Shown in pieces: positions 1-64,000 of a stretch of DNA of 64,000 nt; position 1 is the first letter of the stretch, and each line of letters opens with the position of its first letter. A program made the translations under genes and the position numbers. The notes beneath the pieces were generated by a model. It did not search any database, was not told the DNA's origin, and saw only the letters and a program-made list of their open reading frames with translations. The DNA lies in IMG/VR virus record IMGVR_UViG_2852079565_000004, positions 55,005 to 119,004 of that record, one strand, 5' to 3'. Origin of the DNA: a virus. Taxonomy: Duplodnaviria > Caudoviricetes.

Positions 1-761
1 TTATCATTATCAGCAATAATCACAATCGGTACATCTGTTTTACTTCGCACAGCTTTAACTACTTCAGGTAAATTGCCGCAATCAATCGCCATAATGCAAG
101 TATACCCTGTCGCTTCATAACAGGATGCCGCCGTCGCAAACCCTTCGGTTATCAATATGGTGCTGCTATCGCCCTCTATCACATAGCAAGCCCCTTTTTT
201 GCCACAATCTTTATAAAAGCGTTTAGTACCATCCACCCAAATGCGTTGAGCCGTAATGAAGCCACCTTTATATTCACTCAATGGAATAACCAATTGATTA
301 CCATTGACTAATATACCGTGCGCCTCCACTTTTTTTCTCAACAAGTAAGGATGATTATTTGAAGCTAAAGGAAACCTTTGAATATGCTCGCTTAATTCTG
401 CTCTGTTTTCTGCAAATAGAGCTTCTCGTGCTGCATCATTAGCTGCTTTCAATTGCTTATATTCATCTATTCTTGTTTTTTGCTGTTCCTCTGACACGGA
501 ACTTAACCCATCACTACGCCAAATTACCTCTCCTAAATCCTCATGAAAACTTTTCGCTATTAACCAATGAATTTTTCCATTTTCATCGGCTAATGTTTTT
601 ATATAACCGCTAGTTTCTCCTTCTTTATCATGTGTATCTTTAAAACGTGGATAGTCCACCTCGATATTATGTATTTCTGCATCTTCAGCAGCAAGTTGAT
701 GTTCTTTAGCTAACTTTAATAACGAATCGAATGCATATTGATTGTGTTCATCAATAGTCAT
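1..761 (-). CDS. TOPRIM-domain primase (P4 alpha/TraC-like), runs off window edge; absent from ORF track
   Basis: Manual translation from ATG at 761 (GGAG RBS): ...HPYLLRKKV...ILITEGFATAASCYEATG...IVIIADND; TOPRIM EG and DND motifs; no stop before position 1. Confidence 0.85.
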   Translation of the reverse strand, partial: MTIDEHNQYAFDSLLKLAKEHQLAAEDAEIHNIEVDYPRFKDTHDKEGETSGYIKTLADENGKIHWLIAKSFHEDLGEVIWRSDGLSSVSEEQQKTRIDEYKQLKAANDAAREALFAENRAELSEHIQRFPLASNNHPYLLRKKVEAHGILVNGNQLVIPLSEYKGGFITAQRIWVDGTKRFYKDCGKKGACYVIEGDSSTILITEGFATAASCYEATGYTCIMAIDCGNLPEVVKAVRSKTDVPIVIIADND

Positions 762-836
762 ATTTAACTCCAATGAGTGTTTAAGATAAAAGTTTGATGA
801 ACCTCACTCGACTGAGTGAGGCTGTTGAGTATTGAA

Positions 837-1202
837 TTAAAAGTTTTTAATAGAAAACTCTTCTAGGTCACCATAATCATCAAATATAATTTTGAGAAAA
901 TAATGACCATCACAAGTGAAAAACTTATAGTCATTGGATTCGGGGCAATACTCGACATAACCATCTTCTATGTAAAGAATATCGTCGAGAAGTTCAGGTA
1001 TGTATTCAAGACGACCTTCTTCACTATTGATTTCTTTAAATATAGCGATCTTAGTGCGAAGGGGTAAATTATTAAACTGATTACTCATAATATCTCCTAT
1101 CAATATTATTAATTTTGGATGTAATATCGACTTAGATGTCATATCGATATAGAGGAGATTAATATATTTAGAGAATAAGTAGCAGCTTGCTTGGTAGCCC
1201 AA
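837..1202 (-). CDS. Hypothetical acidic protein (true start may be ATG 1088)
   Basis: ORF; GGAG RBS before MSNQF. Confidence 0.55.
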   Translation of the reverse strand: MGYQASCYLFSKYINLLYIDMTSKSILHPKLIILIGDIMSNQFNNLPLRTKIAIFKEINSEEGRLEYIPELLDDILYIEDGYVEYCPESNDYKFFTCDGHYFLKIIFDDYGDLEEFSIKNF

Positions 1203-1219
1203 ACAAGCTATCTTGACAT

Positions 1220-2074
1220 TTATTGTTTTTTATGAATCAAAGTCTCATACCAAGCTTGAAAACTTTTATCAGCTGGTAAATCGCACTTTGGGATTTCGCT
1301 AAACTTCTCTATTAACTCTAATTCATCAATAGTTCTAGGGAAGTAAGTTACCTTTTTATTGTTATCCTGTTTAAATTTTAGGTAAGACTTATATTCCTGA
1401 TAACACCCACTACAACAAATATCTTCTTTATAATATGATAGCGGAAATACAACTCTATTATTTAACGCCTGATTCTCTATTCTAGATTTAATTGATTTTC
1501 GGGATAAAGATATCCCCTCATTTAACTCTTCACCTGTTTTGCTATAAGCATTAATTTTATATAGATAAGAAAGCTCATCTGAAAGTTGTTCTAAAAATGA
1601 ATCATCCCCTTTAACTAATAATATATCATCCCATTCAATCCCTATAATTTTCATTATAACCAATCTAAAATATAAGTAATTATTGACATTTTTTATAAAA
1701 TCTTTCTTTTCCTCAGAAAAATTCCTATATTTCAAATTCAAAAACAAGGCTTCCTCAAGTCCACAATCTTTATTAAGATATTTATTTATTGCTTCTCCGA
1801 GATAATATCTAGCTATACGAGGCAATTCAAAATCATTGAGTAAAAGATAACTTATATGTTTCAATACACGTTCAGGTATGCCCTCTGGAGCTCTTTTCTT
1901 TTCATGATACTTAACTAATGGAGTATTAATATTTTCATCCCCTCCATTTTTTTCAACTAATGTAGCAAATGAGTCCTCATCAGTTATATCTAATTTATTT
2001 TTATCCATTCTCATTAAGTTTTCATACAAAAATTCATATTGTGGCTCTTTTTTTTCTTTCAAATCATCACTCAC
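1220..2074 (-). CDS. Hypothetical protein, low GC
   Basis: 284-aa ORF with AGAGGA RBS; no recognised motif. Confidence 0.7.
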   Translation of the reverse strand: MSDDLKEKKEPQYEFLYENLMRMDKNKLDITDEDSFATLVEKNGGDENINTPLVKYHEKKRAPEGIPERVLKHISYLLLNDFELPRIARYYLGEAINKYLNKDCGLEEALFLNLKYRNFSEEKKDFIKNVNNYLYFRLVIMKIIGIEWDDILLVKGDDSFLEQLSDELSYLYKINAYSKTGEELNEGISLSRKSIKSRIENQALNNRVVFPLSYYKEDICCSGCYQEYKSYLKFKQDNNKKVTYFPRTIDELELIEKFSEIPKCDLPADKSFQAWYETLIHKKQ

Positions 2075-2171
2075 TTATCTATCCTCTTTAATAAAACAAT
2101 AACAACTATTTTTAAAATAAGCATATTCAACACTATTATCATTTTTCAGATAATAAATTGGTATAAGAAAT

Positions 2172-2627
2172 TTGACTAAACCACAGGAGCTAGCTATGCA
2201 AGCAAAAATTAATGAAGTTCGAGAATACTTATCAAGCCGTCTTTATCTTACCGACCAACTGACATCCCCTCAAGACACTTACGACTTTCTCACTGTTCAA
2301 CTCGGTGATAAAGAGCAAGAAGTATTTTCGGTAATCTACTTGAATGCTCAAAATCAAGTCATACAATACGTTGAAATGTTTAACGGCACCATTAATCATA
2401 CTAACGTCTATCCCCGAGAAATTGCGAAATTAGCTTTAAAACTCAATGCCGCCAACATTATCTGTGCCCATAACCACCCTTCTGGTACGGTAACCCCATC
2501 AAAAAGCGATATTAAAGTTACCGATAAGCTGAAAACAATCATGCAGTTGTTGGACATAACACTGCTTGACCACATTATTGTGGCTGGTGGAGAAACAATG
2601 TCATTTGCTGAAAAAGGTCTGCTATGA
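2172..2627 (+). CDS. RadC-like JAB/MPN domain protein (short, mobile-element type)
   Basis: E...HNHPSG...S..D...LLDHIIV JAB motif. Confidence 0.92.
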   Translation: MTKPQELAMQAKINEVREYLSSRLYLTDQLTSPQDTYDFLTVQLGDKEQEVFSVIYLNAQNQVIQYVEMFNGTINHTNVYPREIAKLALKLNAANIICAHNHPSGTVTPSKSDIKVTDKLKTIMQLLDITLLDHIIVAGGETMSFAEKGLL

Positions 2628-2877
2628 AAGGGATTCTCCTCACTGCATTAATAAAAGGGCTTATCACATTTGCCTTTCATCTACTAAAAGTTGTATCTGC
2701 TGCTCACAACTAAACCTAACTTAAATTTCATTATCACCCCTACCAATAAGCATGCTTTAAAGTCATGCCACCAGCCAAACCATTCTATAAGTGACGAAAC
2801 CATACCAAAAGGTCTCTTTTCTGATTTGGCGTGATTTTTCATCATACCATGCCCTATTGGTAGGTAAGGAGGATTTC

Positions 2878-3438
2878 GTGGCAGTTGTCGGCTACGCACG
2901 AGTGTCAACTCGAGGCCAAAGCCTCGATGCTCAACTTAATGCATTACACGATTGTGACAAAATATTTAAAGAAATTATCAGTGGGGCAAAAGATAATCGC
3001 CCAGAGCTTGCTGCCCTACTCGATTACGTTCGTGAAGGTGACACAGTTAAAGTAACAAAACTTGATCGGCTTGCTCGCAATACAAAGCATTTACTAGAAA
3101 TATCCGCTTACTTAGAAACAAAAAAAGTACGGTTATTAATTATGAATATAGGTATAGATACAGACACCCCAACAGGTAAGCTAATGCTTACAATGATAGG
3201 TGCTATTGCAACGTTTGAGCGTGAAATCATGTTAGAACGCCAAGCAGAAGGAATTGCACTAGCTAAACAACTAGGTCGGTATACAGGGCGAAAAGCAACC
3301 GCTAGAGCCAAAACAGCGGAAGTTTTGGAGCTACTAGCCCAAGGCGCAACCAAACCTGCTATTTCAAAACAACTTGATATCAGTATTACCAGCATCTATC
3401 GCATCGTTAAAAGTAACTCAAATAGACTTTCATTATAA
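2878..3438 (+). CDS. Serine recombinase (resolvase/invertase)
   Basis: GYARVST, KLDRLAR, C-terminal HTH; start taken as GTG 2878 after TAAGGAGG. Confidence 0.92.
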   Translation: MAVVGYARVSTRGQSLDAQLNALHDCDKIFKEIISGAKDNRPELAALLDYVREGDTVKVTKLDRLARNTKHLLEISAYLETKKVRLLIMNIGIDTDTPTGKLMLTMIGAIATFEREIMLERQAEGIALAKQLGRYTGRKATARAKTAEVLELLAQGATKPAISKQLDISITSIYRIVKSNSNRLSL

Positions 3439-3448
3439 GGAAATTATC

Positions 3449-3844
3449 ATGGCGTTTTACACAATGACAAACTTTGCAGACCGTATCTCTTTCATGAAAG
3501 ATGGTCAATATGTAGGCTCAGCAATGCCAAACGTATTCGGTGGTTATAATCTCTCAGGAGCAACTGGAGAGTCTCTAGGCCACACTAGCACCTTAGGTGA
3601 CACTGAAATATTTCACGGCGATATGGGTCAACTAGAGGGCTTTGCGAGACCCAACATCTTTGGTGGCGTTGACTACTTAAGTTCGACGGGTTCATTTCAA
3701 GCCATGTCTATACCCGATTTTCAAGGTGTGACACTGCATGATATTGCTGATGGTTCATCTGAACATATCTCAATGATTGGGGATAACCTTACTGACGAGC
3801 ACGTTGATGGATTATCCAGTTTCTTTCATAAATTTCTGGGGTAG
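3449..3844 (+). CDS. Hypothetical protein with PN(V/I)FGG repeats
   Basis: AAGGA RBS before ATG 3449; MPNVFGGY/RPNIFGGV repeats. Confidence 0.65.
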   Translation: MAFYTMTNFADRISFMKDGQYVGSAMPNVFGGYNLSGATGESLGHTSTLGDTEIFHGDMGQLEGFARPNIFGGVDYLSSTGSFQAMSIPDFQGVTLHDIADGSSEHISMIGDNLTDEHVDGLSSFFHKFLG

Positions 3845-3849
3845 TTAAC

Positions 3850-4602
3850 ATGGACGATTTTCAACGCATTGAAGCTACTGCATTAACCATCATGATAATG
3901 CAGGCTACTGAAATAATTGAAAAAGAAGAAGATACTGCTTGTCTTGTCGATGTTCCATACATACTGTGCAAAGCACTTTGCGAAGCGAACGATTCTGAGC
4001 TTTATACCCACTTAAAGCTAACTGATGAGCAAAGAGCAAAAAGCATCAGTGCAGTTACAGCTATGCTAGCGGATAACGATAATTGGCTAAGTCAAGCTGC
4101 TCATCTCTATAATCTATTTTCAAACCCACTAGGTAAAACTATACGAGACACCATCACTAAACAATATGATGAGAATCCACTGGTTAGAAAGATCACTCGT
4201 TTATACCGTGGATTCGGTCTTGATTTAGTGCTTGGCGTCTGTGATGAACTCATTAACCAAGGTGTACCACCTAACAAGTTATTAGCTGACTTTTCCGATT
4301 ATCAACTTGCCAACCTTCCCTGTGAAAACTTTGATGAAGTCGTACAAGTTAACGTCGATATTGGTGTTGTATCAGGTCAAATTGACAGCAAGGAAGCGAA
4401 GTATGGTGAATTAGCTGGTAACGTAGGCGGCTTCGTTGCAGGAGCCAAAGCAGGGGCGATCATCGGTTCATTCTTCCTCCCCGGTGTTGGCACAATCGTC
4501 GGGGGTGGAATTGGAGCTGCTGCAGGTAAGGTATTTGGTAAACGCATGGGTAATCTTGCTGGTCAAGGCTTTACTGAGACAAAAGGCTCGAAATCTAAAT
4601 AA
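3850..4602 (+). CDS. Hypothetical protein with C-terminal glycine zipper
   Basis: GGFVAGAKAGAIIGSFFLPGVGTIVGGGIGAAAG. Confidence 0.75.
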   Translation: MDDFQRIEATALTIMIMQATEIIEKEEDTACLVDVPYILCKALCEANDSELYTHLKLTDEQRAKSISAVTAMLADNDNWLSQAAHLYNLFSNPLGKTIRDTITKQYDENPLVRKITRLYRGFGLDLVLGVCDELINQGVPPNKLLADFSDYQLANLPCENFDEVVQVNVDIGVVSGQIDSKEAKYGELAGNVGGFVAGAKAGAIIGSFFLPGVGTIVGGGIGAAAGKVFGKRMGNLAGQGFTETKGSKSK

Positions 4603-4701
4603 CAATCTTCAAATATATGGCGGTTAGCAAAATAATCATAGGAATACTAACCGCCCCTACTCACTATCAAAATCAATAAACTCTTTAATGAAGAGGTCAA
4701 T

Positions 4702-5082
4702 ATGTACGCATCATTATATCTGTCATTTATGCTAGGCTCCGTTGCTATGGGAACAAACCCTGTAAGCACATACAATGACATGGAAACATGCAAACAAGCA
4801 CAAAGCCAACTGACCGTTGCTGGCACGAAAGGTATGTCCATAAAGTCAACGTGCAGAGAAACACCGATGTACTACCCTTCAGGACCTTACCTCAACGGTA
4901 TCCTTGCTGGTGGTAAAGGCACTCAAGCAGGTAAAACACCACCGTATTCAGACCTTCACATCTTTGAAGATGACGAATACGAAACATGCGTCGGAGCAAT
5001 TAAAGAAGTCGCTAAAAGCATGGAAAATGAACCCGCGATGCATGCCGTATTTTTCTGCGTGCCAGTACAAAAGAAAGTGTGA
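4702..5082 (+). CDS. Hypothetical, probably secreted Cys-containing protein
   Basis: GAGG RBS, hydrophobic N-terminus, 4 Cys, hairpin at 5094-5130 after the stop. Confidence 0.6.
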   Translation: MYASLYLSFMLGSVAMGTNPVSTYNDMETCKQAQSQLTVAGTKGMSIKSTCRETPMYYPSGPYLNGILAGGKGTQAGKTPPYSDLHIFEDDEYETCVGAIKEVAKSMENEPAMHAVFFCVPVQKKV

Positions 5083-5348
5083 TTAATTTCCAATTAAAAT
5101 AGCAAGTCCAAAAATTGGCTTGCTATTTAACTAAAACAATAAATTCGTATTTGTAATGGTCAATAAAAATTGATCATAGTTTTATGAGTATTCCCTATAT
5201 AATCGTTCTGATTCATTGGGTGCTAAACCACCATTATATTGATAAGACCTACGCTGAACATAATACCCAAGGTAAAGTAGTCAACTAACATCTAATATAA
5301 AATTGAATTTAACTTAATCAATTAAAAAATCACTCATTTCAATTAGTA

Positions 5349-5379
5349 AATTAGCCCTCTGTATCTAAGAGGGCTAATT
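5349..5379. terminator. Hairpin after the SIR2-STAND gene
   Basis: AATTAGCCCTCT-N7-AGAGGGCTAATT. Confidence 0.6.
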
Positions 5380-5380
5380 A

Positions 5381-7876
5381 TTAGAAATTTAAATCAGTAT
5401 CTTCCATTTCGGAATCCATCACTCCTGTAGTAGAATACTTAAGTAGCATGCTAGAGGTTGACTCTATTTTTGAGTCTTGAGAAACTTTATTAGTAAAGTA
5501 TATTTTACGGATTCTTTCATAATATTCGCCCGCGATTTTTCTAGCTTCCTCTTTCCCTCTATATTTTTCAGCTATTTGAATATGACCCCTCGAAAGAGAT
5601 ACAAGAGGATAACCATCAATAATTTTAATTCTTCCCCCATCAAGCCTTAAGAAAATTTCTTCTGCTTCATCAAGTAAATCATATGCTAACTTCTCGTTAT
5701 TACAACGTAATGCTATAATCATTTTCATTTGTGCATACGCATGTTCAATTTGTGGAGAGTTAGGATAAGCAATGTTAGCAATTTTTATTTTTTCATAAGC
5801 ATCATCATAATAACCAAAGTCCCTAAGGGCTATTCCATATTGAAGCAGAAATAAACCTTCATGTTCTAATTTTTTTTCATATTTATTATATAAACTCAGA
5901 ACTAGTTCCTCATCATTACGTAATAATTTCCTAATATTTTTAGAATTCACTAACGATTTATAAATTGCTGCTTCTGTTTTTATAACGTTAGTTACTATAG
6001 GGGTACTGTACACTGTAAAAGCTGAAATATATGCAGATAAAATACTATAAATATACTGAGTGTCTAAAAAATTATTGAATAATCTATCTATATAATTATA
6101 ATGCCTTGCTTCTATGAACCCGTTCTTATAATAAATAATACCATCCATCTCACTAGCAAGTTGAACTATATTCGCATTCAAATTCAGCTCAATTAAAGCT
6201 CTAGTTAGTGTGCTCTCATGAGCATCAACCCTCTGATATGTTGCAATACCAATTAAAACAAGTAATGCCTTATGAGAATTACTTGGAATTTTATCAAAAT
6301 CATTTTTTATGATCTGATTATACCCTTCTCCCATAGTAGTTTCCATCAAGCCAATAAGAAGTTGCTTTCTAGATTTATTGATTAACTCATCCAACCTTTG
6401 CTTATGACTGAGCCTACCTAATTGAGTCCAAAATCCAAACTTTTCAACTTTATTCAAAATAAGTACTGCATCATTTTTATCAATCAAGGATATATCCATT
6501 TTCATATAGCTTTCTTGACTAAAATATTCTTGCCCCCTATGTTTCCAAATACTTTTACTTTCCGCACCTATAATCACCCCTTTCTTTATTCTATTTTCAT
6601 ATATGACCTCACCTATTACTTGGGCAGAATCAGCAATTCGATCAAGAAAAATAAAATACCTTCCTTCGTTTTTCTTTTCCAGCTCAACAATTAAACTGGA
6701 AATATTAGCATTAATACTTTCAATGAAATAACATGGAATATTAATCTCAGAAAACTTTAAAGCAAGCTGTTTCAATAGAGTGGTCTTACCTGAACCAGCT
6801 GAACCAAAAATACAATATAAGTTTACACCATCTTTTTTCTTCGATAACTCAAGTAACTCAGCATATATTTTTTTTGTATTTTTCAATTCAGCAGGAACAC
6901 GGTCTAATATATCCTTCCATGTTGGTTTAAATCCTCTATAGAAATTCCTAATAGGGCTACCACTATCCCTTTCATTAAGAATTTGTATGTTAGCTCTACT
7001 TATTGGAAGTACATCTCTAAATATCTCTAAATAGTGAGATTTATCATCTTGCGCATTAACGTTATATTCAGGCCTACTATTTATTAATGTGTCTCTTGGG
7101 GTTAGAGGTTCTGGAAATTCATTTATTAACCATTGAGTAAAATCACTTAGCTTACCGGAAATATGTTCAATATTATATTCCTCCAGTGTAATTTTCTCTA
7201 TGGTAGTAGCTGAGGGTGTAAGCACATAACTACGTTGCTCTTTGCTCGATGTTGCCCCTTTATACCTTTCTATCTGATGATAAAATAGTGGTTCTGATAA
7301 TTTAGTACCTATAAATAAAAATTTATAATTATAGAAGTCTACTCCTAATTCTTTATACCATAAAGGCTCTCTAGCGGAAGATTGTCCGTATTCCTGCTCA
7401 GAAAAAATATACCCATCATCAGGTCTTTTTATATCTCCATTTAGTTTAATATAATCTATATTATAAAATAGCTGGTCAGGTGGCGATACATTATCATTTC
7501 TACCCCTAATATAAAGATTTTGCTTTGAATTTCTCGAAAAGGCATTTTCACATGCATCATCGATATTTAGGGTATATATTCTTCTAAAGACATATTTAGC
7601 TAGGGTATTATACTCCGCGGAAGGTTTACAATGGTTGAAATATGAGTCAAAAATATTATCAAGTTCATTTCCTAATATTTTTTTACTGGCTGAATAAACT
7701 TTATTCAATGGTTCATTTGAGTATTCTAAACCTGATTTTTCAGCTAGAATTTTAGCTAATTGATAACCTAGCGGTATCGGTTCGTTAAGTTTTGTAGTAG
7801 AAGAACCAGATGCTCCTGCACCAAGAAGCAATACAAGCCTACCTTCTTTAATAGCTTTTTTTATATCACCATTCAT
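5381..7876 (-). CDS. SIR2-like + STAND P-loop NTPase + TPR-like protein (Avs/NLR-like antiphage candidate)
   Basis: LLLGAGAS, YTLNIDD, IKLNGD, FLFIG in N-terminal domain; Walker A GSAGSGKTT; helical C-terminus; start ATG 7876 after GAGGTG. Confidence 0.85.
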   Translation of the reverse strand: MNGDIKKAIKEGRLVLLLGAGASGSSTTKLNEPIPLGYQLAKILAEKSGLEYSNEPLNKVYSASKKILGNELDNIFDSYFNHCKPSAEYNTLAKYVFRRIYTLNIDDACENAFSRNSKQNLYIRGRNDNVSPPDQLFYNIDYIKLNGDIKRPDDGYIFSEQEYGQSSAREPLWYKELGVDFYNYKFLFIGTKLSEPLFYHQIERYKGATSSKEQRSYVLTPSATTIEKITLEEYNIEHISGKLSDFTQWLINEFPEPLTPRDTLINSRPEYNVNAQDDKSHYLEIFRDVLPISRANIQILNERDSGSPIRNFYRGFKPTWKDILDRVPAELKNTKKIYAELLELSKKKDGVNLYCIFGSAGSGKTTLLKQLALKFSEINIPCYFIESINANISSLIVELEKKNEGRYFIFLDRIADSAQVIGEVIYENRIKKGVIIGAESKSIWKHRGQEYFSQESYMKMDISLIDKNDAVLILNKVEKFGFWTQLGRLSHKQRLDELINKSRKQLLIGLMETTMGEGYNQIIKNDFDKIPSNSHKALLVLIGIATYQRVDAHESTLTRALIELNLNANIVQLASEMDGIIYYKNGFIEARHYNYIDRLFNNFLDTQYIYSILSAYISAFTVYSTPIVTNVIKTEAAIYKSLVNSKNIRKLLRNDEELVLSLYNKYEKKLEHEGLFLLQYGIALRDFGYYDDAYEKIKIANIAYPNSPQIEHAYAQMKMIIALRCNNEKLAYDLLDEAEEIFLRLDGGRIKIIDGYPLVSLSRGHIQIAEKYRGKEEARKIAGEYYERIRKIYFTNKVSQDSKIESTSSMLLKYSTTGVMDSEMEDTDLNF

Positions 7877-8411
7877 ATTCACCTCATTATCAATATATTT
7901 AATAAAAAAGATATATAGCATATATTTGAAAAAAAGCTAGTTATACGTTATTTTATTCAAAAAACAGGTATTTACCCATCTATGACTCCTTGATTTTTTT
8001 AAAGTATTATCCTCCGAAAGATATTTTCACATCTAAGATGGGATACCATTAATAATCTCACAGTAAAAATTAATGATTTACATTTTAATATCAAAATATT
8101 ACAACTAGCCACCTCCTCGTTTCATGATATACACGCATATTCACTAATACTGTTTATTTGCTTGTTTCTTTATTAATTATAAGTGATTCAAATAACTCTC
8201 CATTATCTAATGTGAGTGTTATCCTATTAATTAAATTTTTTATAACATAATTAACATACCTAATTTCAATTCAACTCCCATAAGAGGAGTTGAATTAATA
8301 ACAAACCTCAATACCACATACTTGCAGTCATAAACTGACTGTGCCACACTATTGTGCCATAAACTTCATCGACATAGATAGAAGAATCAAACAGTTACAT
8401 TGGGGAGGAGC

Positions 8412-8429
8412 TTCAAGCCAGCTCCACCA
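8412..8429 (+). other. tmRNA (ssrA) 3'-end fragment; island/prophage junction (attL of prophage)
   Basis: TTCAA-GCCAGCTCCACCA equals tmRNA 3' end TTCAACTCCCGCCAGCTCCACCA lacking CTCCC. Confidence 0.75.
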
Positions 8430-8556
8430 AATTTGGTGGGTCAGTGATAGGACAACAGGTTTAAAAACAGGAAGTTAGCAAAATTAGTTGGACTAGGTAC
8501 TGGCAACATTAAGACTAGAAAGTGCACGTGAAATGCACGCGCATTTGAAAGTTACT

Positions 8557-8582
8557 AAAAGCTCACTTCGGTGGGCTTTTTT
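8557..8582 (+). terminator. Intrinsic terminator inside the prophage left end (replacement ssrA terminator)
   Basis: AAAAGCTCAC-TTCG-GTGGGCTTTTTT. Confidence 0.7.
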
Positions 8583-8727
8583 ATTGTTCATAGAAAAACA
8601 ACCTATTAAGGTTATTTCTTTGTAGCTCAAATTTAGAAATGGTAGAATTAATTGGAGCTTTCTTACTTTTACAATAAAACATTAGCCGTTTAACAGTAAA
8701 AACGTGTTTTTATAGCGGCTTTATCGA

Positions 8728-8886
8728 CTACTCAGACAACTGTTTTATCACTTGGTAATACAGTGATGGGTCTTTAAAATTCTTAGCCGTAGCTTTAGTT
8801 CCGTACTCGCTCAAATGTCCACCATCATAAGTATATGGTAGATTTTCAGATGTCAGCTCATCACCTAATTCAGAGCCATATAGCAT
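8728..8886 (-). pseudogene. Remnant of an acyltransferase-SGNH (OafA/OafB-like O-antigen acetyltransferase)
   Basis: 52-aa ORF MLYGSELGDELTSENLPYTYDGGHLSEYGTKATAK...; YDxxHLSxYG resembles the SGNH catalytic DxxH block. Confidence 0.55.
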
Positions 8887-8934
8887 TTTTCTAATTGGAT
8901 AGGTCTGATAATATAAACCTATCCAATCTTATTT

Positions 8935-10455
8935 TTAACTCAAACGATACCAACCCATAAGCATAATATACGCATTCGTCACTGTTAGAGCCGTGCCAGA
9001 GCCTAAATTCTCAGTTTCTCCCGAGAAAGTATGCGTGTGCACTCCATTATTCGATGTTTCGCCTACCCAAGATTTAGATGCATCAAATTTCCATCCAGAG
9101 TTAGCATCTTGGTTATATGCATTACTATAACTCCAGCTACCACCTGCCCCTCCCCACGAAAATGCACCAGATGCACCTTTTGTTCGACTATCATGAATAC
9201 TATTGAGTGCGCCTGTTATATTCATTGTTCCACGGTTGTGGGTGTGACCGCCATTTGAACTTGTCGTACCAGAGTATTTTAATGACACTGCTGGGAGGTG
9301 ACCTTTACCAATGGTCACTGAATCCGAACCACCGGTTGTTAACACATTCGCACCACTTGCAGCAGCTAAACGAATGGTTTTATTTTCACCGATGTACTGC
9401 CATTTCGTACCAGGGAATAAGGTATTGGGGTTCTTATTTTGTGCAAACCACACAACAATACCAATAGGGTAAATGGTATTAAGATTGACCGCATTTTGTA
9501 ATGCATCGGTGACAGCCTTCTGGCTCATCACGTTCGTTGTTGATCCACCCGTTGATTGGGCAACACTGCTCGTATTGAGCTTTGCATTCAACCCGTTATT
9601 AAGTGCTGTGTTTGTTGCATAATCCCCCGACGGTTGATAACTCCCCTTAGCTTGGTACCGTGTATCCCCTTCCACTTTGGTGTAGCTCTCGCCTTTGAGT
9701 GCGTAATTCCCTGCTGGGGCATAATTGCCCTTAGGTTGATAGTTGGTATCAGACTCCGCTTTTGAATAACTATAACCTGCAGCTTGATAGCTGCCTTTAG
9801 GTTGATACTTACCATCGGTTTCAGCCTTGGTATAACTATCTCCTTTTAAGGCATAGTCCCCTGAGGGCTGATAACTGCCTTTCGGCTGATATCGCCCATC
9901 GCCCTCTACTTTAGTGTAGCTTTCACCTTTAAGTGCGTAATTGCCTGCGGGGGCATAGTTGCCTTTGGGTTGATACTTGGTGTCAGATTCGGCTTTAGAA
10001 TAGCTATAACCTGCCGCTTGGTAATTGCCTAACGGCTGGAAGCGCTTGTCAGATTCTGTTTTGGTATAAACATTGATATCACCCGCACTTAAATCCGCTT
10101 TAAGTTCTTGCCATGCTGTGCCAGCTACTGGCTCAACATTGTTATTTTCAATCTTCGACTGCCACGTTTTGTTTTTATGATAAACAATTGCGCGGATCGG
10201 GTATGGTTTACCTTCTGTCGCCCATTTAGGAAAACCAAAGCTTTGCAACTCGCCTATCGCTTCTGTGATATCGTGAAACATGCCGTTCATCTTTTCACGT
10301 TCGATATCTTTGGCCGCAGGATCAATTTGTTGGTCACGCTCATAATCGTAGCTATAGCCTTGCGTGTAAGAAACCGCGCCATCAGCTTGCACATCATCGG
10401 GAATAGGGGTTCTATCCCCTTGTGTTGCAAAGGGGATTTTAAAGATTTTTGTCAT
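8935..10455 (-). CDS. Tail fibre protein
   Basis: FKIPFATQGD N-terminus, YxKxExD/YQPKG repeats, YPIG collar, HxH motifs; last gene of tail operon. Confidence 0.88.
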   Translation of the reverse strand: MTKIFKIPFATQGDRTPIPDDVQADGAVSYTQGYSYDYERDQQIDPAAKDIEREKMNGMFHDITEAIGELQSFGFPKWATEGKPYPIRAIVYHKNKTWQSKIENNNVEPVAGTAWQELKADLSAGDINVYTKTESDKRFQPLGNYQAAGYSYSKAESDTKYQPKGNYAPAGNYALKGESYTKVEGDGRYQPKGSYQPSGDYALKGDSYTKAETDGKYQPKGSYQAAGYSYSKAESDTNYQPKGNYAPAGNYALKGESYTKVEGDTRYQAKGSYQPSGDYATNTALNNGLNAKLNTSSVAQSTGGSTTNVMSQKAVTDALQNAVNLNTIYPIGIVVWFAQNKNPNTLFPGTKWQYIGENKTIRLAAASGANVLTTGGSDSVTIGKGHLPAVSLKYSGTTSSNGGHTHNRGTMNITGALNSIHDSRTKGASGAFSWGGAGGSWSYSNAYNQDANSGWKFDASKSWVGETSNNGVHTHTFSGETENLGSGTALTVTNAYIMLMGWYRLS

Positions 10456-10460
10456 GAGTT

Positions 10461-11120
10461 TTAGGCTCCGAAATTACTGCTAAGGAAGTTTTTGCGATGT
10501 TGGCCGTGACCAAAGGCTTTCTTTGTCACGATACGATATTTAACCCCTACCCCTGATGGGCGAGGCATAAGGTCGAAGTTTTCAAGAAGTACCCGTAATC
10601 GTTCGTCCGGGTTGAAATTAAACACGTAATACAGATAGGTCATATCAAGCGGGTCAAGTACAAACACTTTACTGTCTGCTTGCCAAAAGAAGCGTTTAAG
10701 AAATTCGTTAATATTGGTGACCGTTGGGCTTTGCGTAAGGTTGAAATAGCGCATACGCACGATGAGACGTTTTTGGTCGACCGTCAGCGATAGGGTGTAA
10801 TCGGCATTACGCCGAAAGTTGCCTTTGAAATTGGTATTCTTTTTACCAAAACCAAAGCCGATTTTTGTTTTATCGCTAGGCGGGACATCAATCCCCAACG
10901 GCACATCGAGTATGCGCGCCCAAATATTTAGCCCAAACTCGTTCGCAGTATCGATATTAAATACATCACGGTACCAATCACGCCAAAACTGGATAGTGGA
11001 TTGTTCAAAATAGTCTGCTTTGTATTTAGCTAACGCCTTGAGGTTTGCCGCATCTTCATATTGCCAAAGGATCGCCTTTAATAAATCAGAATGAAAATCA
11101 AACGATTGGATTTTACTCAT
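10461..11120 (-). CDS. Baseplate wedge protein (DUF2612-like)
   Basis: FNIDTANEFGLNIWARIL, LMPRPSGV; position after baseplate J. Confidence 0.8.
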   Translation of the reverse strand: MSKIQSFDFHSDLLKAILWQYEDAANLKALAKYKADYFEQSTIQFWRDWYRDVFNIDTANEFGLNIWARILDVPLGIDVPPSDKTKIGFGFGKKNTNFKGNFRRNADYTLSLTVDQKRLIVRMRYFNLTQSPTVTNINEFLKRFFWQADSKVFVLDPLDMTYLYYVFNFNPDERLRVLLENFDLMPRPSGVGVKYRIVTKKAFGHGQHRKNFLSSNFGA

Positions 11121-12304
11121 ACCAACACCACCTGTACCGCACTGCGTTTGAGCCTTGCCACCTCATTCATTTTGATTTCATAATTATTTGAAGACCAGGC
11201 TTTGCCATCCGTTGAAAGTTCAACTCGTGTAATAAACAACCGAGGCTCGACGGCATTGATACCGGCTGATATTTCAAAAGGTGATACATCGCGCCCCACC
11301 ACTAAACCGCCCTCACCATCGATATCCCCATTCGCCCATGACTCAACCGCTGCAGGAATAATAGTTTGTGCATCGACGGTGGCTTTTTTCACCGTTACTC
11401 GGCAGAACAACACAATTTCTTTCGCCCTATCGAATTTAACGGGATAAATTTGACCGCTGATAGTTTCCAATACCTCAACCTCTTCACGACCGTTAAAGGC
11501 GGCGCCAAGGGTTTTAGTACGTAGTAACGAACGTGCTATAGCCTCTTTATCACCCCCTTCAACACACACATAAATGCTATGGGGAACTAACGTGATCCCA
11601 TCAAAAATCATCGGTTGGTCCGTGTAGTTTTCTCGATACGACAACGAACGTACCCCTTCCAATTCATACAATGCAGAGGTAATCGCCTCCCCCACACTCA
11701 CCGTGTTTTTGGCTAACGTCTGTTTGCGTCGTCGCCTTGATTGTAAGTCTGATTCAGCATCTCGACCCAACACCGCATTGCTGGGGTTATGTACGGTTTC
11801 CCAGCCTAATACCGAACTGGCCACTTTATTAAGTTGACCCACGCCACACTCAACCGCCCCTGTTTCAATGGCGCGCATATCCCCAGTTACTGAGCCATCT
11901 TTACCGATAATTAAGGTTTTGGTGGTTTCGAATAAGTCGCCATTCAGCGTGGCAGCTTGTGACCCCTTAGGGATGATAGTCTCGGCAATACCCGTGAATT
12001 TCACCTGTGATAAAAAGGAGTGTGTGGCATCAAAACGCTGCCCGCCCATTAAGGCCCATATTGCATCAAGGAAAATGCCACCAGCTAAATCGGGGTTAAT
12101 TTGATTGGCCAACTCTGCATTATTGCGCACAACGGCGTCCCGATTTTCGACCTCCATGGTGATCAATGCGCCTTGTGGGGTTTCGGGGTTAACATCTAAA
12201 TCCTGACCAAACACACTTCTATATTCGCTTTCGACATCATCACGTAATGTGCTGGTATCCGGCACAATTACACCCTGTGACGTAAGATATTGATAATCAG
12301 CCAT
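11117..12304 (-). CDS. Baseplate J/gp47-like protein
   Basis: GRDAESDLQSRRR, VPHSIYVCVEGG. Confidence 0.88.
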   Translation of the reverse strand: MADYQYLTSQGVIVPDTSTLRDDVESEYRSVFGQDLDVNPETPQGALITMEVENRDAVVRNNAELANQINPDLAGGIFLDAIWALMGGQRFDATHSFLSQVKFTGIAETIIPKGSQAATLNGDLFETTKTLIIGKDGSVTGDMRAIETGAVECGVGQLNKVASSVLGWETVHNPSNAVLGRDAESDLQSRRRRKQTLAKNTVSVGEAITSALYELEGVRSLSYRENYTDQPMIFDGITLVPHSIYVCVEGGDKEAIARSLLRTKTLGAAFNGREEVEVLETISGQIYPVKFDRAKEIVLFCRVTVKKATVDAQTIIPAAVESWANGDIDGEGGLVVGRDVSPFEISAGINAVEPRLFITRVELSTDGKAWSSNNYEIKMNEVARLKRSAVQVVLV

Positions 12305-12641
12305 TAAGCGTTATCTCCCCATAGATGGTTTGGATCAACGCGGTATAGTTCAGCGAGTTATCCGCGATAAATGCCGAAAATGACACTATTGATATCACAT
12401 CATCCAGCTCACGCAGCCGGTCACGAAACGCCGCTTCAAATAACGGAATGTCCGCCTGTCGCCCAAACGTGGTTTTCCAGTAGGGAATACCCATATCGAG
12501 CTTATGCAGCATTTCACCGCGGAGTGCTTTGGCATAATGTTCACAACGGTTTTTAGATGCCCGTTCACCACTCACAATCGACAAGTTTCCGTCATTGCCG
12601 AGATGGATGTCGTTATTGCTGTTAACATTAAATGTTTTCAT
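12297..12641 (-). CDS. Baseplate wedge / sheath initiator
   Basis: GE...GIPYW...TIYG pattern; synteny. Confidence 0.7.
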   Translation of the reverse strand: MKTFNVNSNNDIHLGNDGNLSIVSGERASKNRCEHYAKALRGEMLHKLDMGIPYWKTTFGRQADIPLFEAAFRDRLRELDDVISIVSFSAFIADNSLNYTALIQTIYGEITLNG

Positions 12642-13330
12642 ACGGGGACTCCTGAATTGCTATTACCACTTTGAATACCGCTGTGTTTATGTGTTGAGCC
12701 GATATCTTTACCGTTGTGTTTCATCGTGCCCCCGTTTGAATCGCTGTTACCATTCACGGCCTGATTACCATTGATGGTGACATTGCCGTTAAAGGTAGTT
12801 TCAGGCACATTGACCTCAAGAATCGGTGAATCTAAAACCGCTTTTCCTGCATGTAATGACAAACACACAGAGCCATCCATGGACTGAATCACCAAGGCAT
12901 CCGTATTTTTGCCATCAATTAACCAGCCTTTAAGTGTATCGGGAAAGAACATCGCATCGCTGAAGGTATGTAAACGAGCCGTATTCGGTTCATCTTCCAA
13001 ACCGCCACGCTGAAAGATTAAGCTGATATCGCGGTCATTGGCTTTTAGCCAACCAAAGTCTCCTGGTTTAATTGGCATACGAATAAAAAAGCCACCGCCG
13101 CCAAAACGAAAAACGGGAATATTCGGCACTGCCGCTCGCCTGATTTTTTGCCCTTGTGTTGATACCATCATGACGAGCGGCTTAATCACCGCGCGGTTAG
13201 TTTTATCGTCATAGCTCACCACAGTTGCTGGGAGCATGTCGTCAATATTCATCAATAGGCTACGAAACGCAGCCATAAACTGCCCTGCCAAGCTGCCTTC
13301 GCTAGCAATATCATTATTGGGTTGGTTCAT
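12638..13330 (-). CDS. Baseplate spike (Gp138/gpV-like)
   Basis: MLPATVVSYD, PIKPGDFG, C-terminal THKHSG metal tip. Confidence 0.85.
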   Translation of the reverse strand: MNQPNNDIASEGSLAGQFMAAFRSLLMNIDDMLPATVVSYDDKTNRAVIKPLVMMVSTQGQKIRRAAVPNIPVFRFGGGGFFIRMPIKPGDFGWLKANDRDISLIFQRGGLEDEPNTARLHTFSDAMFFPDTLKGWLIDGKNTDALVIQSMDGSVCLSLHAGKAVLDSPILEVNVPETTFNGNVTINGNQAVNGNSDSNGGTMKHNGKDIGSTHKHSGIQSGNSNSGVPV

Positions 13331-13333
13331 GGT

Positions 13334-14230
13334 TTACACTCGTTTGCAGGTCGCTTGGTAAAAGAAAGGGTCGTCGTGTGAGGCAATATCGAACTTAAGT
13401 TGCTCAATAATATAATCGCCATTTAAGGCAGGATTAAACTGACTTTCAAGGCGTAACATGCCGCCCAATGACGACTCACTATCAATTAAATAAGTGACAT
13501 CGACGCCCTTCTCAGTGGCTTTCGGTATCCCTACCATGCCCGATTTTTGGTTAAGAATTCGCAAACGGCCACTTAACGCTTTGTCCTGGTCTTTCACATA
13601 CAACATGTCATCGTCGATAAACGCTTTCACATTGCCCGCATCTTGCAGGCGTTCCACTTGCTTGAGTGCTGGCCCACAAAAATACCAATTAGCGATATTT
13701 TTATCGGTGGCTTGAAAGTCCAATTTAACCCCGCAATCCTGTGCTATGTTCTTAGCCAGCTCGCTCATTTTACTTATGGCACTACCCGATGAAGAAACAA
13801 TATCTCGGGCGTTTGTATTGTTGGTTTTTGCTTTTAAGGTCAGCGTTACATCGGGCGGTGAGGCGATTTCTGCGCTAACAATATCCCCCACATAAATGCG
13901 AAAAATACCGGTGCTAACACGGCCGGCTTCAACAATTAAACGGTGCGGTTTCTTCGCTTGGGTATAAGGGCTGGTTTCGGTCAGCAACATATTGCGTGTT
14001 GTCGCATTGAGGCCATCGATATTCACCGTGCATTCATTTTGCAGGGGATTGGCATATTTAGTGCCGTTAGCACGAATTCGCAGCCCCTCATACCATTGCA
14101 GCCGACCATTAACTTCAATCCCTAATCGTATGCGGCGTAAATCAATCATCATCCCCCCACCAAACAAGACTGTGTGATTGGCCAAACTGCGCCCACCACG
14201 GATATTCATCATTTTCAGTGATAAAGGCAA
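13334..14230 (-). CDS. Baseplate hub protein (true start ~14149)
   Basis: Synteny; size; overlaps upstream gene. Confidence 0.72.
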   Translation of the reverse strand: MPLSLKMMNIRGGRSLANHTVLFGGGMMIDLRRIRLGIEVNGRLQWYEGLRIRANGTKYANPLQNECTVNIDGLNATTRNMLLTETSPYTQAKKPHRLIVEAGRVSTGIFRIYVGDIVSAEIASPPDVTLTLKAKTNNTNARDIVSSSGSAISKMSELAKNIAQDCGVKLDFQATDKNIANWYFCGPALKQVERLQDAGNVKAFIDDDMLYVKDQDKALSGRLRILNQKSGMVGIPKATEKGVDVTYLIDSESSLGGMLRLESQFNPALNGDYIIEQLKFDIASHDDPFFYQATCKRV

Positions 14231-14435
14231 AATTACCGTTACCCGATAAATATCGGTAGGGGATCAGCGGTTGATTGGGCATCACACGAATGCCTTGCAA
14301 TAGAACCACATCATTGCGCTTGATATCACAACACATTGTTGTTCGCGCCACTTTAATCGTCAGCTCCCACTCGTCACCGCCAAGGCTCACGCGCAAACGT
14401 TGATTAGGTACGGTATTTAAAGGGATCTCTTGCAT
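14142..14435 (-). CDS. Baseplate plug protein
   Basis: MQEIPLNTVPNQ motif; synteny. Confidence 0.7.
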   Translation of the reverse strand: MQEIPLNTVPNQRLRVSLGGDEWELTIKVARTTMCCDIKRNDVVLLQGIRVMPNQPLIPYRYLSGNGNFAFITENDEYPWWAQFGQSHSLVWWGDDD

Positions 14436-14438
14436 GGG

Positions 14439-14966
14439 TCACCACCCTAACGTAAATTCACCGTCAGCAATTTTGGTTGCTGCCGATTTTTTCTTTTTGT
14501 CCGGTACCGTGGACGTTTGCACTTTCCCGCGATTCACCGTGCTCGATTGCTCTTTTTTTGCCACCTTACGGGGCGGCAGGTCGCCATATTCAGGCTCAAC
14601 CGTTCGCCACTCCGTAAAGCGCAGCGAGAGTTTAATCGCATCGGCCATCTCTGGAATTTCATCGTGATAGAGATTCACTAACAGCATCGGCTGGTAGGTT
14701 TTCACCCGAGTTTGAATACCCACTAACTGGTGTTTATCATAGGCTTGTTGCAGGGTTTCAAAGGCACTTTTCATTTCGCCGGCTAAAATTAAATCCATAC
14801 CAATTTCAACGGGCTGAACTACCACATGGTCACTGCGTGTTTCCCCCGACTCAACGGTAAATTGTGTTGCTTTGTGTTCGTCACGGACGTTAATTTGAAT
14901 CGGATTGGCCGTTTCAAATAACGTCGAAAAGTTATCGACATTGAAGATTTTCACCTCGGTGATCAT
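14439..14966 (-). CDS. Tail tube initiator / Dit-like baseplate protein
   Basis: VESG..RSDHVV..P motif; directly after tape measure. Confidence 0.68.
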   Translation of the reverse strand: MITEVKIFNVDNFSTLFETANPIQINVRDEHKATQFTVESGETRSDHVVVQPVEIGMDLILAGEMKSAFETLQQAYDKHQLVGIQTRVKTYQPMLLVNLYHDEIPEMADAIKLSLRFTEWRTVEPEYGDLPPRKVAKKEQSSTVNRGKVQTSTVPDKKKKSAATKIADGEFTLGW

Positions 14967-17473
14967 TTGCTTACCCCCGAACTGGTTTGATGGGCTAAAT
15001 CTTGTAGCTGGGATTGCAACGCATCTTTCGTGCCATTCGCCATTCCTTGCGCGTCCGTCGCTTGGGTTTCCACTTTGATTTCACCAATCGACAAGTTAGT
15101 TTCATTGGTGGTACTGGATTGATTACTGATAGCTTGGCTGGTCATCGGGTTAATTGGATTAGCCGACATACCGTTAATTTGTTGGCTCAGCCCTTTCACT
15201 AACAACGCAGTATCTTCTCCAGATAACTTGGGCTGTTCGGGGATTTGGTGCTCTATCGTGCCGTCAGTCGTGATTTTGCGTTCAACCGTTTGAGTCACTT
15301 GTGCATCCTCAAAACCAAACCACCCTTTGACCGTGCTCCAGCCATTTTTAATCGCTTCTAAGCCGTCATTAATCCAACTTAAATACTGTTTGATTTGCGC
15401 CCATAACCACTTAAAAATCCCTACAACGGCATCAGAAGCCACCGTAAAGACCCCTTCAAATTGCTTGCCCCAACCCGCTAAATCGCGAATAAAGTCCGTG
15501 AGCCATGCCCATAACTGCTTGCCACCATCAACAATAAAGTTAAAAGCAGCCACCGCCACATCGGCGACAACTTGAGATAAAGCCATGACAAAATAAAAGA
15601 AGGCTTTAAACGCTTCCCACAACGCAATAATGACCGCCTTAAGTTCGGGGTATTCATCCAAAATACGCCCTATCATCGAATCGTTGCCGTCGATAAAATT
15701 CATGATATCGTCATAAACTAAGGCAAACGCCGCAGCCAGTAAGGCAATAACCGCGATAATCGCCAAGATGGGCCATGTTGCTGCCAAGGTCGCTGCCGCT
15801 GCCGATAACAGAGCAGGCACATAAAACACCGCAATAGCCGAACCTATCGCAATAAAGAACCCCACAATGAGCGATTTGTTTTCTTTGCAAAAGCTCACAA
15901 AGCGGTTAATCCACTCTAACCCTTTAGTTAAAATCGGGATCACCATTTCTAATAAGCTGTTTTTCAGTAAACCTGATGATTGCTTAAAGCCTTGCATGGC
16001 TTTGTTGAATTTGATGGATTGTTCAATACTCTCTTTGTTGATGCCTGAGTACTCTTTTTGAATACCCATCATGCGCTCGAGTTCTTTGCGACCTTTCATC
16101 ATCAGCTCGACGGTTTTATCATCTGTTACGCCCAGTCCCGCAAGCGTTGCCTTGGCTTTATCAAACTTCATACCCTGCACTTTATCTGCAGTCTGAAGTA
16201 CTTTTTCCATGGAGTTTTTAGCCAAGCCAAACGATTTAGCCATCGCCGATAAATCTGCTTGGGCCGCATCACGCGTGCCGCCCAGTTCAGCCATTGAACC
16301 CGCGAATGCGTCTACATCGGCTGTGGCTACATTGATTTTTTTACCTAACTTATCGAGGGCTTCAATTTCAGTCGAACGTGAAATCGATTCTCCCACCAAG
16401 GCGGTAGCCCCCATCAGTAAACCAACCGTCCCTAATGCCTTTTTGGCAAACGACATAACCGTATTACCAGCTTGCTGATATTTGGTTTCGGTATTCTCAA
16501 GGGCTTTTTGCACGGATTGCTGTGCTTTAATTTCACTGGTCGCCGCTTCAATTCCTTTCACTTTCATCGTGTCCACAAGGCGAATTAGCTCGCTGTAATT
16601 ACCTTGCAGTGCTTGAATAATGGCGTTGGACAGTTGCTTCGCGGTGATACCTTGGTGTTCGGCTAACGCGAGGTCGGTGACACCTTGATTAAGTTGAATA
16701 ACATTTTGCTGTAGTGCCCAGTAGTTTGCATCGAGCTCGCCCAAAACAACCTGAGTGGATTGCATGCCTGCGTCAGATATTGACCGCTGCGCCTCAAGGT
16801 TAGCCATCGAATCTGTTACTGTCTCTAATTGTGTTTTAACCGAGCCAGTTTGGGCAATAACCTCATCTGCATTAGTAACGAAATCAATCGAATGTTCAAT
16901 CGATAAGCCTTGCACCGATTGGCGTAAGTCTGCCATCACACGTTCAATTTCTGCGGCGCCATCGGCAGTAGTGGTCGGGATTTTTTGCAGCTCGTTAACA
17001 TACTCACTGACTGAGCCTTTTACCTGTTCTAATGCGTTTTTTTGGTCACCCACCGATAACGAGCCGAGATCATTTTTCAGTTGGCTGATTTCAGCTTGCA
17101 GTGATTGCCCCCACTCCCCTAGCGTATCCCCCGCAAAGACCCAAGCTGTGTCTGTATTTTGCCGTTGCTCATCCAATGCGCTTAATGATGAGCTCACCGC
17201 ATCTAACCTATCCACGATGTGGCTTGTCTCAGCACTAACCTCGCTGGCATTGATTGTAAACTGAATGGCATGTTCGGTCGACAGCCCCTGCAGTGATTGC
17301 CAAAGCTCTGTCATTACACTCCTGATGGTCAGTGAACTTTGCTGCGCCGCTTGTTGGGTTTGTTTCATGCCATCAATAATGTCATCGGTCGAACGTTGCA
17401 CCTTTTTAAATGCCCCATCCGCTTGCCTTGTATCAAACTCAAAGACCTGCACAAAGGTATCCATTAATGACAT
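14963..17473 (-). CDS. Tail tape measure protein
   Basis: 836 aa, helical Ala/Gln-rich, hydrophobic segment, Trp/Phe periodic region. Confidence 0.85.
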   Translation of the reverse strand: MSLMDTFVQVFEFDTRQADGAFKKVQRSTDDIIDGMKQTQQAAQQSSLTIRSVMTELWQSLQGLSTEHAIQFTINASEVSAETSHIVDRLDAVSSSLSALDEQRQNTDTAWVFAGDTLGEWGQSLQAEISQLKNDLGSLSVGDQKNALEQVKGSVSEYVNELQKIPTTTADGAAEIERVMADLRQSVQGLSIEHSIDFVTNADEVIAQTGSVKTQLETVTDSMANLEAQRSISDAGMQSTQVVLGELDANYWALQQNVIQLNQGVTDLALAEHQGITAKQLSNAIIQALQGNYSELIRLVDTMKVKGIEAATSEIKAQQSVQKALENTETKYQQAGNTVMSFAKKALGTVGLLMGATALVGESISRSTEIEALDKLGKKINVATADVDAFAGSMAELGGTRDAAQADLSAMAKSFGLAKNSMEKVLQTADKVQGMKFDKAKATLAGLGVTDDKTVELMMKGRKELERMMGIQKEYSGINKESIEQSIKFNKAMQGFKQSSGLLKNSLLEMVIPILTKGLEWINRFVSFCKENKSLIVGFFIAIGSAIAVFYVPALLSAAAATLAATWPILAIIAVIALLAAAFALVYDDIMNFIDGNDSMIGRILDEYPELKAVIIALWEAFKAFFYFVMALSQVVADVAVAAFNFIVDGGKQLWAWLTDFIRDLAGWGKQFEGVFTVASDAVVGIFKWLWAQIKQYLSWINDGLEAIKNGWSTVKGWFGFEDAQVTQTVERKITTDGTIEHQIPEQPKLSGEDTALLVKGLSQQINGMSANPINPMTSQAISNQSSTTNETNLSIGEIKVETQATDAQGMANGTKDALQSQLQDLAHQTSSGVSK

Positions 17474-17709
17474 TAGCGATCCTTTGAAGCCGCAAGGGCT
17501 TCGTTATAACGGTTAGTAATGGCAATTTCCCATAGGTCCATTGCTTCTTCTAAATCTATTGAGGTTTTGAGTTCGGTGAAGGTGGCGAGGCGTTCGCTGA
17601 CGATGACGGCAAAGAACCCATCAGCGTTTTTATAATCGACGGGAGTGAACCGCTTACCTTGCTGAGCAGGAAGTGGAGGAAACCTTGGCTCCCGTCGTTG
17701 CCGAAAAAA
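17473..17709 (-). CDS. -1 frameshift extension of tail assembly chaperone (gpGT-like)
   Basis: Slippery T TTT TTC at 17703-17709; -1 frame open to TAA overlapping the tape-measure ATG. Confidence 0.72.
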   Translation of the reverse strand, partial: FFRQRREPRFPPLPAQQGKRFTPVDYKNADGFFAVIVSERLATFTELKTSIDLEEAMDLWEIAITNRYNEALAASKDR

Positions 17710-18026
17710 CTGGTGTTATATTTCAACATTTCCAACTCTAAGCGGATCAACGATTCGCCATCAGGCACATGGTTATCAATAAGTGTTTGTGTTTTAAGGG
17801 GGATTTCTTCACCGTCGATAGTGACACACACATAGGCCATCATTTTGAGCATGGCCTCTTTGCTGACCTCATAGTCACCAATTTTGGGGGCGTTAGATAA
17901 CGGGTATTTGGCTAGGATTTCACGCCCGACTGTGGCGGGTAGGCGACTAATAATGAATAGTTTTTCAACACCATCAACGTCTTTGATAGCGACTTCTTTA
18001 GGTTTAATCATCATGGTAAACACCAA
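17556..18026 (-). CDS. Tail assembly chaperone (gpG-like)
   Basis: Between tube and tape measure; contains slippery site. Confidence 0.75.
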   Translation of the reverse strand: MVFTMMIKPKEVAIKDVDGVEKLFIISRLPATVGREILAKYPLSNAPKIGDYEVSKEAMLKMMAYVCVTIDGEEIPLKTQTLIDNHVPDGESLIRLELEMLKYNTSFFGNDGSQGFLHFLLSKVSGSLPSIIKTLMGSLPSSSANASPPSPNSKPQ

Positions 18027-18064
18027 TAAAAAAGGCGGGAAACCCCGCCAGAAATTGAAATAAA

Positions 18065-18517
18065 TTAACGGATACGCGTACTGTCGAAATCCTGAAACAC
18101 AAAGGTATAGGCTTTAGATTTCAAACGCCCCGCAGAGGCGGCTGAGTTGCCACGACTACCATTGGTGATTTTGCCATTGCGCGCCGTGACCGTTGAGCCA
18201 TCGCCATAAGACGCAACAAAAGTAATAATATCCCCTGCGTGTCGGCGCCCTTTTTTCGCGGTATTTGCCTCGAGCAAAATAGACAAGTTTTGATCTTCTT
18301 CGCTACCGGCCAATACGTTAATCGTGACGGTTTGTGGTGTTGGTGTAGACCAACTCACCAAGTTACCGTTAATATCCATACCCGTTTGTGCAATATCGAC
18401 AGCCGGTAAATCCAGTGGATCAGCATCGTCAGCAAAAGCGGTAATTAAAATCCCAGTGGGAAAGGTTTTGCTGGCTTGAATGGTAAAACTCAAGCCGGTT
18501 GCAGATACATCATGCAT
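18065..18517 (-). CDS. Tail tube protein (DUF3277-like)
   Basis: 150 aa directly after sheath. Confidence 0.8.
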   Translation of the reverse strand: MHDVSATGLSFTIQASKTFPTGILITAFADDADPLDLPAVDIAQTGMDINGNLVSWSTPTPQTVTINVLAGSEEDQNLSILLEANTAKKGRRHAGDIITFVASYGDGSTVTARNGKITNGSRGNSAASAGRLKSKAYTFVFQDFDSTRIR

Positions 18518-18526
18518 GTTCTACTC

Positions 18527-20014
18527 CTAGACTAAATTATGTGAGCCTTCGACTTTGCGAACCCAATCGCCTTTGCCGTAAATCAGCACGTATTTCATGA
18601 CATACTCAGGCAAGTCACTTTCACCCGTATTTTCAACAATCTGCGCGTTATACCAATAGCCTTTATCCTGTACGTCATACCACGCAAGGTCATCACCCGA
18701 CGCATCAGCAATCGCAAGCTTTTGTGCGTCACTCAGCGTTTTACCGGCTAAAATCGTGCCGTTATTAATGGCTTTAGTGACCGCACCCGCTATCACCATT
18801 AACGCACGTGCTTCACCGTCTTTATTGGCAGGAACGCCCCGTGTCGCCAATAACACACTGAACCATTGCTGAGCAATATAGGCTTTTAACCATTGCTCAT
18901 TGGCGTGAACACTCATATCCAGTGGATTAGACGCACCACCGCACAAGAAGCCCCGCTGATAGAAACGAATTTGTGAGCCAGCTACCGCAGTTTCACCGTA
19001 ATAGTTCACGCGCAGCTTATCGAAGCGGTCAGCGACTTTATCCGTGGTCACTTGCGCAGGGAACGTCACACCTAACTGGCGAAACATGTAGTTTGTTGTG
19101 GCATTAGTGCGGTCATAATCAGTCGCCGCCATAACAGCCATGGGTAAGGTTTGAATAAAATAGTTAGTATCCGTTTTGAGATTTAACCCCACCGAAGCCG
19201 TTCCCATCAACGCTGCGCTAAAATCTTCAACCTGCTTTTCACTCACGCTAATATGCAACTGGTATTTGACGTTCTCCCCGGAAACATACTGCGCCAATGG
19301 CACCGCTTGCTCTAACGGCAGTTCGTCCAAAAATGTCGCGCTCCCGAATGAATCGGAAACCTGCTCTGCTACCATAAAGGCTTCCAGAGGCGTTTGTGCG
19401 GGGTTACCTTCAGATACCGTACCGGAAGACAGCCCCATGGCGTTCGCCAGCACTGAATATTCAACACTAATGGATGCACGTTCTTGCACACCGCCACTCA
19501 GCTCAAAGGCACTATCGAGTGAATTAAACGTCAAATAGCTACTGGAAAATTGTGGTTCTCTTTCTGCATTGAGTTTTGCTTGAATGGTGGACGCAATATC
19601 CGCATAGGATTTCGCTTCCGACAAATCAATGTCTTTGTAGCTTTTAGTGACAGTACCAATCGTGACCGAAAGCGTTCCATCCGCAATGATTTTTAAATCC
19701 GCTAATGCGGCGGCTTTTGTCCCAAATAGCGTAGGCGCTCGCCCCACAGGCTCATAAGAAGCAATTTGTAACTCCTTCGGCTTACTCACCGGTGCAGGGC
19801 TAACATAGCTAAAATATTGTCGTGCAAAGTGGGCTTCGGGAGAATCAACACCCAGCAAATCATCTATTTGACCACTGGCGAACTCTAAAACTTTACCTGC
19901 AGGTATTTTGGGGTTAGTGGAAAATAAGCGACCGGTTAATTTACGCATCGGAACAGCAGACGCGCCAATAACCGCCGATGCGATATCAACGTATCGAGTT
20001 TGTTTAATTGGCAT
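18527..20014 (-). CDS. Tail sheath protein (DUF3383-like)
   Basis: 495 aa, NYYG and WLKAY patterns; synteny. Confidence 0.85.
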   Translation of the reverse strand: MPIKQTRYVDIASAVIGASAVPMRKLTGRLFSTNPKIPAGKVLEFASGQIDDLLGVDSPEAHFARQYFSYVSPAPVSKPKELQIASYEPVGRAPTLFGTKAAALADLKIIADGTLSVTIGTVTKSYKDIDLSEAKSYADIASTIQAKLNAEREPQFSSSYLTFNSLDSAFELSGGVQERASISVEYSVLANAMGLSSGTVSEGNPAQTPLEAFMVAEQVSDSFGSATFLDELPLEQAVPLAQYVSGENVKYQLHISVSEKQVEDFSAALMGTASVGLNLKTDTNYFIQTLPMAVMAATDYDRTNATTNYMFRQLGVTFPAQVTTDKVADRFDKLRVNYYGETAVAGSQIRFYQRGFLCGGASNPLDMSVHANEQWLKAYIAQQWFSVLLATRGVPANKDGEARALMVIAGAVTKAINNGTILAGKTLSDAQKLAIADASGDDLAWYDVQDKGYWYNAQIVENTGESDLPEYVMKYVLIYGKGDWVRKVEGSHNLV

Positions 20015-20023
20015 AATAAAACC

Positions 20024-20539
20024 TTATATGCGGTGGATATCAGGATAGAGCGCGCTTATGGCAGCTGTATCAGGGAAAAGAGAGCGTTTAAACGTCACAT
20101 TAAAATCAAACGAGGGGTTTTGTTCGTAGTCGCCATGATCATTCACAAAATAAGGCTGGCGAACTGATGTTGCCCGTTGTACACCAATACCTTGCTTTCT
20201 CAGTGTGGTCACAAAAGGCAGTGAATTGACAACCATTCGGGTAATGGCGGCAATATCATTGGCCGTATACGAACCTAATTGGGTAATGAATGCCTGAACT
20301 TGGTACGTTTTTTCCGATAATTGGTTTTCTTGGTGATTGGCATTATTACCTTGGACATTGTAATTGCGACCTTGCCAACCATGCCCACTTTCATTGATAG
20401 CAAAGAACATCACCATATTATCTTCACGGCCTTGCTTGGTGGATTGAAAACCGGCTTTCACGGGGATATCAATACCCACTTCGGTCAGCTGCCGTAATAA
20501 CTGTTTGCGAATGGCAATATCAACATCATTATCCGTCAT
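20024..20539 (-). CDS. Tail terminator / neck protein
   Basis: Synteny before sheath. Confidence 0.65.
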   Translation of the reverse strand: MTDNDVDIAIRKQLLRQLTEVGIDIPVKAGFQSTKQGREDNMVMFFAINESGHGWQGRNYNVQGNNANHQENQLSEKTYQVQAFITQLGSYTANDIAAITRMVVNSLPFVTTLRKQGIGVQRATSVRQPYFVNDHGDYEQNPSFDFNVTFKRSLFPDTAAISALYPDIHRI

Positions 20540-20897
20540 AGGCCCCTACCTCGATGCAAATCACCGATTTCCAGCCGTCCTGCTCGTACCAATCCGCATC
20601 CCCCATCACATCGTATTTCTTGCCATTAAAAACAAGATAATCCGGTGAAGTACCGCGCTGAATACCTTTGATATCATGGGGAGTATAAAAGCGGCGATAA
20701 ACTTGGTTTGAATCAAAGCCCATTGATTGAGCATCTTGAGTATCAACCGCTTGCCAACTGCCCCGAATATCCACTGGCTCATGATATTGGTTTTGGTCAT
20801 GGCCTCGCTCATCGGGCTCACGGTTTTTAAAGCGAAACCACAGGGCTGTTTGCTGAGGAATATAGCGAGAAGCGATACGGTGTAAATTTCCAAACAT
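20529..20897 (-). CDS. Head-tail connector / closure protein
   Basis: Synteny; GSWQAV, DWYEQDGW. Confidence 0.65.
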   Translation of the reverse strand: MFGNLHRIASRYIPQQTALWFRFKNREPDERGHDQNQYHEPVDIRGSWQAVDTQDAQSMGFDSNQVYRRFYTPHDIKGIQRGTSPDYLVFNGKKYDVMGDADWYEQDGWKSVICIEVGAYDG

Positions 20898-21355
20898 TAC
20901 TTATCCTCCACGGCAAAATTGACGGCTTGTAACATCTGACCTGTATCCACTAAGGGCTTATCGGTAGATTTCCCTTTGCTGTGACGTCTTGCTCTGGCCT
21001 TTACCGTTGAATCATCCAAGGCTGGTGTGGTTACCGCTTTTATGGCCAGTTTCACATCCCCAGCCGCTTTTGCACCGACTTGGGTTAGCCCATCAGTAAC
21101 GGAAATATTGCCAACGGTCGCCGCTTTGGCCACACGGAAAATTAACTGGCCATACTCTGCTTTTTTATCGCTCATCGTTGGGCGAAAAAACGAACGGGGA
21201 GGAATGCCACCAGCGGGGTATCCCAATTCTTGAATCGCCGCAATATAGGCAATGGGCGTGCCATCGGGATATTTGGAGTGTTCAAAGAAACCCACTTTCA
21301 ATTGTTTCTTGGCTAACTCATCGTAAACCGCTTTTAACTGGGTTAATTTCGTCAT
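20897..21355 (-). CDS. Virion morphogenesis / neck protein
   Basis: IPPRSFFRP, KPLVDTGQM motifs. Confidence 0.75.
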   Translation of the reverse strand: MTKLTQLKAVYDELAKKQLKVGFFEHSKYPDGTPIAYIAAIQELGYPAGGIPPRSFFRPTMSDKKAEYGQLIFRVAKAATVGNISVTDGLTQVGAKAAGDVKLAIKAVTTPALDDSTVKARARRHSKGKSTDKPLVDTGQMLQAVNFAVEDK

Positions 21356-21789
21356 TAACGTAACCGCCCCCCGCGCGTAAATCGCCCACCTACACCGCGA
21401 AAGGCTGAACGTTCACCTGCACCACCAATATATTGCGGCACACTACAGCGCTTTATCAGTGCTAAAAACTGTTGGCCGTAGGTCGTCATTTTGAACCAGT
21501 GTGACCAATCAGAACCCGCAGGGGGCGCAGAGAATGACACGCTGACTTTATCGATGGTCACACTAGTCACAACACCGGTTGGGGATTCATCATCCGCAAT
21601 CCACTTTCGCAGTGATAGCATATGAGCAACAACCAGCATCCACAGTTCGTTAGTGCAAACACCGCGACAAGGCGAAAAATAGTTCAGGGCAGATTGAGCA
21701 ATAGTATAAATGTCATCATCACTCACACCATTAAACGATGGATAGAGCACACGAAATGACATTAGGGGAAATGTGCTCGCCTCCATCAT
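21355..21789 (-). CDS. Head-tail adaptor (DUF4054-like)
   Basis: FRVLYPSF, VAHML, TTYGQQF. Confidence 0.78.
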   Translation of the reverse strand: MMEASTFPLMSFRVLYPSFNGVSDDDIYTIAQSALNYFSPCRGVCTNELWMLVVAHMLSLRKWIADDESPTGVVTSVTIDKVSVSFSAPPAGSDWSHWFKMTTYGQQFLALIKRCSVPQYIGGAGERSAFRGVGGRFTRGGRLR

Positions 21790-22157
21790 TATTTACCCTT
21801 TTTGTTGGTTTTCGGGACTGCTTGTTTTTCTGCTTCCAAAGATTCCACGGTATCTGGCGCTGACTTATCGCTAGCCTCCATATTAGTGGCCACTTTTTCA
21901 GGATCTTCTTTGCGGTTTTCAACGCTGATAAACCCGTTTTCTTTATGCAGTTGAAATACATGGTTATCTTTAAGTTGAGCGTATTGTTCGTCACTGATTT
22001 CCGTGACACGCCCACGCGGGGTATACATGTGCTTGGTCATGATATTGGCTTGACCCGCAATAAACACTTTGCCATCCGTAACCGAGTAGTTTTGGTCATT
22101 CGATAGCGTGCAATAGACATAGAGAGACATGGCTTTCTCCGATAAAAAAGCCCTCAT
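21789..22157 (-). CDS. Phage virion hypothetical protein (likely start 22130)
   Basis: ORF after capsid gene. Confidence 0.65.
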   Translation of the reverse strand: MRAFLSEKAMSLYVYCTLSNDQNYSVTDGKVFIAGQANIMTKHMYTPRGRVTEISDEQYAQLKDNHVFQLHKENGFISVENRKEDPEKVATNMEASDKSAPDTVESLEAEKQAVPKTNKKGK

Positions 22158-22184
22158 TTGAGGGCGTAAAAAAAAGTGGTCAGG

Positions 22185-23252
22185 TTAGATGCCTGTGAGA
22201 CGGGTGATAGCCCAAGGTCGGGTAACAAAGACACCCGCTGTCGCATTGGTCGCATCCTCTAAATACCCTTTGATTTGCGCTTGTGAGCCCAACAATTGGT
22301 ATTTAACGGGTACCACTTGTAAGATGGTCGCGCTGGTTGCGGTTGAGCCATCATCGATGGTATCTGCGAACATATACGCCACATCCGCACCACCATTTGC
22401 CCCGACAAATTCAGGCGAGAACACAAAGCGCAGGTTTGGATAGTTCTCTTTTACCCATTGATACACCGTTTCACCACGCGCCACAGGATTAGCAACATTG
22501 AGCGTTGAACGGTAGCCCAGCGGTAACGTCAATGTGATCGCGATATCGTCTTTGATAATCCCACCTGAACTCATTTCAATGCGCGAGAACATATCGGTAA
22601 TATCTTGGGTGATATCGGCAAACGTGCCGCCCTTCCATTTTTTCGATGCGGTTTCATAAGCCGGTAGATTCGGTTCATTCATCAAGCCAAATACACGTGT
22701 TTCAGGGCTATTAAACCCATAGTAACCAATCCGCTCACGTCCTTGCTCTAAAGATTCAGTCGCTGAATTACGTTTTTCCGCAGCGGCTTCAAACCCAGCT
22801 GCAGACTGGCGCGCTTCCTCTAACTTACCGACTTGAAAACCTTGTTCAAAACGCACGATACCGCGACGTTCTTGGTCTTGAATGTAAGATGCTAACGGCA
22901 CGTTGGTATGATCGCCGTAGAGCTCGGCTTTACCGGTTGGTGTTGCCACGTTCAGAATGATTTCCTCATCGTGCCATTCACCCGCATTCAATACACCGGT
23001 GATTTCATCCAACACACGAACACGGGTTGCGGTGCGAATGAGACCAGGAAGAACGTGTTGCAACATTTCACGCTGAATCAACCCACCTTGCATGGCTGCG
23101 CCCGTGATCGCGGAGTCCATCGATGCCAAACCACCAAAACCAATTTGCTCAAGTTCGCGATACGTCCACTGTTGGTTAGGTTGGATATTAAGTTGACCAT
23201 GCTTGCGAATATCGCGGCCAGACATATAAAACTTTTGCTTGCTAACTGGCAT
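22185..23252 (-). CDS. Major capsid protein (DUF2184-like)
   Basis: 355 aa; GYYG..GLMNEPNLP; followed by hairpin. Confidence 0.85.
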   Translation of the reverse strand: MPVSKQKFYMSGRDIRKHGQLNIQPNQQWTYRELEQIGFGGLASMDSAITGAAMQGGLIQREMLQHVLPGLIRTATRVRVLDEITGVLNAGEWHDEEIILNVATPTGKAELYGDHTNVPLASYIQDQERRGIVRFEQGFQVGKLEEARQSAAGFEAAAEKRNSATESLEQGRERIGYYGFNSPETRVFGLMNEPNLPAYETASKKWKGGTFADITQDITDMFSRIEMSSGGIIKDDIAITLTLPLGYRSTLNVANPVARGETVYQWVKENYPNLRFVFSPEFVGANGGADVAYMFADTIDDGSTATSATILQVVPVKYQLLGSQAQIKGYLEDATNATAGVFVTRPWAITRLTGI

Positions 23253-23764
23253 TATTCACCTTCCTTTACTGCCGCTGGATATGGGATTTCGGTTAAGCGA
23301 ATAACGCTCAAATGCGGTGCGTCAGTTGATGAAAGATGACGACTGACAAAGCCAATCACGCGCTCACCTGTACCTACCGTACCTTTAGCCGATAACGAAC
23401 CGTCCGTTTCGCTGAATACGACGGGATCATTGATTTTGCCTTCGTCATCGCTTAGTTCGACATACACCTCACCCATCGTTAAAAACTCACCTTGGGTGCC
23501 ATTGCGTGCATAGTTCACTTCAATACGATACGCTTTCGGGTTAATCATGATCCCCGCAAATGCGCCCTTGCCACCCACTTGCACAGACTCCACAGAATCA
23601 TCTTTGTAGGTGTAAGCCCGACCGAAGATATTTTGCTTTTCATCCGCTGAGCTGAGAATGGCGGCAACGGCACGAATAGGCCCTGCATGGCTGATTTCAC
23701 CCACTACGCCAGACGTTAAGCCATGCGACACTGATTTAGGAATTGCCATTATTTCGCTCCCCAT
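23252..23764 (-). CDS. Capsid decoration/cement protein
   Basis: Between scaffold and capsid genes. Confidence 0.7.
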   Translation of the reverse strand: MGSEIMAIPKSVSHGLTSGVVGEISHAGPIRAVAAILSSADEKQNIFGRAYTYKDDSVESVQVGGKGAFAGIMINPKAYRIEVNYARNGTQGEFLTMGEVYVELSDDEGKINDPVVFSETDGSLSAKGTVGTGERVIGFVSRHLSSTDAPHLSVIRLTEIPYPAAVKEGE

Positions 23765-25005
23765 TTATCCATAATTGATTGATTACTCACCGCAGAATCC
23801 ATCGTCACTGTGGCTTTCTGTGAATCAGGCACACGCCCTTGCATCCACGCATCGAGTGCAATGGCTTCATTGCCCTTACCGCATTGAATACCGAGCTTAT
23901 CAACGCCATACTCGGCCACTTGTTGCTTGGTCATGGCGGCATGGTCAAATACGCCAAGGAATGGGGTCAGCTTATGCGCTAATGAATCACGCTCACCGAT
24001 TTGCTTTAACAGCTCTCCGGTGTCCATGGTTGGCTTTGATGCTTCTAACCGCTTAATTTTGCGCTTTAAAGATGCAATCTCGTCCATCGTACCGATGCCA
24101 TTTTTCAAGCGTTTGATGCGACGATTTAAGCTATCCGTTGTTGCTTGGTCGAGATGCTCCTTGGCTTCTTCAATCGCTTCGACAGCTGTCTCAATCGCCA
24201 CCTCGGCAGCTTCTACGGCTTCAGGTGTACCGGTTGTGGCTTCTTCTGCTGCAACTTCGGCGGCTGTCACGGCTTCTTCCGCTTTTTGCTCTTCTTCGGG
24301 ATTAGCATCAGTGGATTTCTTTTCTTCTTTCGGCTCTTCATCGGTTGAAGGCTTAGTTTGTGCAATCACCTCTGCAATAATGCTTTTCAGCGCAGTGACT
24401 TGCTCCGCTGTAAACGCACCTTCATCAGTGGTTTGCTTCTCTTTGTTTTCTTCTTCGTTCATGCGAATAAGTTCCTTTGTGTCGATAGTGATAACGAGGT
24501 GATCTTGCACAGCGACGTCAGGGCCGGTTCGCCCTTCATCCACTAATGCGAGGTGATTGCCACGTAGGTGACGTTGAATAACGTCATAGTGTTGGCCTTC
24601 ATAAATGCCAGAGGTGAATTCATATTTACTGCGATAACCTGGTGAAAGGTCGATTTTGCCACTGTCGATATTGCTAAGCGCCACATCTGAAAAGATTTTG
24701 ATATTGGCTCTAAGATACGGTGGATCAAAATAGACATTCTCACCAATCACCCCTTGAATGCCTTTTTTCTCCGCTGGGGTCGCGTGCTTGCCTAACATTT
24801 CATGTTCAATGATGAATGGAGTGAGTTTGAAAGAGTTAATTGTCGCTTCGCTGGCCAGTTCTTCCGGAGGGCGCAATACGCGATAGATTTTATCGGGTAT
24901 TGGCGCACCAATTTCAGCCCCCAAATAATCAAAAACCCCAACTTTAGAGATGGGGTTGTCTGTCACTTCGAGCCAGCCGTTATTGTCATAGGTTCGTTTT
25001 GTCAT
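23749..25005 (-). CDS. Prohead protease/scaffold (DUF2213-like)
   Basis: ISKVGVFDYLG, LSPGY, GNHLALVDEGRTG; acidic C-terminal scaffold. Confidence 0.88.
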   Translation of the reverse strand: MTKRTYDNNGWLEVTDNPISKVGVFDYLGAEIGAPIPDKIYRVLRPPEELASEATINSFKLTPFIIEHEMLGKHATPAEKKGIQGVIGENVYFDPPYLRANIKIFSDVALSNIDSGKIDLSPGYRSKYEFTSGIYEGQHYDVIQRHLRGNHLALVDEGRTGPDVAVQDHLVITIDTKELIRMNEEENKEKQTTDEGAFTAEQVTALKSIIAEVIAQTKPSTDEEPKEEKKSTDANPEEEQKAEEAVTAAEVAAEEATTGTPEAVEAAEVAIETAVEAIEEAKEHLDQATTDSLNRRIKRLKNGIGTMDEIASLKRKIKRLEASKPTMDTGELLKQIGERDSLAHKLTPFLGVFDHAAMTKQQVAEYGVDKLGIQCGKGNEAIALDAWMQGRVPDSQKATVTMDSAVSNQSIMDKWGAK

Positions 25006-25877
25006 GTCTCCTCGCCACTTTCTTCCCCACTAAAATCGATTACAGGCGTCCAAAAACATTTGCAGTTAGGTAATTGACCCGGCAATCCACGTTCACCCGT
25101 TTTGGGCTCAATAATCGGTGGGTTGTCTAAATCAAACACTTCACCATCCAGCTGTAGATGCCATTCTCTAGGTTCAGCGCTTCCACCAGAGTGATGCCAA
25201 ATAGCCTTACGAATTCCCGCTGATTTCATGCGCTCATAGTTTGCCGCAGTCGTGATTTTTCGCGTTTGGTCAACGGCGATAAAATTCGCTCGGCTTTCTG
25301 TGACGCTGCCAGTGTGCCTGATTTCATCTAATAAGGTTTTCGCACCCTCACCCCCTTGTGAGATAGAGCGCAGAGCGACACTTTCGATACGTTGATGAAA
25401 TTGAGTAGGGATGGATTTAATCAGGGAAACATTTTCAGCCGTGGCGGCAATCATTCGGTCTTTTAACGCGTCCGGCATGACAGCGGTTTTGATGGTAATA
25501 CCGCCAGAGAGCTGTTTAAGAGAATCATCTAAATTACGCTGCGCGCCGATATCGACTTGGGAAACAAACTTATCGGCCATGGCGCTAGACTGCGTACTAA
25601 AGATTTTATCCCACTTGCGTTTTAACCGGTTGAGCCAAATTCGCGTTTGACTCGCAATGCTGGCATCCATCGTGGAGCCGTAAAAATCATCATTCAATTC
25701 ACTAAATACGTTTTCATAGTCTTTAATCATCGAACTGATTAACCGTGACATGTCACGTTGATAACGGCTAGATGGCGCTGCTGAATACTGCAGGGGTTTG
25801 CCCTTCAATACCGCTTGGCGGGAGGTTGCCCATTTCGCCTTTTTCGTTCGGACTCGTATTCGTCCCGACATAGTCAC
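25002..25877 (-). CDS. Head morphogenesis protein (Mu gpF/SPP1 gp7-like)
   Basis: RANFIAVDQT, PGQLPNCKC. Confidence 0.88.
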   Translation of the reverse strand: MTMSGRIRVRTKKAKWATSRQAVLKGKPLQYSAAPSSRYQRDMSRLISSMIKDYENVFSELNDDFYGSTMDASIASQTRIWLNRLKRKWDKIFSTQSSAMADKFVSQVDIGAQRNLDDSLKQLSGGITIKTAVMPDALKDRMIAATAENVSLIKSIPTQFHQRIESVALRSISQGGEGAKTLLDEIRHTGSVTESRANFIAVDQTRKITTAANYERMKSAGIRKAIWHHSGGSAEPREWHLQLDGEVFDLDNPPIIEPKTGERGLPGQLPNCKCFWTPVIDFSGEESGEET

Positions 25878-27270
25878 TCTCGTTTACATCAATGCCGTAA
25901 TAGCTCGACTCTTTATCTGCAGCCAATTTTTTACGGATATCCAACCCATCAATTGCCCCCGTAGCCGCTAGAGCCGCATCCGTCTGAGCAGATTTCAACT
26001 CAATATCAGCACTCTCTGCGGCCGTTGGGCTATCAAGTGGCGCCCACGTAACCGATATTTCAGTCAGCGGTAGTTCTTCGCTGCGCATCAACATGTCGTA
26101 ATGGCGCTGCAAAAGTTCTTCTAAGTCGTTTGATTGGACGCTTTCCAGTTCTTCACGGTAGTTCGACTCTTCATATTCACCGGTGGCATTAAATCCCTTT
26201 GGTGTGGTACCGAGTAACTTAGTCGCGGGTACGTTTGCCGCCGCTGCGACTAGCTGGTATTGCGTCATAATGGTGGCATCTAAATCCGCTAACGAGGTAT
26301 CAAACTGTTGTGCAACATCCTCTTTCCCCATCACCTGCACACCGTAGTTATCGCGCATCTCCATAAAATAAAGCATGTTTTCCTGAATGGTGTTCTTATC
26401 TGCACCTTCAGGGTCTGCCATACCGATAGTCAATAACCGTTTGGTCATTGCCAGCTGCGGCGCTTCATTGGCTGTTCGTTCCGATGCATAGACACGCTCA
26501 TAGATGCGCTCTGGTACCGAGACACCAAAGTAGTTATACAGCGGCTTAAGTACATTAGGCACGGGGAATGGCACAAATTTAATAAAGTGCGATTTATGGT
26601 ATTTGCGACCCGCAATCACATAATAGGTTGGGTCGTAGAAATCCATGCTGGCTGGGTCTTGGATATTGGAATCGGTTAAATCAGGCGTTACCCATTGTGG
26701 GTCAATTTGCTTGATCCCCTTGTACATTCCTTTGGACACACCATCGAGATTAAACGGATTTTCATACCACTCTTTCGGGTTTGAGGTTTCCACCACAAAC
26801 AACGCTAATCGACCACCATACACTCGCCCAAAGTGAATAAGTTCTTTCAAATGATGCTGTATGCGGTACTTTTTATCGCGCTTGCGTAGCTTCTTGCTGA
26901 TAGCACTGTCATCGTCATTATCGCAATCAATATCATACCCTTGGCGAATAGCATCACGAGCAGGCATATTACAGGCCTTATCCACCAGCCAATGTTTCGC
27001 AATGATGGCGCACATGTTGTTACCAATAAACATTTGTGAGGCATACCAAGCCGCTTGCGATTCAGGCACACCATAAACTTGTTCGCCTTTGAATGAAGGA
27101 ACGGAAGTATCAATACTGTCCATCCCCACACCGTTAATCATCGGCTGCGGTAGAACTAACCCGTTAAATCCCTTCTCTTTTGCTAATGCAGGATACAAAT
27201 CTGTGGTAAACGCTGACCGCTTCGGCGGTGCAATCTGTTCTGCAATTTTTCGCCTTTTAAACGGCCACAT
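25768..27270 (-). CDS. Portal protein (DUF1073-like)
   Basis: GRVYGG, PATKLLGTTPKGFNATGE; start MWPFK at 27270. Confidence 0.88.
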   Translation of the reverse strand: MWPFKRRKIAEQIAPPKRSAFTTDLYPALAKEKGFNGLVLPQPMINGVGMDSIDTSVPSFKGEQVYGVPESQAAWYASQMFIGNNMCAIIAKHWLVDKACNMPARDAIRQGYDIDCDNDDDSAISKKLRKRDKKYRIQHHLKELIHFGRVYGGRLALFVVETSNPKEWYENPFNLDGVSKGMYKGIKQIDPQWVTPDLTDSNIQDPASMDFYDPTYYVIAGRKYHKSHFIKFVPFPVPNVLKPLYNYFGVSVPERIYERVYASERTANEAPQLAMTKRLLTIGMADPEGADKNTIQENMLYFMEMRDNYGVQVMGKEDVAQQFDTSLADLDATIMTQYQLVAAAANVPATKLLGTTPKGFNATGEYEESNYREELESVQSNDLEELLQRHYDMLMRSEELPLTEISVTWAPLDSPTAAESADIELKSAQTDAALAATGAIDGLDIRKKLAADKESSYYGIDVNESDYVGTNTSPNEKGEMGNLPPSGIEGQTPAVFSSAI

Positions 27271-27274
27271 AGAA

Positions 27275-28672
27275 TTACCTCTTGGTTGTAAAGAAACCGC
27301 CTTTTTTCTTCTGGTATAAATCACGTAATGCCTGCGTCATTGCATCCACCGTATCGTCATGGCCAGCAAATGGGAACGTGGTAATTTCCTCCACGGTTTC
27401 CACTATCCACGGCGCAATGTCTTTGTGTGGTAGCCACACATTGCCCGCCTCCCATTCCGCGGTGCAGGCATGAGCACGTGCGATTTTGCTACCATCGGGC
27501 TCAACAGGAATTAAGCCTGATACCGATGATTTAAGAGAGTCGATAACTGCTGGGCCATTGGCTTTGTCTTCCACCAGCTTACGGCGCCCTTCTGGGAATT
27601 TTTCCGCAAGTAGCTTCACGGCATCCTTCGTTTGAGTAAAACTCATGCGTTTTCTAATTTGATAGAGCAAATAGGCATTGGCGTCTTTCTTACCCCAAAC
27701 CTGCCCCACTACATAGTCGGTACCGTCGCTGTCTTTAAAGGTCATATCCCAACTATGAATAACCTTATCGAATTTATCTGGTAGGTCTTTAGGTAAATAA
27801 TAGCGGACAAACTCTTCATGGAAGATTTGACCGTCGCCCGGCTTCGGTGATTGTTGATACATGGCAGACCAAAAATAATCACCCAGTATTGCTTTGGTTT
27901 CCAACAGCTTATCAATGGGATGAAGTTCAGGTACCAACGCTTCTCCTTGCTCATTAATAGCAGGGAATGCGAGTACCTTGGTTTCAGGGGCTTTTTCTTT
28001 TAATTGGCCTGATAAATCATCGGTCGCCCACCGCGTGGCCATGATGATTTCACCGCTGTTTTGTGATAAGCGGGTCTTAAAGGTCGAGACGTACCAGTTC
28101 CAAATCGATTTTTTAACCGTCGGGCTAAGTGCTTCTTTCGAGTTCTTTATTGGGTCATCAATAATACCGAGGTCAACTTTCTTACCCGTTAATGGACCAC
28201 CGACACCCGCGCATACATAACTGCCTTTGTGGTTGGCAATGCCAAACTCGTCAGAGTTACGTTTAACAACAATGCCATTTTCAGGCTTATTACCCAACCA
28301 GCTGTTAGGAAATAACGCACGATATTCAGCCGACATCATGATCCGCTGAACATCGGTATTCATATCACCGGCTAAATCAGACGAATACGACAGCGCCCCA
28401 ACTCGCATGTTAGGGTATTTTCCAAAGAAATAAGCGGGAAGATAGCGGGAAACAATATCAGACTTACCGTGTTGTGGCGGTGCGCCTAATATTAACTTAG
28501 GACGCTTACCTTCCATCATATCAACCAAGAACTGGTCGAGCGCATCACATACCGTTTGAGAGAAATGGCTTGTGATGTATTCAGAGTTTATATACTGAAT
28601 GAATTCATGCAAACTACGGCGTGCTATCTCCCTTTCGATCTCTTCATCAAACAAACTGAAATCGATATTCAT
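27275..28672 (-). CDS. Terminase large subunit
   Basis: PPQHGKS, IIDDPIK, VEDKANG, HDDTVDA. Confidence 0.95.
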   Translation of the reverse strand: MNIDFSLFDEEIEREIARRSLHEFIQYINSEYITSHFSQTVCDALDQFLVDMMEGKRPKLILGAPPQHGKSDIVSRYLPAYFFGKYPNMRVGALSYSSDLAGDMNTDVQRIMMSAEYRALFPNSWLGNKPENGIVVKRNSDEFGIANHKGSYVCAGVGGPLTGKKVDLGIIDDPIKNSKEALSPTVKKSIWNWYVSTFKTRLSQNSGEIIMATRWATDDLSGQLKEKAPETKVLAFPAINEQGEALVPELHPIDKLLETKAILGDYFWSAMYQQSPKPGDGQIFHEEFVRYYLPKDLPDKFDKVIHSWDMTFKDSDGTDYVVGQVWGKKDANAYLLYQIRKRMSFTQTKDAVKLLAEKFPEGRRKLVEDKANGPAVIDSLKSSVSGLIPVEPDGSKIARAHACTAEWEAGNVWLPHKDIAPWIVETVEEITTFPFAGHDDTVDAMTQALRDLYQKKKGGFFTTKR

Positions 28673-28910
28673 GGTTGTACCTAATTTATAAGGGCAAAAC
28701 ACTCATTTAAATTGGATAAAAAATATAATAATTTAATCTAATCAACAGTTATATAAAAAACACCTTACATGTTTATAAAAAAGGCAATAATATCAATGCA
28801 CTTTTAATCACAGCATCAATTATTGTTAGTTCCATAGTATCTATGAATCTAATATACTCTTATCAATAAGTATCTTCTCAACCATCCTAATCAAATAAGG
28901 ATAATTCGTT

Positions 28911-29546
28911 ATGGATGTTATACCTGCTATTTTATCTGCATTATCTTCTTTATTATGGCCATTGATTGTATGTTTTTTAATCTATTATTTTAGAAAGCAT
29001 CTATTAAAGCTCATAGACACTTTCTTTGATGGCAAGTTAAATATAAAAGTCTCAGGATTTGAACTAAATTTGAAAGAAAATTCAATACAACAAGGCCACA
29101 TTATTCTAGACCTACAATCTAAACTTGTTGAAATGGAAAAGAAAATAAACACATTACACCCTAATTCAGAAACAAATGTGCAATCTAATATTTCAATGAG
29201 AAAAAGGGTCTTATGGGTTGATGATAGTCCTTCAAATAATAGCTATTTGATTGAAACACTAAAAATGAATCATGTAGATGTAGATACTTCACTTTCAACA
29301 ACTGATGCCATTGAAAGAATCAAACAAAATAATTTTGATGTTATAATATCCGATATGGGAAGACCCAAAGACGATCGGGCAGGAATAACTCTTACAAAAG
29401 AAATAAGAAATCTTAATATTCAAACTCCGGTTTTCATTTTCTGCGGTAATTGGGCCTCTACTAATTTACGCGAAGAGGCTAAAAAAGCAGGTGTTACTGA
29501 TATAACTTCATCAGGAACCGAGCTTTTAGCAATGTTACCAATTTAA
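28911..29546 (+). CDS. Moron: membrane-anchored orphan receiver (REC) domain protein
   Basis: N-terminal TM, coiled coil, VLWVDD...FDVIISDMGRP; low GC; antisense between terS and terL. Confidence 0.8.
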   Translation: MDVIPAILSALSSLLWPLIVCFLIYYFRKHLLKLIDTFFDGKLNIKVSGFELNLKENSIQQGHIILDLQSKLVEMEKKINTLHPNSETNVQSNISMRKRVLWVDDSPSNNSYLIETLKMNHVDVDTSLSTTDAIERIKQNNFDVIISDMGRPKDDRAGITLTKEIRNLNIQTPVFIFCGNWASTNLREEAKKAGVTDITSSGTELLAMLPI

Positions 29547-30571
29547 TTTTTCTCTTTACTCTTTTTACTCCTCAATTTCATTAGTTGTTCAAAACTTAGG
29601 TGGCTTAGATCAATCCCAGTTGATTGAATAGGCCCACCATCAGCACCAGTTATTTCAGTCTTGTTCTTAACCATCCCTAAATGCTGTGCAACCATTTTAA
29701 GCGCATCGTCTTGATTACGAGTAATCACCTCAACACCAAACTTACCCTCTTTCACACCAGCGAATAAACGACGAGCAGCGCCAGTTAAGTCACGCGTATC
29801 ATGAAAATGCGCACGACCAATACCAAAACCACTACAGCGAGGGCAATCAGGATTAGGATCAAGCGAATTGTCATAACCGTAACCACCATTATCATTTGGT
29901 ATCTTTTTCTTTTTAGCCCTAGCCTCAGTAACAGCGTCTTCAAATTCTATCGCATCACGCCACTGATAATTGAAACCAAAACCCCAACAATGACGACAGC
30001 ATAGCCGGCGATATTCAGTTAGCTCGTTAACGTCTGCAGTTGCAATATCCCACCACATTTTTAATACGGCATCTTGGGTTATCTCGGTTCGACGTTCTCG
30101 TTCAGCTAGCGCATCCGCGATTGCTCTTGAAACCTTAAAATTTCTATAAAGGATTGATGCTGCGATATACGCATTATTCCCCTCACATTTATAGCCGGCT
30201 CTTTTGTATGCTGCAGTTCGGTTTAAGTCAATTAAGTACTCAGTTACGAAACGTGCTTGCATATCGTTAAGCCCGTAGTTGCGCACATCAAAGGTATTTT
30301 CATCATTATGCGCATTATCTTGTTCACTACCCTGCGCAGTTGATATATCACTATCGTGTATTGCCTCTTTTGCGCATTCTTTTTCGTGCGCAGTGCGCAA
30401 TTTTTTGTGCGCAGTTTTTTGCGCAGATTGCGCAGCTGGCTTTTTTATATATCGCCTTGCTGTTGCGTAATTAAGTCCCTGGTCTTCACACCACTCTTTA
30501 GGGGATATTCCTGATTTAGCATGGTCAGACAGGAACTGTTTTTGTAGCTCGCTCCAATCCGGCTTAGCCAT
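29543..30571 (-). CDS. Terminase small subunit with Cys-rich insert
   Basis: MAKPDW start; FVTEYLIDLNRTAAYKRAGY; CCRHCWG...CPRC. Confidence 0.88.
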   Translation of the reverse strand: MAKPDWSELQKQFLSDHAKSGISPKEWCEDQGLNYATARRYIKKPAAQSAQKTAHKKLRTAHEKECAKEAIHDSDISTAQGSEQDNAHNDENTFDVRNYGLNDMQARFVTEYLIDLNRTAAYKRAGYKCEGNNAYIAASILYRNFKVSRAIADALAERERRTEITQDAVLKMWWDIATADVNELTEYRRLCCRHCWGFGFNYQWRDAIEFEDAVTEARAKKKKIPNDNGGYGYDNSLDPNPDCPRCSGFGIGRAHFHDTRDLTGAARRLFAGVKEGKFGVEVITRNQDDALKMVAQHLGMVKNKTEITGADGGPIQSTGIDLSHLSFEQLMKLRSKKSKEKN

Positions 30572-30652
30572 AATATTTTCCTCATAACAAATTAAAAAAC
30601 TCACCGTAGTGAGCTTTGTGATTTGCAATAAAATCCCGTTCTAAGCGAGGTG

Positions 30653-30925
30653 TTATCTAAACAAAAAATATAGGACCGGTATCAATAGTACAACAGAGCA
30701 TACCCTGTACCAGATTATCTTTGTTACTATTTTTTTCTTTATCTTCCTTGCCTGCACATCATCGCTAGACTCTTTAATTTCGTTTTTGTGAGATTCTAAT
30801 ACTTCCCCTTTTACTTGCTCACTTTTTTCTAGCATCTTATGACTTCCTATTGCCATCTTTATAACTACAAACAATATAATTATTGGTATCGCAAGAAGAG
30901 CCATAACATCGAACCATGAAATCAT
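30653..30925 (-). CDS. Small two-TM moron protein
   Basis: Hydrophobic termini; low GC. Confidence 0.6.
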   Translation of the reverse strand: MISWFDVMALLAIPIIILFVVIKMAIGSHKMLEKSEQVKGEVLESHKNEIKESSDDVQARKIKKKIVTKIIWYRVCSVVLLIPVLYFLFR

Positions 30926-31168
30926 TAGTTACCCCCTTTTTGAGAGATACTAACACTAGCTAAATATAATGAATAACGCATATTTGACTTATGTATAAGA
31001 AAGGAGATATTCATCAAAGCTCTAATCTGACCATCTGCTTGAGATTACTACCTTTTTCAGATTGTGGTCATTCACGATTAACGTATAGTGACGTCACATT
31101 CATAAACTATTATTCTCTACTTCGCCCCGATATCTGGGGCATTTTTATTTTTCCCTCACAAAATAACG

Positions 31169-31216
31169 TTATGTGTGGAACTGTTGCTGTAGCGTCCCCC
31201 AATCCGGTTTAGCCAT
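31169..31216 (-). pseudogene. Truncated second terS 5' end
   Basis: AAGGAG RBS, MAKPDWGTLQQQFHT* versus terS MAKPDWSELQKQF. Confidence 0.7.
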
Positions 31217-31329
31217 CGTGTTTATCTCCTTAGCCGATTAGAAAGTCTACTTGTAGGAATAAACTTTCTGATTAGCTATTTCCCTCAAATAAAAAAACCC
31301 GCTCTAGGCGGGTTATTGCGAATTCTTTT

Positions 31330-31590
31330 TTATTTTGTTTCTGGAGTAGCATCTCTCATTGATTTAGGAATTTCTTTTTCACCATATTCTTCAGCTATGG
31401 AAATTATTTCCTTATATGGACGAGCATACGGACCAACTACAACTATAATGTTTTTCCTTTCTGCCTCTTCAGGCGTTAACTTCATAGCTTCGACCGTCAT
31501 TATCAAAGCTACTTTCAAAGCCGCACCTGTCCATGGTAAATATTTAATTTCGTCCCCTTCACTACCTGCCATAGCAGCCTCCCTAAACAC
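31330..31590 (-). CDS. Hypothetical protein
   Basis: GGAGG RBS before ATG 31572; hairpin at 31291-31314. Confidence 0.55.
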   Translation of the reverse strand: MFREAAMAGSEGDEIKYLPWTGAALKVALIMTVEAMKLTPEEAERKNIIVVVGPYARPYKEIISIAEEYGEKEIPKSMRDATPETK

Positions 31591-31607
31591 TACCCACTTA
31601 CTAAATT

Positions 31608-31739
31608 CTACCCTACAAAAAAGACTGATGCCTTGCCTAACCAGTTTGGTATGGCTATTGATGTTAATAACAAGAGAAAACCAACTACTAAGTATTGGAA
31701 AACATAAAGCATACGGATAAATAGTTCTTTTAATATCAT
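31608..31739 (-). CDS. 43-aa single-TM peptide (not in ORF track)
   Basis: MILKELFIRMLYVFQYLVVGFLLLLTSIAIPNWLGKASVFFVG; paralog at 54747-54872. Confidence 0.6.
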   Translation of the reverse strand: MILKELFIRMLYVFQYLVVGFLLLLTSIAIPNWLGKASVFFVG

Positions 31740-31973
31740 AGAGTGTACCCTTTATTGCTAATGTGATTAATTACCAAAAAAAGTATTAACACCTAAAATA
31801 TAGCAGCTCATTTTCATTTGTCAGGTATATCTAACCATACCAACCCCATACAGATATCATGCATTAATACTAATATTACAGCTCTATACTGATAAAAATG
31901 GTAATCAAATTGTTCTGCTATAATTAAAAGTGATCTTTTGTAACTTATAACTTCACACTAAAAGGAAGAAAAT

Positions 31974-32105
31974 ATGTTGAAAAAAATCAGTTTCCTCATC
32001 TGCTCATTAGCGGTTGCTTTCACATTAACTGCCTGCAACACCACTAAAGGTGTTGGTGAAGACATAGAGGCTGGAGGAGAGGCAATACAAAGAGCAGCCC
32101 AGTAA
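31974..32105 (+). CDS. ecnB: Entericidin B-like lipoprotein (not in ORF track)
   Basis: MLKKISFLICSLAVAFTLTACNTTKGVGEDIEAGGEAIQRAAQ; LTAC lipobox; TGCTATAAT promoter upstream. Confidence 0.88.
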   Translation: MLKKISFLICSLAVAFTLTACNTTKGVGEDIEAGGEAIQRAAQ

Positions 32106-32376
32106 AAAGCCTACTCTCTTACCTAACAAACTAGAGGATAAGTTTATTTTGTCCTTCTAGTGTTTTCTTAAGCTTTTAACGAGGCTCATATTCGTATTTT
32201 CTTTTCCGTATTTGCTTACACTTAGTTCATATGAAAACTTTTTAAACCATCTATGCTGATAGTGTGTTCAAACTATTGCTTTATTTTATTTTGCCCCTGA
32301 ACAGGGGCTTTTCTTTGTTGTTACTTTGTATTTTTCCCTTATAAAAAACTAGTATGAGGCTGGCTATTATTTATTA

Positions 32377-32580
32377 TTATTTTCTATCATTTACTATATC
32401 TACTCTCATTTTTAATATTGATGATAGCGTCTTCATTGAATAAAGTTGCGACTCAAATAATCCTTTTTCACTGTCTGGTAGTTTATTAAACGCTCTACTA
32501 CGTATAAATTTGACTAAATATCTAATTCTTACATCTAAGAGTGCTGAATCATTTAGTAATTGTTGACTTCTGTTTTTCAT
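32377..32580 (-). CDS. Small phage hypothetical protein
   Basis: 67-aa ORF, Q..SM..Y/L..IL..R pattern. Confidence 0.55.
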   Translation of the reverse strand: MKNRSQQLLNDSALLDVRIRYLVKFIRSRAFNKLPDSEKGLFESQLYSMKTLSSILKMRVDIVNDRK

Positions 32581-32958
32581 ACTACTTTCGTATAACCAAT
32601 TACACTAATTATGAGTACTTAAAGAGTAGATATGAATTCAGATATTTCAAATTATCAATTACTGGTCATACCAAACCAAGGGCTGCTGAGAGGCCTATTC
32701 AATATCTGGCTACTAAAAAGCCCCCAATAGAGGTTCATTGTTCACTTAATCGACTATAAATTTAAATTCTTAGAAATAATTTTGCATACTTTGAAATACC
32801 GACTATGTTTAAAGAGATATTCAATTGTATAAAGCAACATCTTTTAGCCTACTGCTGTGTAGGCTTTTTTTATTTCATCACCTGTCGTTTTTGTTCAATT
32901 TTCCGTATTGTTTTCTTGGCTATCTCTAAATAGGCACCTTTAATCAATTCAGAGTAGG

Positions 32959-33420
32959 TCACGGTAAACACTCCGTTCTAATATAATCTTGCAGCCCTTT
33001 AATCATTTGCTCTGACTCTGCAATTCGCTCTCTGAGTAGCCAATAATTTTGGATAGCGGTGTCAGTAGGTCGGGCGGTGATTGCATCATCCAAGCTGGGG
33101 GCGGTAGTGCCTTCGGCTTTTTTGCAACTAGCTTTGATGTACACCCGGTCAGGATTACGCTCAGCAGCAATACGCAACTTATCAATTTCAATTTTTGCAT
33201 TGGCTAATTCCTGAGTATGTTTAGTATCGAGTTTATGAAGGGATTGAACACGTTCTTGATAGTCTTCATTGATTTTGACTTGCTCTATCAGCTCAACAAG
33301 TAGTTCGGTATTCTTGGTATTTAGCTCACCTATCCTTTCGTGTTGTTTCCACATTCCCCATATGGCCACCCACGCAGCGATAAATAACAATGCTCTGACT
33401 TTATTCATGGCGATTACCAT
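32959..33420 (-). CDS. Rz i-spanin
   Basis: TM plus coiled coil, QDYIRTEC. Confidence 0.92.
   Translation of the reverse strand: MVIAMNKVRALLFIAAWVAIWGMWKQHERIGELNTKNTELLVELIEQVKINEDYQERVQSLHKLDTKHTQELANAKIEIDKLRIAAERNPDRVYIKASCKKAEGTTAPSLDDAITARPTDTAIQNYWLLRERIAESEQMIKGLQDYIRTECLP
33003..33200 (-). CDS. Rz1 o-spanin (nested)
   Basis: ILTGC lipobox, PPPAWMM. Confidence 0.85.
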   Translation of the reverse strand: MQKLKLISCVLLLSVILTGCTSKLVAKKPKALPPPAWMMQSPPDLLTPLSKIIGYSESELQSQSK

Positions 33421-33428
33421 ATAGATGA

Positions 33429-33635
33429 TTAAAAATTAACTTGCCGCCCTTTATAGTGATCGATGGCTTTCTGGCAGCGTTTTTCTAAACTGACTTTATC
33501 AATGCCGCATGTGTTATCTGTCATACAATAAGCACCAAATACAATTATTGATATCGCAAGCAGCATAAAGAAAATTACAGCTACTATAGGTTTCCAAGGC
33601 ATGAACTTTCCTCTAATTTTATTATCAGTTATCAT
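33429..33635 (-). CDS. Small membrane protein of lysis region
   Basis: TM, 3 Cys; diverged copy ~58776-58949. Confidence 0.6.
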   Translation of the reverse strand: MITDNKIRGKFMPWKPIVAVIFFMLLAISIIVFGAYCMTDNTCGIDKVSLEKRCQKAIDHYKGRQVNF

Positions 33636-33688
33636 CTTTAGGCTTTTTAGAAAAATACCTAAAACAATAAAAGGTTCCTGACATCCAA

Positions 33689-34240
33689 ATGAAAATTTCC
33701 AACAAAATTAAATGGTCTAGTCTATCTATCATTTTTTTAACCTTAGGATGGGTTTTATTAAATGGAGATAAAGCCTTGGAAAATATCAATACTTTCTGTC
33801 ACTGGCATGGTTCATCTCCTGAGCTAACAGGGAAATGGACCAACTCAACAGAAGGTTGGTTAGATGCTAGTAACTGGCATGGAAATAATTATGAGTTCAT
33901 GGAAATTGAACTGGAGGTTGAAAATTATGAAGTCGAAGGGATTGTGACATCCAATAAAATAAAAGAACTTCTCCCATTTGACTTCGTTTTATTCAAAGGT
34001 AAAAAAAATTATTTCAGTAATACAATTGAAGGCGTTGCATTTGATTTCATTAATGGGAATGAAGTTCACCTTGGCGTAATGAGCCTAACCATAGATAAAA
34101 ATGGAGAGCTTGTGATTTTACAAAATGAAAAGTATGCAAGTCTTTTCCCAGAAAAGGTTGTATTACGAAAAGTATCAAATACTGCCTTTGATTCTCTGAA
34201 TGAAAAACTAGAACATAAAAATGAAAGCGATAAAAAATAA
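33689..34240 (+). CDS. Moron: exported/membrane-anchored hypothetical protein
   Basis: Hydrophobic N-terminus; antisense inside lysis cassette. Confidence 0.7.
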   Translation: MKISNKIKWSSLSIIFLTLGWVLLNGDKALENINTFCHWHGSSPELTGKWTNSTEGWLDASNWHGNNYEFMEIELEVENYEVEGIVTSNKIKELLPFDFVLFKGKKNYFSNTIEGVAFDFINGNEVHLGVMSLTIDKNGELVILQNEKYASLFPEKVVLRKVSNTAFDSLNEKLEHKNESDKK

Positions 34241-34284
34241 CCACCACCCATCAATATGATTGATCCACATAGCTATACCGATAG

Positions 34285-34776
34285 TTAATGTAATTGCAGC
34301 CATTGCTCACTCCACAAGCATACTGCATTTTCTATCTCTCTACGCGTTATCAAACCTTTCCACGGCTTGCCCCCAGCATATATCCAGCGTTTAAGTTCAT
34401 TACATGCGCCAACTTGGTCACCAGCGTTTAATTTTTTAAGTAGTGTAGAGCGCGAAAAAGCCCCTGTTCCAACGTTATAGGTAAATGAATAAAGTGCAGC
34501 CCTGGTGTAATCAGGGATATTAACTTTAATTAAGGGGTTTACTACCTTAGCTACAATTGCCAAGTCTTTTTCTAACAGTGCATCACACTCTGCTTTTGTG
34601 TAGTTTTTTGTGGGGATAATGTCAGAACCTGTGTGTCCATAACATACAGTTAGCACTCCTACTACATCACGGTAAGGCTTGGATTCATATCCTTCAAAAT
34701 TAGTGACCATCGCAACAGTTAAAGCCATCAAGCCACCAGCAGCAGCCATTTGAATTTTATTTGGTATTTTTGCCAC
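34285..34776 (-). CDS. Endolysin (GH24 lysozyme, SAR type)
   Basis: Ala/Gly-rich N-terminal SAR; E-x8-D-x5-T triad (FEG...RDVVGVLT). Confidence 0.93.
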
Positions 34777-34957
34777 TGTTAGTCTCTCTTAATTTGAATT
34801 CTTTCCGCTTGTAGTACCAATTCACCAAGAATGTAGCGACCGTACATAAAATACCGACGATTACTGCCCATTGATCTAGTGTGAAAATACCAAATATGGA
34901 TGTTAGAACACCCCATATGATTGCAGCAGGGCTTGAGTATTTTTCGTGCATACGCAT
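34757..34957 (-). CDS. Class II holin with Met-Arg-Met dual start
   Basis: 2 [11 protein letters not shown] tail; ATG CGT ATG at 34957/34951. Confidence 0.85.
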
Positions 34958-35083
34958 ATCCACCCCCGATGGAGTGTTCCTGTAAGGTCAATATTTAAAT
35001 GCTTATGAAGTCAATTTATGGAAGAAAAAAGCCGCTATATCTAATAGCGGCCAATAATACGATAAAAATCCATATTAAAGTTA

Positions 35084-36301
35084 CTATTTTCTTTTAGATA
35101 GTGACTCTATTAGTGATGCTAGTTGTTCAAGGCCATCAAAAGTTGATGGTATATTATTTTCATTGAGTTGAATATTTGAAAATATAATATTTTCGAATTT
35201 CTCTAATGCTTCACGATTATCTTTTGTTTTAGAAAAATCAGAGTAGTTATCAACAAACATACACAGATTTTTCCTCAAATTTATCTGGGTTAGTTCTGCT
35301 TTTATAGAGTTATAATTCTGTAGGGAAACTCTAAAAAAATATAAAGAAATAATAGTTAAAGCCGAATAACCTATGTATTTAAATATCATAACATCATTAA
35401 ATTCATCGGCTTTTTCCGTGATTATTTTATATCCTATAGGGCATATGGAAACGAAAGCCAATAGAAATAAAATAGCTAAAGAAATCCATCGTTCTTTACT
35501 TTTAGAACTATATATATCATGATAAGCCTTTGTCAATCCAGCGAAATTATATCCAGAAGACAAATTCTCCAAATATTTTTTTAATTCATCAATCTTTTTT
35601 TGCTTAACTTCTAGATCATCTTTTATAAATTTTGATTTCTCATTAAATAAGTCTTCAACTTCCTCGTTAAAATCAGTAACCTTATTACCTATGAGAACAA
35701 TCTCTTCATGTTTTAAATTTATATTTTTTTCTATTTCAGTTAATCTCTCAAAATCACTAAATTTAGAATCAAACACAAAATTCAAATTTCCGATCAAAAT
35801 ACTATATATATAACCAGAGTACTCATCTATTGAATATTCAAGATAAAACTTTACTCTATCTTCAAGAAATAGAAACAAATGCCTATTCTTCTTTAAATAG
35901 CGAACTCTTTCAGATAATATATCATTCAACATTCCATCAGGAACAACAATCAGGTATTCTATTATGTACCTTATAATTATAATATAAGATAACATTATAT
36001 TGCTTGGTGTGTCAGTTTTTATAGCCAACCTGAAATTACCAGTAATCTTACAATACTCATCAAAGCTATTAATTCTATCTAATGCAATATCTATTGTTTC
36101 CCTTACTTCACCAATAAATTTCGCTAAACAAGACTTCGTTTCTTGATCTAAGCTAGTAGTCTCATCAATCAAAAATAATTTATACAAGGCATCATCTTTC
36201 TCTAAAAGATTTTTAATCTCTATCAATGAATTTTGATATGACTCTAAATGTCCTAATTTCCCGCTCATTACTTTCCTTAAAATACAAAAAAAACAAATCA
36301 A
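35084..36301 (-). CDS. Moron: coiled-coil + 2-TM hypothetical protein (likely start 36268)
   Basis: Very low GC; between Q/pR' and holin. Confidence 0.75.
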   Translation of the reverse strand: MICFFCILRKVMSGKLGHLESYQNSLIEIKNLLEKDDALYKLFLIDETTSLDQETKSCLAKFIGEVRETIDIALDRINSFDEYCKITGNFRLAIKTDTPSNIMLSYIIIIRYIIEYLIVVPDGMLNDILSERVRYLKKNRHLFLFLEDRVKFYLEYSIDEYSGYIYSILIGNLNFVFDSKFSDFERLTEIEKNINLKHEEIVLIGNKVTDFNEEVEDLFNEKSKFIKDDLEVKQKKIDELKKYLENLSSGYNFAGLTKAYHDIYSSKSKERWISLAILFLLAFVSICPIGYKIITEKADEFNDVMIFKYIGYSALTIISLYFFRVSLQNYNSIKAELTQINLRKNLCMFVDNYSDFSKTKDNREALEKFENIIFSNIQLNENNIPSTFDGLEQLASLIESLSKRK

Positions 36302-36389
36302 TAAGTTAAGTATAAATGAGAAGTAAACTCTTAAGAATTTTTATATCACAAAATAGCAATATTTCCCGAAATATTTTTATCATAGTTAA

Positions 36390-36483
36390 CAAAAAACCCA
36401 GCGCATTGGCTGGGTTAGTCGGTGAAGTTACTAAAATGGCAACTTACCTTGAAATAGTGGCTCATTGGCTCAAAGAAGTCAAC
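36390..36483 (-). promoter_or_regulatory. Late promoter pR' and terminator tR'
   Basis: TTGACT...TATTT at end of Q; AACCCAGC-N5-GCTGGGTTTTTT hairpin. Confidence 0.6.
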
Positions 36484-36995
36484 ACGTTCTTACTATTATT
36501 TTTCTTTTTCCACTCATTATCGCGTATTTTAAATGCATTATAGAGATGTGGGTAAATTAAATACTCTGCAGAACGAATAATTTCTTTTACCTCACGACGG
36601 CATGTGGCCATCGAGGGTTTTCGATATTCAAGCGTGCGATTTCTGCGAAGCATTTGCCGTGGCTGTGCAATACCATAATAATAACGAGCAATGGCACGGT
36701 CGGAGCTCACAAAGGCATAACGTAATAACAATAATGTGAATGCAATTCGGTCTATATGATAAATTTTATCAACCACCTTGGTGATTAACATTCCATCGTC
36801 GTCATTACACATTTCCCTTTCTGGATAATCACGCTTTTCTACAGTTGCCATAAATTCAGCAATGATACTGCTTTGGCGTTTCTCTAATCTACCGCTGTAA
36901 ACCCAAGCACCAAACTTGGATAGCCAACCTTGTAACCAAGCTTCTTGCTCAGCATCAAGTACAAGCCCATCAGAAATACTTTTTATACTCGACAT
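36462..36995 (-). CDS. Late antiterminator Q
   Basis: WLSKFGAWVYSG, MCNDDDGMLI; position before lysis genes. Confidence 0.82.
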   Translation of the reverse strand: MSSIKSISDGLVLDAEQEAWLQGWLSKFGAWVYSGRLEKRQSSIIAEFMATVEKRDYPEREMCNDDDGMLITKVVDKIYHIDRIAFTLLLLRYAFVSSDRAIARYYYGIAQPRQMLRRNRTLEYRKPSMATCRREVKEIIRSAEYLIYPHLYNAFKIRDNEWKKKNNSKNVLTSLSQ

Positions 36996-37297
36996 GCTCG
37001 CAGCTCCATGACTTCTCTTTTGGTTTGCTCAAGTAGTTCACTCTCAGTACCGTGAATTTCTTGCCATGTTTTAGGCGCTGCATGAAAACCAGTATCATAA
37101 GTAGGTCTGTGATGAGGCGGGCATAACGGTAAAACATCTTTATGGCTAGCTCTTTGCGCCATTCCCTGCCCCGTTCTTACATGATGGATTTCCGCGGGGC
37201 TTGCTCCATACCCCATATTACGGCAGCAAATGCAGCCAAGTTCTGCTACATCCGATAGCCACTGTTTATCTTCTTTAGCCTTTGATTTTTTGGTCAT
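36983..37297 (-). CDS. Ref-like HNH/Zn protein
   Basis: GCICC, AEIHH, LPLCPPHH. Confidence 0.8.
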   Translation of the reverse strand: MTKKSKAKEDKQWLSDVAELGCICCRNMGYGASPAEIHHVRTGQGMAQRASHKDVLPLCPPHHRPTYDTGFHAAPKTWQEIHGTESELLEQTKREVMELRACRV

Positions 37298-37308
37298 TGG
37301 TCTTGCCT

Positions 37309-37902
37309 CTAGGTAAAATCTAATAACTGAGCCGCCGCATTTTCAGCAGCTTCTTGGGTGGGGAATTTACGAAATAAAATGAAGTTCCAAAGCACATCGA
37401 GGGTTGATTTGTAGAGTTCGCCAAAGGCTAGGTCATCCATTTTGGCAAAGCTAATTGATTTGGCTACACGGCGTAGGCTACCGTCTGGCATTTCAAAGGT
37501 TTCATAATGGCCTGATTGCTCTACCACCCAATAGCGGAAAGCATCAAAGGATTTGGTTGCTGATATATTGTGAGCACGTTTCTGAGCTATCTCATCGAGA
37601 TAAACATCTGCAGCGGATTGGAGAGCATCATCGTTATCGGTGTAGTAAGCGAGGAATTTAACGTAACCGCGTACTAGCTCTTTTTCTTCAGGCGAAATAG
37701 TGCCACCGGTTGGTTCCCAGTATTCATACCCTAGATTGAATAAAGCGAAGTATTTACGGTGGAAACGCGGGTTACGAGCTTTCTTGAAATCAGCAGAAAG
37801 CACATCACCACACTTGATTTTTGAATGTAAGAAATCTCTCGCAGCGGGGTTAGCCGGCACAAGAGTGTCGTTAGACATTTTGATAAAGCTATGCTGTGCC
37901 AT
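37309..37902 (-). CDS. DUF1367 (NinB-like) protein
   Basis: RNPRFHRKYFAL, KSISFAKMD. Confidence 0.85.
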   Translation of the reverse strand: MAQHSFIKMSNDTLVPANPAARDFLHSKIKCGDVLSADFKKARNPRFHRKYFALFNLGYEYWEPTGGTISPEEKELVRGYVKFLAYYTDNDDALQSAADVYLDEIAQKRAHNISATKSFDAFRYWVVEQSGHYETFEMPDGSLRRVAKSISFAKMDDLAFGELYKSTLDVLWNFILFRKFPTQEAAENAAAQLLDFT

Positions 37903-38008
37903 ACGTTTCTCTCAGTAGACACAGCAAGTGTTAGGATTGGGTGTTCAGACCAATGAGAGTTATTGTATCAGAAATCTTACTTTCTGCAAAAATGATAACT
38001 ATCTAATT

Positions 38009-38896
38009 TTACATGAATAATTTTTTTATTGGCTCAATATATGGCATTATTGCTGATGAAACAGAAGCAGCCCCTCCAGCAATAGTCATTATATCTACTA
38101 GTTTCTCCATAATAATGGATTTGTCTTTAATACCTTTCATTGATTCAAGATTAGGAATCACCTTATCAATAACGTCAGCATCTACTCCTTGATTTTTTAT
38201 TTGTATTAATTCAGAAATTAACTTATCAATCAATTCATTAGATTGAATTTGTAAATTCTGACTAAAATTTTCACTGGCATTTACTACATTAGCATTACCA
38301 TAAATATGGTTATTAAAGGTTTGCGTCACTATTTTTTCGTCTTGTTTTGACAATTTAATATCCTCTATATTCTCTATTTTTCTTTCTATTTCCAATAAAA
38401 ACCTAAGTGTTTTATTTTTTATAGAATCAATTACACTATAACAAGCCATCCTTGGTAAAATCTCATATGCTCTAGTGCAAAAGAAACCTTGATATAACCT
38501 ATTGAATAGAGGTAAAGCTGACATGGGTATATCTCTTACAGGATCATCATCAGCTGAGTACGAAAGTAGACTTTCTATATATGACACTGGATAGTAAACT
38601 TTCCCTGAGCCAAAACTATCCTGTAAAAAATCTGGCAATAAATGCTTATCAATTTGCAGTGCAGAGTGATTCGCACCTGCTCTATTAGAGAAGTCCCCTC
38701 GAATTACAGTGCCTACTATGCGGTAATCAGGAATTGCATCATCACCATCATATCCATCTAACTCTAACTCAGTCCATTTAATAAATGTGTCGTTGTTTAT
38801 CTTATATGCTAACACTGAACATTTACGTAAAATATCCGTTATATTTGAACTTGGATTTAAAATATCATTTTGTATTTCGGAGAAAAGAGATGGCAT
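38009..38896 (-). CDS. AbiTii-domain protein (abortive-infection-like moron)
   Basis: DILRKCSVLAYKI..FIKWTELELDGY..IPDYR; low GC. Confidence 0.78.
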   Translation of the reverse strand: MPSLFSEIQNDILNPSSNITDILRKCSVLAYKINNDTFIKWTELELDGYDGDDAIPDYRIVGTVIRGDFSNRAGANHSALQIDKHLLPDFLQDSFGSGKVYYPVSYIESLLSYSADDDPVRDIPMSALPLFNRLYQGFFCTRAYEILPRMACYSVIDSIKNKTLRFLLEIERKIENIEDIKLSKQDEKIVTQTFNNHIYGNANVVNASENFSQNLQIQSNELIDKLISELIQIKNQGVDADVIDKVIPNLESMKGIKDKSIIMEKLVDIMTIAGGAASVSSAIMPYIEPIKKLFM

Positions 38897-38917
38897 TATT
38901 AGCTCCTATTTTTCTTT

Positions 38918-39259
38918 CTATTCTACCCCCAATTTAAGCTTGTGCCACCCCTTGGTTATCCAGCACTTAGAATCACCATCAAGGCAACATTCCATCACTG
39001 GTAACCGTTCACCACATTTACCACAACAACGATTGGATAATTCCGCAATCTCGCGCTTAAGTCTCGCATCATCATTTCGTATGAGCATTTGAATATATTC
39101 ACTTTCATCATATGGCTCACGTCCTGGTCTACGCAATGCACAATTACGCTTAATCATTTCATGTTCTTCAGATTCAACTTGCCACTGCGGGATAACAAAG
39201 CCAGCTTCACGCTGGCGTTTGCGTTGGGCAGCCTTGCGTTCTGCTGCTGACTTAGCCAT
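38918..39259 (-). CDS. Phage hypothetical Zn-binding protein
   Basis: MAKSAAERKAAQR, CGKCG..CC..C. Confidence 0.75.
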   Translation of the reverse strand: MAKSAAERKAAQRKRQREAGFVIPQWQVESEEHEMIKRNCALRRPGREPYDESEYIQMLIRNDDARLKREIAELSNRCCGKCGERLPVMECCLDGDSKCWITKGWHKLKLGVE

Positions 39260-39295
39260 TGGTCTTGCCTCTTCATATCATTTATATCAACTCGG

Positions 39296-39466
39296 TTAAT
39301 GCACTGAGCAATAACGCTCAATAGATAACTCATCTACTCTAGCGCCACCTAGATTTGCCCAAAATGCTATTGTTGAAAGTACATCTTTTTCGCTTGTTGC
39401 GACAAAAAGAGTTATGAAAGACGTTTGGTTCCATAAACCACTTGCTTTATAAACCGATTTTTTCAT
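39296..39466 (-). CDS. Small hypothetical protein (56 aa, not in track)
   Basis: MKKSVYKASGLWNQTSF...CSVH. Confidence 0.45.
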   Translation of the reverse strand: MKKSVYKASGLWNQTSFITLFVATSEKDVLSTIAFWANLGGARVDELSIERYCSVH

Positions 39467-39579
39467 TTTTACCCCAACTAACTACATTTAATAACCTTAT
39501 GACTAAACGGCCTTATATCCGCTGTAAAGCTTGTAGTTATATGATGGGAACGATTTTATTTTTTCCAAGTGTGTGCGTT

Positions 39580-39810
39580 TCATACCTTCATCACCTCTCG
39601 CCAATGATTTAACCTATCTCTAAAAAATTCCCGATGTACCTCTGGTGCTTTTTCTATTTCAACCAGTATTCGTTCCCTATGAATTTTTCGATTTTTCAGT
39701 TGCCGAATTAGCCGACTAGCGAATAAATCAAGTTGCTCCAGTTTGCGATATTCTTCTGGCCATAAAGCACGGTTATGAGGAAGTCCATCAGGTAAATATT
39801 TACCCGACAT
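39580..39810 (-). CDS. Phage hypothetical protein
   Basis: GAGG RBS; operon position. Confidence 0.65.
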   Translation of the reverse strand: MSGKYLPDGLPHNRALWPEEYRKLEQLDLFASRLIRQLKNRKIHRERILVEIEKAPEVHREFFRDRLNHWREVMKV

Positions 39811-39812
39811 AA

Positions 39813-39986
39813 TTACCTCTGCCTTTGAGGTTTCGGCTCTGGTTGATAAGGTGCTTTGGTTCTTGCCCTTGCTGCAGAATTAAAGCGTTCAATGTGGCAC
39901 GGAGAATGGTCTAAACCATCATCGGGCAATATGGGGTGATTGCTCCGGACGAGTGACTCGCCGGTGATTGAGTCTTTGATTGTCAT
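39813..39986 (-). CDS. Phage hypothetical protein
   Basis: Start after AGAGGCAGACCAA ATG. Confidence 0.6.
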   Translation of the reverse strand: MTIKDSITGESLVRSNHPILPDDGLDHSPCHIERFNSAARARTKAPYQPEPKPQRQR

Positions 39987-40040
39987 TTGGTCTGCCTCTG
40001 TATTAATGGTCACGGCTTGGTCGAGCCTTTTTATCGATTT

Positions 40041-40793
40041 TTATTTGTGGCTGTAATTACCCTTTTTACATAAAATTTTATCTCTTATTTCCTTTATCGC
40101 TTCCTCACCAATTAAACGATACTTACCGTCTTTATCGATGAGTTCAGATGTAGAAATCCCTCTTTTAGCTTGACCCATTAACGGCTTGATTGGTGGGATT
40201 GGTTTCCCCTCTTGTATCTGGTTGTAATAAGCGATCAGCTGCTTTTTGATGGATTCCCTAATCTCTTTATCGGACAAGTTATACTGCGTCATGCGTCGCC
40301 TTGCCTCTGGAACAATCCAATACATAACCGTTGATTTCCAAGGGAATGCTTCAACGGATGGATATCGCCACTCCATGTTGCTATAGCGCTTCATTTCAGC
40401 CATGACCTCACAAACTGAAGGTAGACCCATAGCTTGCATCATTCCCTCGCGACACCAACTGATAAACTTTCCGCAGGATGGGAAAAAATCAGACTCTTGC
40501 TGCCTAGCCACACTCATTCCCGCTTTCAATTGCTCAACAGATGTTATGCCATTTTCGATAAACGCCAGTACCCATTGCCGTTTAGTTGCTGAAATATCGT
40601 CTTGGTTTGAAAACACAGTATGCTTTGCCGCTGGGAAAATTTGCACTAAGTTATCAAACAGCATATCAACCAACTTTTCCGCATGTTCATTGATTCCAGC
40701 AGGTTTATTGATTGGCTGAATTAGGCTCGATAATTTTTTGCCATCTCTGTTTTCAATTGCTGAGAGAAGACTTTTCATAGTGTGTTCTCCCAT
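40041..40793 (-). CDS. Replication protein P-like (helicase loader)
   Basis: KRQWVLAFIENGIT..GM..AR..FFPSCGKFISWC. Confidence 0.85.
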   Translation of the reverse strand: MGEHTMKSLLSAIENRDGKKLSSLIQPINKPAGINEHAEKLVDMLFDNLVQIFPAAKHTVFSNQDDISATKRQWVLAFIENGITSVEQLKAGMSVARQQESDFFPSCGKFISWCREGMMQAMGLPSVCEVMAEMKRYSNMEWRYPSVEAFPWKSTVMYWIVPEARRRMTQYNLSDKEIRESIKKQLIAYYNQIQEGKPIPPIKPLMGQAKRGISTSELIDKDGKYRLIGEEAIKEIRDKILCKKGNYSHK

Positions 40794-41731
40794 GCTTCAG
40801 GGCTATTCCAATGGGCTTGTGCAGGTAAACAATCTTCACCCTGTGGAATTTCAGCAAATTTTAATACCAGTTTGTCCCACTGTTTTCGAAGTGTGCTTGG
40901 GCTAAGAATATTTTTGCACCAAAATGGGTCCTTATTTGCCCTATCAAATAACCGGCAAATCTGCCTGTGCGTTCTGCCGTCAATGGTGCGCATTAACCGT
41001 ACATCATTGGCCCATAACGCCCAGTTTGGTTCTTTTGGTGGATTGATATCGTCATCAGATGCAGATGCATTTTCGTAAAGTTCAGTCACCCGTTTGGATA
41101 TCCACTGCGCACAAAGCAAATCATCCGATGTTCCCCATTGTCGTTTCTTTGCACTGAACACAACGGCATCAGGGTGACGAGCCACAAACGAATTATCATT
41201 CGTGTTTTCGTCAGGTTGTGAAACGACCGGACAAGAAGGGTTTATATTCTCTGTAGTATTCTCTGTTGTAATCTCTGAAGGATCGAACTGCGGATTTGTT
41301 TCACCGCCACCGTCGAATTTGTCTTGTGGCGGCTGTTCATTTTGTTGTTTCGCCAAATCCCCATAGTGACTTTCCCCGATTGCGCTTTGCGCATTTGGGA
41401 GATTATCAATAGGTTGCGTCATAATTTGGTCAAGTTGGTCACAATCTATACGGTAATATATTTTGTGTTCTAAACGCCTATCCGTTTCAATTAAAACCCC
41501 GCGTTTAACAAGATGCTTTCTGGCGGTGAGTTGTTCGCGATAGCTTAACCCTGTTTCGGCCGTAATATCCTCAGATGACTTATAGACCCCTAATTCAGAA
41601 TCCGTTTTATCCTGCCAATAAAATATCTGGCTAAAAAATATTACTGCATTGACGCTACCAAAGCGTTTAACTAGACCAGGGTAGTAAGCCACTGGCCGCC
41701 CAAAATCGAGTAACAAATCTGATGGTCTCAT
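40775..41731 (-). CDS. Replication initiator O-like
   Basis: WANDVRLMR, FWCKNILSPSTLRKQWDKL. Confidence 0.85.
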   Translation of the reverse strand: MRPSDLLLDFGRPVAYYPGLVKRFGSVNAVIFFSQIFYWQDKTDSELGVYKSSEDITAETGLSYREQLTARKHLVKRGVLIETDRRLEHKIYYRIDCDQLDQIMTQPIDNLPNAQSAIGESHYGDLAKQQNEQPPQDKFDGGGETNPQFDPSEITTENTTENINPSCPVVSQPDENTNDNSFVARHPDAVVFSAKKRQWGTSDDLLCAQWISKRVTELYENASASDDDINPPKEPNWALWANDVRLMRTIDGRTHRQICRLFDRANKDPFWCKNILSPSTLRKQWDKLVLKFAEIPQGEDCLPAQAHWNSPEAWENTL

Positions 41732-41732
41732 T

Positions 41733-41957
41733 TCATACCCCCAGCGCTTTAGCGATAGCGCGGCAAGCGTTCTGGTATTGCTCAGGCGTCAGTTTCTTTA
41801 AAAGTAGCTTTTGTTTTTGTTGTTCGTACTGCATGCCAATATTGAGTGCTGCCGCCCTTCTTCCCTCGAAAATATCTTCGATCTGTTGTCTGTCTGCAGG
41901 CTTTCCATTCAATAAAAAACCATTACAGTAGGTAATTAATTCAGTCGTTCTTAGCAT
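41733..41957 (-). CDS. Phage hypothetical protein
   Basis: Start at AGAGGCAAGACCA ATG. Confidence 0.7.
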   Translation of the reverse strand: MLRTTELITYCNGFLLNGKPADRQQIEDIFEGRRAAALNIGMQYEQQKQKLLLKKLTPEQYQNACRAIAKALGV

Positions 41958-41974
41958 TGGTCTTGCCTCTTGAA

Positions 41975-42430
41975 TTAGTGCACGCTGGTCGGGCGTGATA
42001 TTGCATTTAGTGCAGTAATTGCACTATTGATATTTCGTGACATGTCACGTCCCTCAAGTAAAATTTCGGTCATAGCTTCTGCAAATCGCTGTATGGCTAC
42101 TGATGCTAAATAGTTTTTAGTATCTCCTCTTACTCGGGCTAACCTCGAAGCCGGCAACGCCATTTCAATCGCTGGCATCAGCTCTGCTAATTTCTTCATT
42201 GATGCGTTCGAATCGCCTCGTAACCACCGAAATATCTGTTGTCGGTTATTGTTAATCGCTTTCCAATCCGCTTGGCCTCGTTCATCTTCAATCACATGTA
42301 AGCGGCTCTGTGATTTGTCTCGTGTGATTTGTAAATACGCACGGCTTATCTCAATCGCCACGTGCTCTTGACCATGTTCTGTAGCCCAGCTCTCAATTTC
42401 GGAGCGGACAATATCGATATCAAAACTCAT
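41975..42430 (-). CDS. YdaT-family CII-like regulator
   Basis: WATEHGQEHVA, NNRQQIFRWL, LMPAIEMALP; position after cro. Confidence 0.82.
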   Translation of the reverse strand: MSFDIDIVRSEIESWATEHGQEHVAIEISRAYLQITRDKSQSRLHVIEDERGQADWKAINNNRQQIFRWLRGDSNASMKKLAELMPAIEMALPASRLARVRGDTKNYLASVAIQRFAEAMTEILLEGRDMSRNINSAITALNAISRPTSVH

Positions 42431-42452
42431 CTCTGCGTCTCCTGTCGCAAAA

Positions 42453-42470
42453 TTGATTATGAATAATCAG
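42453..42470. promoter_or_regulatory. Putative YdaT/CII operator
   Basis: TTGATT-N6-AATCAG between cro and ydaT (YdaT consensus TTGATT-N6-AATCAA). Confidence 0.7.
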
Positions 42471-42501
42471 TTTTTTAAATTTCTTGTTGATATATTCGCT
42501 T

Positions 42502-42711
42502 TCATACAACTCTCTCATTGCCATTGATGAGCCACGTTGGGTCACAATTTAAAACCTTCGCAATTTCAACAATAAACCGGGGTCTTTTAATAAGACCTGA
42601 TTCGATTTGCTGAATTGATTGCTGTTTTAGCCCAACTCTGTCTGCAAGTTCTGACTGAGTTAAATGGAGCTCTATACGACGAGTCTTAACTCGTTCAGAT
42701 AACGTTTCCAT
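42502..42711 (-). CDS. cro: Cro (434-like)
   Basis: [28 protein letters not shown] closely matches 434 Cro. Confidence 0.92.
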
Positions 42712-42725
42712 CCTCACCTCCTTTT

Positions 42726-42784
42726 ACAATATTTCTTGTATTTAAAAACAAATTAGTTTGTTTGTCAATTACAGGTTTTCTTGT
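42726..42784. promoter_or_regulatory. OR1-OR3 operators (434 type)
   Basis: ACAA-N6-TTGT at 42726 and 42748; ACAG-N6-TTGT at 42771. Confidence 0.88.
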
Positions 42785-42815
42785 AATTATCCTCTAGAGC
42801 TATAAAGGGGTTTAT

Positions 42816-43508
42816 ATGTCAATTTCTGAACGCGTAAAAAATAAAAGAATCCTTCTCGGCCTCACTCAAACAGAGTTAGCCGAAACCGTTGGCACTACAC
42901 AGCAGTCAATAGAGCAATTAGAAAGCGGAAAAACAAAACGTCCTCGCTTTCTACCTGAACTTGCAGCTGCCTTAAAGTGTTCTGTTAGCTGGTTGGTTAC
43001 AGGAGAAGAAGACAAAAACGATACCCTACCTCCTGAAAATGAATGGGGAGGGATAAAGTCTTGGGATAATAAAACGCCTTTGGATTACGATGAAGTGGAA
43101 GTGCCATTCTATAAAGATATTGAATTTGCTTGTGGTACAGGCGGTAGTATTGATGTGGATTACAACGGTTTTAAATTAAGGTTTGCCAAATCAACACTGC
43201 GCAAGATTGGTGCCCCTACTGATGGTTCAACAATTATTTGTTTTCCAGCAAGTGGCGATAGTATGGAGCCTGTAATACCAGATGGTTCTGCTATTGCCAT
43301 TGATGTATCTAATAAAAAAATTATTGATGGAAAAGTTTATGCTATCGATCAAGATGGCTTGAAACGTTTAAAAATGCTTTATCGAAAACCAGGTGGAAAA
43401 CTTATTATTCGCAGTTATAACCGTGAAGAATACGACGATGAAGAGGCTGATGAAAACAGCGTCATGATTATTGGCAGAATGTTTTGGTATTCTGTTCTTG
43501 ATTACTAA
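42816..43508 (+). CDS. cI: CI repressor (434-like HTH + S24 peptidase)
   Basis: [25 protein letters not shown]; ACG cleavage site; GDSMEP. Confidence 0.95.
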
Positions 43509-43517
43509 GGTAACCCT

Positions 43518-44675
43518 ATGGAAAATTTCAAGTTAAAGCTTAAAAATCATGTGGATCATGTAAAACAAGTTGGGCAACATTGCTCAACAGAGGAAACAAC
43601 TAAACAGGCACTAATATTGCCTTTCCTTGATATCCTCGGCTTTAGCCCTTATGACCCTCAAAAAGTCAAAGCAGAATACGGCGCTGATTTCCCCGGAGTA
43701 AAAGCAAATGAGCGTGTTGACTATGCACTATTCTGTCAAGATGTCCCCGTTATGTTTATCGAAGCCAAATGCTATTTTGAAAAATTAGATAACCATTGTC
43801 CTCAGCTTTCTCGGTATTTTAACTCCACTCCTGAAGTTACAATCTCAGCAATAACCAATGGGCTAGAGTGGCGTTTTTTCACTGATTTAAAACAAAAAAA
43901 CGTTATGGACCCTACTCCATTCTTACGCATTAGAATGGATGAAATTAGTGATTCAGACGCAAGCCAATTATTCCGTTTTAGACATGATAAATTCAAACCA
44001 GAAGCATTAAGAACACTGGCTGAAGAGAGCGTATATTTATCTGCTTTCACTAAAACCATTAGCTCAAGCCTCAGAGATGTTGATAGTGAATTCGTTCGCT
44101 ATGTCGCGAGCCGTTCTAATGTTGAAAGACAATTAAATCAGCGTTTTATTGACTCTATTACACCGCTAGTAAAACAAGCCGTTGAGCGTTCTGTTAGTGC
44201 AATGGTGGTTTCAGGCTTATCTGGTAAGTTTACTTACGGTGAAGAGCCTGTTGAAGCAGCAGTAGAGGAAACTCAAGAGTCTAATGAATTAAAAGATATT
44301 ATCGATCCCGATAACCCAAACATTATTACCACAACGACCGAATTAACTTTATTTGAAAAAATAAAGCAGATCACTGGATGTGATGAAATTGAATATAAAG
44401 ATACTGAGTCTTACTTTGGTGTCCTATATCAAGGCAAGGTTAATCGTTGGATAGTTAGATTCTACGATAAGAAAAATAGCGCTTATATCATGGTTCCTAT
44501 AGAGATTACTGATCTGCTAGGTAATGAAATAAAGCGTGCAGGTTTAGAATTAACGAATAATCGAATCACCATTCAATCCCCTGAAGATATATTAAGAATA
44601 ACAGGCATCATTCTTGACTCGTTTGAATACGTAAAAAATGATGAAAACTTCAGAAAAAAATCAGCTAATGAATAA
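43518..44675 (+). CDS. HsdR N-terminal-like PD-(D/E)xK nuclease domain protein
   Basis: EETTKQALILPFL..LG, RVDYAL, FIEAK, ITNGLEWRFF; 9 nt after cI stop. Confidence 0.8.
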   Translation: MENFKLKLKNHVDHVKQVGQHCSTEETTKQALILPFLDILGFSPYDPQKVKAEYGADFPGVKANERVDYALFCQDVPVMFIEAKCYFEKLDNHCPQLSRYFNSTPEVTISAITNGLEWRFFTDLKQKNVMDPTPFLRIRMDEISDSDASQLFRFRHDKFKPEALRTLAEESVYLSAFTKTISSSLRDVDSEFVRYVASRSNVERQLNQRFIDSITPLVKQAVERSVSAMVVSGLSGKFTYGEEPVEAAVEETQESNELKDIIDPDNPNIITTTTELTLFEKIKQITGCDEIEYKDTESYFGVLYQGKVNRWIVRFYDKKNSAYIMVPIEITDLLGNEIKRAGLELTNNRITIQSPEDILRITGIILDSFEYVKNDENFRKKSANE

Positions 44676-44677
44676 GT

Positions 44678-45538
44678 TGTATTAGCTCAGATTTGATCTT
44701 ACATAGCTATGGCACAGAGCTAAATCTAACCTGACAGGGCGCTCTGTGCCAGAAGCAGATGTTAACAAACATTATGAGTCAATTGATTAAGAGATGAAGT
44801 ATCATGGCTTTTTTGACAGGAATTAGTGATTTTTTAAATAGCATTCCTCAATGGTTATCATCATTTATTACCGCTTTGATCGGCGCATTTGTTGGTGGCT
44901 GGTTTACTCTTAAAGGAGTTGACCGCGAGGCTAAGATTACTCGCGCAGAGAACGAAAAAAATTCCCTTGAGTTGCAGTTGTCTGTATTAAAAGGAATTAA
45001 GGGCGAGATATTCACTTTAATGAGCCTATATAATAAAAGAATGAAAAATTCTATTGATAGTATTGGGTCAGGAAAAGCACTTCTTTTTAATTTCCCAGTT
45101 GGAGATGATAACTTTACATTCTATGAGCAAAACGCAAAAATTATTGCAAAATTAGATGACGATGCAAGAGATTCAATAATTAATATTTACACATATGCTC
45201 GTTCGCTAATACAGTCTTTCAAAGGAAACAATCAGCTTCTTGTAGAGTATGAAAAGATCCTTTTTGACATGGCTGATAATAATAAAAATAGAGATATGTA
45301 TGAAAGATTGCACGCTGAAAAAATCGAAATAATGGTGGATTATGCGCAAGGAATAAAAAATATTGATGCAGAACTTAGATATGCTATCAACGAGGGATTT
45401 AGGGTTATTGACCAAGAAATAACGGCACTACAAGTAAAAATAACAAATTTAAAGTCATAAAGGTTACTTCCGCTCTTCGCTCAGACTAGGCTGTCAAGCA
45501 TAGTTCAAAATCTGTCAGTTCAAGTCTGAACTAGTACA
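44678..45538. mobile_element. Non-autonomous mini-transposon-like cassette with one cargo gene
   Basis: Terminal inverted repeats TGTATTAGCTCAGATTTGATCT / revcomp TGTACTAGTTCAGACTTGAACT (18/22); internal CTGACAG-like repeats. Confidence 0.6.
44804..45460 (+). CDS. N-terminal TM + helical hypothetical protein
   Basis: SSFITALIGAFVGGWFT TM; low GC. Confidence 0.75.
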   Translation: MAFLTGISDFLNSIPQWLSSFITALIGAFVGGWFTLKGVDREAKITRAENEKNSLELQLSVLKGIKGEIFTLMSLYNKRMKNSIDSIGSGKALLFNFPVGDDNFTFYEQNAKIIAKLDDDARDSIINIYTYARSLIQSFKGNNQLLVEYEKILFDMADNNKNRDMYERLHAEKIEIMVDYAQGIKNIDAELRYAINEGFRVIDQEITALQVKITNLKS

Positions 45539-45775
45539 AATAAATTTTAATTTATCTATATCCCCCTTGTTCAATAAAGCACAAGGGTTTTTTGTATGTT
45601 CTCTATACTTTCTCCCTCATGTTTTGTTCTCAGTTTAAAGCTCCCTATAACCCATTTGTAGTATTTCCTGCTATTTAAACGTGACCGCCTCCCTGTTTTC
45701 ACAAAATTAAACAAAATAAATCATCCTGTTAAAACAATTAATTACAATTAAAACCACGATGAAATACAATTTAAT

Positions 45776-45818
45776 ACAAATTTAATTGTTTACAGATATA
45801 CAAGATATTTTGTATATT
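45776..45818 (+). promoter_or_regulatory. pL promoter with OL operators
   Basis: ACAA-N6-TTGT at 45776 and 45800 overlapping TTTACA..TATATT. Confidence 0.8.
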
Positions 45819-45956
45819 ACAAACATCGAAACAAATACAGCAAGTGTTTAGATAAGTGTTCAGACTTAAAAATTAGCCCACACCAGGGAAACAGTTAGAC
45901 CAAAACCAGAGGCAAGACCAGACAGCTCGGAAAGACGGGCATTGATTTATAGACGT

Positions 45957-46072
45957 AAAAAAACCCACCGAAGTGGGTTCCTTTACCTCGGGTCGCCGAC
46001 CAAAGCTAACCGAGAGTTCTACTAGCGCGACCAAACGCTAGAAGAGGCAAGACCAATGATAAATCACTGATC
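45957..46072 (-). ncRNA. Predicted antisense sRNA in the pL leader
   Basis: TTGTGC-N17-TAAAAT (46107-46079); two UUUGGUCG-loop hairpins; terminator ACCCAC-UUCG-GUGGG followed by 7 U. Confidence 0.65.
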
Positions 46073-46095
46073 ACAGTTATTTTAAAGGAGCTGCT

Positions 46096-46428
46096 ATGAA
46101 AGCACAACCTAAAACCCTAAGTGTCACCTTATACATTCATGCACAGAAGCAACCTGATGGTTCATATCAATTCAACGCCTATGCATTTAAGTCTGATGTG
46201 AAATCAGGTTTAGGCTTTGTTATTGCTGAACACGTTACTGAAATTCCTTTTACAGAACCAACCAATGCAGAACTTGTTCAGTTAGAAATCAATGCACTCA
46301 AAGCTGAGCAAAGCAAAAATCTTGCTGATGCTCAGGTGAAATCAAGCTTACTGGAAGACCAGATCCAGATGTTGCTCTGTTTGGAAGGCAAACCCATTTC
46401 TAAAACTGACGAACAAATCCCTTATTAA
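46096..46428 (+). CDS. Phage early hypothetical protein
   Basis: AAGGAG RBS; first gene of pL operon. Confidence 0.75.
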   Translation: MKAQPKTLSVTLYIHAQKQPDGSYQFNAYAFKSDVKSGLGFVIAEHVTEIPFTEPTNAELVQLEINALKAEQSKNLADAQVKSSLLEDQIQMLLCLEGKPISKTDEQIPY

Positions 46429-46440
46429 GAGGCAAGACCA

Positions 46441-48405
46441 ATGACAACTTTTATCTGTGTATTTGAGCCTACGACCGAGGCTCGAACCAATGGCGCTATA
46501 CCTTTAACCATCGCTTTCAATGCAGCGAATGCCAAAATTGCGGCAGCAACAGCAATGATTAAGCTATCTGAAGCTTACCCTGATTCTCTGGATAATTTTA
46601 ATATCGATGAGCCGATTATTTGTGAGGATGCTGTCGGTTCCCCTCGCCCTGCGCTCGATCAGTTCGATGAAAAATTTGCACTTGAAAATGAGTTCGACGG
46701 AGAAAAATGGCACCCCATTAAATATAAAGAATTTAAAAAGCTTGCAACTAAACCCCGCGTAGCTGCTTTACTGATGTTTGGTAAAACTCAAATTACTGAT
46801 AAAGAATACACTTCAACATTGAAATATCTCAATGAAAGTAAAGAAGCGCCAAAAATCCGCCATATCGCCACTGGCCTTGCTGAAATCACCAAAGTTTCAT
46901 TAATGGATGCCGAAGCCACGATGGAAATCGCGCAGGCGGTTTATGAGTATGCTGACGATAATGTCACTATCGAAGAGGCTAAGGCGCTTGGTGAAAGTTG
47001 GTTAACCGAGGAACCTGAACTTCCTCCCGCTGAGGACGAGCCTGTCCTTAAACGTGATTATGCCGCACTTGATCTCGAAATTGCCCTCGCGCTCTTGGAC
47101 ATTAAACCAAGCGATGCAAAAAGTGCAGATATTCGCAAAGCAAAAGAACTCATCAGCGCTGAAGATAAGGCATGGAAACGTTTATCTATGGATTTACGCA
47201 CATTCCCTAGCGTTCTAGATATCCCTCGCGAAAGCATCTTTGCACTAGTGGCTGAGGCACGCGAAAAGCCCGAACTATTTGATGATGCGAATGCCCGTAA
47301 AGCGTTTATCGATTCAAAACTTAGTACCAACAGCCCAAAAGTAACATCTCTCGGTAGTGGCCGTTTCGCTGTTGATAATTTAGATGCTAAGCCGGCTAAT
47401 GATGAAACACCTGAGCAACCGGCTAAAACAGAGAAACCAAAGCGCGCCAGCAAGAAAAAAGACACACCGGCTAGAGTAGAAAAAGAACCAGTTGTGATTG
47501 AGACACCTGTTGTTTCTACGCCAATTGCCACTGAACAAGATGACTTTCAACAACGTGCAGCGATACTTGATGAGGTGCTTAATAGCGGTAATACAAACCA
47601 CCTTAATATTTGGAAGCAAGTACAACGTACTGATTCACGCTTTACCAAACCACTTGATGGCATGGGCTTTGTTGGTACCAGTATCAACAGCACCTATATG
47701 TTTATGCGTGCGACTGAAATATTTGGCCCAATAGGTGAAGGCTGGGGTTATGAAATCATTGAAGAAAAAATGATTGATGGAAAGCCCCTTGTCGAGCCCG
47801 TACTCGATGCTCACCATAAACAAGTCGCAATGAGGTTCCTGCGTGATGGGGATGGAACATTACTCTTTGAACAAAATCACTCAATCAAGATCCGCTTTTG
47901 GTACATCATCGAAGGCGAAACTCGTGGTGAGTTTGAGAGCTACGGTGCCACACCTTATCGCTATCAGACTAAGCAAGGAATAAGGACGGACAGTGAAGTG
48001 ATAAAAAAATCACTCACCGACTCAATCAAAAAAGCACTTTCCATGCTGGGCTTTAGTTCTGACGTATTTATGGGAATGCATGATAACCCTGAATATGTGG
48101 CGAGTAATAAGCTCGAGTATGAAATCAAAGCCGCCAGCGATAACGCTGAAGATGCGACCCGCATTCGCAAAGAGTTAGACGAGAAGTTCACGCGACACAC
48201 TGAAACGATGCGCAGTGCAGTGACGCCAAACGAATTACGGGGTATCACATCCACCCTTACCCGTGAAATTTCAACGCATGCCAAGTTGGCCAAACAACGT
48301 GGCGACAGTGAATATGAAAAATATTTAAACGGCCGTTTACGTCGATTAAATGAAATTGAAAAAGAGTGTTTAGACCAACTGAAACAAAAAGAAGAGGCAA
48401 TCTAA
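46441..48405 (+). CDS. Recombination protein: RecE-like N-terminal region + Rad52/Sak-like annealase C-terminal domain
   Basis: YAALDLEIALAL; C-terminal TEIFGPIGEGWGY..KKSLTDSIKKALSMLG..DVF.G. Confidence 0.72.
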   Translation: MTTFICVFEPTTEARTNGAIPLTIAFNAANAKIAAATAMIKLSEAYPDSLDNFNIDEPIICEDAVGSPRPALDQFDEKFALENEFDGEKWHPIKYKEFKKLATKPRVAALLMFGKTQITDKEYTSTLKYLNESKEAPKIRHIATGLAEITKVSLMDAEATMEIAQAVYEYADDNVTIEEAKALGESWLTEEPELPPAEDEPVLKRDYAALDLEIALALLDIKPSDAKSADIRKAKELISAEDKAWKRLSMDLRTFPSVLDIPRESIFALVAEAREKPELFDDANARKAFIDSKLSTNSPKVTSLGSGRFAVDNLDAKPANDETPEQPAKTEKPKRASKKKDTPARVEKEPVVIETPVVSTPIATEQDDFQQRAAILDEVLNSGNTNHLNIWKQVQRTDSRFTKPLDGMGFVGTSINSTYMFMRATEIFGPIGEGWGYEIIEEKMIDGKPLVEPVLDAHHKQVAMRFLRDGDGTLLFEQNHSIKIRFWYIIEGETRGEFESYGATPYRYQTKQGIRTDSEVIKKSLTDSIKKALSMLGFSSDVFMGMHDNPEYVASNKLEYEIKAASDNAEDATRIRKELDEKFTRHTETMRSAVTPNELRGITSTLTREISTHAKLAKQRGDSEYEKYLNGRLRRLNEIEKECLDQLKQKEEAI

Positions 48406-48905
48406 TGACCAAGACAACTGCTATTGCAATGGCTGCTGACTACAGCAAGTTACAACAACTCGTCGAAACAGGTGAATTCACCGCAGAAGATGTTGCCGAT
48501 ACCTTAGAGGGTATCGAGTGTGAACTAGGCGATAAACTGGATGCAATTATGCTTCATGCCCGTAATTTAGAGGGGCAAGCTAAAACGCTGGATGAAGAAT
48601 CAAAACGTTTGGCAGACCGTAAAAAATCATTCGAAAACCAAGTTAAAAACCTGAAAAAATATGCATTGGATTGCTTGTTAACATCAGGCAAAGACAAGTT
48701 AAAAACCACGAAAAATACCTTTACGGCTCGCGCTGGTGTTGTGCGTGTCATCATCGATAACGAAGCAGCTTTGCCCGATGAATTGGTGGATGTTCAGACC
48801 ATTACTGCCCCTGATAAAAAGCGTATTAAAGAAGCAATCGAAAATGGTATTGAAATACCTGGTGCTCACTTAGAAGTCGGTGATCGCTCATTGATGGTTC
48901 GTTAA
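48405..48905 (+). CDS. Siphovirus Gp157-family protein
   Basis: DTLEGI, PDKKRIKEAIENG.EIPGAHL. Confidence 0.85.
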   Translation: MTKTTAIAMAADYSKLQQLVETGEFTAEDVADTLEGIECELGDKLDAIMLHARNLEGQAKTLDEESKRLADRKKSFENQVKNLKKYALDCLLTSGKDKLKTTKNTFTARAGVVRVIIDNEAALPDELVDVQTITAPDKKRIKEAIENGIEIPGAHLEVGDRSLMVR

Positions 48906-48949
48906 TCACTTTAGCGCCCAGCAATGGGCGCATATCAGGAGATATTTTT

Positions 48950-49129
48950 ATGGCCATGAAATTAGAAGTCATCATTACTCACGATGAAACTAACAATAAA
49001 TGCAGCGTTGAGTGGACCACTGCATCGACTCAACAAGTCACTCGCCAAGAAGAACAAACGCTATCACTGGTAAAAAAGGCATTGTTACTTCAACTGGGTT
49101 ACCCAGCGGCACACACTGTTATCCATTAA
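48950..49129 (+). CDS. Small hypothetical protein (59 aa)
   Basis: AGGAG RBS; MAMKLEVIITHDE...VIH. Confidence 0.6.
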   Translation: MAMKLEVIITHDETNNKCSVEWTTASTQQVTRQEEQTLSLVKKALLLQLGYPAAHTVIH

Positions 49130-49158
49130 CATGACATGTCACAAACGAGGCAAGACCA

Positions 49159-49329
49159 ATGCTAAGACACGAACATCAAAAAGACCAGGAAGTCAAAATC
49201 ACCCTACCCGATGGCTCGCACGGGTTTGTTTCAACAGATAGACGTTGCAAGGTTTCTTATGACTTTCCTGCACATATTAGAATAGAAATACAGCCTACTC
49301 AGGCAGAACTACAAAGGAGTAAACAATGA
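49159..49329 (+). CDS. CsrA/RsmA-like small protein (56 aa, not in track)
   Basis: MLRHEHQKDQEVKITLPDGSHGFVSTDRRCKVSYDFPAHIRIEIQ... pattern-aligns with CsrA ML..GE.LMI..V.V..VRIGVNAP..V.V; starts at GAGGCAAGACCA ATG. Confidence 0.55.
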   Translation: MLRHEHQKDQEVKITLPDGSHGFVSTDRRCKVSYDFPAHIRIEIQPTQAELQRSKQ

Positions 49330-49499
49330 TTTATGGTTTATTCCTGCTAAATTGCAGTGGTGCTGATTGTTTATATAAATCTAACGGCTATACCTATCCC
49401 GATGAGCAGAATTGTTTAATGGATAAAGACGCCCTAACTCAACGAGGTGTTTTGTCTGAATGCTATCCCATCGAAGCAATTATTCGGGCCAATAATTGA
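49326..49499 (+). CDS. Small Cys-rich protein (DUF1482-like)
   Basis: MIYGLFLLNC..C..YPDEQNC..ECYPIE; AAGGAG RBS, ATGA overlap. Confidence 0.65.
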   Translation: MIYGLFLLNCSGADCLYKSNGYTYPDEQNCLMDKDALTQRGVLSECYPIEAIIRANN

Positions 49500-49571
49500 T
49501 TAAGCATAATTAGTTTTATTCTGCATTTTTTCTTACTGTGGTGGTTTATTCAAAACCAATGGATAACCACC

Positions 49572-49778
49572 ATGAAACAACCACAATTAACCCCTTGGGC
49601 ACCCGAGGAACAGTTATTAACTGAGTTTGATATTAAGTTAGGCAAGCTAGCTGCCAGTGTAAAAAACAGACCATGTACAAAAGCTAATATCAAGCATGCC
49701 TGCAACATTGCTGACCAACTTATTTTATTAATGATGAGGCAAGACCAAGATGAGACAAAATATCACAGAAGGCTATGA
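49572..49778 (+). CDS. Phage hypothetical protein
   Basis: 68-aa ORF. Confidence 0.55.
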   Translation: MKQPQLTPWAPEEQLLTEFDIKLGKLAASVKNRPCTKANIKHACNIADQLILLMMRQDQDETKYHRRL

Positions 49779-49822
49779 TTTATTTCTCCGCGACATTAAG
49801 CAAGCGGATATGGGAGGAAATT

Positions 49823-50032
49823 ATGTTATATGAATGTTTGCCTATTTCCGCATACTGCAATATGTACGGAGAAACACCAGAGTCCATTAATAAGCGCATA
49901 CAACGGCAATATTGGATAGTCGGTGTACATGTTTTAAAAGTTGAGGGTTCAAAAGAACGTTGGATTGATATTGCTGAGGTGAATAAGTGGGCGCGAAAAA
50001 ACAAACAGGCTACGCACTACCAAGAGGGGTGA
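49823..50032 (+). CDS. xis: Excisionase
   Basis: CLPISAYC..GET..INKRIQR..W..GVHV..ERWID..VNKWAR; GGAGG RBS; overlaps int. Confidence 0.82.
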   Translation: MLYECLPISAYCNMYGETPESINKRIQRQYWIVGVHVLKVEGSKERWIDIAEVNKWARKNKQATHYQEG

Positions 50033-51168
50033 CGGTTCGTAACAACAAAACCAGCCAAACTATTGTTATCACGTTTACTTATAGAGGGGCGCTCTGTAGA
50101 GAGCCTCTCTCTAGATTAACCGTCGATAATAAAAACATTAAATACGCTGAAAGGTTGCTCGCTGAAATTCAAAATAACATTGAAAAAGGCACTTTTAACT
50201 ACGCTAAATATTTTCCTAACTCTAAAAAATTAATGCTTTTTGGTGTTAATAATCGTGAAAAAAGAGTAATTGATTATTTAGATGAGTATTTAATTATTTG
50301 CGAAACGCGAAATTTATCACCCTCAACAATTGGGGGTTATAAAAAATGCAAAAGTGCCTTATCTGATTTGCACCAACTACATGTTTCATCACTAACACCG
50401 GCGATCCTAAAAAACTGGATACAAAAGCAAACGACAGTATTAAAAACTATCCGTAACCAGCTCTCATTTTTGCGTAGCTCGCTAGATGAAGCCATTACCG
50501 ATGGGATAGTGTCAATTAACCCAGTAAGCCTTGTATCCGCTTCAAGGTATCAATCAAATAACAGTGACAATGAAAGCAGTTATATTGTTGACCCATTGTC
50601 ACCTAAAGAAGTCTCTGCCCTACTCGCTGCGGCAAGATATGAACAATGGAAAAACTTATTCCAGTTTGCCATTAATACAGGATTAAGAAGCTCTGAACTA
50701 TGTGCATTGAGATGGAGCGATATCGATTTCATAGAAAACACTGCACACGTGCAATCCGCCAGCGTGGTGGGTGTTATTAAGAAAACCAAAACTAAAGCCG
50801 GCACCAGAAAGGTTGAATTGAATAATGAGGCCATGAACGCCCTAAATGAGCAGAAGCAATTCACGTTCTTGAAAGATGGTGTGATTTTTGAAGACCCAAA
50901 AACAAATAAAGCCTGGGCTGGCGCTGATGCGATCAGAAAGAAAGCATGGGTACCAACGCTGAAGAAAGCAGGAATCAGATATCGTAATCCTTATCAAACG
51001 AGACATACCTTTGCCACAAGACATATTAGCCAAGGTGCTAATCTGTTTTGGCTAGCTGGACAAATGGGGCATAAGGGGCCTGAAATGTTGTTTAGACATT
51101 ATGGGGGATATCTTAAGGAATATGATGTGGGTACAGTGAGTCAAAAAGTAACCCGTTCTTTAATCTAG
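49987..51168 (+). CDS. int: Tyrosine integrase with arm-binding N-domain
   Basis: TGLRSSEL, YQTRHTFA, QMGH, HY catalytic motifs. Confidence 0.95.
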   Translation: MGAKKQTGYALPRGVTVRNNKTSQTIVITFTYRGALCREPLSRLTVDNKNIKYAERLLAEIQNNIEKGTFNYAKYFPNSKKLMLFGVNNREKRVIDYLDEYLIICETRNLSPSTIGGYKKCKSALSDLHQLHVSSLTPAILKNWIQKQTTVLKTIRNQLSFLRSSLDEAITDGIVSINPVSLVSASRYQSNNSDNESSYIVDPLSPKEVSALLAAARYEQWKNLFQFAINTGLRSSELCALRWSDIDFIENTAHVQSASVVGVIKKTKTKAGTRKVELNNEAMNALNEQKQFTFLKDGVIFEDPKTNKAWAGADAIRKKAWVPTLKKAGIRYRNPYQTRHTFATRHISQGANLFWLAGQMGHKGPEMLFRHYGGYLKEYDVGTVSQKVTRSLI

Positions 51169-51346
51169 CTTGTGATACCCTCAGCTATTCTAGATGAATT
51201 TGCTATAGATAAACAAGCTGAACTGTATTATTAAATTTACAAAAATAATATAGTAACTATGTGAAATACTTAATAGAATGTTATGGTAAATAAAATGAAT
51301 ATCTATTATTTAAATGACCATTCCTTATTTGGAAATTAGTTGACAC

Positions 51347-52513
51347 ATGGACTATTATGAAATGACTACTGAAAAAGATGACAATGATATCATTCTAAAA
51401 AAAAATGCGATAGAGAAAGATGATAGTGGAAATATTATAATAAACGGGAAAATTCTAATAGATAATCAAGAATTTGATGGTTTAGTAATTTACTCATATG
51501 AAATTATACCTAATAACTATCATGACCTTATTCAAATGAATGAAAGCAATAAAATTACAATTAAATTATTTAATGTAAGAGCAAAAGGCATAGATGGTGA
51601 ATTCAGGGCAAGGCTAAATATAGACATGGGTTCTACTCATAACCATTTTCTTTTAGTTAAGAATGGGTGGATTCCATGCATCTTCATGAAAAAAAATACT
51701 TTACTATTTGCTGATAGAAATGTTATATCGAAAATACAATATAGATATTTTTTAAACAAAAAAAAAGACACAACATATGATTATTTCGACAGTATGTTTC
51801 TACCTAGAAACCAATTAACTATAGACTTAACCCTTTGGTCTTTAGAGGCAAATGAGAAAAGAATACCATCAGCCGATATTATTGATAACCAGTTAATTAT
51901 TGCAAAAAACATATTGAAATTAGCACTACCAGATATTGCAATATCTGAATATCCTAATGGGAATAAATATTACCATGAGTTATCAAATTACTTAAAAAAC
52001 ATCATCGAAAAAAGAATGAATTTTCTCATTAAGGTCGCCCCCACTATAAATCGAAATTTTACAGAAAAAACCAGAGATACTATCGTAGAAAAAATATTTT
52101 TGCTAGCTGATGAATTTAAATTAAAGCGAGCAGATATTGCAGTTGTTTTGGTCTTTTTAAGAGTTAATTTAGTTAAACCTGAGGGTGAGAAATCAAACCT
52201 TGCAACTGAAGTAATAAAAGAATCTCAAACCTATGGTTTAAATGAAGCTTATAATACAGCTTGTGATTTGAGTGCTATAGAATTATTAGTCAATATGATA
52301 AGAAAGAGCGAAAAAGAAAATTCTCCTTATAATATTGCTTTTCTTTCTGAGGATAAGGGGCTAATAAAATTAGGATCATTAGTCATGAATTATAAAAATG
52401 ATAAAACCGATGGAAAAAATGTAACAATATCATCATCATTTCCACGTGATATATTTGCTAATGACACTAAATTTGCTGAGCTTATTAGTCGCTATATAGT
52501 TCCTTCAGAGTGA
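51347..52513 (+). CDS. Moron: hypothetical protein between int and attR
   Basis: 388 aa, very low GC; LFADRNV and YNTACDL...SEDKGL acidic motifs. Confidence 0.75.
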   Translation: MDYYEMTTEKDDNDIILKKNAIEKDDSGNIIINGKILIDNQEFDGLVIYSYEIIPNNYHDLIQMNESNKITIKLFNVRAKGIDGEFRARLNIDMGSTHNHFLLVKNGWIPCIFMKKNTLLFADRNVISKIQYRYFLNKKKDTTYDYFDSMFLPRNQLTIDLTLWSLEANEKRIPSADIIDNQLIIAKNILKLALPDIAISEYPNGNKYYHELSNYLKNIIEKRMNFLIKVAPTINRNFTEKTRDTIVEKIFLLADEFKLKRADIAVVLVFLRVNLVKPEGEKSNLATEVIKESQTYGLNEAYNTACDLSAIELLVNMIRKSEKENSPYNIAFLSEDKGLIKLGSLVMNYKNDKTDGKNVTISSSFPRDIFANDTKFAELISRYIVPSE

Positions 52514-52602
52514 CTACACTATAACCCTAAAATGCACGTTAAATGCACACCACATAACTGAGCTATAAATATTCCTTCATAATCAAATAATTAAAAAATT
52601 AC

Positions 52603-52627
52603 GGACGCTGGTTCAACTCCCGCCAGC
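52603..52627 (+). other. attR: tmRNA 3' fragment
   Basis: GGACGCTGGTTCAACTCCCGCCAGC versus tmRNA GGACGCGGGTTCAACTCCCGCCAGCTCCACCA. Confidence 0.85.
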
Positions 52628-53198
52628 CTAATTAATTGATTTATAACGAGTTTCAAACCATTTCATGTTGAAATTGTGCTGTAGGATGTACTGCATGACG
52701 ACATTAAAGCTCTCCCACTACCTCTACTATCGAACCAATACATGATAGTTTCGTAAAACCATCCCGACCATTAGCCTTAATCTTCAATAGCCAATATAAT
52801 CACTGGCAAGCCCTATATTCAGGAACCACGGAAACGGTCAAGGAATACATTGTCTTTTTCCAGCAGCAACTTAGGTTATTAGTCAACGCATGGCGGCAGC
52901 GTGAAATAGATGATTTTCATCTGAATATTGATAAGAGAATTGATGAACTCAGACGGGGGCTTACAAACTATTTCACCTCAATCATTAATGGAATTACCAA
53001 TAGCTTGCAACTACTCAATAAATATCAATTCAGCTCCCTCACAGGGAGTTGAATTCAAAGTAAACATCAATAACTATTTATTATTCAATTTTCTTAAAAG
53101 AATTAGGCTTTTTTTACCATCACACTAAATTAATTATCCTTTGCTGAAATATATAATAGTTTTCATGTTAAGCCTTGCAAACATAAAAACATGATTCA

Positions 53199-54021
53199 TT
53201 AGGTAGAAGTCTTATACCATGCATTATTTACCTGTTCGGCAATAATATTTATCGTTTTTACCTGATAGGGAGCACAACTAACTACATCGACCGAATCTAA
53301 ATCAAATATTGCGATGTTATAGCCCTCATCTCCGAAATGGCTTTTAGATGCTATTGCATCATACCCAGCACTGCGAAAAAGCTCAGCCAGTATTTGAGTC
53401 GGTGCGTAATTAGCCTTATCATCCGACCGCGTAACTGGCGTTGAAAATGCGTTATCAATATCAGTCCAAACAGCTTTCTCTTTCTGTTGTGCTGTAAGCT
53501 CTTTTACACCGAGTATATAACTAAAAATAGGCCCAGAAAGTGAGGACTTACCATGACCAAGCGAAAGATCGAGTACCCTCAATGGAGATAAAAGTTTGCA
53601 TGTTGCTAAAGAAACATTAGCACCGACCCAAGGCCGCACTTCAGAAATCGCAGTCCTTACTGTTGTACCTACATATAGCACTGGAATGCCTGAGGGATTT
53701 GCACGCCCTTCTTTGGCTCTATCAACCAAAGGCTTCATACGAGAAGCTCTAAAACCTAACATATTCTCTTCGATCCAGTTGCCATCATTATCGGTCCTAT
53801 CACAAAGATCTATACCAAGCTGAGCCCTGTAAAAAATGCTCCCCCTCTTTCAACTCACGATCTCGTCCCTTGATTGTAGCTAGAACAGTATCAAGGAATA
53901 CATTCTGCTCTTTACTTAAGATGTAACGGCTGGTCTTGCGAACATAGTCTGCGAATTGTGAATAACTGTCCTAACAAGCAAACTCAGACTGATGAATTAA
54001 ATTCTTCTTACTAACAGCCAT
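53199..54021 (-). pseudogene. RES-domain protein, disrupted
   Basis: GRANPSGIPVLY, AISEVRP, Y.PTQILAELFR..GYD; 5' part from ATG 54021 has an in-frame TAG. Confidence 0.75.
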
Positions 54022-54193
54022 ATACGAACCCGCTAAACAAAATTTCTGTTTGTAAATTTCTCAGTCTAATACATATTATTGATTCTGTTAAATCCCCTAT
54101 CTATTCAATTGATGTAAAACACAAATAACCGACTCATTTAACATTAATAGCTTCAGTAACCAACACTGTAAAGCTAATCACAAGGAATAAATA

Positions 54194-54709
54194 CTATTGG
54201 AATATCAATATTCTTTGCCTATCAAAACCATGGTTACTTGCAAAACTAAGATATTCATTTAATAACTCTGGTGGCATAGTTGGAGTACGCGATAGTACCC
54301 ATAGATAATCTTTATTAGGTCCAACAACTAATGAATATTGATAGTTATCATCTAGCTTAATAATATTATAGCCGCCGTAAAAGGGCCCAAAGAATGAAAC
54401 CTTTAAAGCCCCAGTATCCGAGGATTCAACAAAGTAAGCTTTCCCTATACTCTCTTTCCATTTTTTGCTTTCAGAATTCCATCCTCTATTCACTACTTTT
54501 ACACCTCCGTCATCACGAAGAGAATAGTTAGCAGAGACTTTACTTAATCCTTTTTCAAATCGATTATCTATTCTCGCTACTTCATGCCATTCGCCAAGGT
54601 AACGTGATAAATCAAACTTCTCAACAGGTGATATATCTTTTGGCACTTTAACGCTACATCCGTTAAGTAGAAGCATACTTAAAAACATAAAAATTGACTT
54701 CACTCGCAT
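54194..54709 (-). CDS. blc: Outer-membrane lipocalin lipoprotein
   Basis: LNGC lipobox; RYLGEWHEVAR, LKVSFFGPFYGGY, YLWVLSRTP. Confidence 0.93.
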   Translation of the reverse strand: MRVKSIFMFLSMLLLNGCSVKVPKDISPVEKFDLSRYLGEWHEVARIDNRFEKGLSKVSANYSLRDDGGVKVVNRGWNSESKKWKESIGKAYFVESSDTGALKVSFFGPFYGGYNIIKLDDNYQYSLVVGPNKDYLWVLSRTPTMPPELLNEYLSFASNHGFDRQRILIFQ

Positions 54710-54746
54710 GGTAACTCCGTTGAATATTTCTCGATGAGATACTATC

Positions 54747-54872
54747 CTACAAAAAATTTGTGACGTTACCTAACCAATTAGGTAAGGCTATTGATGATAA
54801 TAACAAAAGAAAACCAAATAATAAGTATTGAAAAACATAAAGCATACGGATAAATAGCTCTTTTAATATCAT
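54747..54872 (-). CDS. 41-aa single-TM peptide upstream of blc
   Basis: MILKELFIRMLYVFQYLLFGFLLLLSSIALPNWLGNVTNFL; paralog of 31608-31739. Confidence 0.6.
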   Translation of the reverse strand: MILKELFIRMLYVFQYLLFGFLLLLSSIALPNWLGNVTNFL

Positions 54873-55109
54873 AGAGTATACCCTTTATTGCTAATGTAGA
54901 TTGATCGCCCAAAATAAGTACTAACACTTAAAATATAGCAGCTCATTTTCATTTGTCAGGTATCACTAACTACGGCAATTACACATAAAAATGAGGGTTT
55001 AACCCCAATCTTACTGCTGTATACAGCTAGAAATAGTCATCGAATTGTTCTGCTATAATTAAAAATGATCTTTTGAAACTTATAACTTCAAACTTTAAAG
55101 GAAGACAAT

Positions 55110-55241
55110 ATGTTAAAAAAAATCAGTTTCCTCATCTGCTCATTAGTTGTTGCTTTCACATTAACTGCCTGTAATACCACTAAAGGTGTTGGTGAAGATA
55201 TAGAAGCAGGAGGAGAAGCAATACAAAGAGCAGCCCAGTAA
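55110..55241 (+). CDS. ecnB: Entericidin B-like lipoprotein, second copy
   Basis: 42/43 aa identical to 31974-32105. Confidence 0.88.
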   Translation: MLKKISFLICSLVVAFTLTACNTTKGVGEDIEAGGEAIQRAAQ

Positions 55242-55580
55242 ACATTAATGCTCTTATTTCAAATGCTAGAGGGTATATTTATTTTGAATCCTCTAGTATT
55301 TCCTTATTCATTTAACGAGACTCCAATTTGTATTTTCTTTTCCGTATTTGCTTACACTTTATTCATGTAAAACATTTATAAATATGTCTATGCTGATAGT
55401 GTGTTCTAAACTATTGTATCAGTTTATTTTGCCTCGATATTTGGGGCTTTTCTTTGCTTTTCAATTTTTTTATAAATAAAGGCCATCAGCTATTAACTGA
55501 AGGCCTAAGAAACTACAAAAAATCAGATTTTAATAATGCCACTTTCAAAATATAACTATATTAATTTTAAAATACACTTT

Positions 55581-57476
55581 CTAACATAATGGTTTTTCCA
55601 AAAAATCATTATCATCAAGTATCCATAATGGCTCCATATTACTATCTTTTTTGATAACTAATGATGGGTCTGAACGTAAACATGCTCCACCATAGTGACC
55701 TCCGACAGTAAATGTGCAGACTTGAATAAAACGCCCTGCAACGTTTGGCAAGCACCATAATTGTTGGTAAATATTTTCCTGTTTATCAAATTGGCCAGAA
55801 GTCTCATCTAAAATCGTGTCGCACTCACCTATCAAACCGATATTGTCACCACAGCGGCCTGCTATTGGCTTTATTGCATAACCACTCGAGCGTAACTCGT
55901 CACTGATATCAAAACTTGTATTCAAAAGATAGGGATGATAGGGAAATAACGACCAAAGAATAGGTAATATCGCTTTATTACTTGGAATGACTGTCCATAA
56001 AGGCTCAAAGACACGAATCTCAGGCTTTAATAATACATCAACTAGTCTGACGTCATTATATTCTGAGTGTCCGGTACGAATTTGTAGCGCTGAATGCTCA
56101 TAGTCTTTCTCACATTCCTGCCGAATTTGCTCAAGAGCAGTTTCCCACGCCCATGTTTTCCAAACACACTCTAATATACGGCCATCACTATCAACGACTT
56201 GACCTGTTTCATTCCAAAATAATTCGTCTAAACCATGAATAATTTTATAATCGAATCCCGCTTCAGTAATTGCATGCGCCATGTATTGCGAATGATAATC
56301 TTCTTCACTATCTACATCCTGCATAATATGAATAAACGGTTTAGCTGAAGAATGTTCCCATGTACTAGAAAGTAATTCAGTTAAGTAACCACTTGGGTTT
56401 TTGCCATCTTTCAGCTGCCCTACTTTTGCCCACTTATCAATAATTACCCCTGCCTCTGTATGACAAGAAGCTGAATCCGCATTATATTCATAGACTTTTA
56501 ACCCTCGCTCATCCAAACAAAAGTCTAATCTTCCTGTGATCATATCATGACGCCGATTCTTCCAGGATAAACGTATGCGAGGCCAAAGAATTTCTGGAAT
56601 ATTAAAAAGTTTCAATAAGTTATCACTCTTTAATACTTTTTCTGTCGCATGCAGATACATAAGATGAACTTCATTGGTTGCTTGTATCAGTTTATTTTCA
56701 GCGGTACTAGATATTGTAAAATATTCATGAAGAGCGCTATTTAGCGCGCGACCTTGTCTAGCTTGAATATATTTATTTTCTATGGGATTTGAGCTATTCA
56801 ACCATTCGTTATTATAGTCAATCTTATTATCTATTTTAGCAGCATGAATCTTTAGCAACTCAGGATTAGTATACGGGCCTGAATAAGCATGCTCATCACT
56901 ATCTGTTTGTATCATCCATCCCAAAATTTTAGTGTTTGGGAAAGTATCTGATAGTGTATATCTTCCTTTATCTCTTTTCAGAGACAATTCTCTTGTCCAC
57001 TGCTGGCCTATGGGCAATTTATGGTGAATGACATTTTGCTCAGCGATACGAACTTTATCATCATAAACCTTGGTGATAATTGCTATATGGCCTGTTTTAT
57101 TAAACTCACCCCCCTCATCCCAAATTAACAATGACCCCGCGGCAGGCTTAACAGGACTCCCATTAACAAAAGCTTTTAACGGTAAAATGTCATCATCAAC
57201 TACGTGTCGTAGAAAGCGCAGAGAAAATATTTCATAGGCCATACCAACATCACTAAAAACAGTACCGTAATTGAGGTATAAAAAACGGCGAGCAAACTCA
57301 ACGCATTGCCATTTATAGCCCATATATTCATTGCCAATATAACTTCGAAAAGAAATATCTTTTTTATTTTCCACATTAGGCAATGAATCATAATCTGATG
57401 AGTATATTGCTACGCCTCCTGGAGCATATCCGAGTAAAGTTCCAAAAGGTTCGTATTCACTACTTAATAACCCCAT
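55581..57476 (-). CDS. gsp: Bifunctional glutathionylspermidine amidase/synthetase
   Basis: PFGTLLGYAPGGVAIYSSDY, KWQCVEFARR (CHAP), YEYNADSASC; start ATG 57476. Confidence 0.95.
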   Translation of the reverse strand: MGLLSSEYEPFGTLLGYAPGGVAIYSSDYDSLPNVENKKDISFRSYIGNEYMGYKWQCVEFARRFLYLNYGTVFSDVGMAYEIFSLRFLRHVVDDDILPLKAFVNGSPVKPAAGSLLIWDEGGEFNKTGHIAIITKVYDDKVRIAEQNVIHHKLPIGQQWTRELSLKRDKGRYTLSDTFPNTKILGWMIQTDSDEHAYSGPYTNPELLKIHAAKIDNKIDYNNEWLNSSNPIENKYIQARQGRALNSALHEYFTISSTAENKLIQATNEVHLMYLHATEKVLKSDNLLKLFNIPEILWPRIRLSWKNRRHDMITGRLDFCLDERGLKVYEYNADSASCHTEAGVIIDKWAKVGQLKDGKNPSGYLTELLSSTWEHSSAKPFIHIMQDVDSEEDYHSQYMAHAITEAGFDYKIIHGLDELFWNETGQVVDSDGRILECVWKTWAWETALEQIRQECEKDYEHSALQIRTGHSEYNDVRLVDVLLKPEIRVFEPLWTVIPSNKAILPILWSLFPYHPYLLNTSFDISDELRSSGYAIKPIAGRCGDNIGLIGECDTILDETSGQFDKQENIYQQLWCLPNVAGRFIQVCTFTVGGHYGGACLRSDPSLVIKKDSNMEPLWILDDNDFLEKPLC

Positions 57477-58109
57477 GTTATAGCTCCATCTTAATAATAA
57501 ATACATGCTAGCCATAACTATCAGTGTACGCCTATAAAATATGAAAAATCCATTTTTTTGATATAAGAAACTTATCAATAGTTAGTTAAATAAAAGCAAC
57601 CTGTTAGCACAAAAAAGCTCCCAAGAGAGATCGCCATTTATAGCAACAGTTCCGATGCTCCCTTCTGTGGGTTCTTAGTGTTTTAAATATGTCTGCTATA
57701 TACCGGGTGAAAAGTGGTTTGATTACTATCTTTACAAAACAATGAGTTCTTTTATTTTCACTTTCAAAAAATGACCTATTTAGCGGTATAACTATTTACA
57801 AGAGTTACCCTCAGTTAAATAGACCATCCCTTTTAAGCCCCAATCTAGGGGCTATTTTTTTGCCTTTAAAAAGCCTCTGTTTTCTTAAAAGCTCGCTGTT
57901 GTTGTCTTACACAGCCATCAATTTAAAATATTTGGAAATACTTTTGCGTATTTTGAAATACCAACTATATTTAAGGCGATATTTAATTGTATAAAGCAAC
58001 ATATTTAGCCCAACGCTGTGTGGGCTTTTTTTATCCATACAATTTCTGGTACTATAACTTTTAAGGCTCTCACCATTACAGAATCAAGATAAAATCACGT
58101 TTTCAAAAT

Positions 58110-58310
58110 ATGAACCTTATACACAACCTCCCGATCACAACCATACTTATCGTTACCTCCCTATTTCTTTGCGTTGTATTTATTCTTATTAGTGATAACT
58201 ATCAAGCAGACGTGACAACTCTATTCTTTAAAGCTTTTATATATCTACTTGCAGCTATCTCCTTCTTAAACTTACTTTTTTTAATTAGAACTTTCATTGG
58301 CTGGAACTAA
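58110..58310 (+). CDS. Small two-TM protein
   Basis: 66-aa hydrophobic ORF. Confidence 0.5.
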   Translation: MNLIHNLPITTILIVTSLFLCVVFILISDNYQADVTTLFFKAFIYLLAAISFLNLLFLIRTFIGWN

Positions 58311-58765
58311 TGTAAGCACTCCGTTCTAATGTAATCTTGCAAATACAAAGTTTGTTTTTCGTTCTCAACTATCATTTTTCTGAGACGCCAATAATCTTGT
58401 TCAGCTGCTTCACTAAGTCGTGCGGAGCTTTCATTGCCTCCGCTTTCGAAGGTATTCGCTTCGGGTTTTGGACATTTGGCGTTGACGTACACGCGCTTAG
58501 TACCATTACTAACATCATTGCGCAGCTTATCAATTTCAGCTTTTGCATTTGAGAGATCCATTGTGTGAGTTTTGTCGAGTTCGTGAAGTGAGTTAATACG
58601 TTTTTGGTAATCCTCATTAATTTTGACCTGCTCTGTCAACTCAACGAGTAGTCCGGCATTTTTGGTATTTAACTCACCTATCCTCTCGTGTTGTTTCCAC
58701 ATTCCCCATATGGCCACCCACGCAGCGATATATAACAATGCACTGACTGTATTCATGGTATCCAC
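58307..58765 (-). CDS. Rz i-spanin (cryptic prophage)
   Basis: Paralog of 32959-33420. Confidence 0.88.
   Translation of the reverse strand: MDTMNTVSALLYIAAWVAIWGMWKQHERIGELNTKNAGLLVELTEQVKINEDYQKRINSLHELDKTHTMDLSNAKAEIDKLRNDVSNGTKRVYVNAKCPKPEANTFESGGNESSARLSEAAEQDYWRLRKMIVENEKQTLYLQDYIRTECLH
58372..58617 (-). CDS. Rz1-like o-spanin
   Basis: VLSAC lipobox nested in Rz. Confidence 0.65.
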   Translation of the reverse strand: MRITKNVLTHFTNSTKLTQWISQMQKLKLISCAMMLVMVLSACTSTPNVQNPKRIPSKAEAMKAPHDLVKQLNKIIGVSEK

Positions 58766-59092
58766 TATATAGATAATTAAAAGTTAACTTGCCGACTTTT
58801 GTAGTGTTCTATAACTTTCTGGCGCGTTTTTCTAAACTGGCTTTATCAATACCGCATGTATTGTCAGTGAGTCTGTTGGCGCCAAATACAATCATTGATA
58901 TCGCGAGTAACATAAAGCAAATTACTACCACTATAAGTTTCCATAACATATAGCCGCCTCCGCTTCTCTGCGATTACCTCATCGTTATAGAAGATAAAGA
59001 AGCCGTACTGACCAGCTTTATTGATTACTTTGCACTTCACGCTTAACCTTTGATAGCATCAAGAATAGCCCTTTAAAAACAGGATAGACAGT

Positions 59093-59299
59093 ATGCATAA
59101 AAACAAAGCTATATTAGTATGTTTTGTTATCGCTTTAGTAACAGCTTGTTCATCAAACACTAAACCCCAAACTAAGTCAGATACTTGCGAGATAAAAATG
59201 GATACTCCCGAAGGTAACTTGCCTGGGAAAATAGAGCAGTCCAGTGGAAATAGTCCCGAATGTAAAGCGATTGAAAGAGCTATAGATAAAGCTATCTAA
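59093..59299 (+). CDS. Small lipoprotein
   Basis: LVTAC lipobox. Confidence 0.7.
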   Translation: MHKNKAILVCFVIALVTACSSNTKPQTKSDTCEIKMDTPEGNLPGKIEQSSGNSPECKAIERAIDKAI

Positions 59300-59379
59300 C
59301 ATATGAATTAGACAGAAGCTAGTAAGCGAGTTTTCATTGCAGAAAAGCCCCAATCATGGGGCTTATTAAAAATTTACAG

Positions 59380-59772
59380 CTATTTATTGATAATGGTTAC
59401 TCGCTTTACATCAACTTCTAATGAAGCCCACTCTTTATCAATTTCACCATCTAAACGAACTTTTGTTTCAGGTGTCACAACCTGTCCACGCCAGCGCCTA
59501 TCATCAATATCTACAGCAATTGAGCCAGTACTATCTTTAAATTCGTAAAGCTCTTTACCAATCTGTTTAACAATATGACCTTCAAGTGAAACCCATGCAT
59601 CATCAGGAAGCTCTTTCGCTTGAACGACAGTTGTTACTGCTTGAGCTGTTGCAACAAACCCACCTTTTGAACCAACAGAACCATCATTCGAAACAAATCC
59701 ACCAGCATGGTTATTAGCTAATACGCCAAATGAAGCTGCTGATAATACGAGCGCAATAACTGTCTTATTCAT
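59380..59772 (-). CDS. YgiW/YdeI-family periplasmic OB-fold stress protein
   Basis: Signal peptide; DDAWVSLEGHIV, YEFKDSTGSI.VDID, GEIDK. Confidence 0.9.
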   Translation of the reverse strand: MNKTVIALVLSAASFGVLANNHAGGFVSNDGSVGSKGGFVATAQAVTTVVQAKELPDDAWVSLEGHIVKQIGKELYEFKDSTGSIAVDIDDRRWRGQVVTPETKVRLDGEIDKEWASLEVDVKRVTIINK

Positions 59773-59818
59773 AATAATTCCTTTTGTCTGTTAATTTTTT
59801 ATAGTTTATCAATTAAAC

Positions 59819-59835
59819 CTTAACAGAATCTTAAG
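59819..59835. promoter_or_regulatory. PmrA/QseB-type box upstream of ygiW-like gene
   Basis: CTTAAC-N5-CTTAAG. Confidence 0.5.
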
Positions 59836-60033
59836 GCAAATAATTAACACTTTAGATCGGTTATTGCACATAGCAGCACATGTAACTCTGACCAATCGTG
59901 ACAGAAAATCTTATGTTTATTTTAACTATAAAAAAGACCGCCTAGGCGATCTTTTATGAATAACTGATATAGCTCAGATGAAAAGTTTAACCTGACCATA
60001 AGTTTATTAAAGATTAAGAGTGAACATCATTCT

Positions 60034-60555
60034 CTACTCAGCGTCTTTTTCTTTAGTTAAACAATAACGCAAGTTTTGCCTAATAGCTTCAATAGACCAA
60101 ATCCAAAAAGCAGTTCCAACAAACTCAGATATTAGTGCTTGATAACCAGCAGTCCAAAGCCAGCCAGACAATCCTAATAATGGTACAACTAAGCCATGAG
60201 CAAAAACAGAAACACCGATACCAAAACATATACCGTGTAATAATTTCACCTTAGGTAAGTATTCAGCGATAACACAATATATAACTGCAATAACTATCGA
60301 AAATAATATATGAACACCATTCCCGCCCCAATTAATACTATATCCCATCCAATGATAAGTCATAGTATCTATATTTAGCCCAAGCTTTTCTAACAAGACA
60401 ATGGGAGGTGGGGTTGTTTCTAGCGTTCTCGGTGGAATCAAACCTTCAAAGCCAGATTTAACTAAAGCGGAAAATATACCCGCAATAATACCAACATATA
60501 TTGCTATACAAATATGCCTAGAGCTTTTCTTTGTCAATTTAAATAGATCAATCAT
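60034..60555 (-). CDS. YagU/DUF1440 inner-membrane acid-resistance protein
   Basis: SALVKSGFE..PPR, HILFS, SEFVG..FW.W.IE..R. Confidence 0.85.
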   Translation of the reverse strand: MIDLFKLTKKSSRHICIAIYVGIIAGIFSALVKSGFEGLIPPRTLETTPPPIVLLEKLGLNIDTMTYHWMGYSINWGGNGVHILFSIVIAVIYCVIAEYLPKVKLLHGICFGIGVSVFAHGLVVPLLGLSGWLWTAGYQALISEFVGTAFWIWSIEAIRQNLRYCLTKEKDAE

Positions 60556-61028
60556 TATACATACACGCCTTATGAATAGATATTATGAATATAGTAGAGA
60601 AAAGGGCGATTGTTTATTATTAGTATAATTATTATTTTTAATGTGTTGGGATGCTTGAAGCATAGTAACAAAAGATGGCTCATTAAATATAAATAAAAAA
60701 TCAACGACAATAAAAAATTCAATCGATACCCCTGCTCAGATCCCTGAGTAATTGTCATAGGGTTTAGCCAGTCAGCCTTGACATGCACCAGAATGAAAAA
60801 GTAACTCCCAACTTTGCGTGTGGATTTCAAGAACGGCAGACCTACCACTTGAAATTACTTTATCGTTATAGAGAAAAATTGAAGATATATTTTTATTATT
60901 TCAATAATCCGACACATAATAGCCATCAAAAAACAACATTCAAATAATGATTATTTTGCTTTTTAAAATAATAAGTTATATTAAAATAAGCATTAGGCAA
61001 GTCTCACTAAAAACAATGAGGATATTTT

Positions 61029-61331
61029 ATGAAAAAAATATTATTTGCTAGCATCATTGCAACATCGTTAATGACCACTTCAGCTTTCGCCGCAACAGAT
61101 GCAAAACCTGTATCTCAATGGACATGCGAAGATTTCTTAGCAATCGATGATGCATTTTATCCAACAGCAATTGGTGCTGCTGAGATTATTACCCAGAAAG
61201 GTAAGGTAGAAGACCCTACTTTAGATATTAGTGGTATTGCAACATCCACTCCGTTAATTGTTGAAGCTTGCGAAAAAGCTCCCAAAGAATCATTTATTCA
61301 AAAAGTCGAAGCTCATTTGAAAAAAATGTAA
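61029..61331 (+). CDS. hdeA: Periplasmic acid chaperone HdeA
   Basis: KPVSQWTCEDFLAIDDAFYPTAIG..IVEAC matches HdeA KPVNSWTCEDFLAVDESFQPTAVG. Confidence 0.9.
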   Translation: MKKILFASIIATSLMTTSAFAATDAKPVSQWTCEDFLAIDDAFYPTAIGAAEIITQKGKVEDPTLDISGIATSTPLIVEACEKAPKESFIQKVEAHLKKM

Positions 61332-61526
61332 TCTAAAGACCCCACCCCTCTGGTGGGGTTTTCTTTTATTGTGCATAACTACACATGTAACTATGAACAA
61401 TCGTAACAGCAAGTCTTATGTTTGTTTTAGGTATAAAACCTGACATTACTGACGGGTCTATAACACGTGTAATATGATATATTTATACTTCGGGATGCTA
61501 TTCTTTTCAAGACTCACCGATCTGCA

Positions 61527-61886
61527 TTAGTTCAATTTGTATCCATACTCTTCACATTGTTCAATAACACTGCGATACTTATATTCATTATCACCAACCA
61601 GAACAACTCTACGTAAGTCAATGTTACCTACAGGCTCAGGCATTGATGTGATGAAAGGGATTGTTTCTTTATTGGATTTAGCGACTAAACCGCAATATGC
61701 ATCATACGGATTAGCAATCATTTTACCGAGTTTGAACTTTGCAGATATTGGTAATTTAAGGTGGTTTTTTATTAGGCTAACTACCTTTGCTTCTTCTTCC
61801 TTATTTAGACCTCTCTCTGCTGCTAAAGCACTGCTTGATACAGCCATAATTGAGATGGCTAGTACTACTGAGAATAATTTACTCAT
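61527..61886 (-). CDS. Secreted hypothetical protein
   Basis: Signal peptide; YCGLV motif; GAGGGG RBS. Confidence 0.7.
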   Translation of the reverse strand: MSKLFSVVLAISIMAVSSSALAAERGLNKEEEAKVVSLIKNHLKLPISAKFKLGKMIANPYDAYCGLVAKSNKETIPFITSMPEPVGNIDLRRVVLVGDNEYKYRSVIEQCEEYGYKLN

Positions 61887-61995
61887 TTAATTACCCCCTC
61901 ATTAAATATGAACATCAGATATCTATTTAATTTAGATAGATAATATTATTAAAGATTAAATAATGAGGCAATAAAAAACCCCGCTTAATGAATCA

Positions 61996-62018
61996 TCCAA
62001 CTTTATGGGGTCAGATCA
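61996..62018. repeat. Isolated IS3-family-like terminal inverted repeat
   Basis: Revcomp TGATCTGACCCCATAAAGTTGGA; no transposase nearby. Confidence 0.45.
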
Positions 62019-62253
62019 CATCGCAAGGTTTCATTCTATAAGTTAGGTGACAACGTATTCACTCTTATCACAATAACATCGAATTTACGTAGCGCACTAG
62101 TACTTTTTATGAATATATTGGATGTAAAAAAGCCCGCGATTGCAGGCCTTGAATTGGTTTTATGCGACTAGTTATAGAATGTCCATTTTCGGAAAAAAAT
62201 AAGCCAGTTCCGGACAAAATGCAACACTCTATACCAGTGAGTGCAAGTATTTT

Positions 62254-62814
62254 TTATCGTACAGTCCAGCTACCACGTATAGGGCGAGCAAAAGATGCTA
62301 AAACTGCAATGAGACATATTTCTATAGATACAGCCCAATAAATATGTCCTAAAATCTCGCTAACTAATTCATAACCATTTAAATTCCAGAGCCAACCAAC
62401 TTTACCCTCATTATATGAGGGATGACGAAATCCAAATAATGGGATCATTATTCCATGAGCAAATATTGTGATCAAAACACCATATAATACACCATAAAAC
62501 ATTCGAATTTTAGGCAGATAAGCTGATATAAAGACGTATACAAAAGCGAACGCAAAACTAAATAACCAATGGTATAAGGTTACAGCACCACCGACCAATG
62601 ATCCCTGATAAAAATAATCAAGAGAATGAGAATTGATGCCTAACCAACTAAACCACGCATCAATATTCGCTGCTGGTGGTGATATTTCACCTGCAACTCT
62701 CGGGGGCATATTCACTTCAGAGCCCCATTTAACTAATGAGCTAATGAAGCCACCAATAATAGTTCCCCAAACAACTATCTTTAAATTTATCTTATTACTC
62801 CACATAAATACCAC
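62254..62814 (-). CDS. Second YagU/DUF1440 protein
   Basis: SSLVKWGSEVNMPPR, HWLFS, SEILGH.YW..IE. Confidence 0.85.
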   Translation of the reverse strand: MVFMWSNKINLKIVVWGTIIGGFISSLVKWGSEVNMPPRVAGEISPPAANIDAWFSWLGINSHSLDYFYQGSLVGGAVTLYHWLFSFAFAFVYVFISAYLPKIRMFYGVLYGVLITIFAHGIMIPLFGFRHPSYNEGKVGWLWNLNGYELVSEILGHIYWAVSIEICLIAVLASFARPIRGSWTVR

Positions 62815-62903
62815 CTCATGTAAATTTACAAGTTTTTATTTTTACACCAAATAACATTAAATTTACAGTTTTAAAATAATTTGAATTTAATTAATTACTA
62901 AAA

Positions 62904-63706
62904 CTATTTAATTGTTCGACTAAATGCTTGTTCTGCCATACTTTCCTCAACAAAACACTTACTTATCAATATTTCATAGAACGGCTTCCAATTTCTACGC
63001 CATGTTCTTTCATTAAGGTCAGGTACTAAATGTCTTATTGCTTTAAATGCTACAGATGACGGTACACGATTGAAGCCACGCCCAGCACAACGAGAACAAT
63101 CTTTATAAACTGGTGTCACTTGTAATTCACTCTGAACTTCATCTAAGACCTTGCCCTCCCTTTACAACGACAACGGTTTATTAATTGGCTCTTACTATTA
63201 CATGACTCACAAATCACTTTTTTAGTTTCCACAACATCGCGCTCTGTATTGGTATATCGCTTGGGCTGGCTCTTGGAAAATGACGGAAAAATAGCTTCCC
63301 TCGTTGAATACTTTGTTGTAGTAATTTTTTTATCAAGCATTCCTTTCCCACTACATGCTGAACACTGGCAAACCGAACCTGCTGATCGAGCGTAATCCTC
63401 AAAAGTCATTTTAGACAGAACAATTAAACAGTAGCCCAATTTATTGCCAGCAGCTTTGCGAACTAATTTAGGCGCTATTTTTAGCGCATATTGAGTCAAG
63501 CCCTCCACGGTAGAAAATTTACCCTCTTCACTGACATCATTTTTAGCCAGAAAGGCTGTCATCCCAAACTTAGCTAGTGATTCGGTCATCCCGATCGCAG
63601 CCATAATATCAGTACCCGTTAAACGGTCTGGTGACGTACAACTGGCTGAGTCACTAAATGTGGGTGACTTAGGATGGAAGTTCTTTAGTGCATTTACTAA
63701 TTTCAT
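62904..63706 (-). pseudogene. Lambda-Q-type antiterminator split into two ORFs
   Basis: LTGTDIMAAIG, CxxC motifs; stop at 63143 then CSRCAGRG..TWRRNWKPFYE. Confidence 0.8.
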
Positions 63707-63715
63707 GCTGCCCGC

Positions 63716-64000
63716 CTATAAATCATCCCACTGAGTACGTAATGTTTTCGGACATTGAACGTTCTTTTTCCAGAATGCATCTTGGCTAACACGTTTATAG
63801 AATTGGCAAATCTCCTTGTGAGTGCGCCCGTCTTGGTTAACCATCAAGCGAACATCGTTAGCCCACTCTGTGAAATTTGACTCTTTCGGCTCTTGCAGTC
63901 CAAGCTCTTTGAATACTTCACACTTGCGGCTAAACAGCCATTCAGCGCACTTAAGGTCATCCGCAGATCCCCATTTCTGTAAGTTAGTCCTATAAATCAC
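63716..64000 (-). pseudogene. C-terminal part of O-like replication protein, directly abutting Q
   Basis: WANDVRLM, FWKKNVQCPKTLRTQWDDL; P and nin genes missing. Confidence 0.7.

Follow-up and report, generated by a model that had tools for sequence, protein, structure and literature searches.

The window analysed here, a stretch of 64,000 nucleotides within a 119-kb viral record, includes a lambdoid prophage of the Providencia type, in whose two early operons the following features were recognized:

37298-37309 (-), predicted target site before a Ref-like gene (36983-37297), the end of which overlaps the start of the antiterminator Q gene (36995-36462)
39260-39271 (-), predicted target site before a 113-aa phrog_536 gene; 18-nt complement, the best start region of the prophage
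39984-40027 (-), variant site with one base missing, accompanied by a GACCA-loop hairpin; a 57-aa ORF follows, downstream of P
41958-41969 (-), predicted target site preceding a 74-aa ORF, with a GACCA-loop hairpin (41981-41997) on its upstream side; the ORF stops 1 nt short of the start of the replication initiator O (41731); 17-nt complement
42816-43508, cI
45789-45818 (+), predicted pL promoter, overlapped by an operator-like palindrome (45799-45814)
45909-45920 (+), motif copy in the pL leader, lacking a start codon and located upstream of the sRNA gene
45957-46072 (-), predicted 116-nt antisense sRNA with a 5' stem, an exposed anti-SD stretch, two UUGGUC-loop hairpins and an intrinsic terminator
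46044-46055 (+), motif copy inside the antisense gene, templating the anti-motif of the sRNA
46079-46107 (-), predicted sigma-70 promoter of the sRNA, with -10 TAAAAT (46079-46084) and -35 TTGTGC (46102-46107)
46429-46440 (+), predicted target site before a 654-aa YdfE/RecE-like recombination gene (46441-48405); 18-nt perfect complement
48393-48407 (+), degenerate site before a Gp157/Gam-like gene (48405-48905); 11-nt complement, the sixth best start region
49147-49158 (+), predicted target site before the 56-aa gene; 15-nt complement
49159-49329 (+), 56-aa protein (phrog_2482), distantly CsrA-related and itself in the proposed regulon
49736-49747 (+), predicted target site ahead of a 27-codon ORF (49750-49833) running into the excisionase gene (xis), which starts at 49823

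The 654-aa gene corresponds to phrog_2489, whose homologues carry PF27430 YdfE_N, and the Gp157/Gam-like gene to PF05565; the pL palindrome matches two cro-cI intergenic sites (42725-42740 and 42770-42785). The element common to these early genes is the 12-mer GAGGCAAGACCA, present in eight exact copies in the window compared with 0.01 expected by chance, and none of 100 shuffles reached two. All eight copies lie on coding strands within the two early operons, at the positions where a first-pass annotation of this DNA had placed them, and the two variants (39984-39999 and 48393-48407) and two GACCA-loop hairpins (40014-40027 and 41981-41997) that it listed were also found. No further copy was detected in the whole 119-kb record with one mismatch allowed, and none at late genes, 20 of whose starts have ordinary, variable SD spacers. 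An ATG immediately follows the motif in six of the eight copies, not in seven as previously counted, and one of these six opens a mere 4-codon ORF (46056); the copy at 49736 is separated from its start by a 2-nt gap, and that at 45909, predicted to be an extra target or a decoy, is of a kind also found as orphan copies in relatives.

Conservation in related prophages was evident as well, with the motif ahead of some 20 unrelated gene families. The family of the 74-aa ORF alone accounts for 169 motif sites, the gene of the 57-aa ORF displays the exact motif in relatives, where the motif also lies directly at xis starts. Across relatives the motif-to-ATG distance ranges from -1 to +5 while the 12-mer itself is constant, which speaks for a binding site and against an SD-AUG spacer of set length; as a Shine-Dalgarno sequence the motif is modest (-5.8 kcal/mol). 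Separately, in one relative the motif immediately precedes a 267-aa gene, apparently Q-like from its N-terminus.

The copy at 46044 is embedded in the predicted sRNA gene, whose predicted promoter overlaps the first gene of the pL operon (110 aa) at its RBS and start. Its -10 box (TAnAnT) is invariant in 28 of 28 homologues and precedes the conserved 5' end by 7 nt, and the -35 box is weak and variable; an alternative promoter with TATCAT at 46056-46061 was discarded, since many relatives lack it, in contrast to the invariant box at 46079-46084. The sRNA strand folds with an MFE of -47.7 kcal/mol (z -5.3), compared with -31 for the sense strand, and the minus strand is the better folder in all 28 homologues, the predicted length across relatives being 113-136 nt. 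In the alignment of these homologues, 98% of cells are paired, with double changes at 9 pairs, and the 5' stem depends on minus-strand G-U pairs, one pair being U-G in 27 of 28. The anti-motif is invariant while the stems vary freely, and the loops are invariant on both strands. Part of the anti-motif is buried in the 5' stem, a point counted against the sRNA model. In many relatives the ATG after the copy at 46044 is replaced by ACG, ATA or ACA, and the 4-codon ORF is probably a by-product of the anti-start-codon. Two further candidates were set aside: the svsR RNA of prophage NC-SV, a different RNA located in cI, and a second match of our own RNA model at 59930-60039, which is terminator-like and AT-rich.

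Five start regions are complementary to the sRNA over 15-18 nt. Among 142 candidate starts, its seven best partners are the seven tagged genes, with pairing energies of -22 to -34 kcal/mol for tagged starts and at best -19 for late genes. Two alleles were distinguished among 209 related loci: where the RNA is C-type, target position 5 is C in 118 and T in 5, and where it is A-type, position 5 is A in 103, plus two probable chance sites; the position-5 T is nearly confined to loci whose RNA has G. Cognate pairing beats cross-allele pairing by 5-8 kcal/mol, with SD strength equal for both alleles. The C/A switch may have happened no more than two or three times among related phages. Of 20 inner target changes, 13 retain G-U pairing; changes compatible with wobble are transitions, and when transitions alone are considered the excess (13/15 vs 70% expected) is not significant. 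After the core, the RNA copies read ATG, ACG, ATA or ACA in 203 of the 209 loci, all of them AUG-pairing, and some loci deviate (TCT, CAA).

Since the tag of seven early genes is the exact complement of a conserved sRNA gene, one RNA probably represses them together, and we consider it likely that the motif serves as the common target of a prophage antisense sRNA. By this reading of the sequences, recombination, replication, excision and late-gene activation would probably be held down jointly by one RNA. The first-pass annotation had reasoned that the motif is recognized on RNA by a shared trans-acting reader and defines a post-transcriptional early-gene regulon, and both proposals gain support from the strand-following orientation, the conservation across gene families and the covarying hairpins. 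As for the reader, which it left unnamed, the evidence indicates an antisense sRNA specified opposite the copy at 46044 and not an initiation signal as such, and it favours repression.

The same annotation labelled the 56-aa protein CsrA-like, a label that stands through intermediate sequences only: the protein's profile reaches proteins above the PF02599 cut-off, with hhalign giving 97% to one of them. In direct searches, Pfam CsrA had no match among 19 close members of the family, and one Klebsiella member gave E 0.048, under the cut-off. The residue equivalent to Arg44 is not conserved in our own alignment, and profile matches to Bap repeats and giant proteins were rejected as short hairpin matches.

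Our first idea had been that this CsrA-related protein is the reader, its dimer bridging a GACCA loop and the SD-adjoining GACCA, as RsmE bridges GGA sites, and with the sense pL leader, which has several GACCA loops, as a decoy. This agrees with the sequence chain to CsrA, the five strands plus helix of the protein model, the loop-plus-RBS layout of several targets, and the presence of the gene in 27 of 30 genomes carrying the system, together with its own tag in C-type phages. However, the CsrA fold reads 5-6 bases and the motif spans 12-16, the antisense promoter and stem would be left unexplained, and a fold search with the monomer model did not return CsrA (best Z 4.1), although a control with a true PF02599 relative ranked CsrA first. 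Moreover, the protein does not track the allele, as CsrA-related proteins that share 20-40% identity and differ in their first and last strands accompany the same motif and others about 70% identical accompany different alleles; and Xenorhabdus ehlersii, which has lost the gene by a clean 211-bp deletion, albeit a recent one, retains seven sites. On account of these last two points the protein was downgraded as sole reader, a role we regard as quite unlikely. That both act, the sRNA giving specificity and the protein serving as a cofactor, or as an anti-sRNA factor after induction, is unlikely as well: the gene co-occurs tightly with the system and keeps the same place in the pL operon, which speaks for it, and the loops invariant on both strands could bind protein, but co-occurrence is expected from shared descent and one natural deletion of the gene exists. 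An order-wide sample of 400 genomes contained neither the leader nor the 56-aa protein and is silent on their co-occurrence.

The sRNA might instead act only in cis on the pL leader, by attenuation or decay, as IsrB would in Gifsy, the other copies being short recombination linkers or a copied strong RBS with no regulatory role. Gifsy IsrB shows no start-region match over 7 nt and the neighbours upstream of tagged genes change between relatives, both in line with such an origin; yet a cis antisense RNA needs no invariant sequence, and here the anti-motif is invariant while the stems vary, all copies follow the RNA allele, the motif is a modest SD, and the one mapped deletion does not end at motif copies. 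We hold this explanation to be very improbable.

Under the preferred reading, that of a trans-acting antisense sRNA, a promoter outside the CI operators would yield the 116-nt RNA against the pL leader in the lysogen. Pairing would start from the single-stranded anti-SD stretch on GAGGCAA, after which the 5' stem would open, and the resulting 15-18 bp duplex would mask SD, spacer and AUG; the UUGGUC loops could also pair with the GACCA loops ahead of several targets. Any leaky early transcript would thereby be kept from translation, the recombination genes directly, and O, Q and xis via short coupled ORFs. Upon CI loss, pL transcription would cross the sRNA gene and produce its full-length complement plus extra motif copies, which would remove the sRNA and create a threshold switch. 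The complete scheme, in which a lambdoid group across Enterobacterales would have remodelled the RBSs of its key early genes to a private 12-16-nt address, with an allele-specific antisense RNA, a pL-leader sponge and possibly a CsrA-derived helper, is plausible but tentative.

The system was found across Enterobacterales, with the C allele in phage ZF40, an induced phage, and the A allele in E. coli, where 448 of 5426 complete genomes carry it; a literature search on both motif alleles returned nothing relevant, and no paper on the system was found. As far as we found, described phage antisense RNAs guarding lysogeny act on one leader or operon. If the proposal is true, a single phage RNA with near-perfect start-codon sites, located at recombination, replication, excision and Q-coupled genes, would constitute a whole post-transcriptional regulon written in the phage's own RBSs, and a second, RNA-based layer of immunity having specificity groups (C and A) of its own. 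IsrB-like RNAs would also gain a testable function, the unexplained SAS repeats of other phages would gain a model together with a testable candidate for their reader, and a compact orthogonal RNA-RBS pair would become available.

Among known systems, P4 CI RNA, C4 of P1 and P7, and N15 provide small structured phage RNAs that pair with complementary sites and so repress lytic functions beside a protein repressor (PMC4825925, PMC3632133), as proposed here; the present sRNA is likewise complementary to sites in lytic transcripts of its own phage. CI RNA is processed from the transcript that it controls and pairs with two sites of one leader, leading to termination, unlike this sRNA, which has its own predicted promoter, is antisense and has at least nine start-codon sites in two divergent operons; in 34000-52000, Rfam gave no match to C4 or IsrK at E up to 5. 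With CsrA/RsmE (PF02599), the 56-aa protein is linked via intermediates and the loop-plus-SD layout of targets resembles Csr sites, but direct profile and fold matches are lacking and the sites are GACCA, not GGA. The SAS of cluster K mycobacteriophages is a 13-bp oriented RBS repeat at non-structural genes, conserved beyond the need of 16S pairing, ATG-biased and in some cases with an upstream element; no reader has been identified and the ESAS repeats were judged to be DNA sites (PMC3203893). The motif shares with SAS the orientation, the restriction to non-structural genes and the conservation beyond SD pairing, but is a different 12-mer in an unrelated host, and its upstream elements are short hairpins with a matching RNA gene, unlike the ESAS DNA sites. 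The closest relation is to IsrB-1 and IsrB-2 of Gifsy-2 and Gifsy-1 (RF01386), expressed antisense in Salmonella lysogens (PMC2330248) and included among ProQ-associated RNAs, with lysogeny as the likely field of action (PMC5391140); no IsrB target was found in the literature consulted, and Gifsy presents neither matching start sites nor a repeated RBS tag. The Rfam isrB match of the sRNA (E 0.046, 30.3 bits) is below the 35-bit gathering cut-off, and our own model finds Gifsy IsrB at E 5e-5. The 3' half of the sRNA is homologous to IsrB, both having the same UUUGGUCGG-loop hairpin and terminator and lying antisense within the pL operon upstream of a recE-like gene; IsrB comprises 88-94 nt with one loop, whereas this sRNA, at 113-136 nt, additionally possesses a 5' stem, a second loop and a stretch of anti-RBS sequence.

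This is the early region of a lambdoid prophage, probably of Providencia; its close protein relatives are in Providencia and Proteus. Genes are called tagged where a 12-mer repeat, or a variant of it, occupies the ribosome-binding site.

One arm: cI (42816-43508), O, P, NinB, a Ref-like gene and Q
Opposite arm: a 110-aa gene, a YdfE/RecE-like gene, Gp157, xis and int
O: starts 1 nt past the end of a tagged 74-aa ORF
Q: overlaps the end of the tagged Ref-like gene
xis: overlaps a tagged 27-codon ORF
46072 to 45957, minus strand: predicted 116-nt antisense RNA, opposite the pL leader
49159-49329, plus strand: tagged gene for a 56-aa protein
39580-39810, minus strand: gene resembling DNA polymerase III theta, coupled to a tagged 57-aa ORF ahead of it
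38009-38896, minus strand: AbiTii-domain gene, an insertion within the nin region; it has a ribosome-binding site of its own and lacks the motif
43518-45460, plus strand: two cargo genes behind cI, one encoding 385 aa with an HsdR N-terminal domain (PF04313), the other encoding 218 aa and matching no family; possibly a defence pair expressed in the lysogen
35084-36301, minus strand, and 51347-52513, plus strand: large AT-rich ORFs, of 405 aa behind Q and of 388 aa behind int, neither matched in Pfam or PADLOC

The repeat is real and conserved. A count against chance, proposed by the first-pass annotation, gave eight exact copies in the window against 0.01 expected, all at the positions it had reported. 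Its claim that seven of them directly precede an ATG held for six, one of them opening an ORF of 4 codons; a 2-nt gap follows the copy at 49736, and the one at 45909 has no start codon. No copy had been noticed in late genes, in agreement with the ordinary, variable Shine-Dalgarno (SD) spacers at their starts and with the remainder of the 119-kb record, which holds no further 12-mer with one mismatch allowed.

Conservation in related prophages was likewise borne out: the motif occurs in prophages of Providencia, Proteus, Morganella, Xenorhabdus, Photorhabdus, Yersinia, Serratia, Rouxiella and Pectobacterium and, with A instead of C at position 5, in those of Klebsiella/Raoultella, Serratia and E. 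coli. Some 20 protein families have it in front of them, at distances of -1 to +5 from the ATG. The 12-mer stays the same while this distance changes, which marks it as a binding site rather than as a tuned spacer. As an SD its strength is modest, and equal for the C and A alleles. Single matches in Alteromonas, Reinekea and Paraferrimonas (L122, L128, L154, L155), all within one conserved coding context, were rejected as chance hits.

In an Rfam scan, the minus strand of the pL leader matched isrB below threshold, and an alignment of 28 diverse leaders, the basis for the anatomy given here, made a complete antisense gene visible there. A -10-like box, TAnAnT, invariant in 28/28 leaders, lies 7 nt before the conserved 5' end of the RNA, which consists of a 5' stem followed by an exposed stretch, a pair of hairpins whose loops read UUGGUC, and an intrinsic terminator. 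The 5' stem depends on G-U pairs, where the opposite strand would have A-C mismatches; folding of the window RNA scores z -5.3, and the stems covary, with 58 cells showing double changes compared with 16 after shuffling, which as a control takes no account of relatedness. Both loops match YUNR, a motif associated with the initial contact between RNAs (PMC2943612). A model of the RNA finds Gifsy IsrB in its annotated orientation (E 5e-5); IsrB is an 88-94-nt antisense RNA seen on Northern blot (PMC2330248). The A allele was counted in 448 of 5426 complete E. coli genomes. An A-allele system is carried, for instance, by an E. coli ST131 prophage at a tRNA Gly-Cys-Leu site (L342, NZ_CP103672.1 near 2.266 Mb), with a predicted RNA of 136 nt for which the record has no annotation.

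The leader also carries another conserved hairpin, (CT)GACA-stem-GGAAAGAC-stem (45921-45940, plus strand), which has 67 covarying variants in related loci and is at times present in tandem; the loop retains GGAAAGAC in C and A allele groups alike. It may serve as a protein-binding site of the boxB-like or GGA type. The pL operon contained no recognisable N-like gene.

A shared trans-acting reader had been proposed for the motif, and the RNA of the same locus, a candidate for that role on sequence grounds, is predicted to pair with the tagged starts. Complementarity is perfect over 15-18 nt at five start regions and 11 nt at a sixth, and in a duplex-energy ranking of 142 starts the top seven are the seven tagged genes, both variants included. 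Target position 5 tracks the RNA of its locus across 209 loci, with counts that are not independent of one another: 118 C and 5 T for C-type RNAs, and 103 A, plus two probable chance sites, for A-type RNAs. The allele switch may represent two or three events. By energy, cognate pairing is 5-8 kcal/mol better than pairing across alleles. Of 20 inner changes in the targets, 13 still allow G-U pairing, more than the random share but not more than a transition-only null.

The 56-aa protein might instead be the reader that sets the 12-16-nt specificity. Its earlier label, CsrA-like, holds by way of intermediates: a search with its profile reaches proteins that pass the PF02599 cut-off, hhalign gives 97% to one of these, and that protein in turn retrieves CsrA by sequence and by fold. 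In the predicted structure of the 56-aa protein the expected helix and five strands are present, but a fold search with it did not retrieve CsrA. In 27 of 30 genomes the gene is found along with the leader; the three without it are a tiny contig, a truncated prophage and a clean recent deletion. That deletion, in Xenorhabdus ehlersii (L207:17200-17320), removes 211 bp with the gene and its ribosome-binding site relative to L224, a 95-97% identical prophage that keeps it, and we read it as a natural knock-out. Versions of the protein that differ widely are found with one and the same motif, and closely similar versions with different motif alleles. The protein is unlikely to set the specificity; it could be a cofactor or release factor.

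We consider it probable that the motif system is an antisense-RNA regulon over early lytic genes. Small RNAs that pair over the SD and AUG repress their targets, and because the predicted pairing here covers both, repression would be expected. In the lysogen, the RNA would most likely be transcribed from a promoter outside the operator-like sites covering pL and pR, occluding the SD and AUG of leaky early messages; pL transcription would then yield its full complement plus extra motif copies, most likely removing it. The three committing genes, O, Q and xis, are untagged themselves and placed behind tagged ORFs, an adjacency or overlap that suggests translational coupling; relatives carry the tag immediately upstream of xis itself and of a DnaC-like gene. 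Such a regulon would be surprising in scale, and is open to simple reporter and allele-swap tests.

Our literature search on the motif and regulon found no paper describing either. The motif resembles the start-associated sequences of cluster K mycobacteriophages, for which the study describing them identified no reader (PMC3203893). The RNA is homologous to IsrB, but falls below the family cut-off and outside the family length. Gifsy IsrB (L204:5964-6081 and L205:14321-14438) is without the 5' domain and has no such target start regions or partner start sites; by our reading, a TAGAAT -10-like box lies behind its mapped 5' end, and this RNA may represent either a reduced or an ancestral state. 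Although not a member by sequence, the RNA is like the P4 CI and P1 C4 antisense controls in its proposed mode of action (PMC4825925, PMC3632133).

Follow-up and report, generated by a model that had tools for sequence, protein, structure and literature searches.

A prophage antisense RNA related to IsrB is complementary to a start-site tag of early genes and may repress them in trans

A lambdoid prophage of the Providencia type harbors, antisense to the leader of its second early operon, a predicted gene for a small RNA of ~115 nt that contains the exact complement of a 16-nt tag found at the starts of dispersed early genes. Taken as a whole, this locus is best explained by an enlarged IsrB-type sRNA that is transcribed from its own promoter and would hold down the tagged early genes in the lysogen, a reading that we consider moderately probable on the basis of comparative sequence analysis. 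The prophage lies in the window, i.e. the whole stretch of DNA that was analyzed (64,000 nt, IMGVR_UViG_2852079565_000004:55005-119004; positions are counted from its first letter), and a neighboring gene has close relatives in Providencia genomes and diverged ones in Xenorhabdus. The layout includes CI, cro, O, P and integrase: a CI-like repressor gene (HTH plus S24 peptidase, 42816-43508) faces a cro-like gene, past which the minus strand encodes YdaT-like, O-like and lambda-P-like genes. CI operators of the form TACAA-N6-TTGTA are located between cro and cI (42725 and 42770), and a second pair (45775-45790 and 45799-45814; feature 45775-45818, plus strand) lies over a plus-strand early promoter, TTTACA-N18-TATATT. 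Since this second pair overlaps the plus-strand promoter, we assign 45825-46095 as the leader of a second early operon, which codes for a 110-aa protein, a 654-aa RecE/SbcA-type exonuclease, a Gp157-like protein, small proteins, the excisionase and the integrase; the sRNA locus sits within this leader. Two further genes between cI and the early promoter (43518-45460, plus strand) occupy the rexAB position and encode a 385-aa protein with an HsdR-N-type nuclease domain and a 218-aa protein without a family match, both being likely morons expressed in the lysogen.

The candidate sRNA, an enlarged form of the IsrB family of ~115-116 nt, extends on the minus strand from 46072 to 45957, as supported by its fold, a covariance model built for it (R1), the Rfam isrB model and a contig from an RNA library. 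R1 detects a single copy in the window (161 bits), and the 116-nt minus-strand RNA is predicted to form three hairpins and a terminator (-47.7 kcal/mol, z = -5.3). The promoter (46079-46107, minus strand) is composed of a weak -35 hexamer, TTGTGC (46107-46102, 3 of 6 positions), a 17-nt spacer and the -10 hexamer TAAAAT (46084-46079), and overlaps the Shine-Dalgarno (SD) sequence and start codon of the 110-aa gene on the opposite strand. From the 5' end, all on the minus strand, the RNA consists of a hairpin H0 with a weak stem containing two G.U pairs (GAUCAGUGA-UUUA-UCAUUGGUC, 46051-46072), which includes the 3' half of the anti-tag; the anti-tag CAUUGGUCUUGCCUCU (46043-46058), the exact complement of the start-site tag, of which UUGCCUCUU is unpaired in the MFE structure and thus predicted to be single-stranded; hairpin H2 (CUAGCG-UUUGGUCG-CGCUAG, 46022-46041) with the loop UUUGGUCG; hairpin H1 (CUCGGUUAGC-UUUGGUCG-GCGACCCGAG, 45987-46014), whose invariant top UAGCUUUGGUCGGCGA is an element in common with Salmonella IsrB; and a Rho-independent terminator, CCCAC-UUCG-GUGGG followed by U7 (45957-45984, with the stem-loop and U7 at 45977-45957). 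The initial annotation, made from the sequence of the window, had described this promoter, and it is present as stated, with the -10 hexamer kept among variants; likewise, the perfectly complementary anti-tag and the two hairpins that it quoted were all found within 45957-46107, and its placement of the gene outside CI operator control agrees with our finding that none of the four CI operators overlaps the sRNA promoter. An alternative minus-strand promoter from a consensus scan (TTAAAA-N18-TATCAT, 46085-46056) was rejected as the main promoter, its -10 element being unconserved among the variants. A type I toxin-antitoxin arrangement, suggested by a weak istR match (17.8 bits), was also rejected, as the sole opposite ORF has four codons and is unconserved.

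The assignment to the minus strand draws on the variation among related prophages. The module, taken as reaching from the A7/U7 run to the 110-aa gene start, was found in well over 100 proviral stretches. A set of 39 distinct variants, later extended to 62 (57 of them full-length), was assembled from proviruses of the Providencia and Xenorhabdus types. A MAFFT alignment misplaced the indels in H2, which RNAalifold then missed, and the variants were realigned with a covariance model on the four-helix structure. The minus-sense fold was the more stable one in 39 of 39 variants (mean difference -13.8 kcal/mol), and a helix-by-helix count in the same set gave 101 G.U pairs in the minus sense versus one in the plus sense. 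In the structure-aware alignment of 62 variants, standard pairs occupied 95.9% of 2078 helix cells in the minus sense, compared to 85.1% in column shuffles (0 of 500 reached the observed value) and 33-51% with slid partners, whereas reading the same pairs in the plus sense reduced pairing to 78.1%, with 375 G.U cells in the minus versus 5 in the plus sense. Changes on both sides were seen in 24 of the 34 pairs. H0 forms nine pairs in the minus sense as opposed to seven and two mismatches in the plus sense, and seven of the nine change on both sides across variants; all seven pairs of H2 do so while the loop retains UUGGUC, with minus-sense G.U pairs in four lineages; and the six outer pairs of H1 behave alike. 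The terminator has G.U pairs in the minus sense only (variants CCCGC/GUGGG and GAGCCCAC) and its U7 run is invariant. All 57 full-length variants have a -10 element of the type TAnnnT (TAAAAT, TATATT, TATAAT, TATACT or TATTAT) at a distance of 4-9 nt ahead of the first hairpin, and one variant with a 24-nt insertion (L188) nevertheless has a rebuilt promoter, TTGTGT-N18-TATAAT. At the other end, conservation stops exactly where the U run ends in four phages with unrelated DNA to the left (L003, L008, L009 and L022). Because of the G.U asymmetry, the covariation, the kept -10 element and the conservation edge at the U run, we conclude that this is a minus-strand sRNA gene and, from these comparisons, that the gene is very probably real. 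The earlier proposals that an sRNA gene on the minus strand has a promoter and a terminator of its own, and that the polarity of the terminator is that of the minus strand, are thus well supported.

The same data bear on the possibility that the conserved element acts in the plus-strand leader, as a nut- or put-like antitermination site, an attenuator, or a standby or decoy ribosome site. The region does serve as the leader to an operon under CI control, there is a genuine boxB-like hairpin on the plus strand a short distance upstream (45925-45940), and one H2 variant (L018, L022 and L148), the single counter-example to the strand asymmetry, has a plus-sense U.G pair. We consider this explanation very improbable, given that G.U pairs and pairing frequency both favor the minus sense by the margins above, that the U7 tract and the UUCG loop fit the minus strand only and that the -10 element is conserved on that strand. 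The boxB-like hairpin itself (GCUCG-GAAAGA-CGGGC) directly follows a partial tag, AGAGGCAAGACCA (AGAGGCAAGACCAGACA), at 45908-45940 (plus strand) in the early-operon leader. Its G.U pairs occur in the plus sense only, and it covaries in L007 (in three tandem copies, L007:2670-2860), L012, L017, L020 and L023; it is not followed by an N-like ORF. This combined element is possibly a nut-like site, or else a decoy or second binding site for the sRNA.

Having assigned the gene to the minus strand, we turn to its family. The Rfam search that the initial annotation had proposed identified an isrB relative (RF01386) on the minus strand, the window copy scoring 30.3 bits (E 1.3e-3) in a permissive scan and thus lying below the gathering cut-off of 35. 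Eight homologous copies in other proviruses score 35.4-40.9 bits, above the cut-off, with true Salmonella IsrB at 105.5, and R1 reciprocally finds the Salmonella IsrB loci at 31-41 bits. Since the window copy is below the Rfam cut-off and its homologues are above it, membership in the IsrB family rests on transitive homology. IsrB-1 and IsrB-2 are RNAs of 88 and 94 nt from Gifsy-2 and Gifsy-1, respectively, verified by Northern blotting and primer extension, and the IsrB gene is situated between sbcA and STM1010 in antisense orientation to the two (PMC2330248). The window RNA resembles IsrB in being a prophage sRNA with its own promoter, antisense in an early operon beside a RecE/SbcA-type exonuclease gene: the 654-aa gene located 385 nt downstream is a PHROG exonuclease, in the same relative position as in the IsrB/sbcA arrangement. 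The likeness extends to hairpin H1 with its loop GCUUUGGUCGG and to the CCCAC-UUCG-GUGGG terminator, both of which are shared by the window RNA, the Rfam isrB consensus, L242, L245 and L274. We regard kinship with IsrB, judged from these matches, as well supported and likely to be correct. The two forms differ in size (~115 nt versus 88/94 nt) and in that Salmonella IsrB consists of no more than a 5' hairpin, H1 and the terminator, without H2, H0 or the anti-tag, and we therefore describe the window RNA as an enlarged relative of IsrB.

Other searches for relatives added little. No further member of RF01386 appeared in 151 Enterobacterales genomes, a sample drawn around one Providencia genome and hence uninformative, and in BLAST searches against phage records the 1.1-kb region had no match while the 141-nt RNA gene matched generic terminators only. 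A 2025 review of phage sRNAs lists neither an IsrB-type RNA nor an RNA controlling many phage genes through a shared start-site motif. The novelty suggested in the initial annotation must be divided: the kind of RNA is not new, as it belongs with IsrB (RF01386), but an arrangement in which one RNA faces many tagged starts was not found described. Among the homologous loci, one provirus has an additional, paralogous sRNA-like gene some 1 kb away (L170:12157-12317, plus strand; 43.9 bits with R1), with a TATAAT -10 element, three UUGGUC loops, CCGUUGGUCUUGCCUCC and a terminator, and in another a tRNA gene (L055:2267-2339; Rfam tRNA, 68 bits) lies ~170 nt from a diverged sRNA copy.

A metatranscriptome offers a hint of expression. 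RNA library X4 contains a stand-alone, unstranded 115-nt contig identical to 45958-46072 without mismatch, whose ends coincide with the predicted start and terminator and whose depth is 85 compared to 3-10 for neighboring contigs, a depth that may sum several prophages; contigs may also break at strain variants (SNPs at 46073 and 46075) and at the conservation edge at 45957. Because the contig is unstranded, may owe its ends to assembly breaks and may have a summed depth, we count it as a hint only that the sRNA is expressed. Long contigs from libraries X1 and X13 span the whole region at a flat depth of ~6 and are uninformative on the sRNA, and library X2 is of doubtful RNA origin.

We now consider the sequence to which the anti-tag is complementary. 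The 16-nt tag AGAGGCAAGACCAATG occurs in the window in five exact and three near copies, compared to 0.46 expected by chance (0 of 100 shuffles reach eight), always on the coding strand and confined to the early region at 37295-49750. At real genes it is located exactly at the stop/start junction. Four exact copies and the one-mismatch copy at 49146 mark real gene starts, whereas the exact copy at 46043, inside the RNA gene, precedes only a four-codon ORF. The pairing of each site with the sRNA was evaluated as the net gain upon cofolding, in which the unfolding of both partners is charged; this measure replaced plain duplex energies, which are noisy (random ORFs reach -39 over the 116-nt RNA). 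On the plus strand, the predicted trans targets are the start of the 654-aa RecE/SbcA-type exonuclease gene (exact 16-mer at 46428-46443; PHROG exonuclease, 5e-232; net gain -14.2 kcal/mol) and that of a 56-aa gene of phrog_2482 (one mismatch, 49146-49161; -18.0). On the minus strand they are the starts of a 74-aa gene of phrog_2465 just upstream of the O-like replication gene (41955-41970; -20.3), of a 113-aa transcriptional-regulator-like gene of phrog_536 (39257-39272; -26.6, with 18 contiguous pairs) and of a 104-aa Ref-like/HNH nuclease gene (37295-37310; -15.3). A tag variant, GAGGCAAGACCAAG-ATG (49735-49750, plus strand; -14.4), precedes a 27-aa ORF as well as the excisionase gene, which starts at 49775. 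The initial annotation had proposed about 8-10 dispersed targets; tagged starts indeed exist, at a lower count, namely five full tags at gene starts, one variant ahead of xis and one partial tag in the early-operon leader.

Several neighboring features deserve mention in their own right. The 27-aa ORF (49750-49833, plus strand), which begins 2 nt past the tag variant and extends across the excisionase start at 49775, is perhaps a coupling ORF for xis. The cro-side early operon also includes an AbiTii-family (abortive infection) gene (38009-38896, minus strand), placed directly downstream of the tagged gene for the 113-aa regulator-like protein. An anti-tag 9-mer, CUCAUUGGUCU (37945-37960, minus strand), is present in the sense leader of a DUF1367 gene (start 37902), just after a promoter-like TTGCAG-N16-TACAAT, and the covariance model finds no second sRNA copy at 37945-37960.

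The distribution of the tag in related phages (L002-L023, in the region 285-400 nt beyond the 110-aa gene start) indicates that it follows particular genes and not junctions. Even in Xenorhabdus the exonuclease gene has the tag ahead of it (an exact copy in L151), and the tag is missing when another gene comes after the 110-aa gene. Nearly all tag-rich contigs carry the RNA gene. The tag resembles what we take to be a segment of 16S rRNA containing GCAAGACCAA. A 16S rRNA source was rejected for this host, as none of the 26 sites in the Providencia genome G001 corresponds to rRNA. A close parallel to the tag is the start-associated sequence (SAS) of cluster K mycobacteriophages, a short, asymmetric, SD-containing motif situated in one orientation directly before the ATG of many non-structural genes, which belong to different families; it often overlaps the upstream stop codon and is common to related phages (PMC3203893). 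The window tag is of this type, the likeness being one in kind only: the SAS sequence (GGGATAGGAGCCC) and host phylum are unrelated, and the window tag extends through the ATG and is matched by an sRNA. For SAS no complementary RNA has been described, and whether its partner is an RNA or a protein was left open by the authors (PMC3203893).

Does the RNA pair with these tags in trans? When the 241 ORF starts in the window were ranked by net cofold gain, the seven best were the tagged genes, the xis region and the cis site, with gains of -14 to -27 kcal/mol versus a median of -2.9. Complementarity to the tag is automatic, one tag copy lying inside the RNA gene, so that what matters is whether this copy has been retained for the sake of the RNA. 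UUGGUCUUGCCUCU is invariant in 39 of 39 distinct variants, as is the top of H1, while the stems covary. The ATG of the cis tag heads no conserved ORF (four codons in the window, seven in L125, an in-frame extension in L027), and L155, L170 and the L047 group lack a cis ATG altogether. The anti-tag is nonetheless kept in copies of the L055, L103 and L047 type despite the loss of the plus-strand AUG, and in L055 despite loss of the SD as well; in L055 and L103, the most diverged copies, the plus strand is no longer SD-AUG, yet AUUGGUCUUGCCU persists single-stranded between hairpins and the whole anti-tag is unpaired. Furthermore, UUGGUC, the complement of GACCAA in the tag, is shown again in the loops of H1 and H2, which face no tag, and occurs in two to five loops or single strands per RNA (up to five in L103). 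Since the anti-tag and UUGGUC are invariant while the stems covary, and the anti-tag is kept without a start on the opposite strand, we argue that they have a conserved pairing partner, and the comparison shows selection on the complement of the tag itself. Half of the anti-tag is paired in H0. Moreover, because the seed never varies, there is no seed/target covariation to score, and two target sites at orthologous starts drift without compensation (two mismatches in L018, one in L007). Trans repression of the tagged early genes is, on this comparative evidence, the best-supported mechanism, a proposal that we regard as evenly poised.

The main rival is an antisense RNA that, in the manner of lambda OOP or P22 sar, acts only in cis: its sole object would be the opposite-strand transcript, i.e. 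the leader of the 110-aa/exonuclease operon, which it might affect by RNase III cleavage or by transcriptional interference, and the tag matches would be a by-product. Full complementarity over 115 nt exists by construction, and the uncompensated tag drift at some targets fits such a role. So does Salmonella IsrB, which occupies the same position without an anti-tag and whose UUUGGUC loop, in the Gifsy-type loci that we fetched, has no GACCAAA partner near gene starts apart from the cis copy; as Salmonella IsrB lacks both the anti-tag and a partner for its loop, the ancestral role of the family was something else. The UUGG loops, too, conform to the YUNR U-turn motif of cis-antisense RNAs. Such loops nucleate pairing in the CopA/CopT and RNAI/RNAII kissing-loop antisense systems, which resemble the window RNA in displaying YUNR in stem-loops, so that UUGG could nucleate loop-loop or loop-linear pairing here, but which differ in controlling plasmid replication through a single cis target each. 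A pure cis pair, however, requires no sequence conservation, whereas here the anti-tag and loop motifs are invariant, the anti-tag outlasts the SD and AUG of the plus-strand copy, and the same 6-mer is displayed two to five times. In addition, were the RNA abundant, it could hardly fail to bind five other mRNAs, with which it can form 16-18 perfect pairs across the SD and AUG. For these reasons we consider an exclusively cis-acting RNA unlikely.

Alternatively, the UUGGUC loops could bind a protein, titrating ProQ, Hfq or a phage protein in the way that RsmX/Y/Z and CsrB titrate CsrA. The RNA does carry repeated hairpins with one motif and weakly resembles rsmX (21.7 bits versus a cut-off of 56), and IsrB is reported to be ProQ-associated, with only 'likely roles in lysogeny maintenance' given (PMC5391140). 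In contrast to the CsrA-sequestering RNAs, the window RNA has no repeated GGA in its loops: the loops UUUGGUCG lack a conserved GGA and the sole AAGGAA is unconserved. Nor is there a candidate protein, as the 56-aa ORF at 49159-49329, which the initial annotation had taken to be CsrA-like, matches no Pfam family and only phrog_2482 (function unknown), so that this reading is unsupported. A protein sponge would also leave the exact complementarity of the motif to the phage's own tag unexplained, and we judge it improbable.

We return to trans repression of the tagged genes and propose the following model. An enlarged IsrB member would have gained the UUGGUC hairpin H2, H0 and the exact complement of the tag AGAGGCAAGACCAAUG. 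Transcribed from its own sigma-70 promoter, which has no CI operator, and ended by a strong intrinsic terminator, the ~115-nt minus-strand RNA (46072-45957) would accumulate in the lysogen. There, the single-stranded UUGCCUCUU (anti-SD) and the UUGGUC motifs would pair with the tags at at least five early gene starts in both early operons, the proposed seed being UUGCCUCU plus the UUGGUC loops, and pairing would occlude the SD and AUG of the tagged genes. The predicted targets are the exonuclease, the regulator-like protein, the Ref-like nuclease and two small proteins, and probably the xis region too. The RNA would also pair over its full length with the leader of the leftward-type early operon. 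Upon induction, the convergent early transcript, which contains a full and a partial site, would both titrate the sRNA and interfere with the promoter of its gene.

The c4 RNA of P1 and P7 is likewise immunity-related, pairs through short exposed segments at a ribosome-binding site, blocks translation in trans and sets exclusion between related phages; it differs in that it is processed from the transcript of its target and acts on a single operon (icd/ant), whereas the window RNA is transcribed from an antisense promoter of its own and its candidate targets are many and dispersed, and a search of 45700-46200 gave no Rfam C4 match at E values up to 10. P22 sar and lambda OOP, small antisense RNAs from temperate phages, likewise have promoters of their own; they pair with an early mRNA and lower its expression, but each has one cis-encoded target and neither has a repeated loop motif or a shared tag. 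The module is common to phages with at least four different operator and promoter types, and since tag and RNA are shared by phages with at least four operator types, the RNA could also act on heteroimmune relatives. We tentatively raise the possibility, which we hold to be somewhat doubtful, of a second, post-transcriptional immunity layer independent of CI, which would silence the phage's own leaky early genes and blunt tagged relatives, with the induced leader as a sponge.

IsrB has been recognized as an expressed Gifsy prophage RNA since 2008, and no target was defined for it in the papers that we consulted (PMC2330248; PMC5391140), while shared start-site motifs such as SAS have been known since 2011 without a partner. 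If a cis role alone holds, the locus described here would be one more prophage antisense RNA. If the proposed model is true, IsrB-type RNAs would gain a function, and the purpose of start-associated sequences in phage genomes would find an answer in RNA. The locus links IsrB with start-site motifs and provides a directly testable model of RNA control over an early phage gene set, with a possible bearing on exclusion between heteroimmune relatives.
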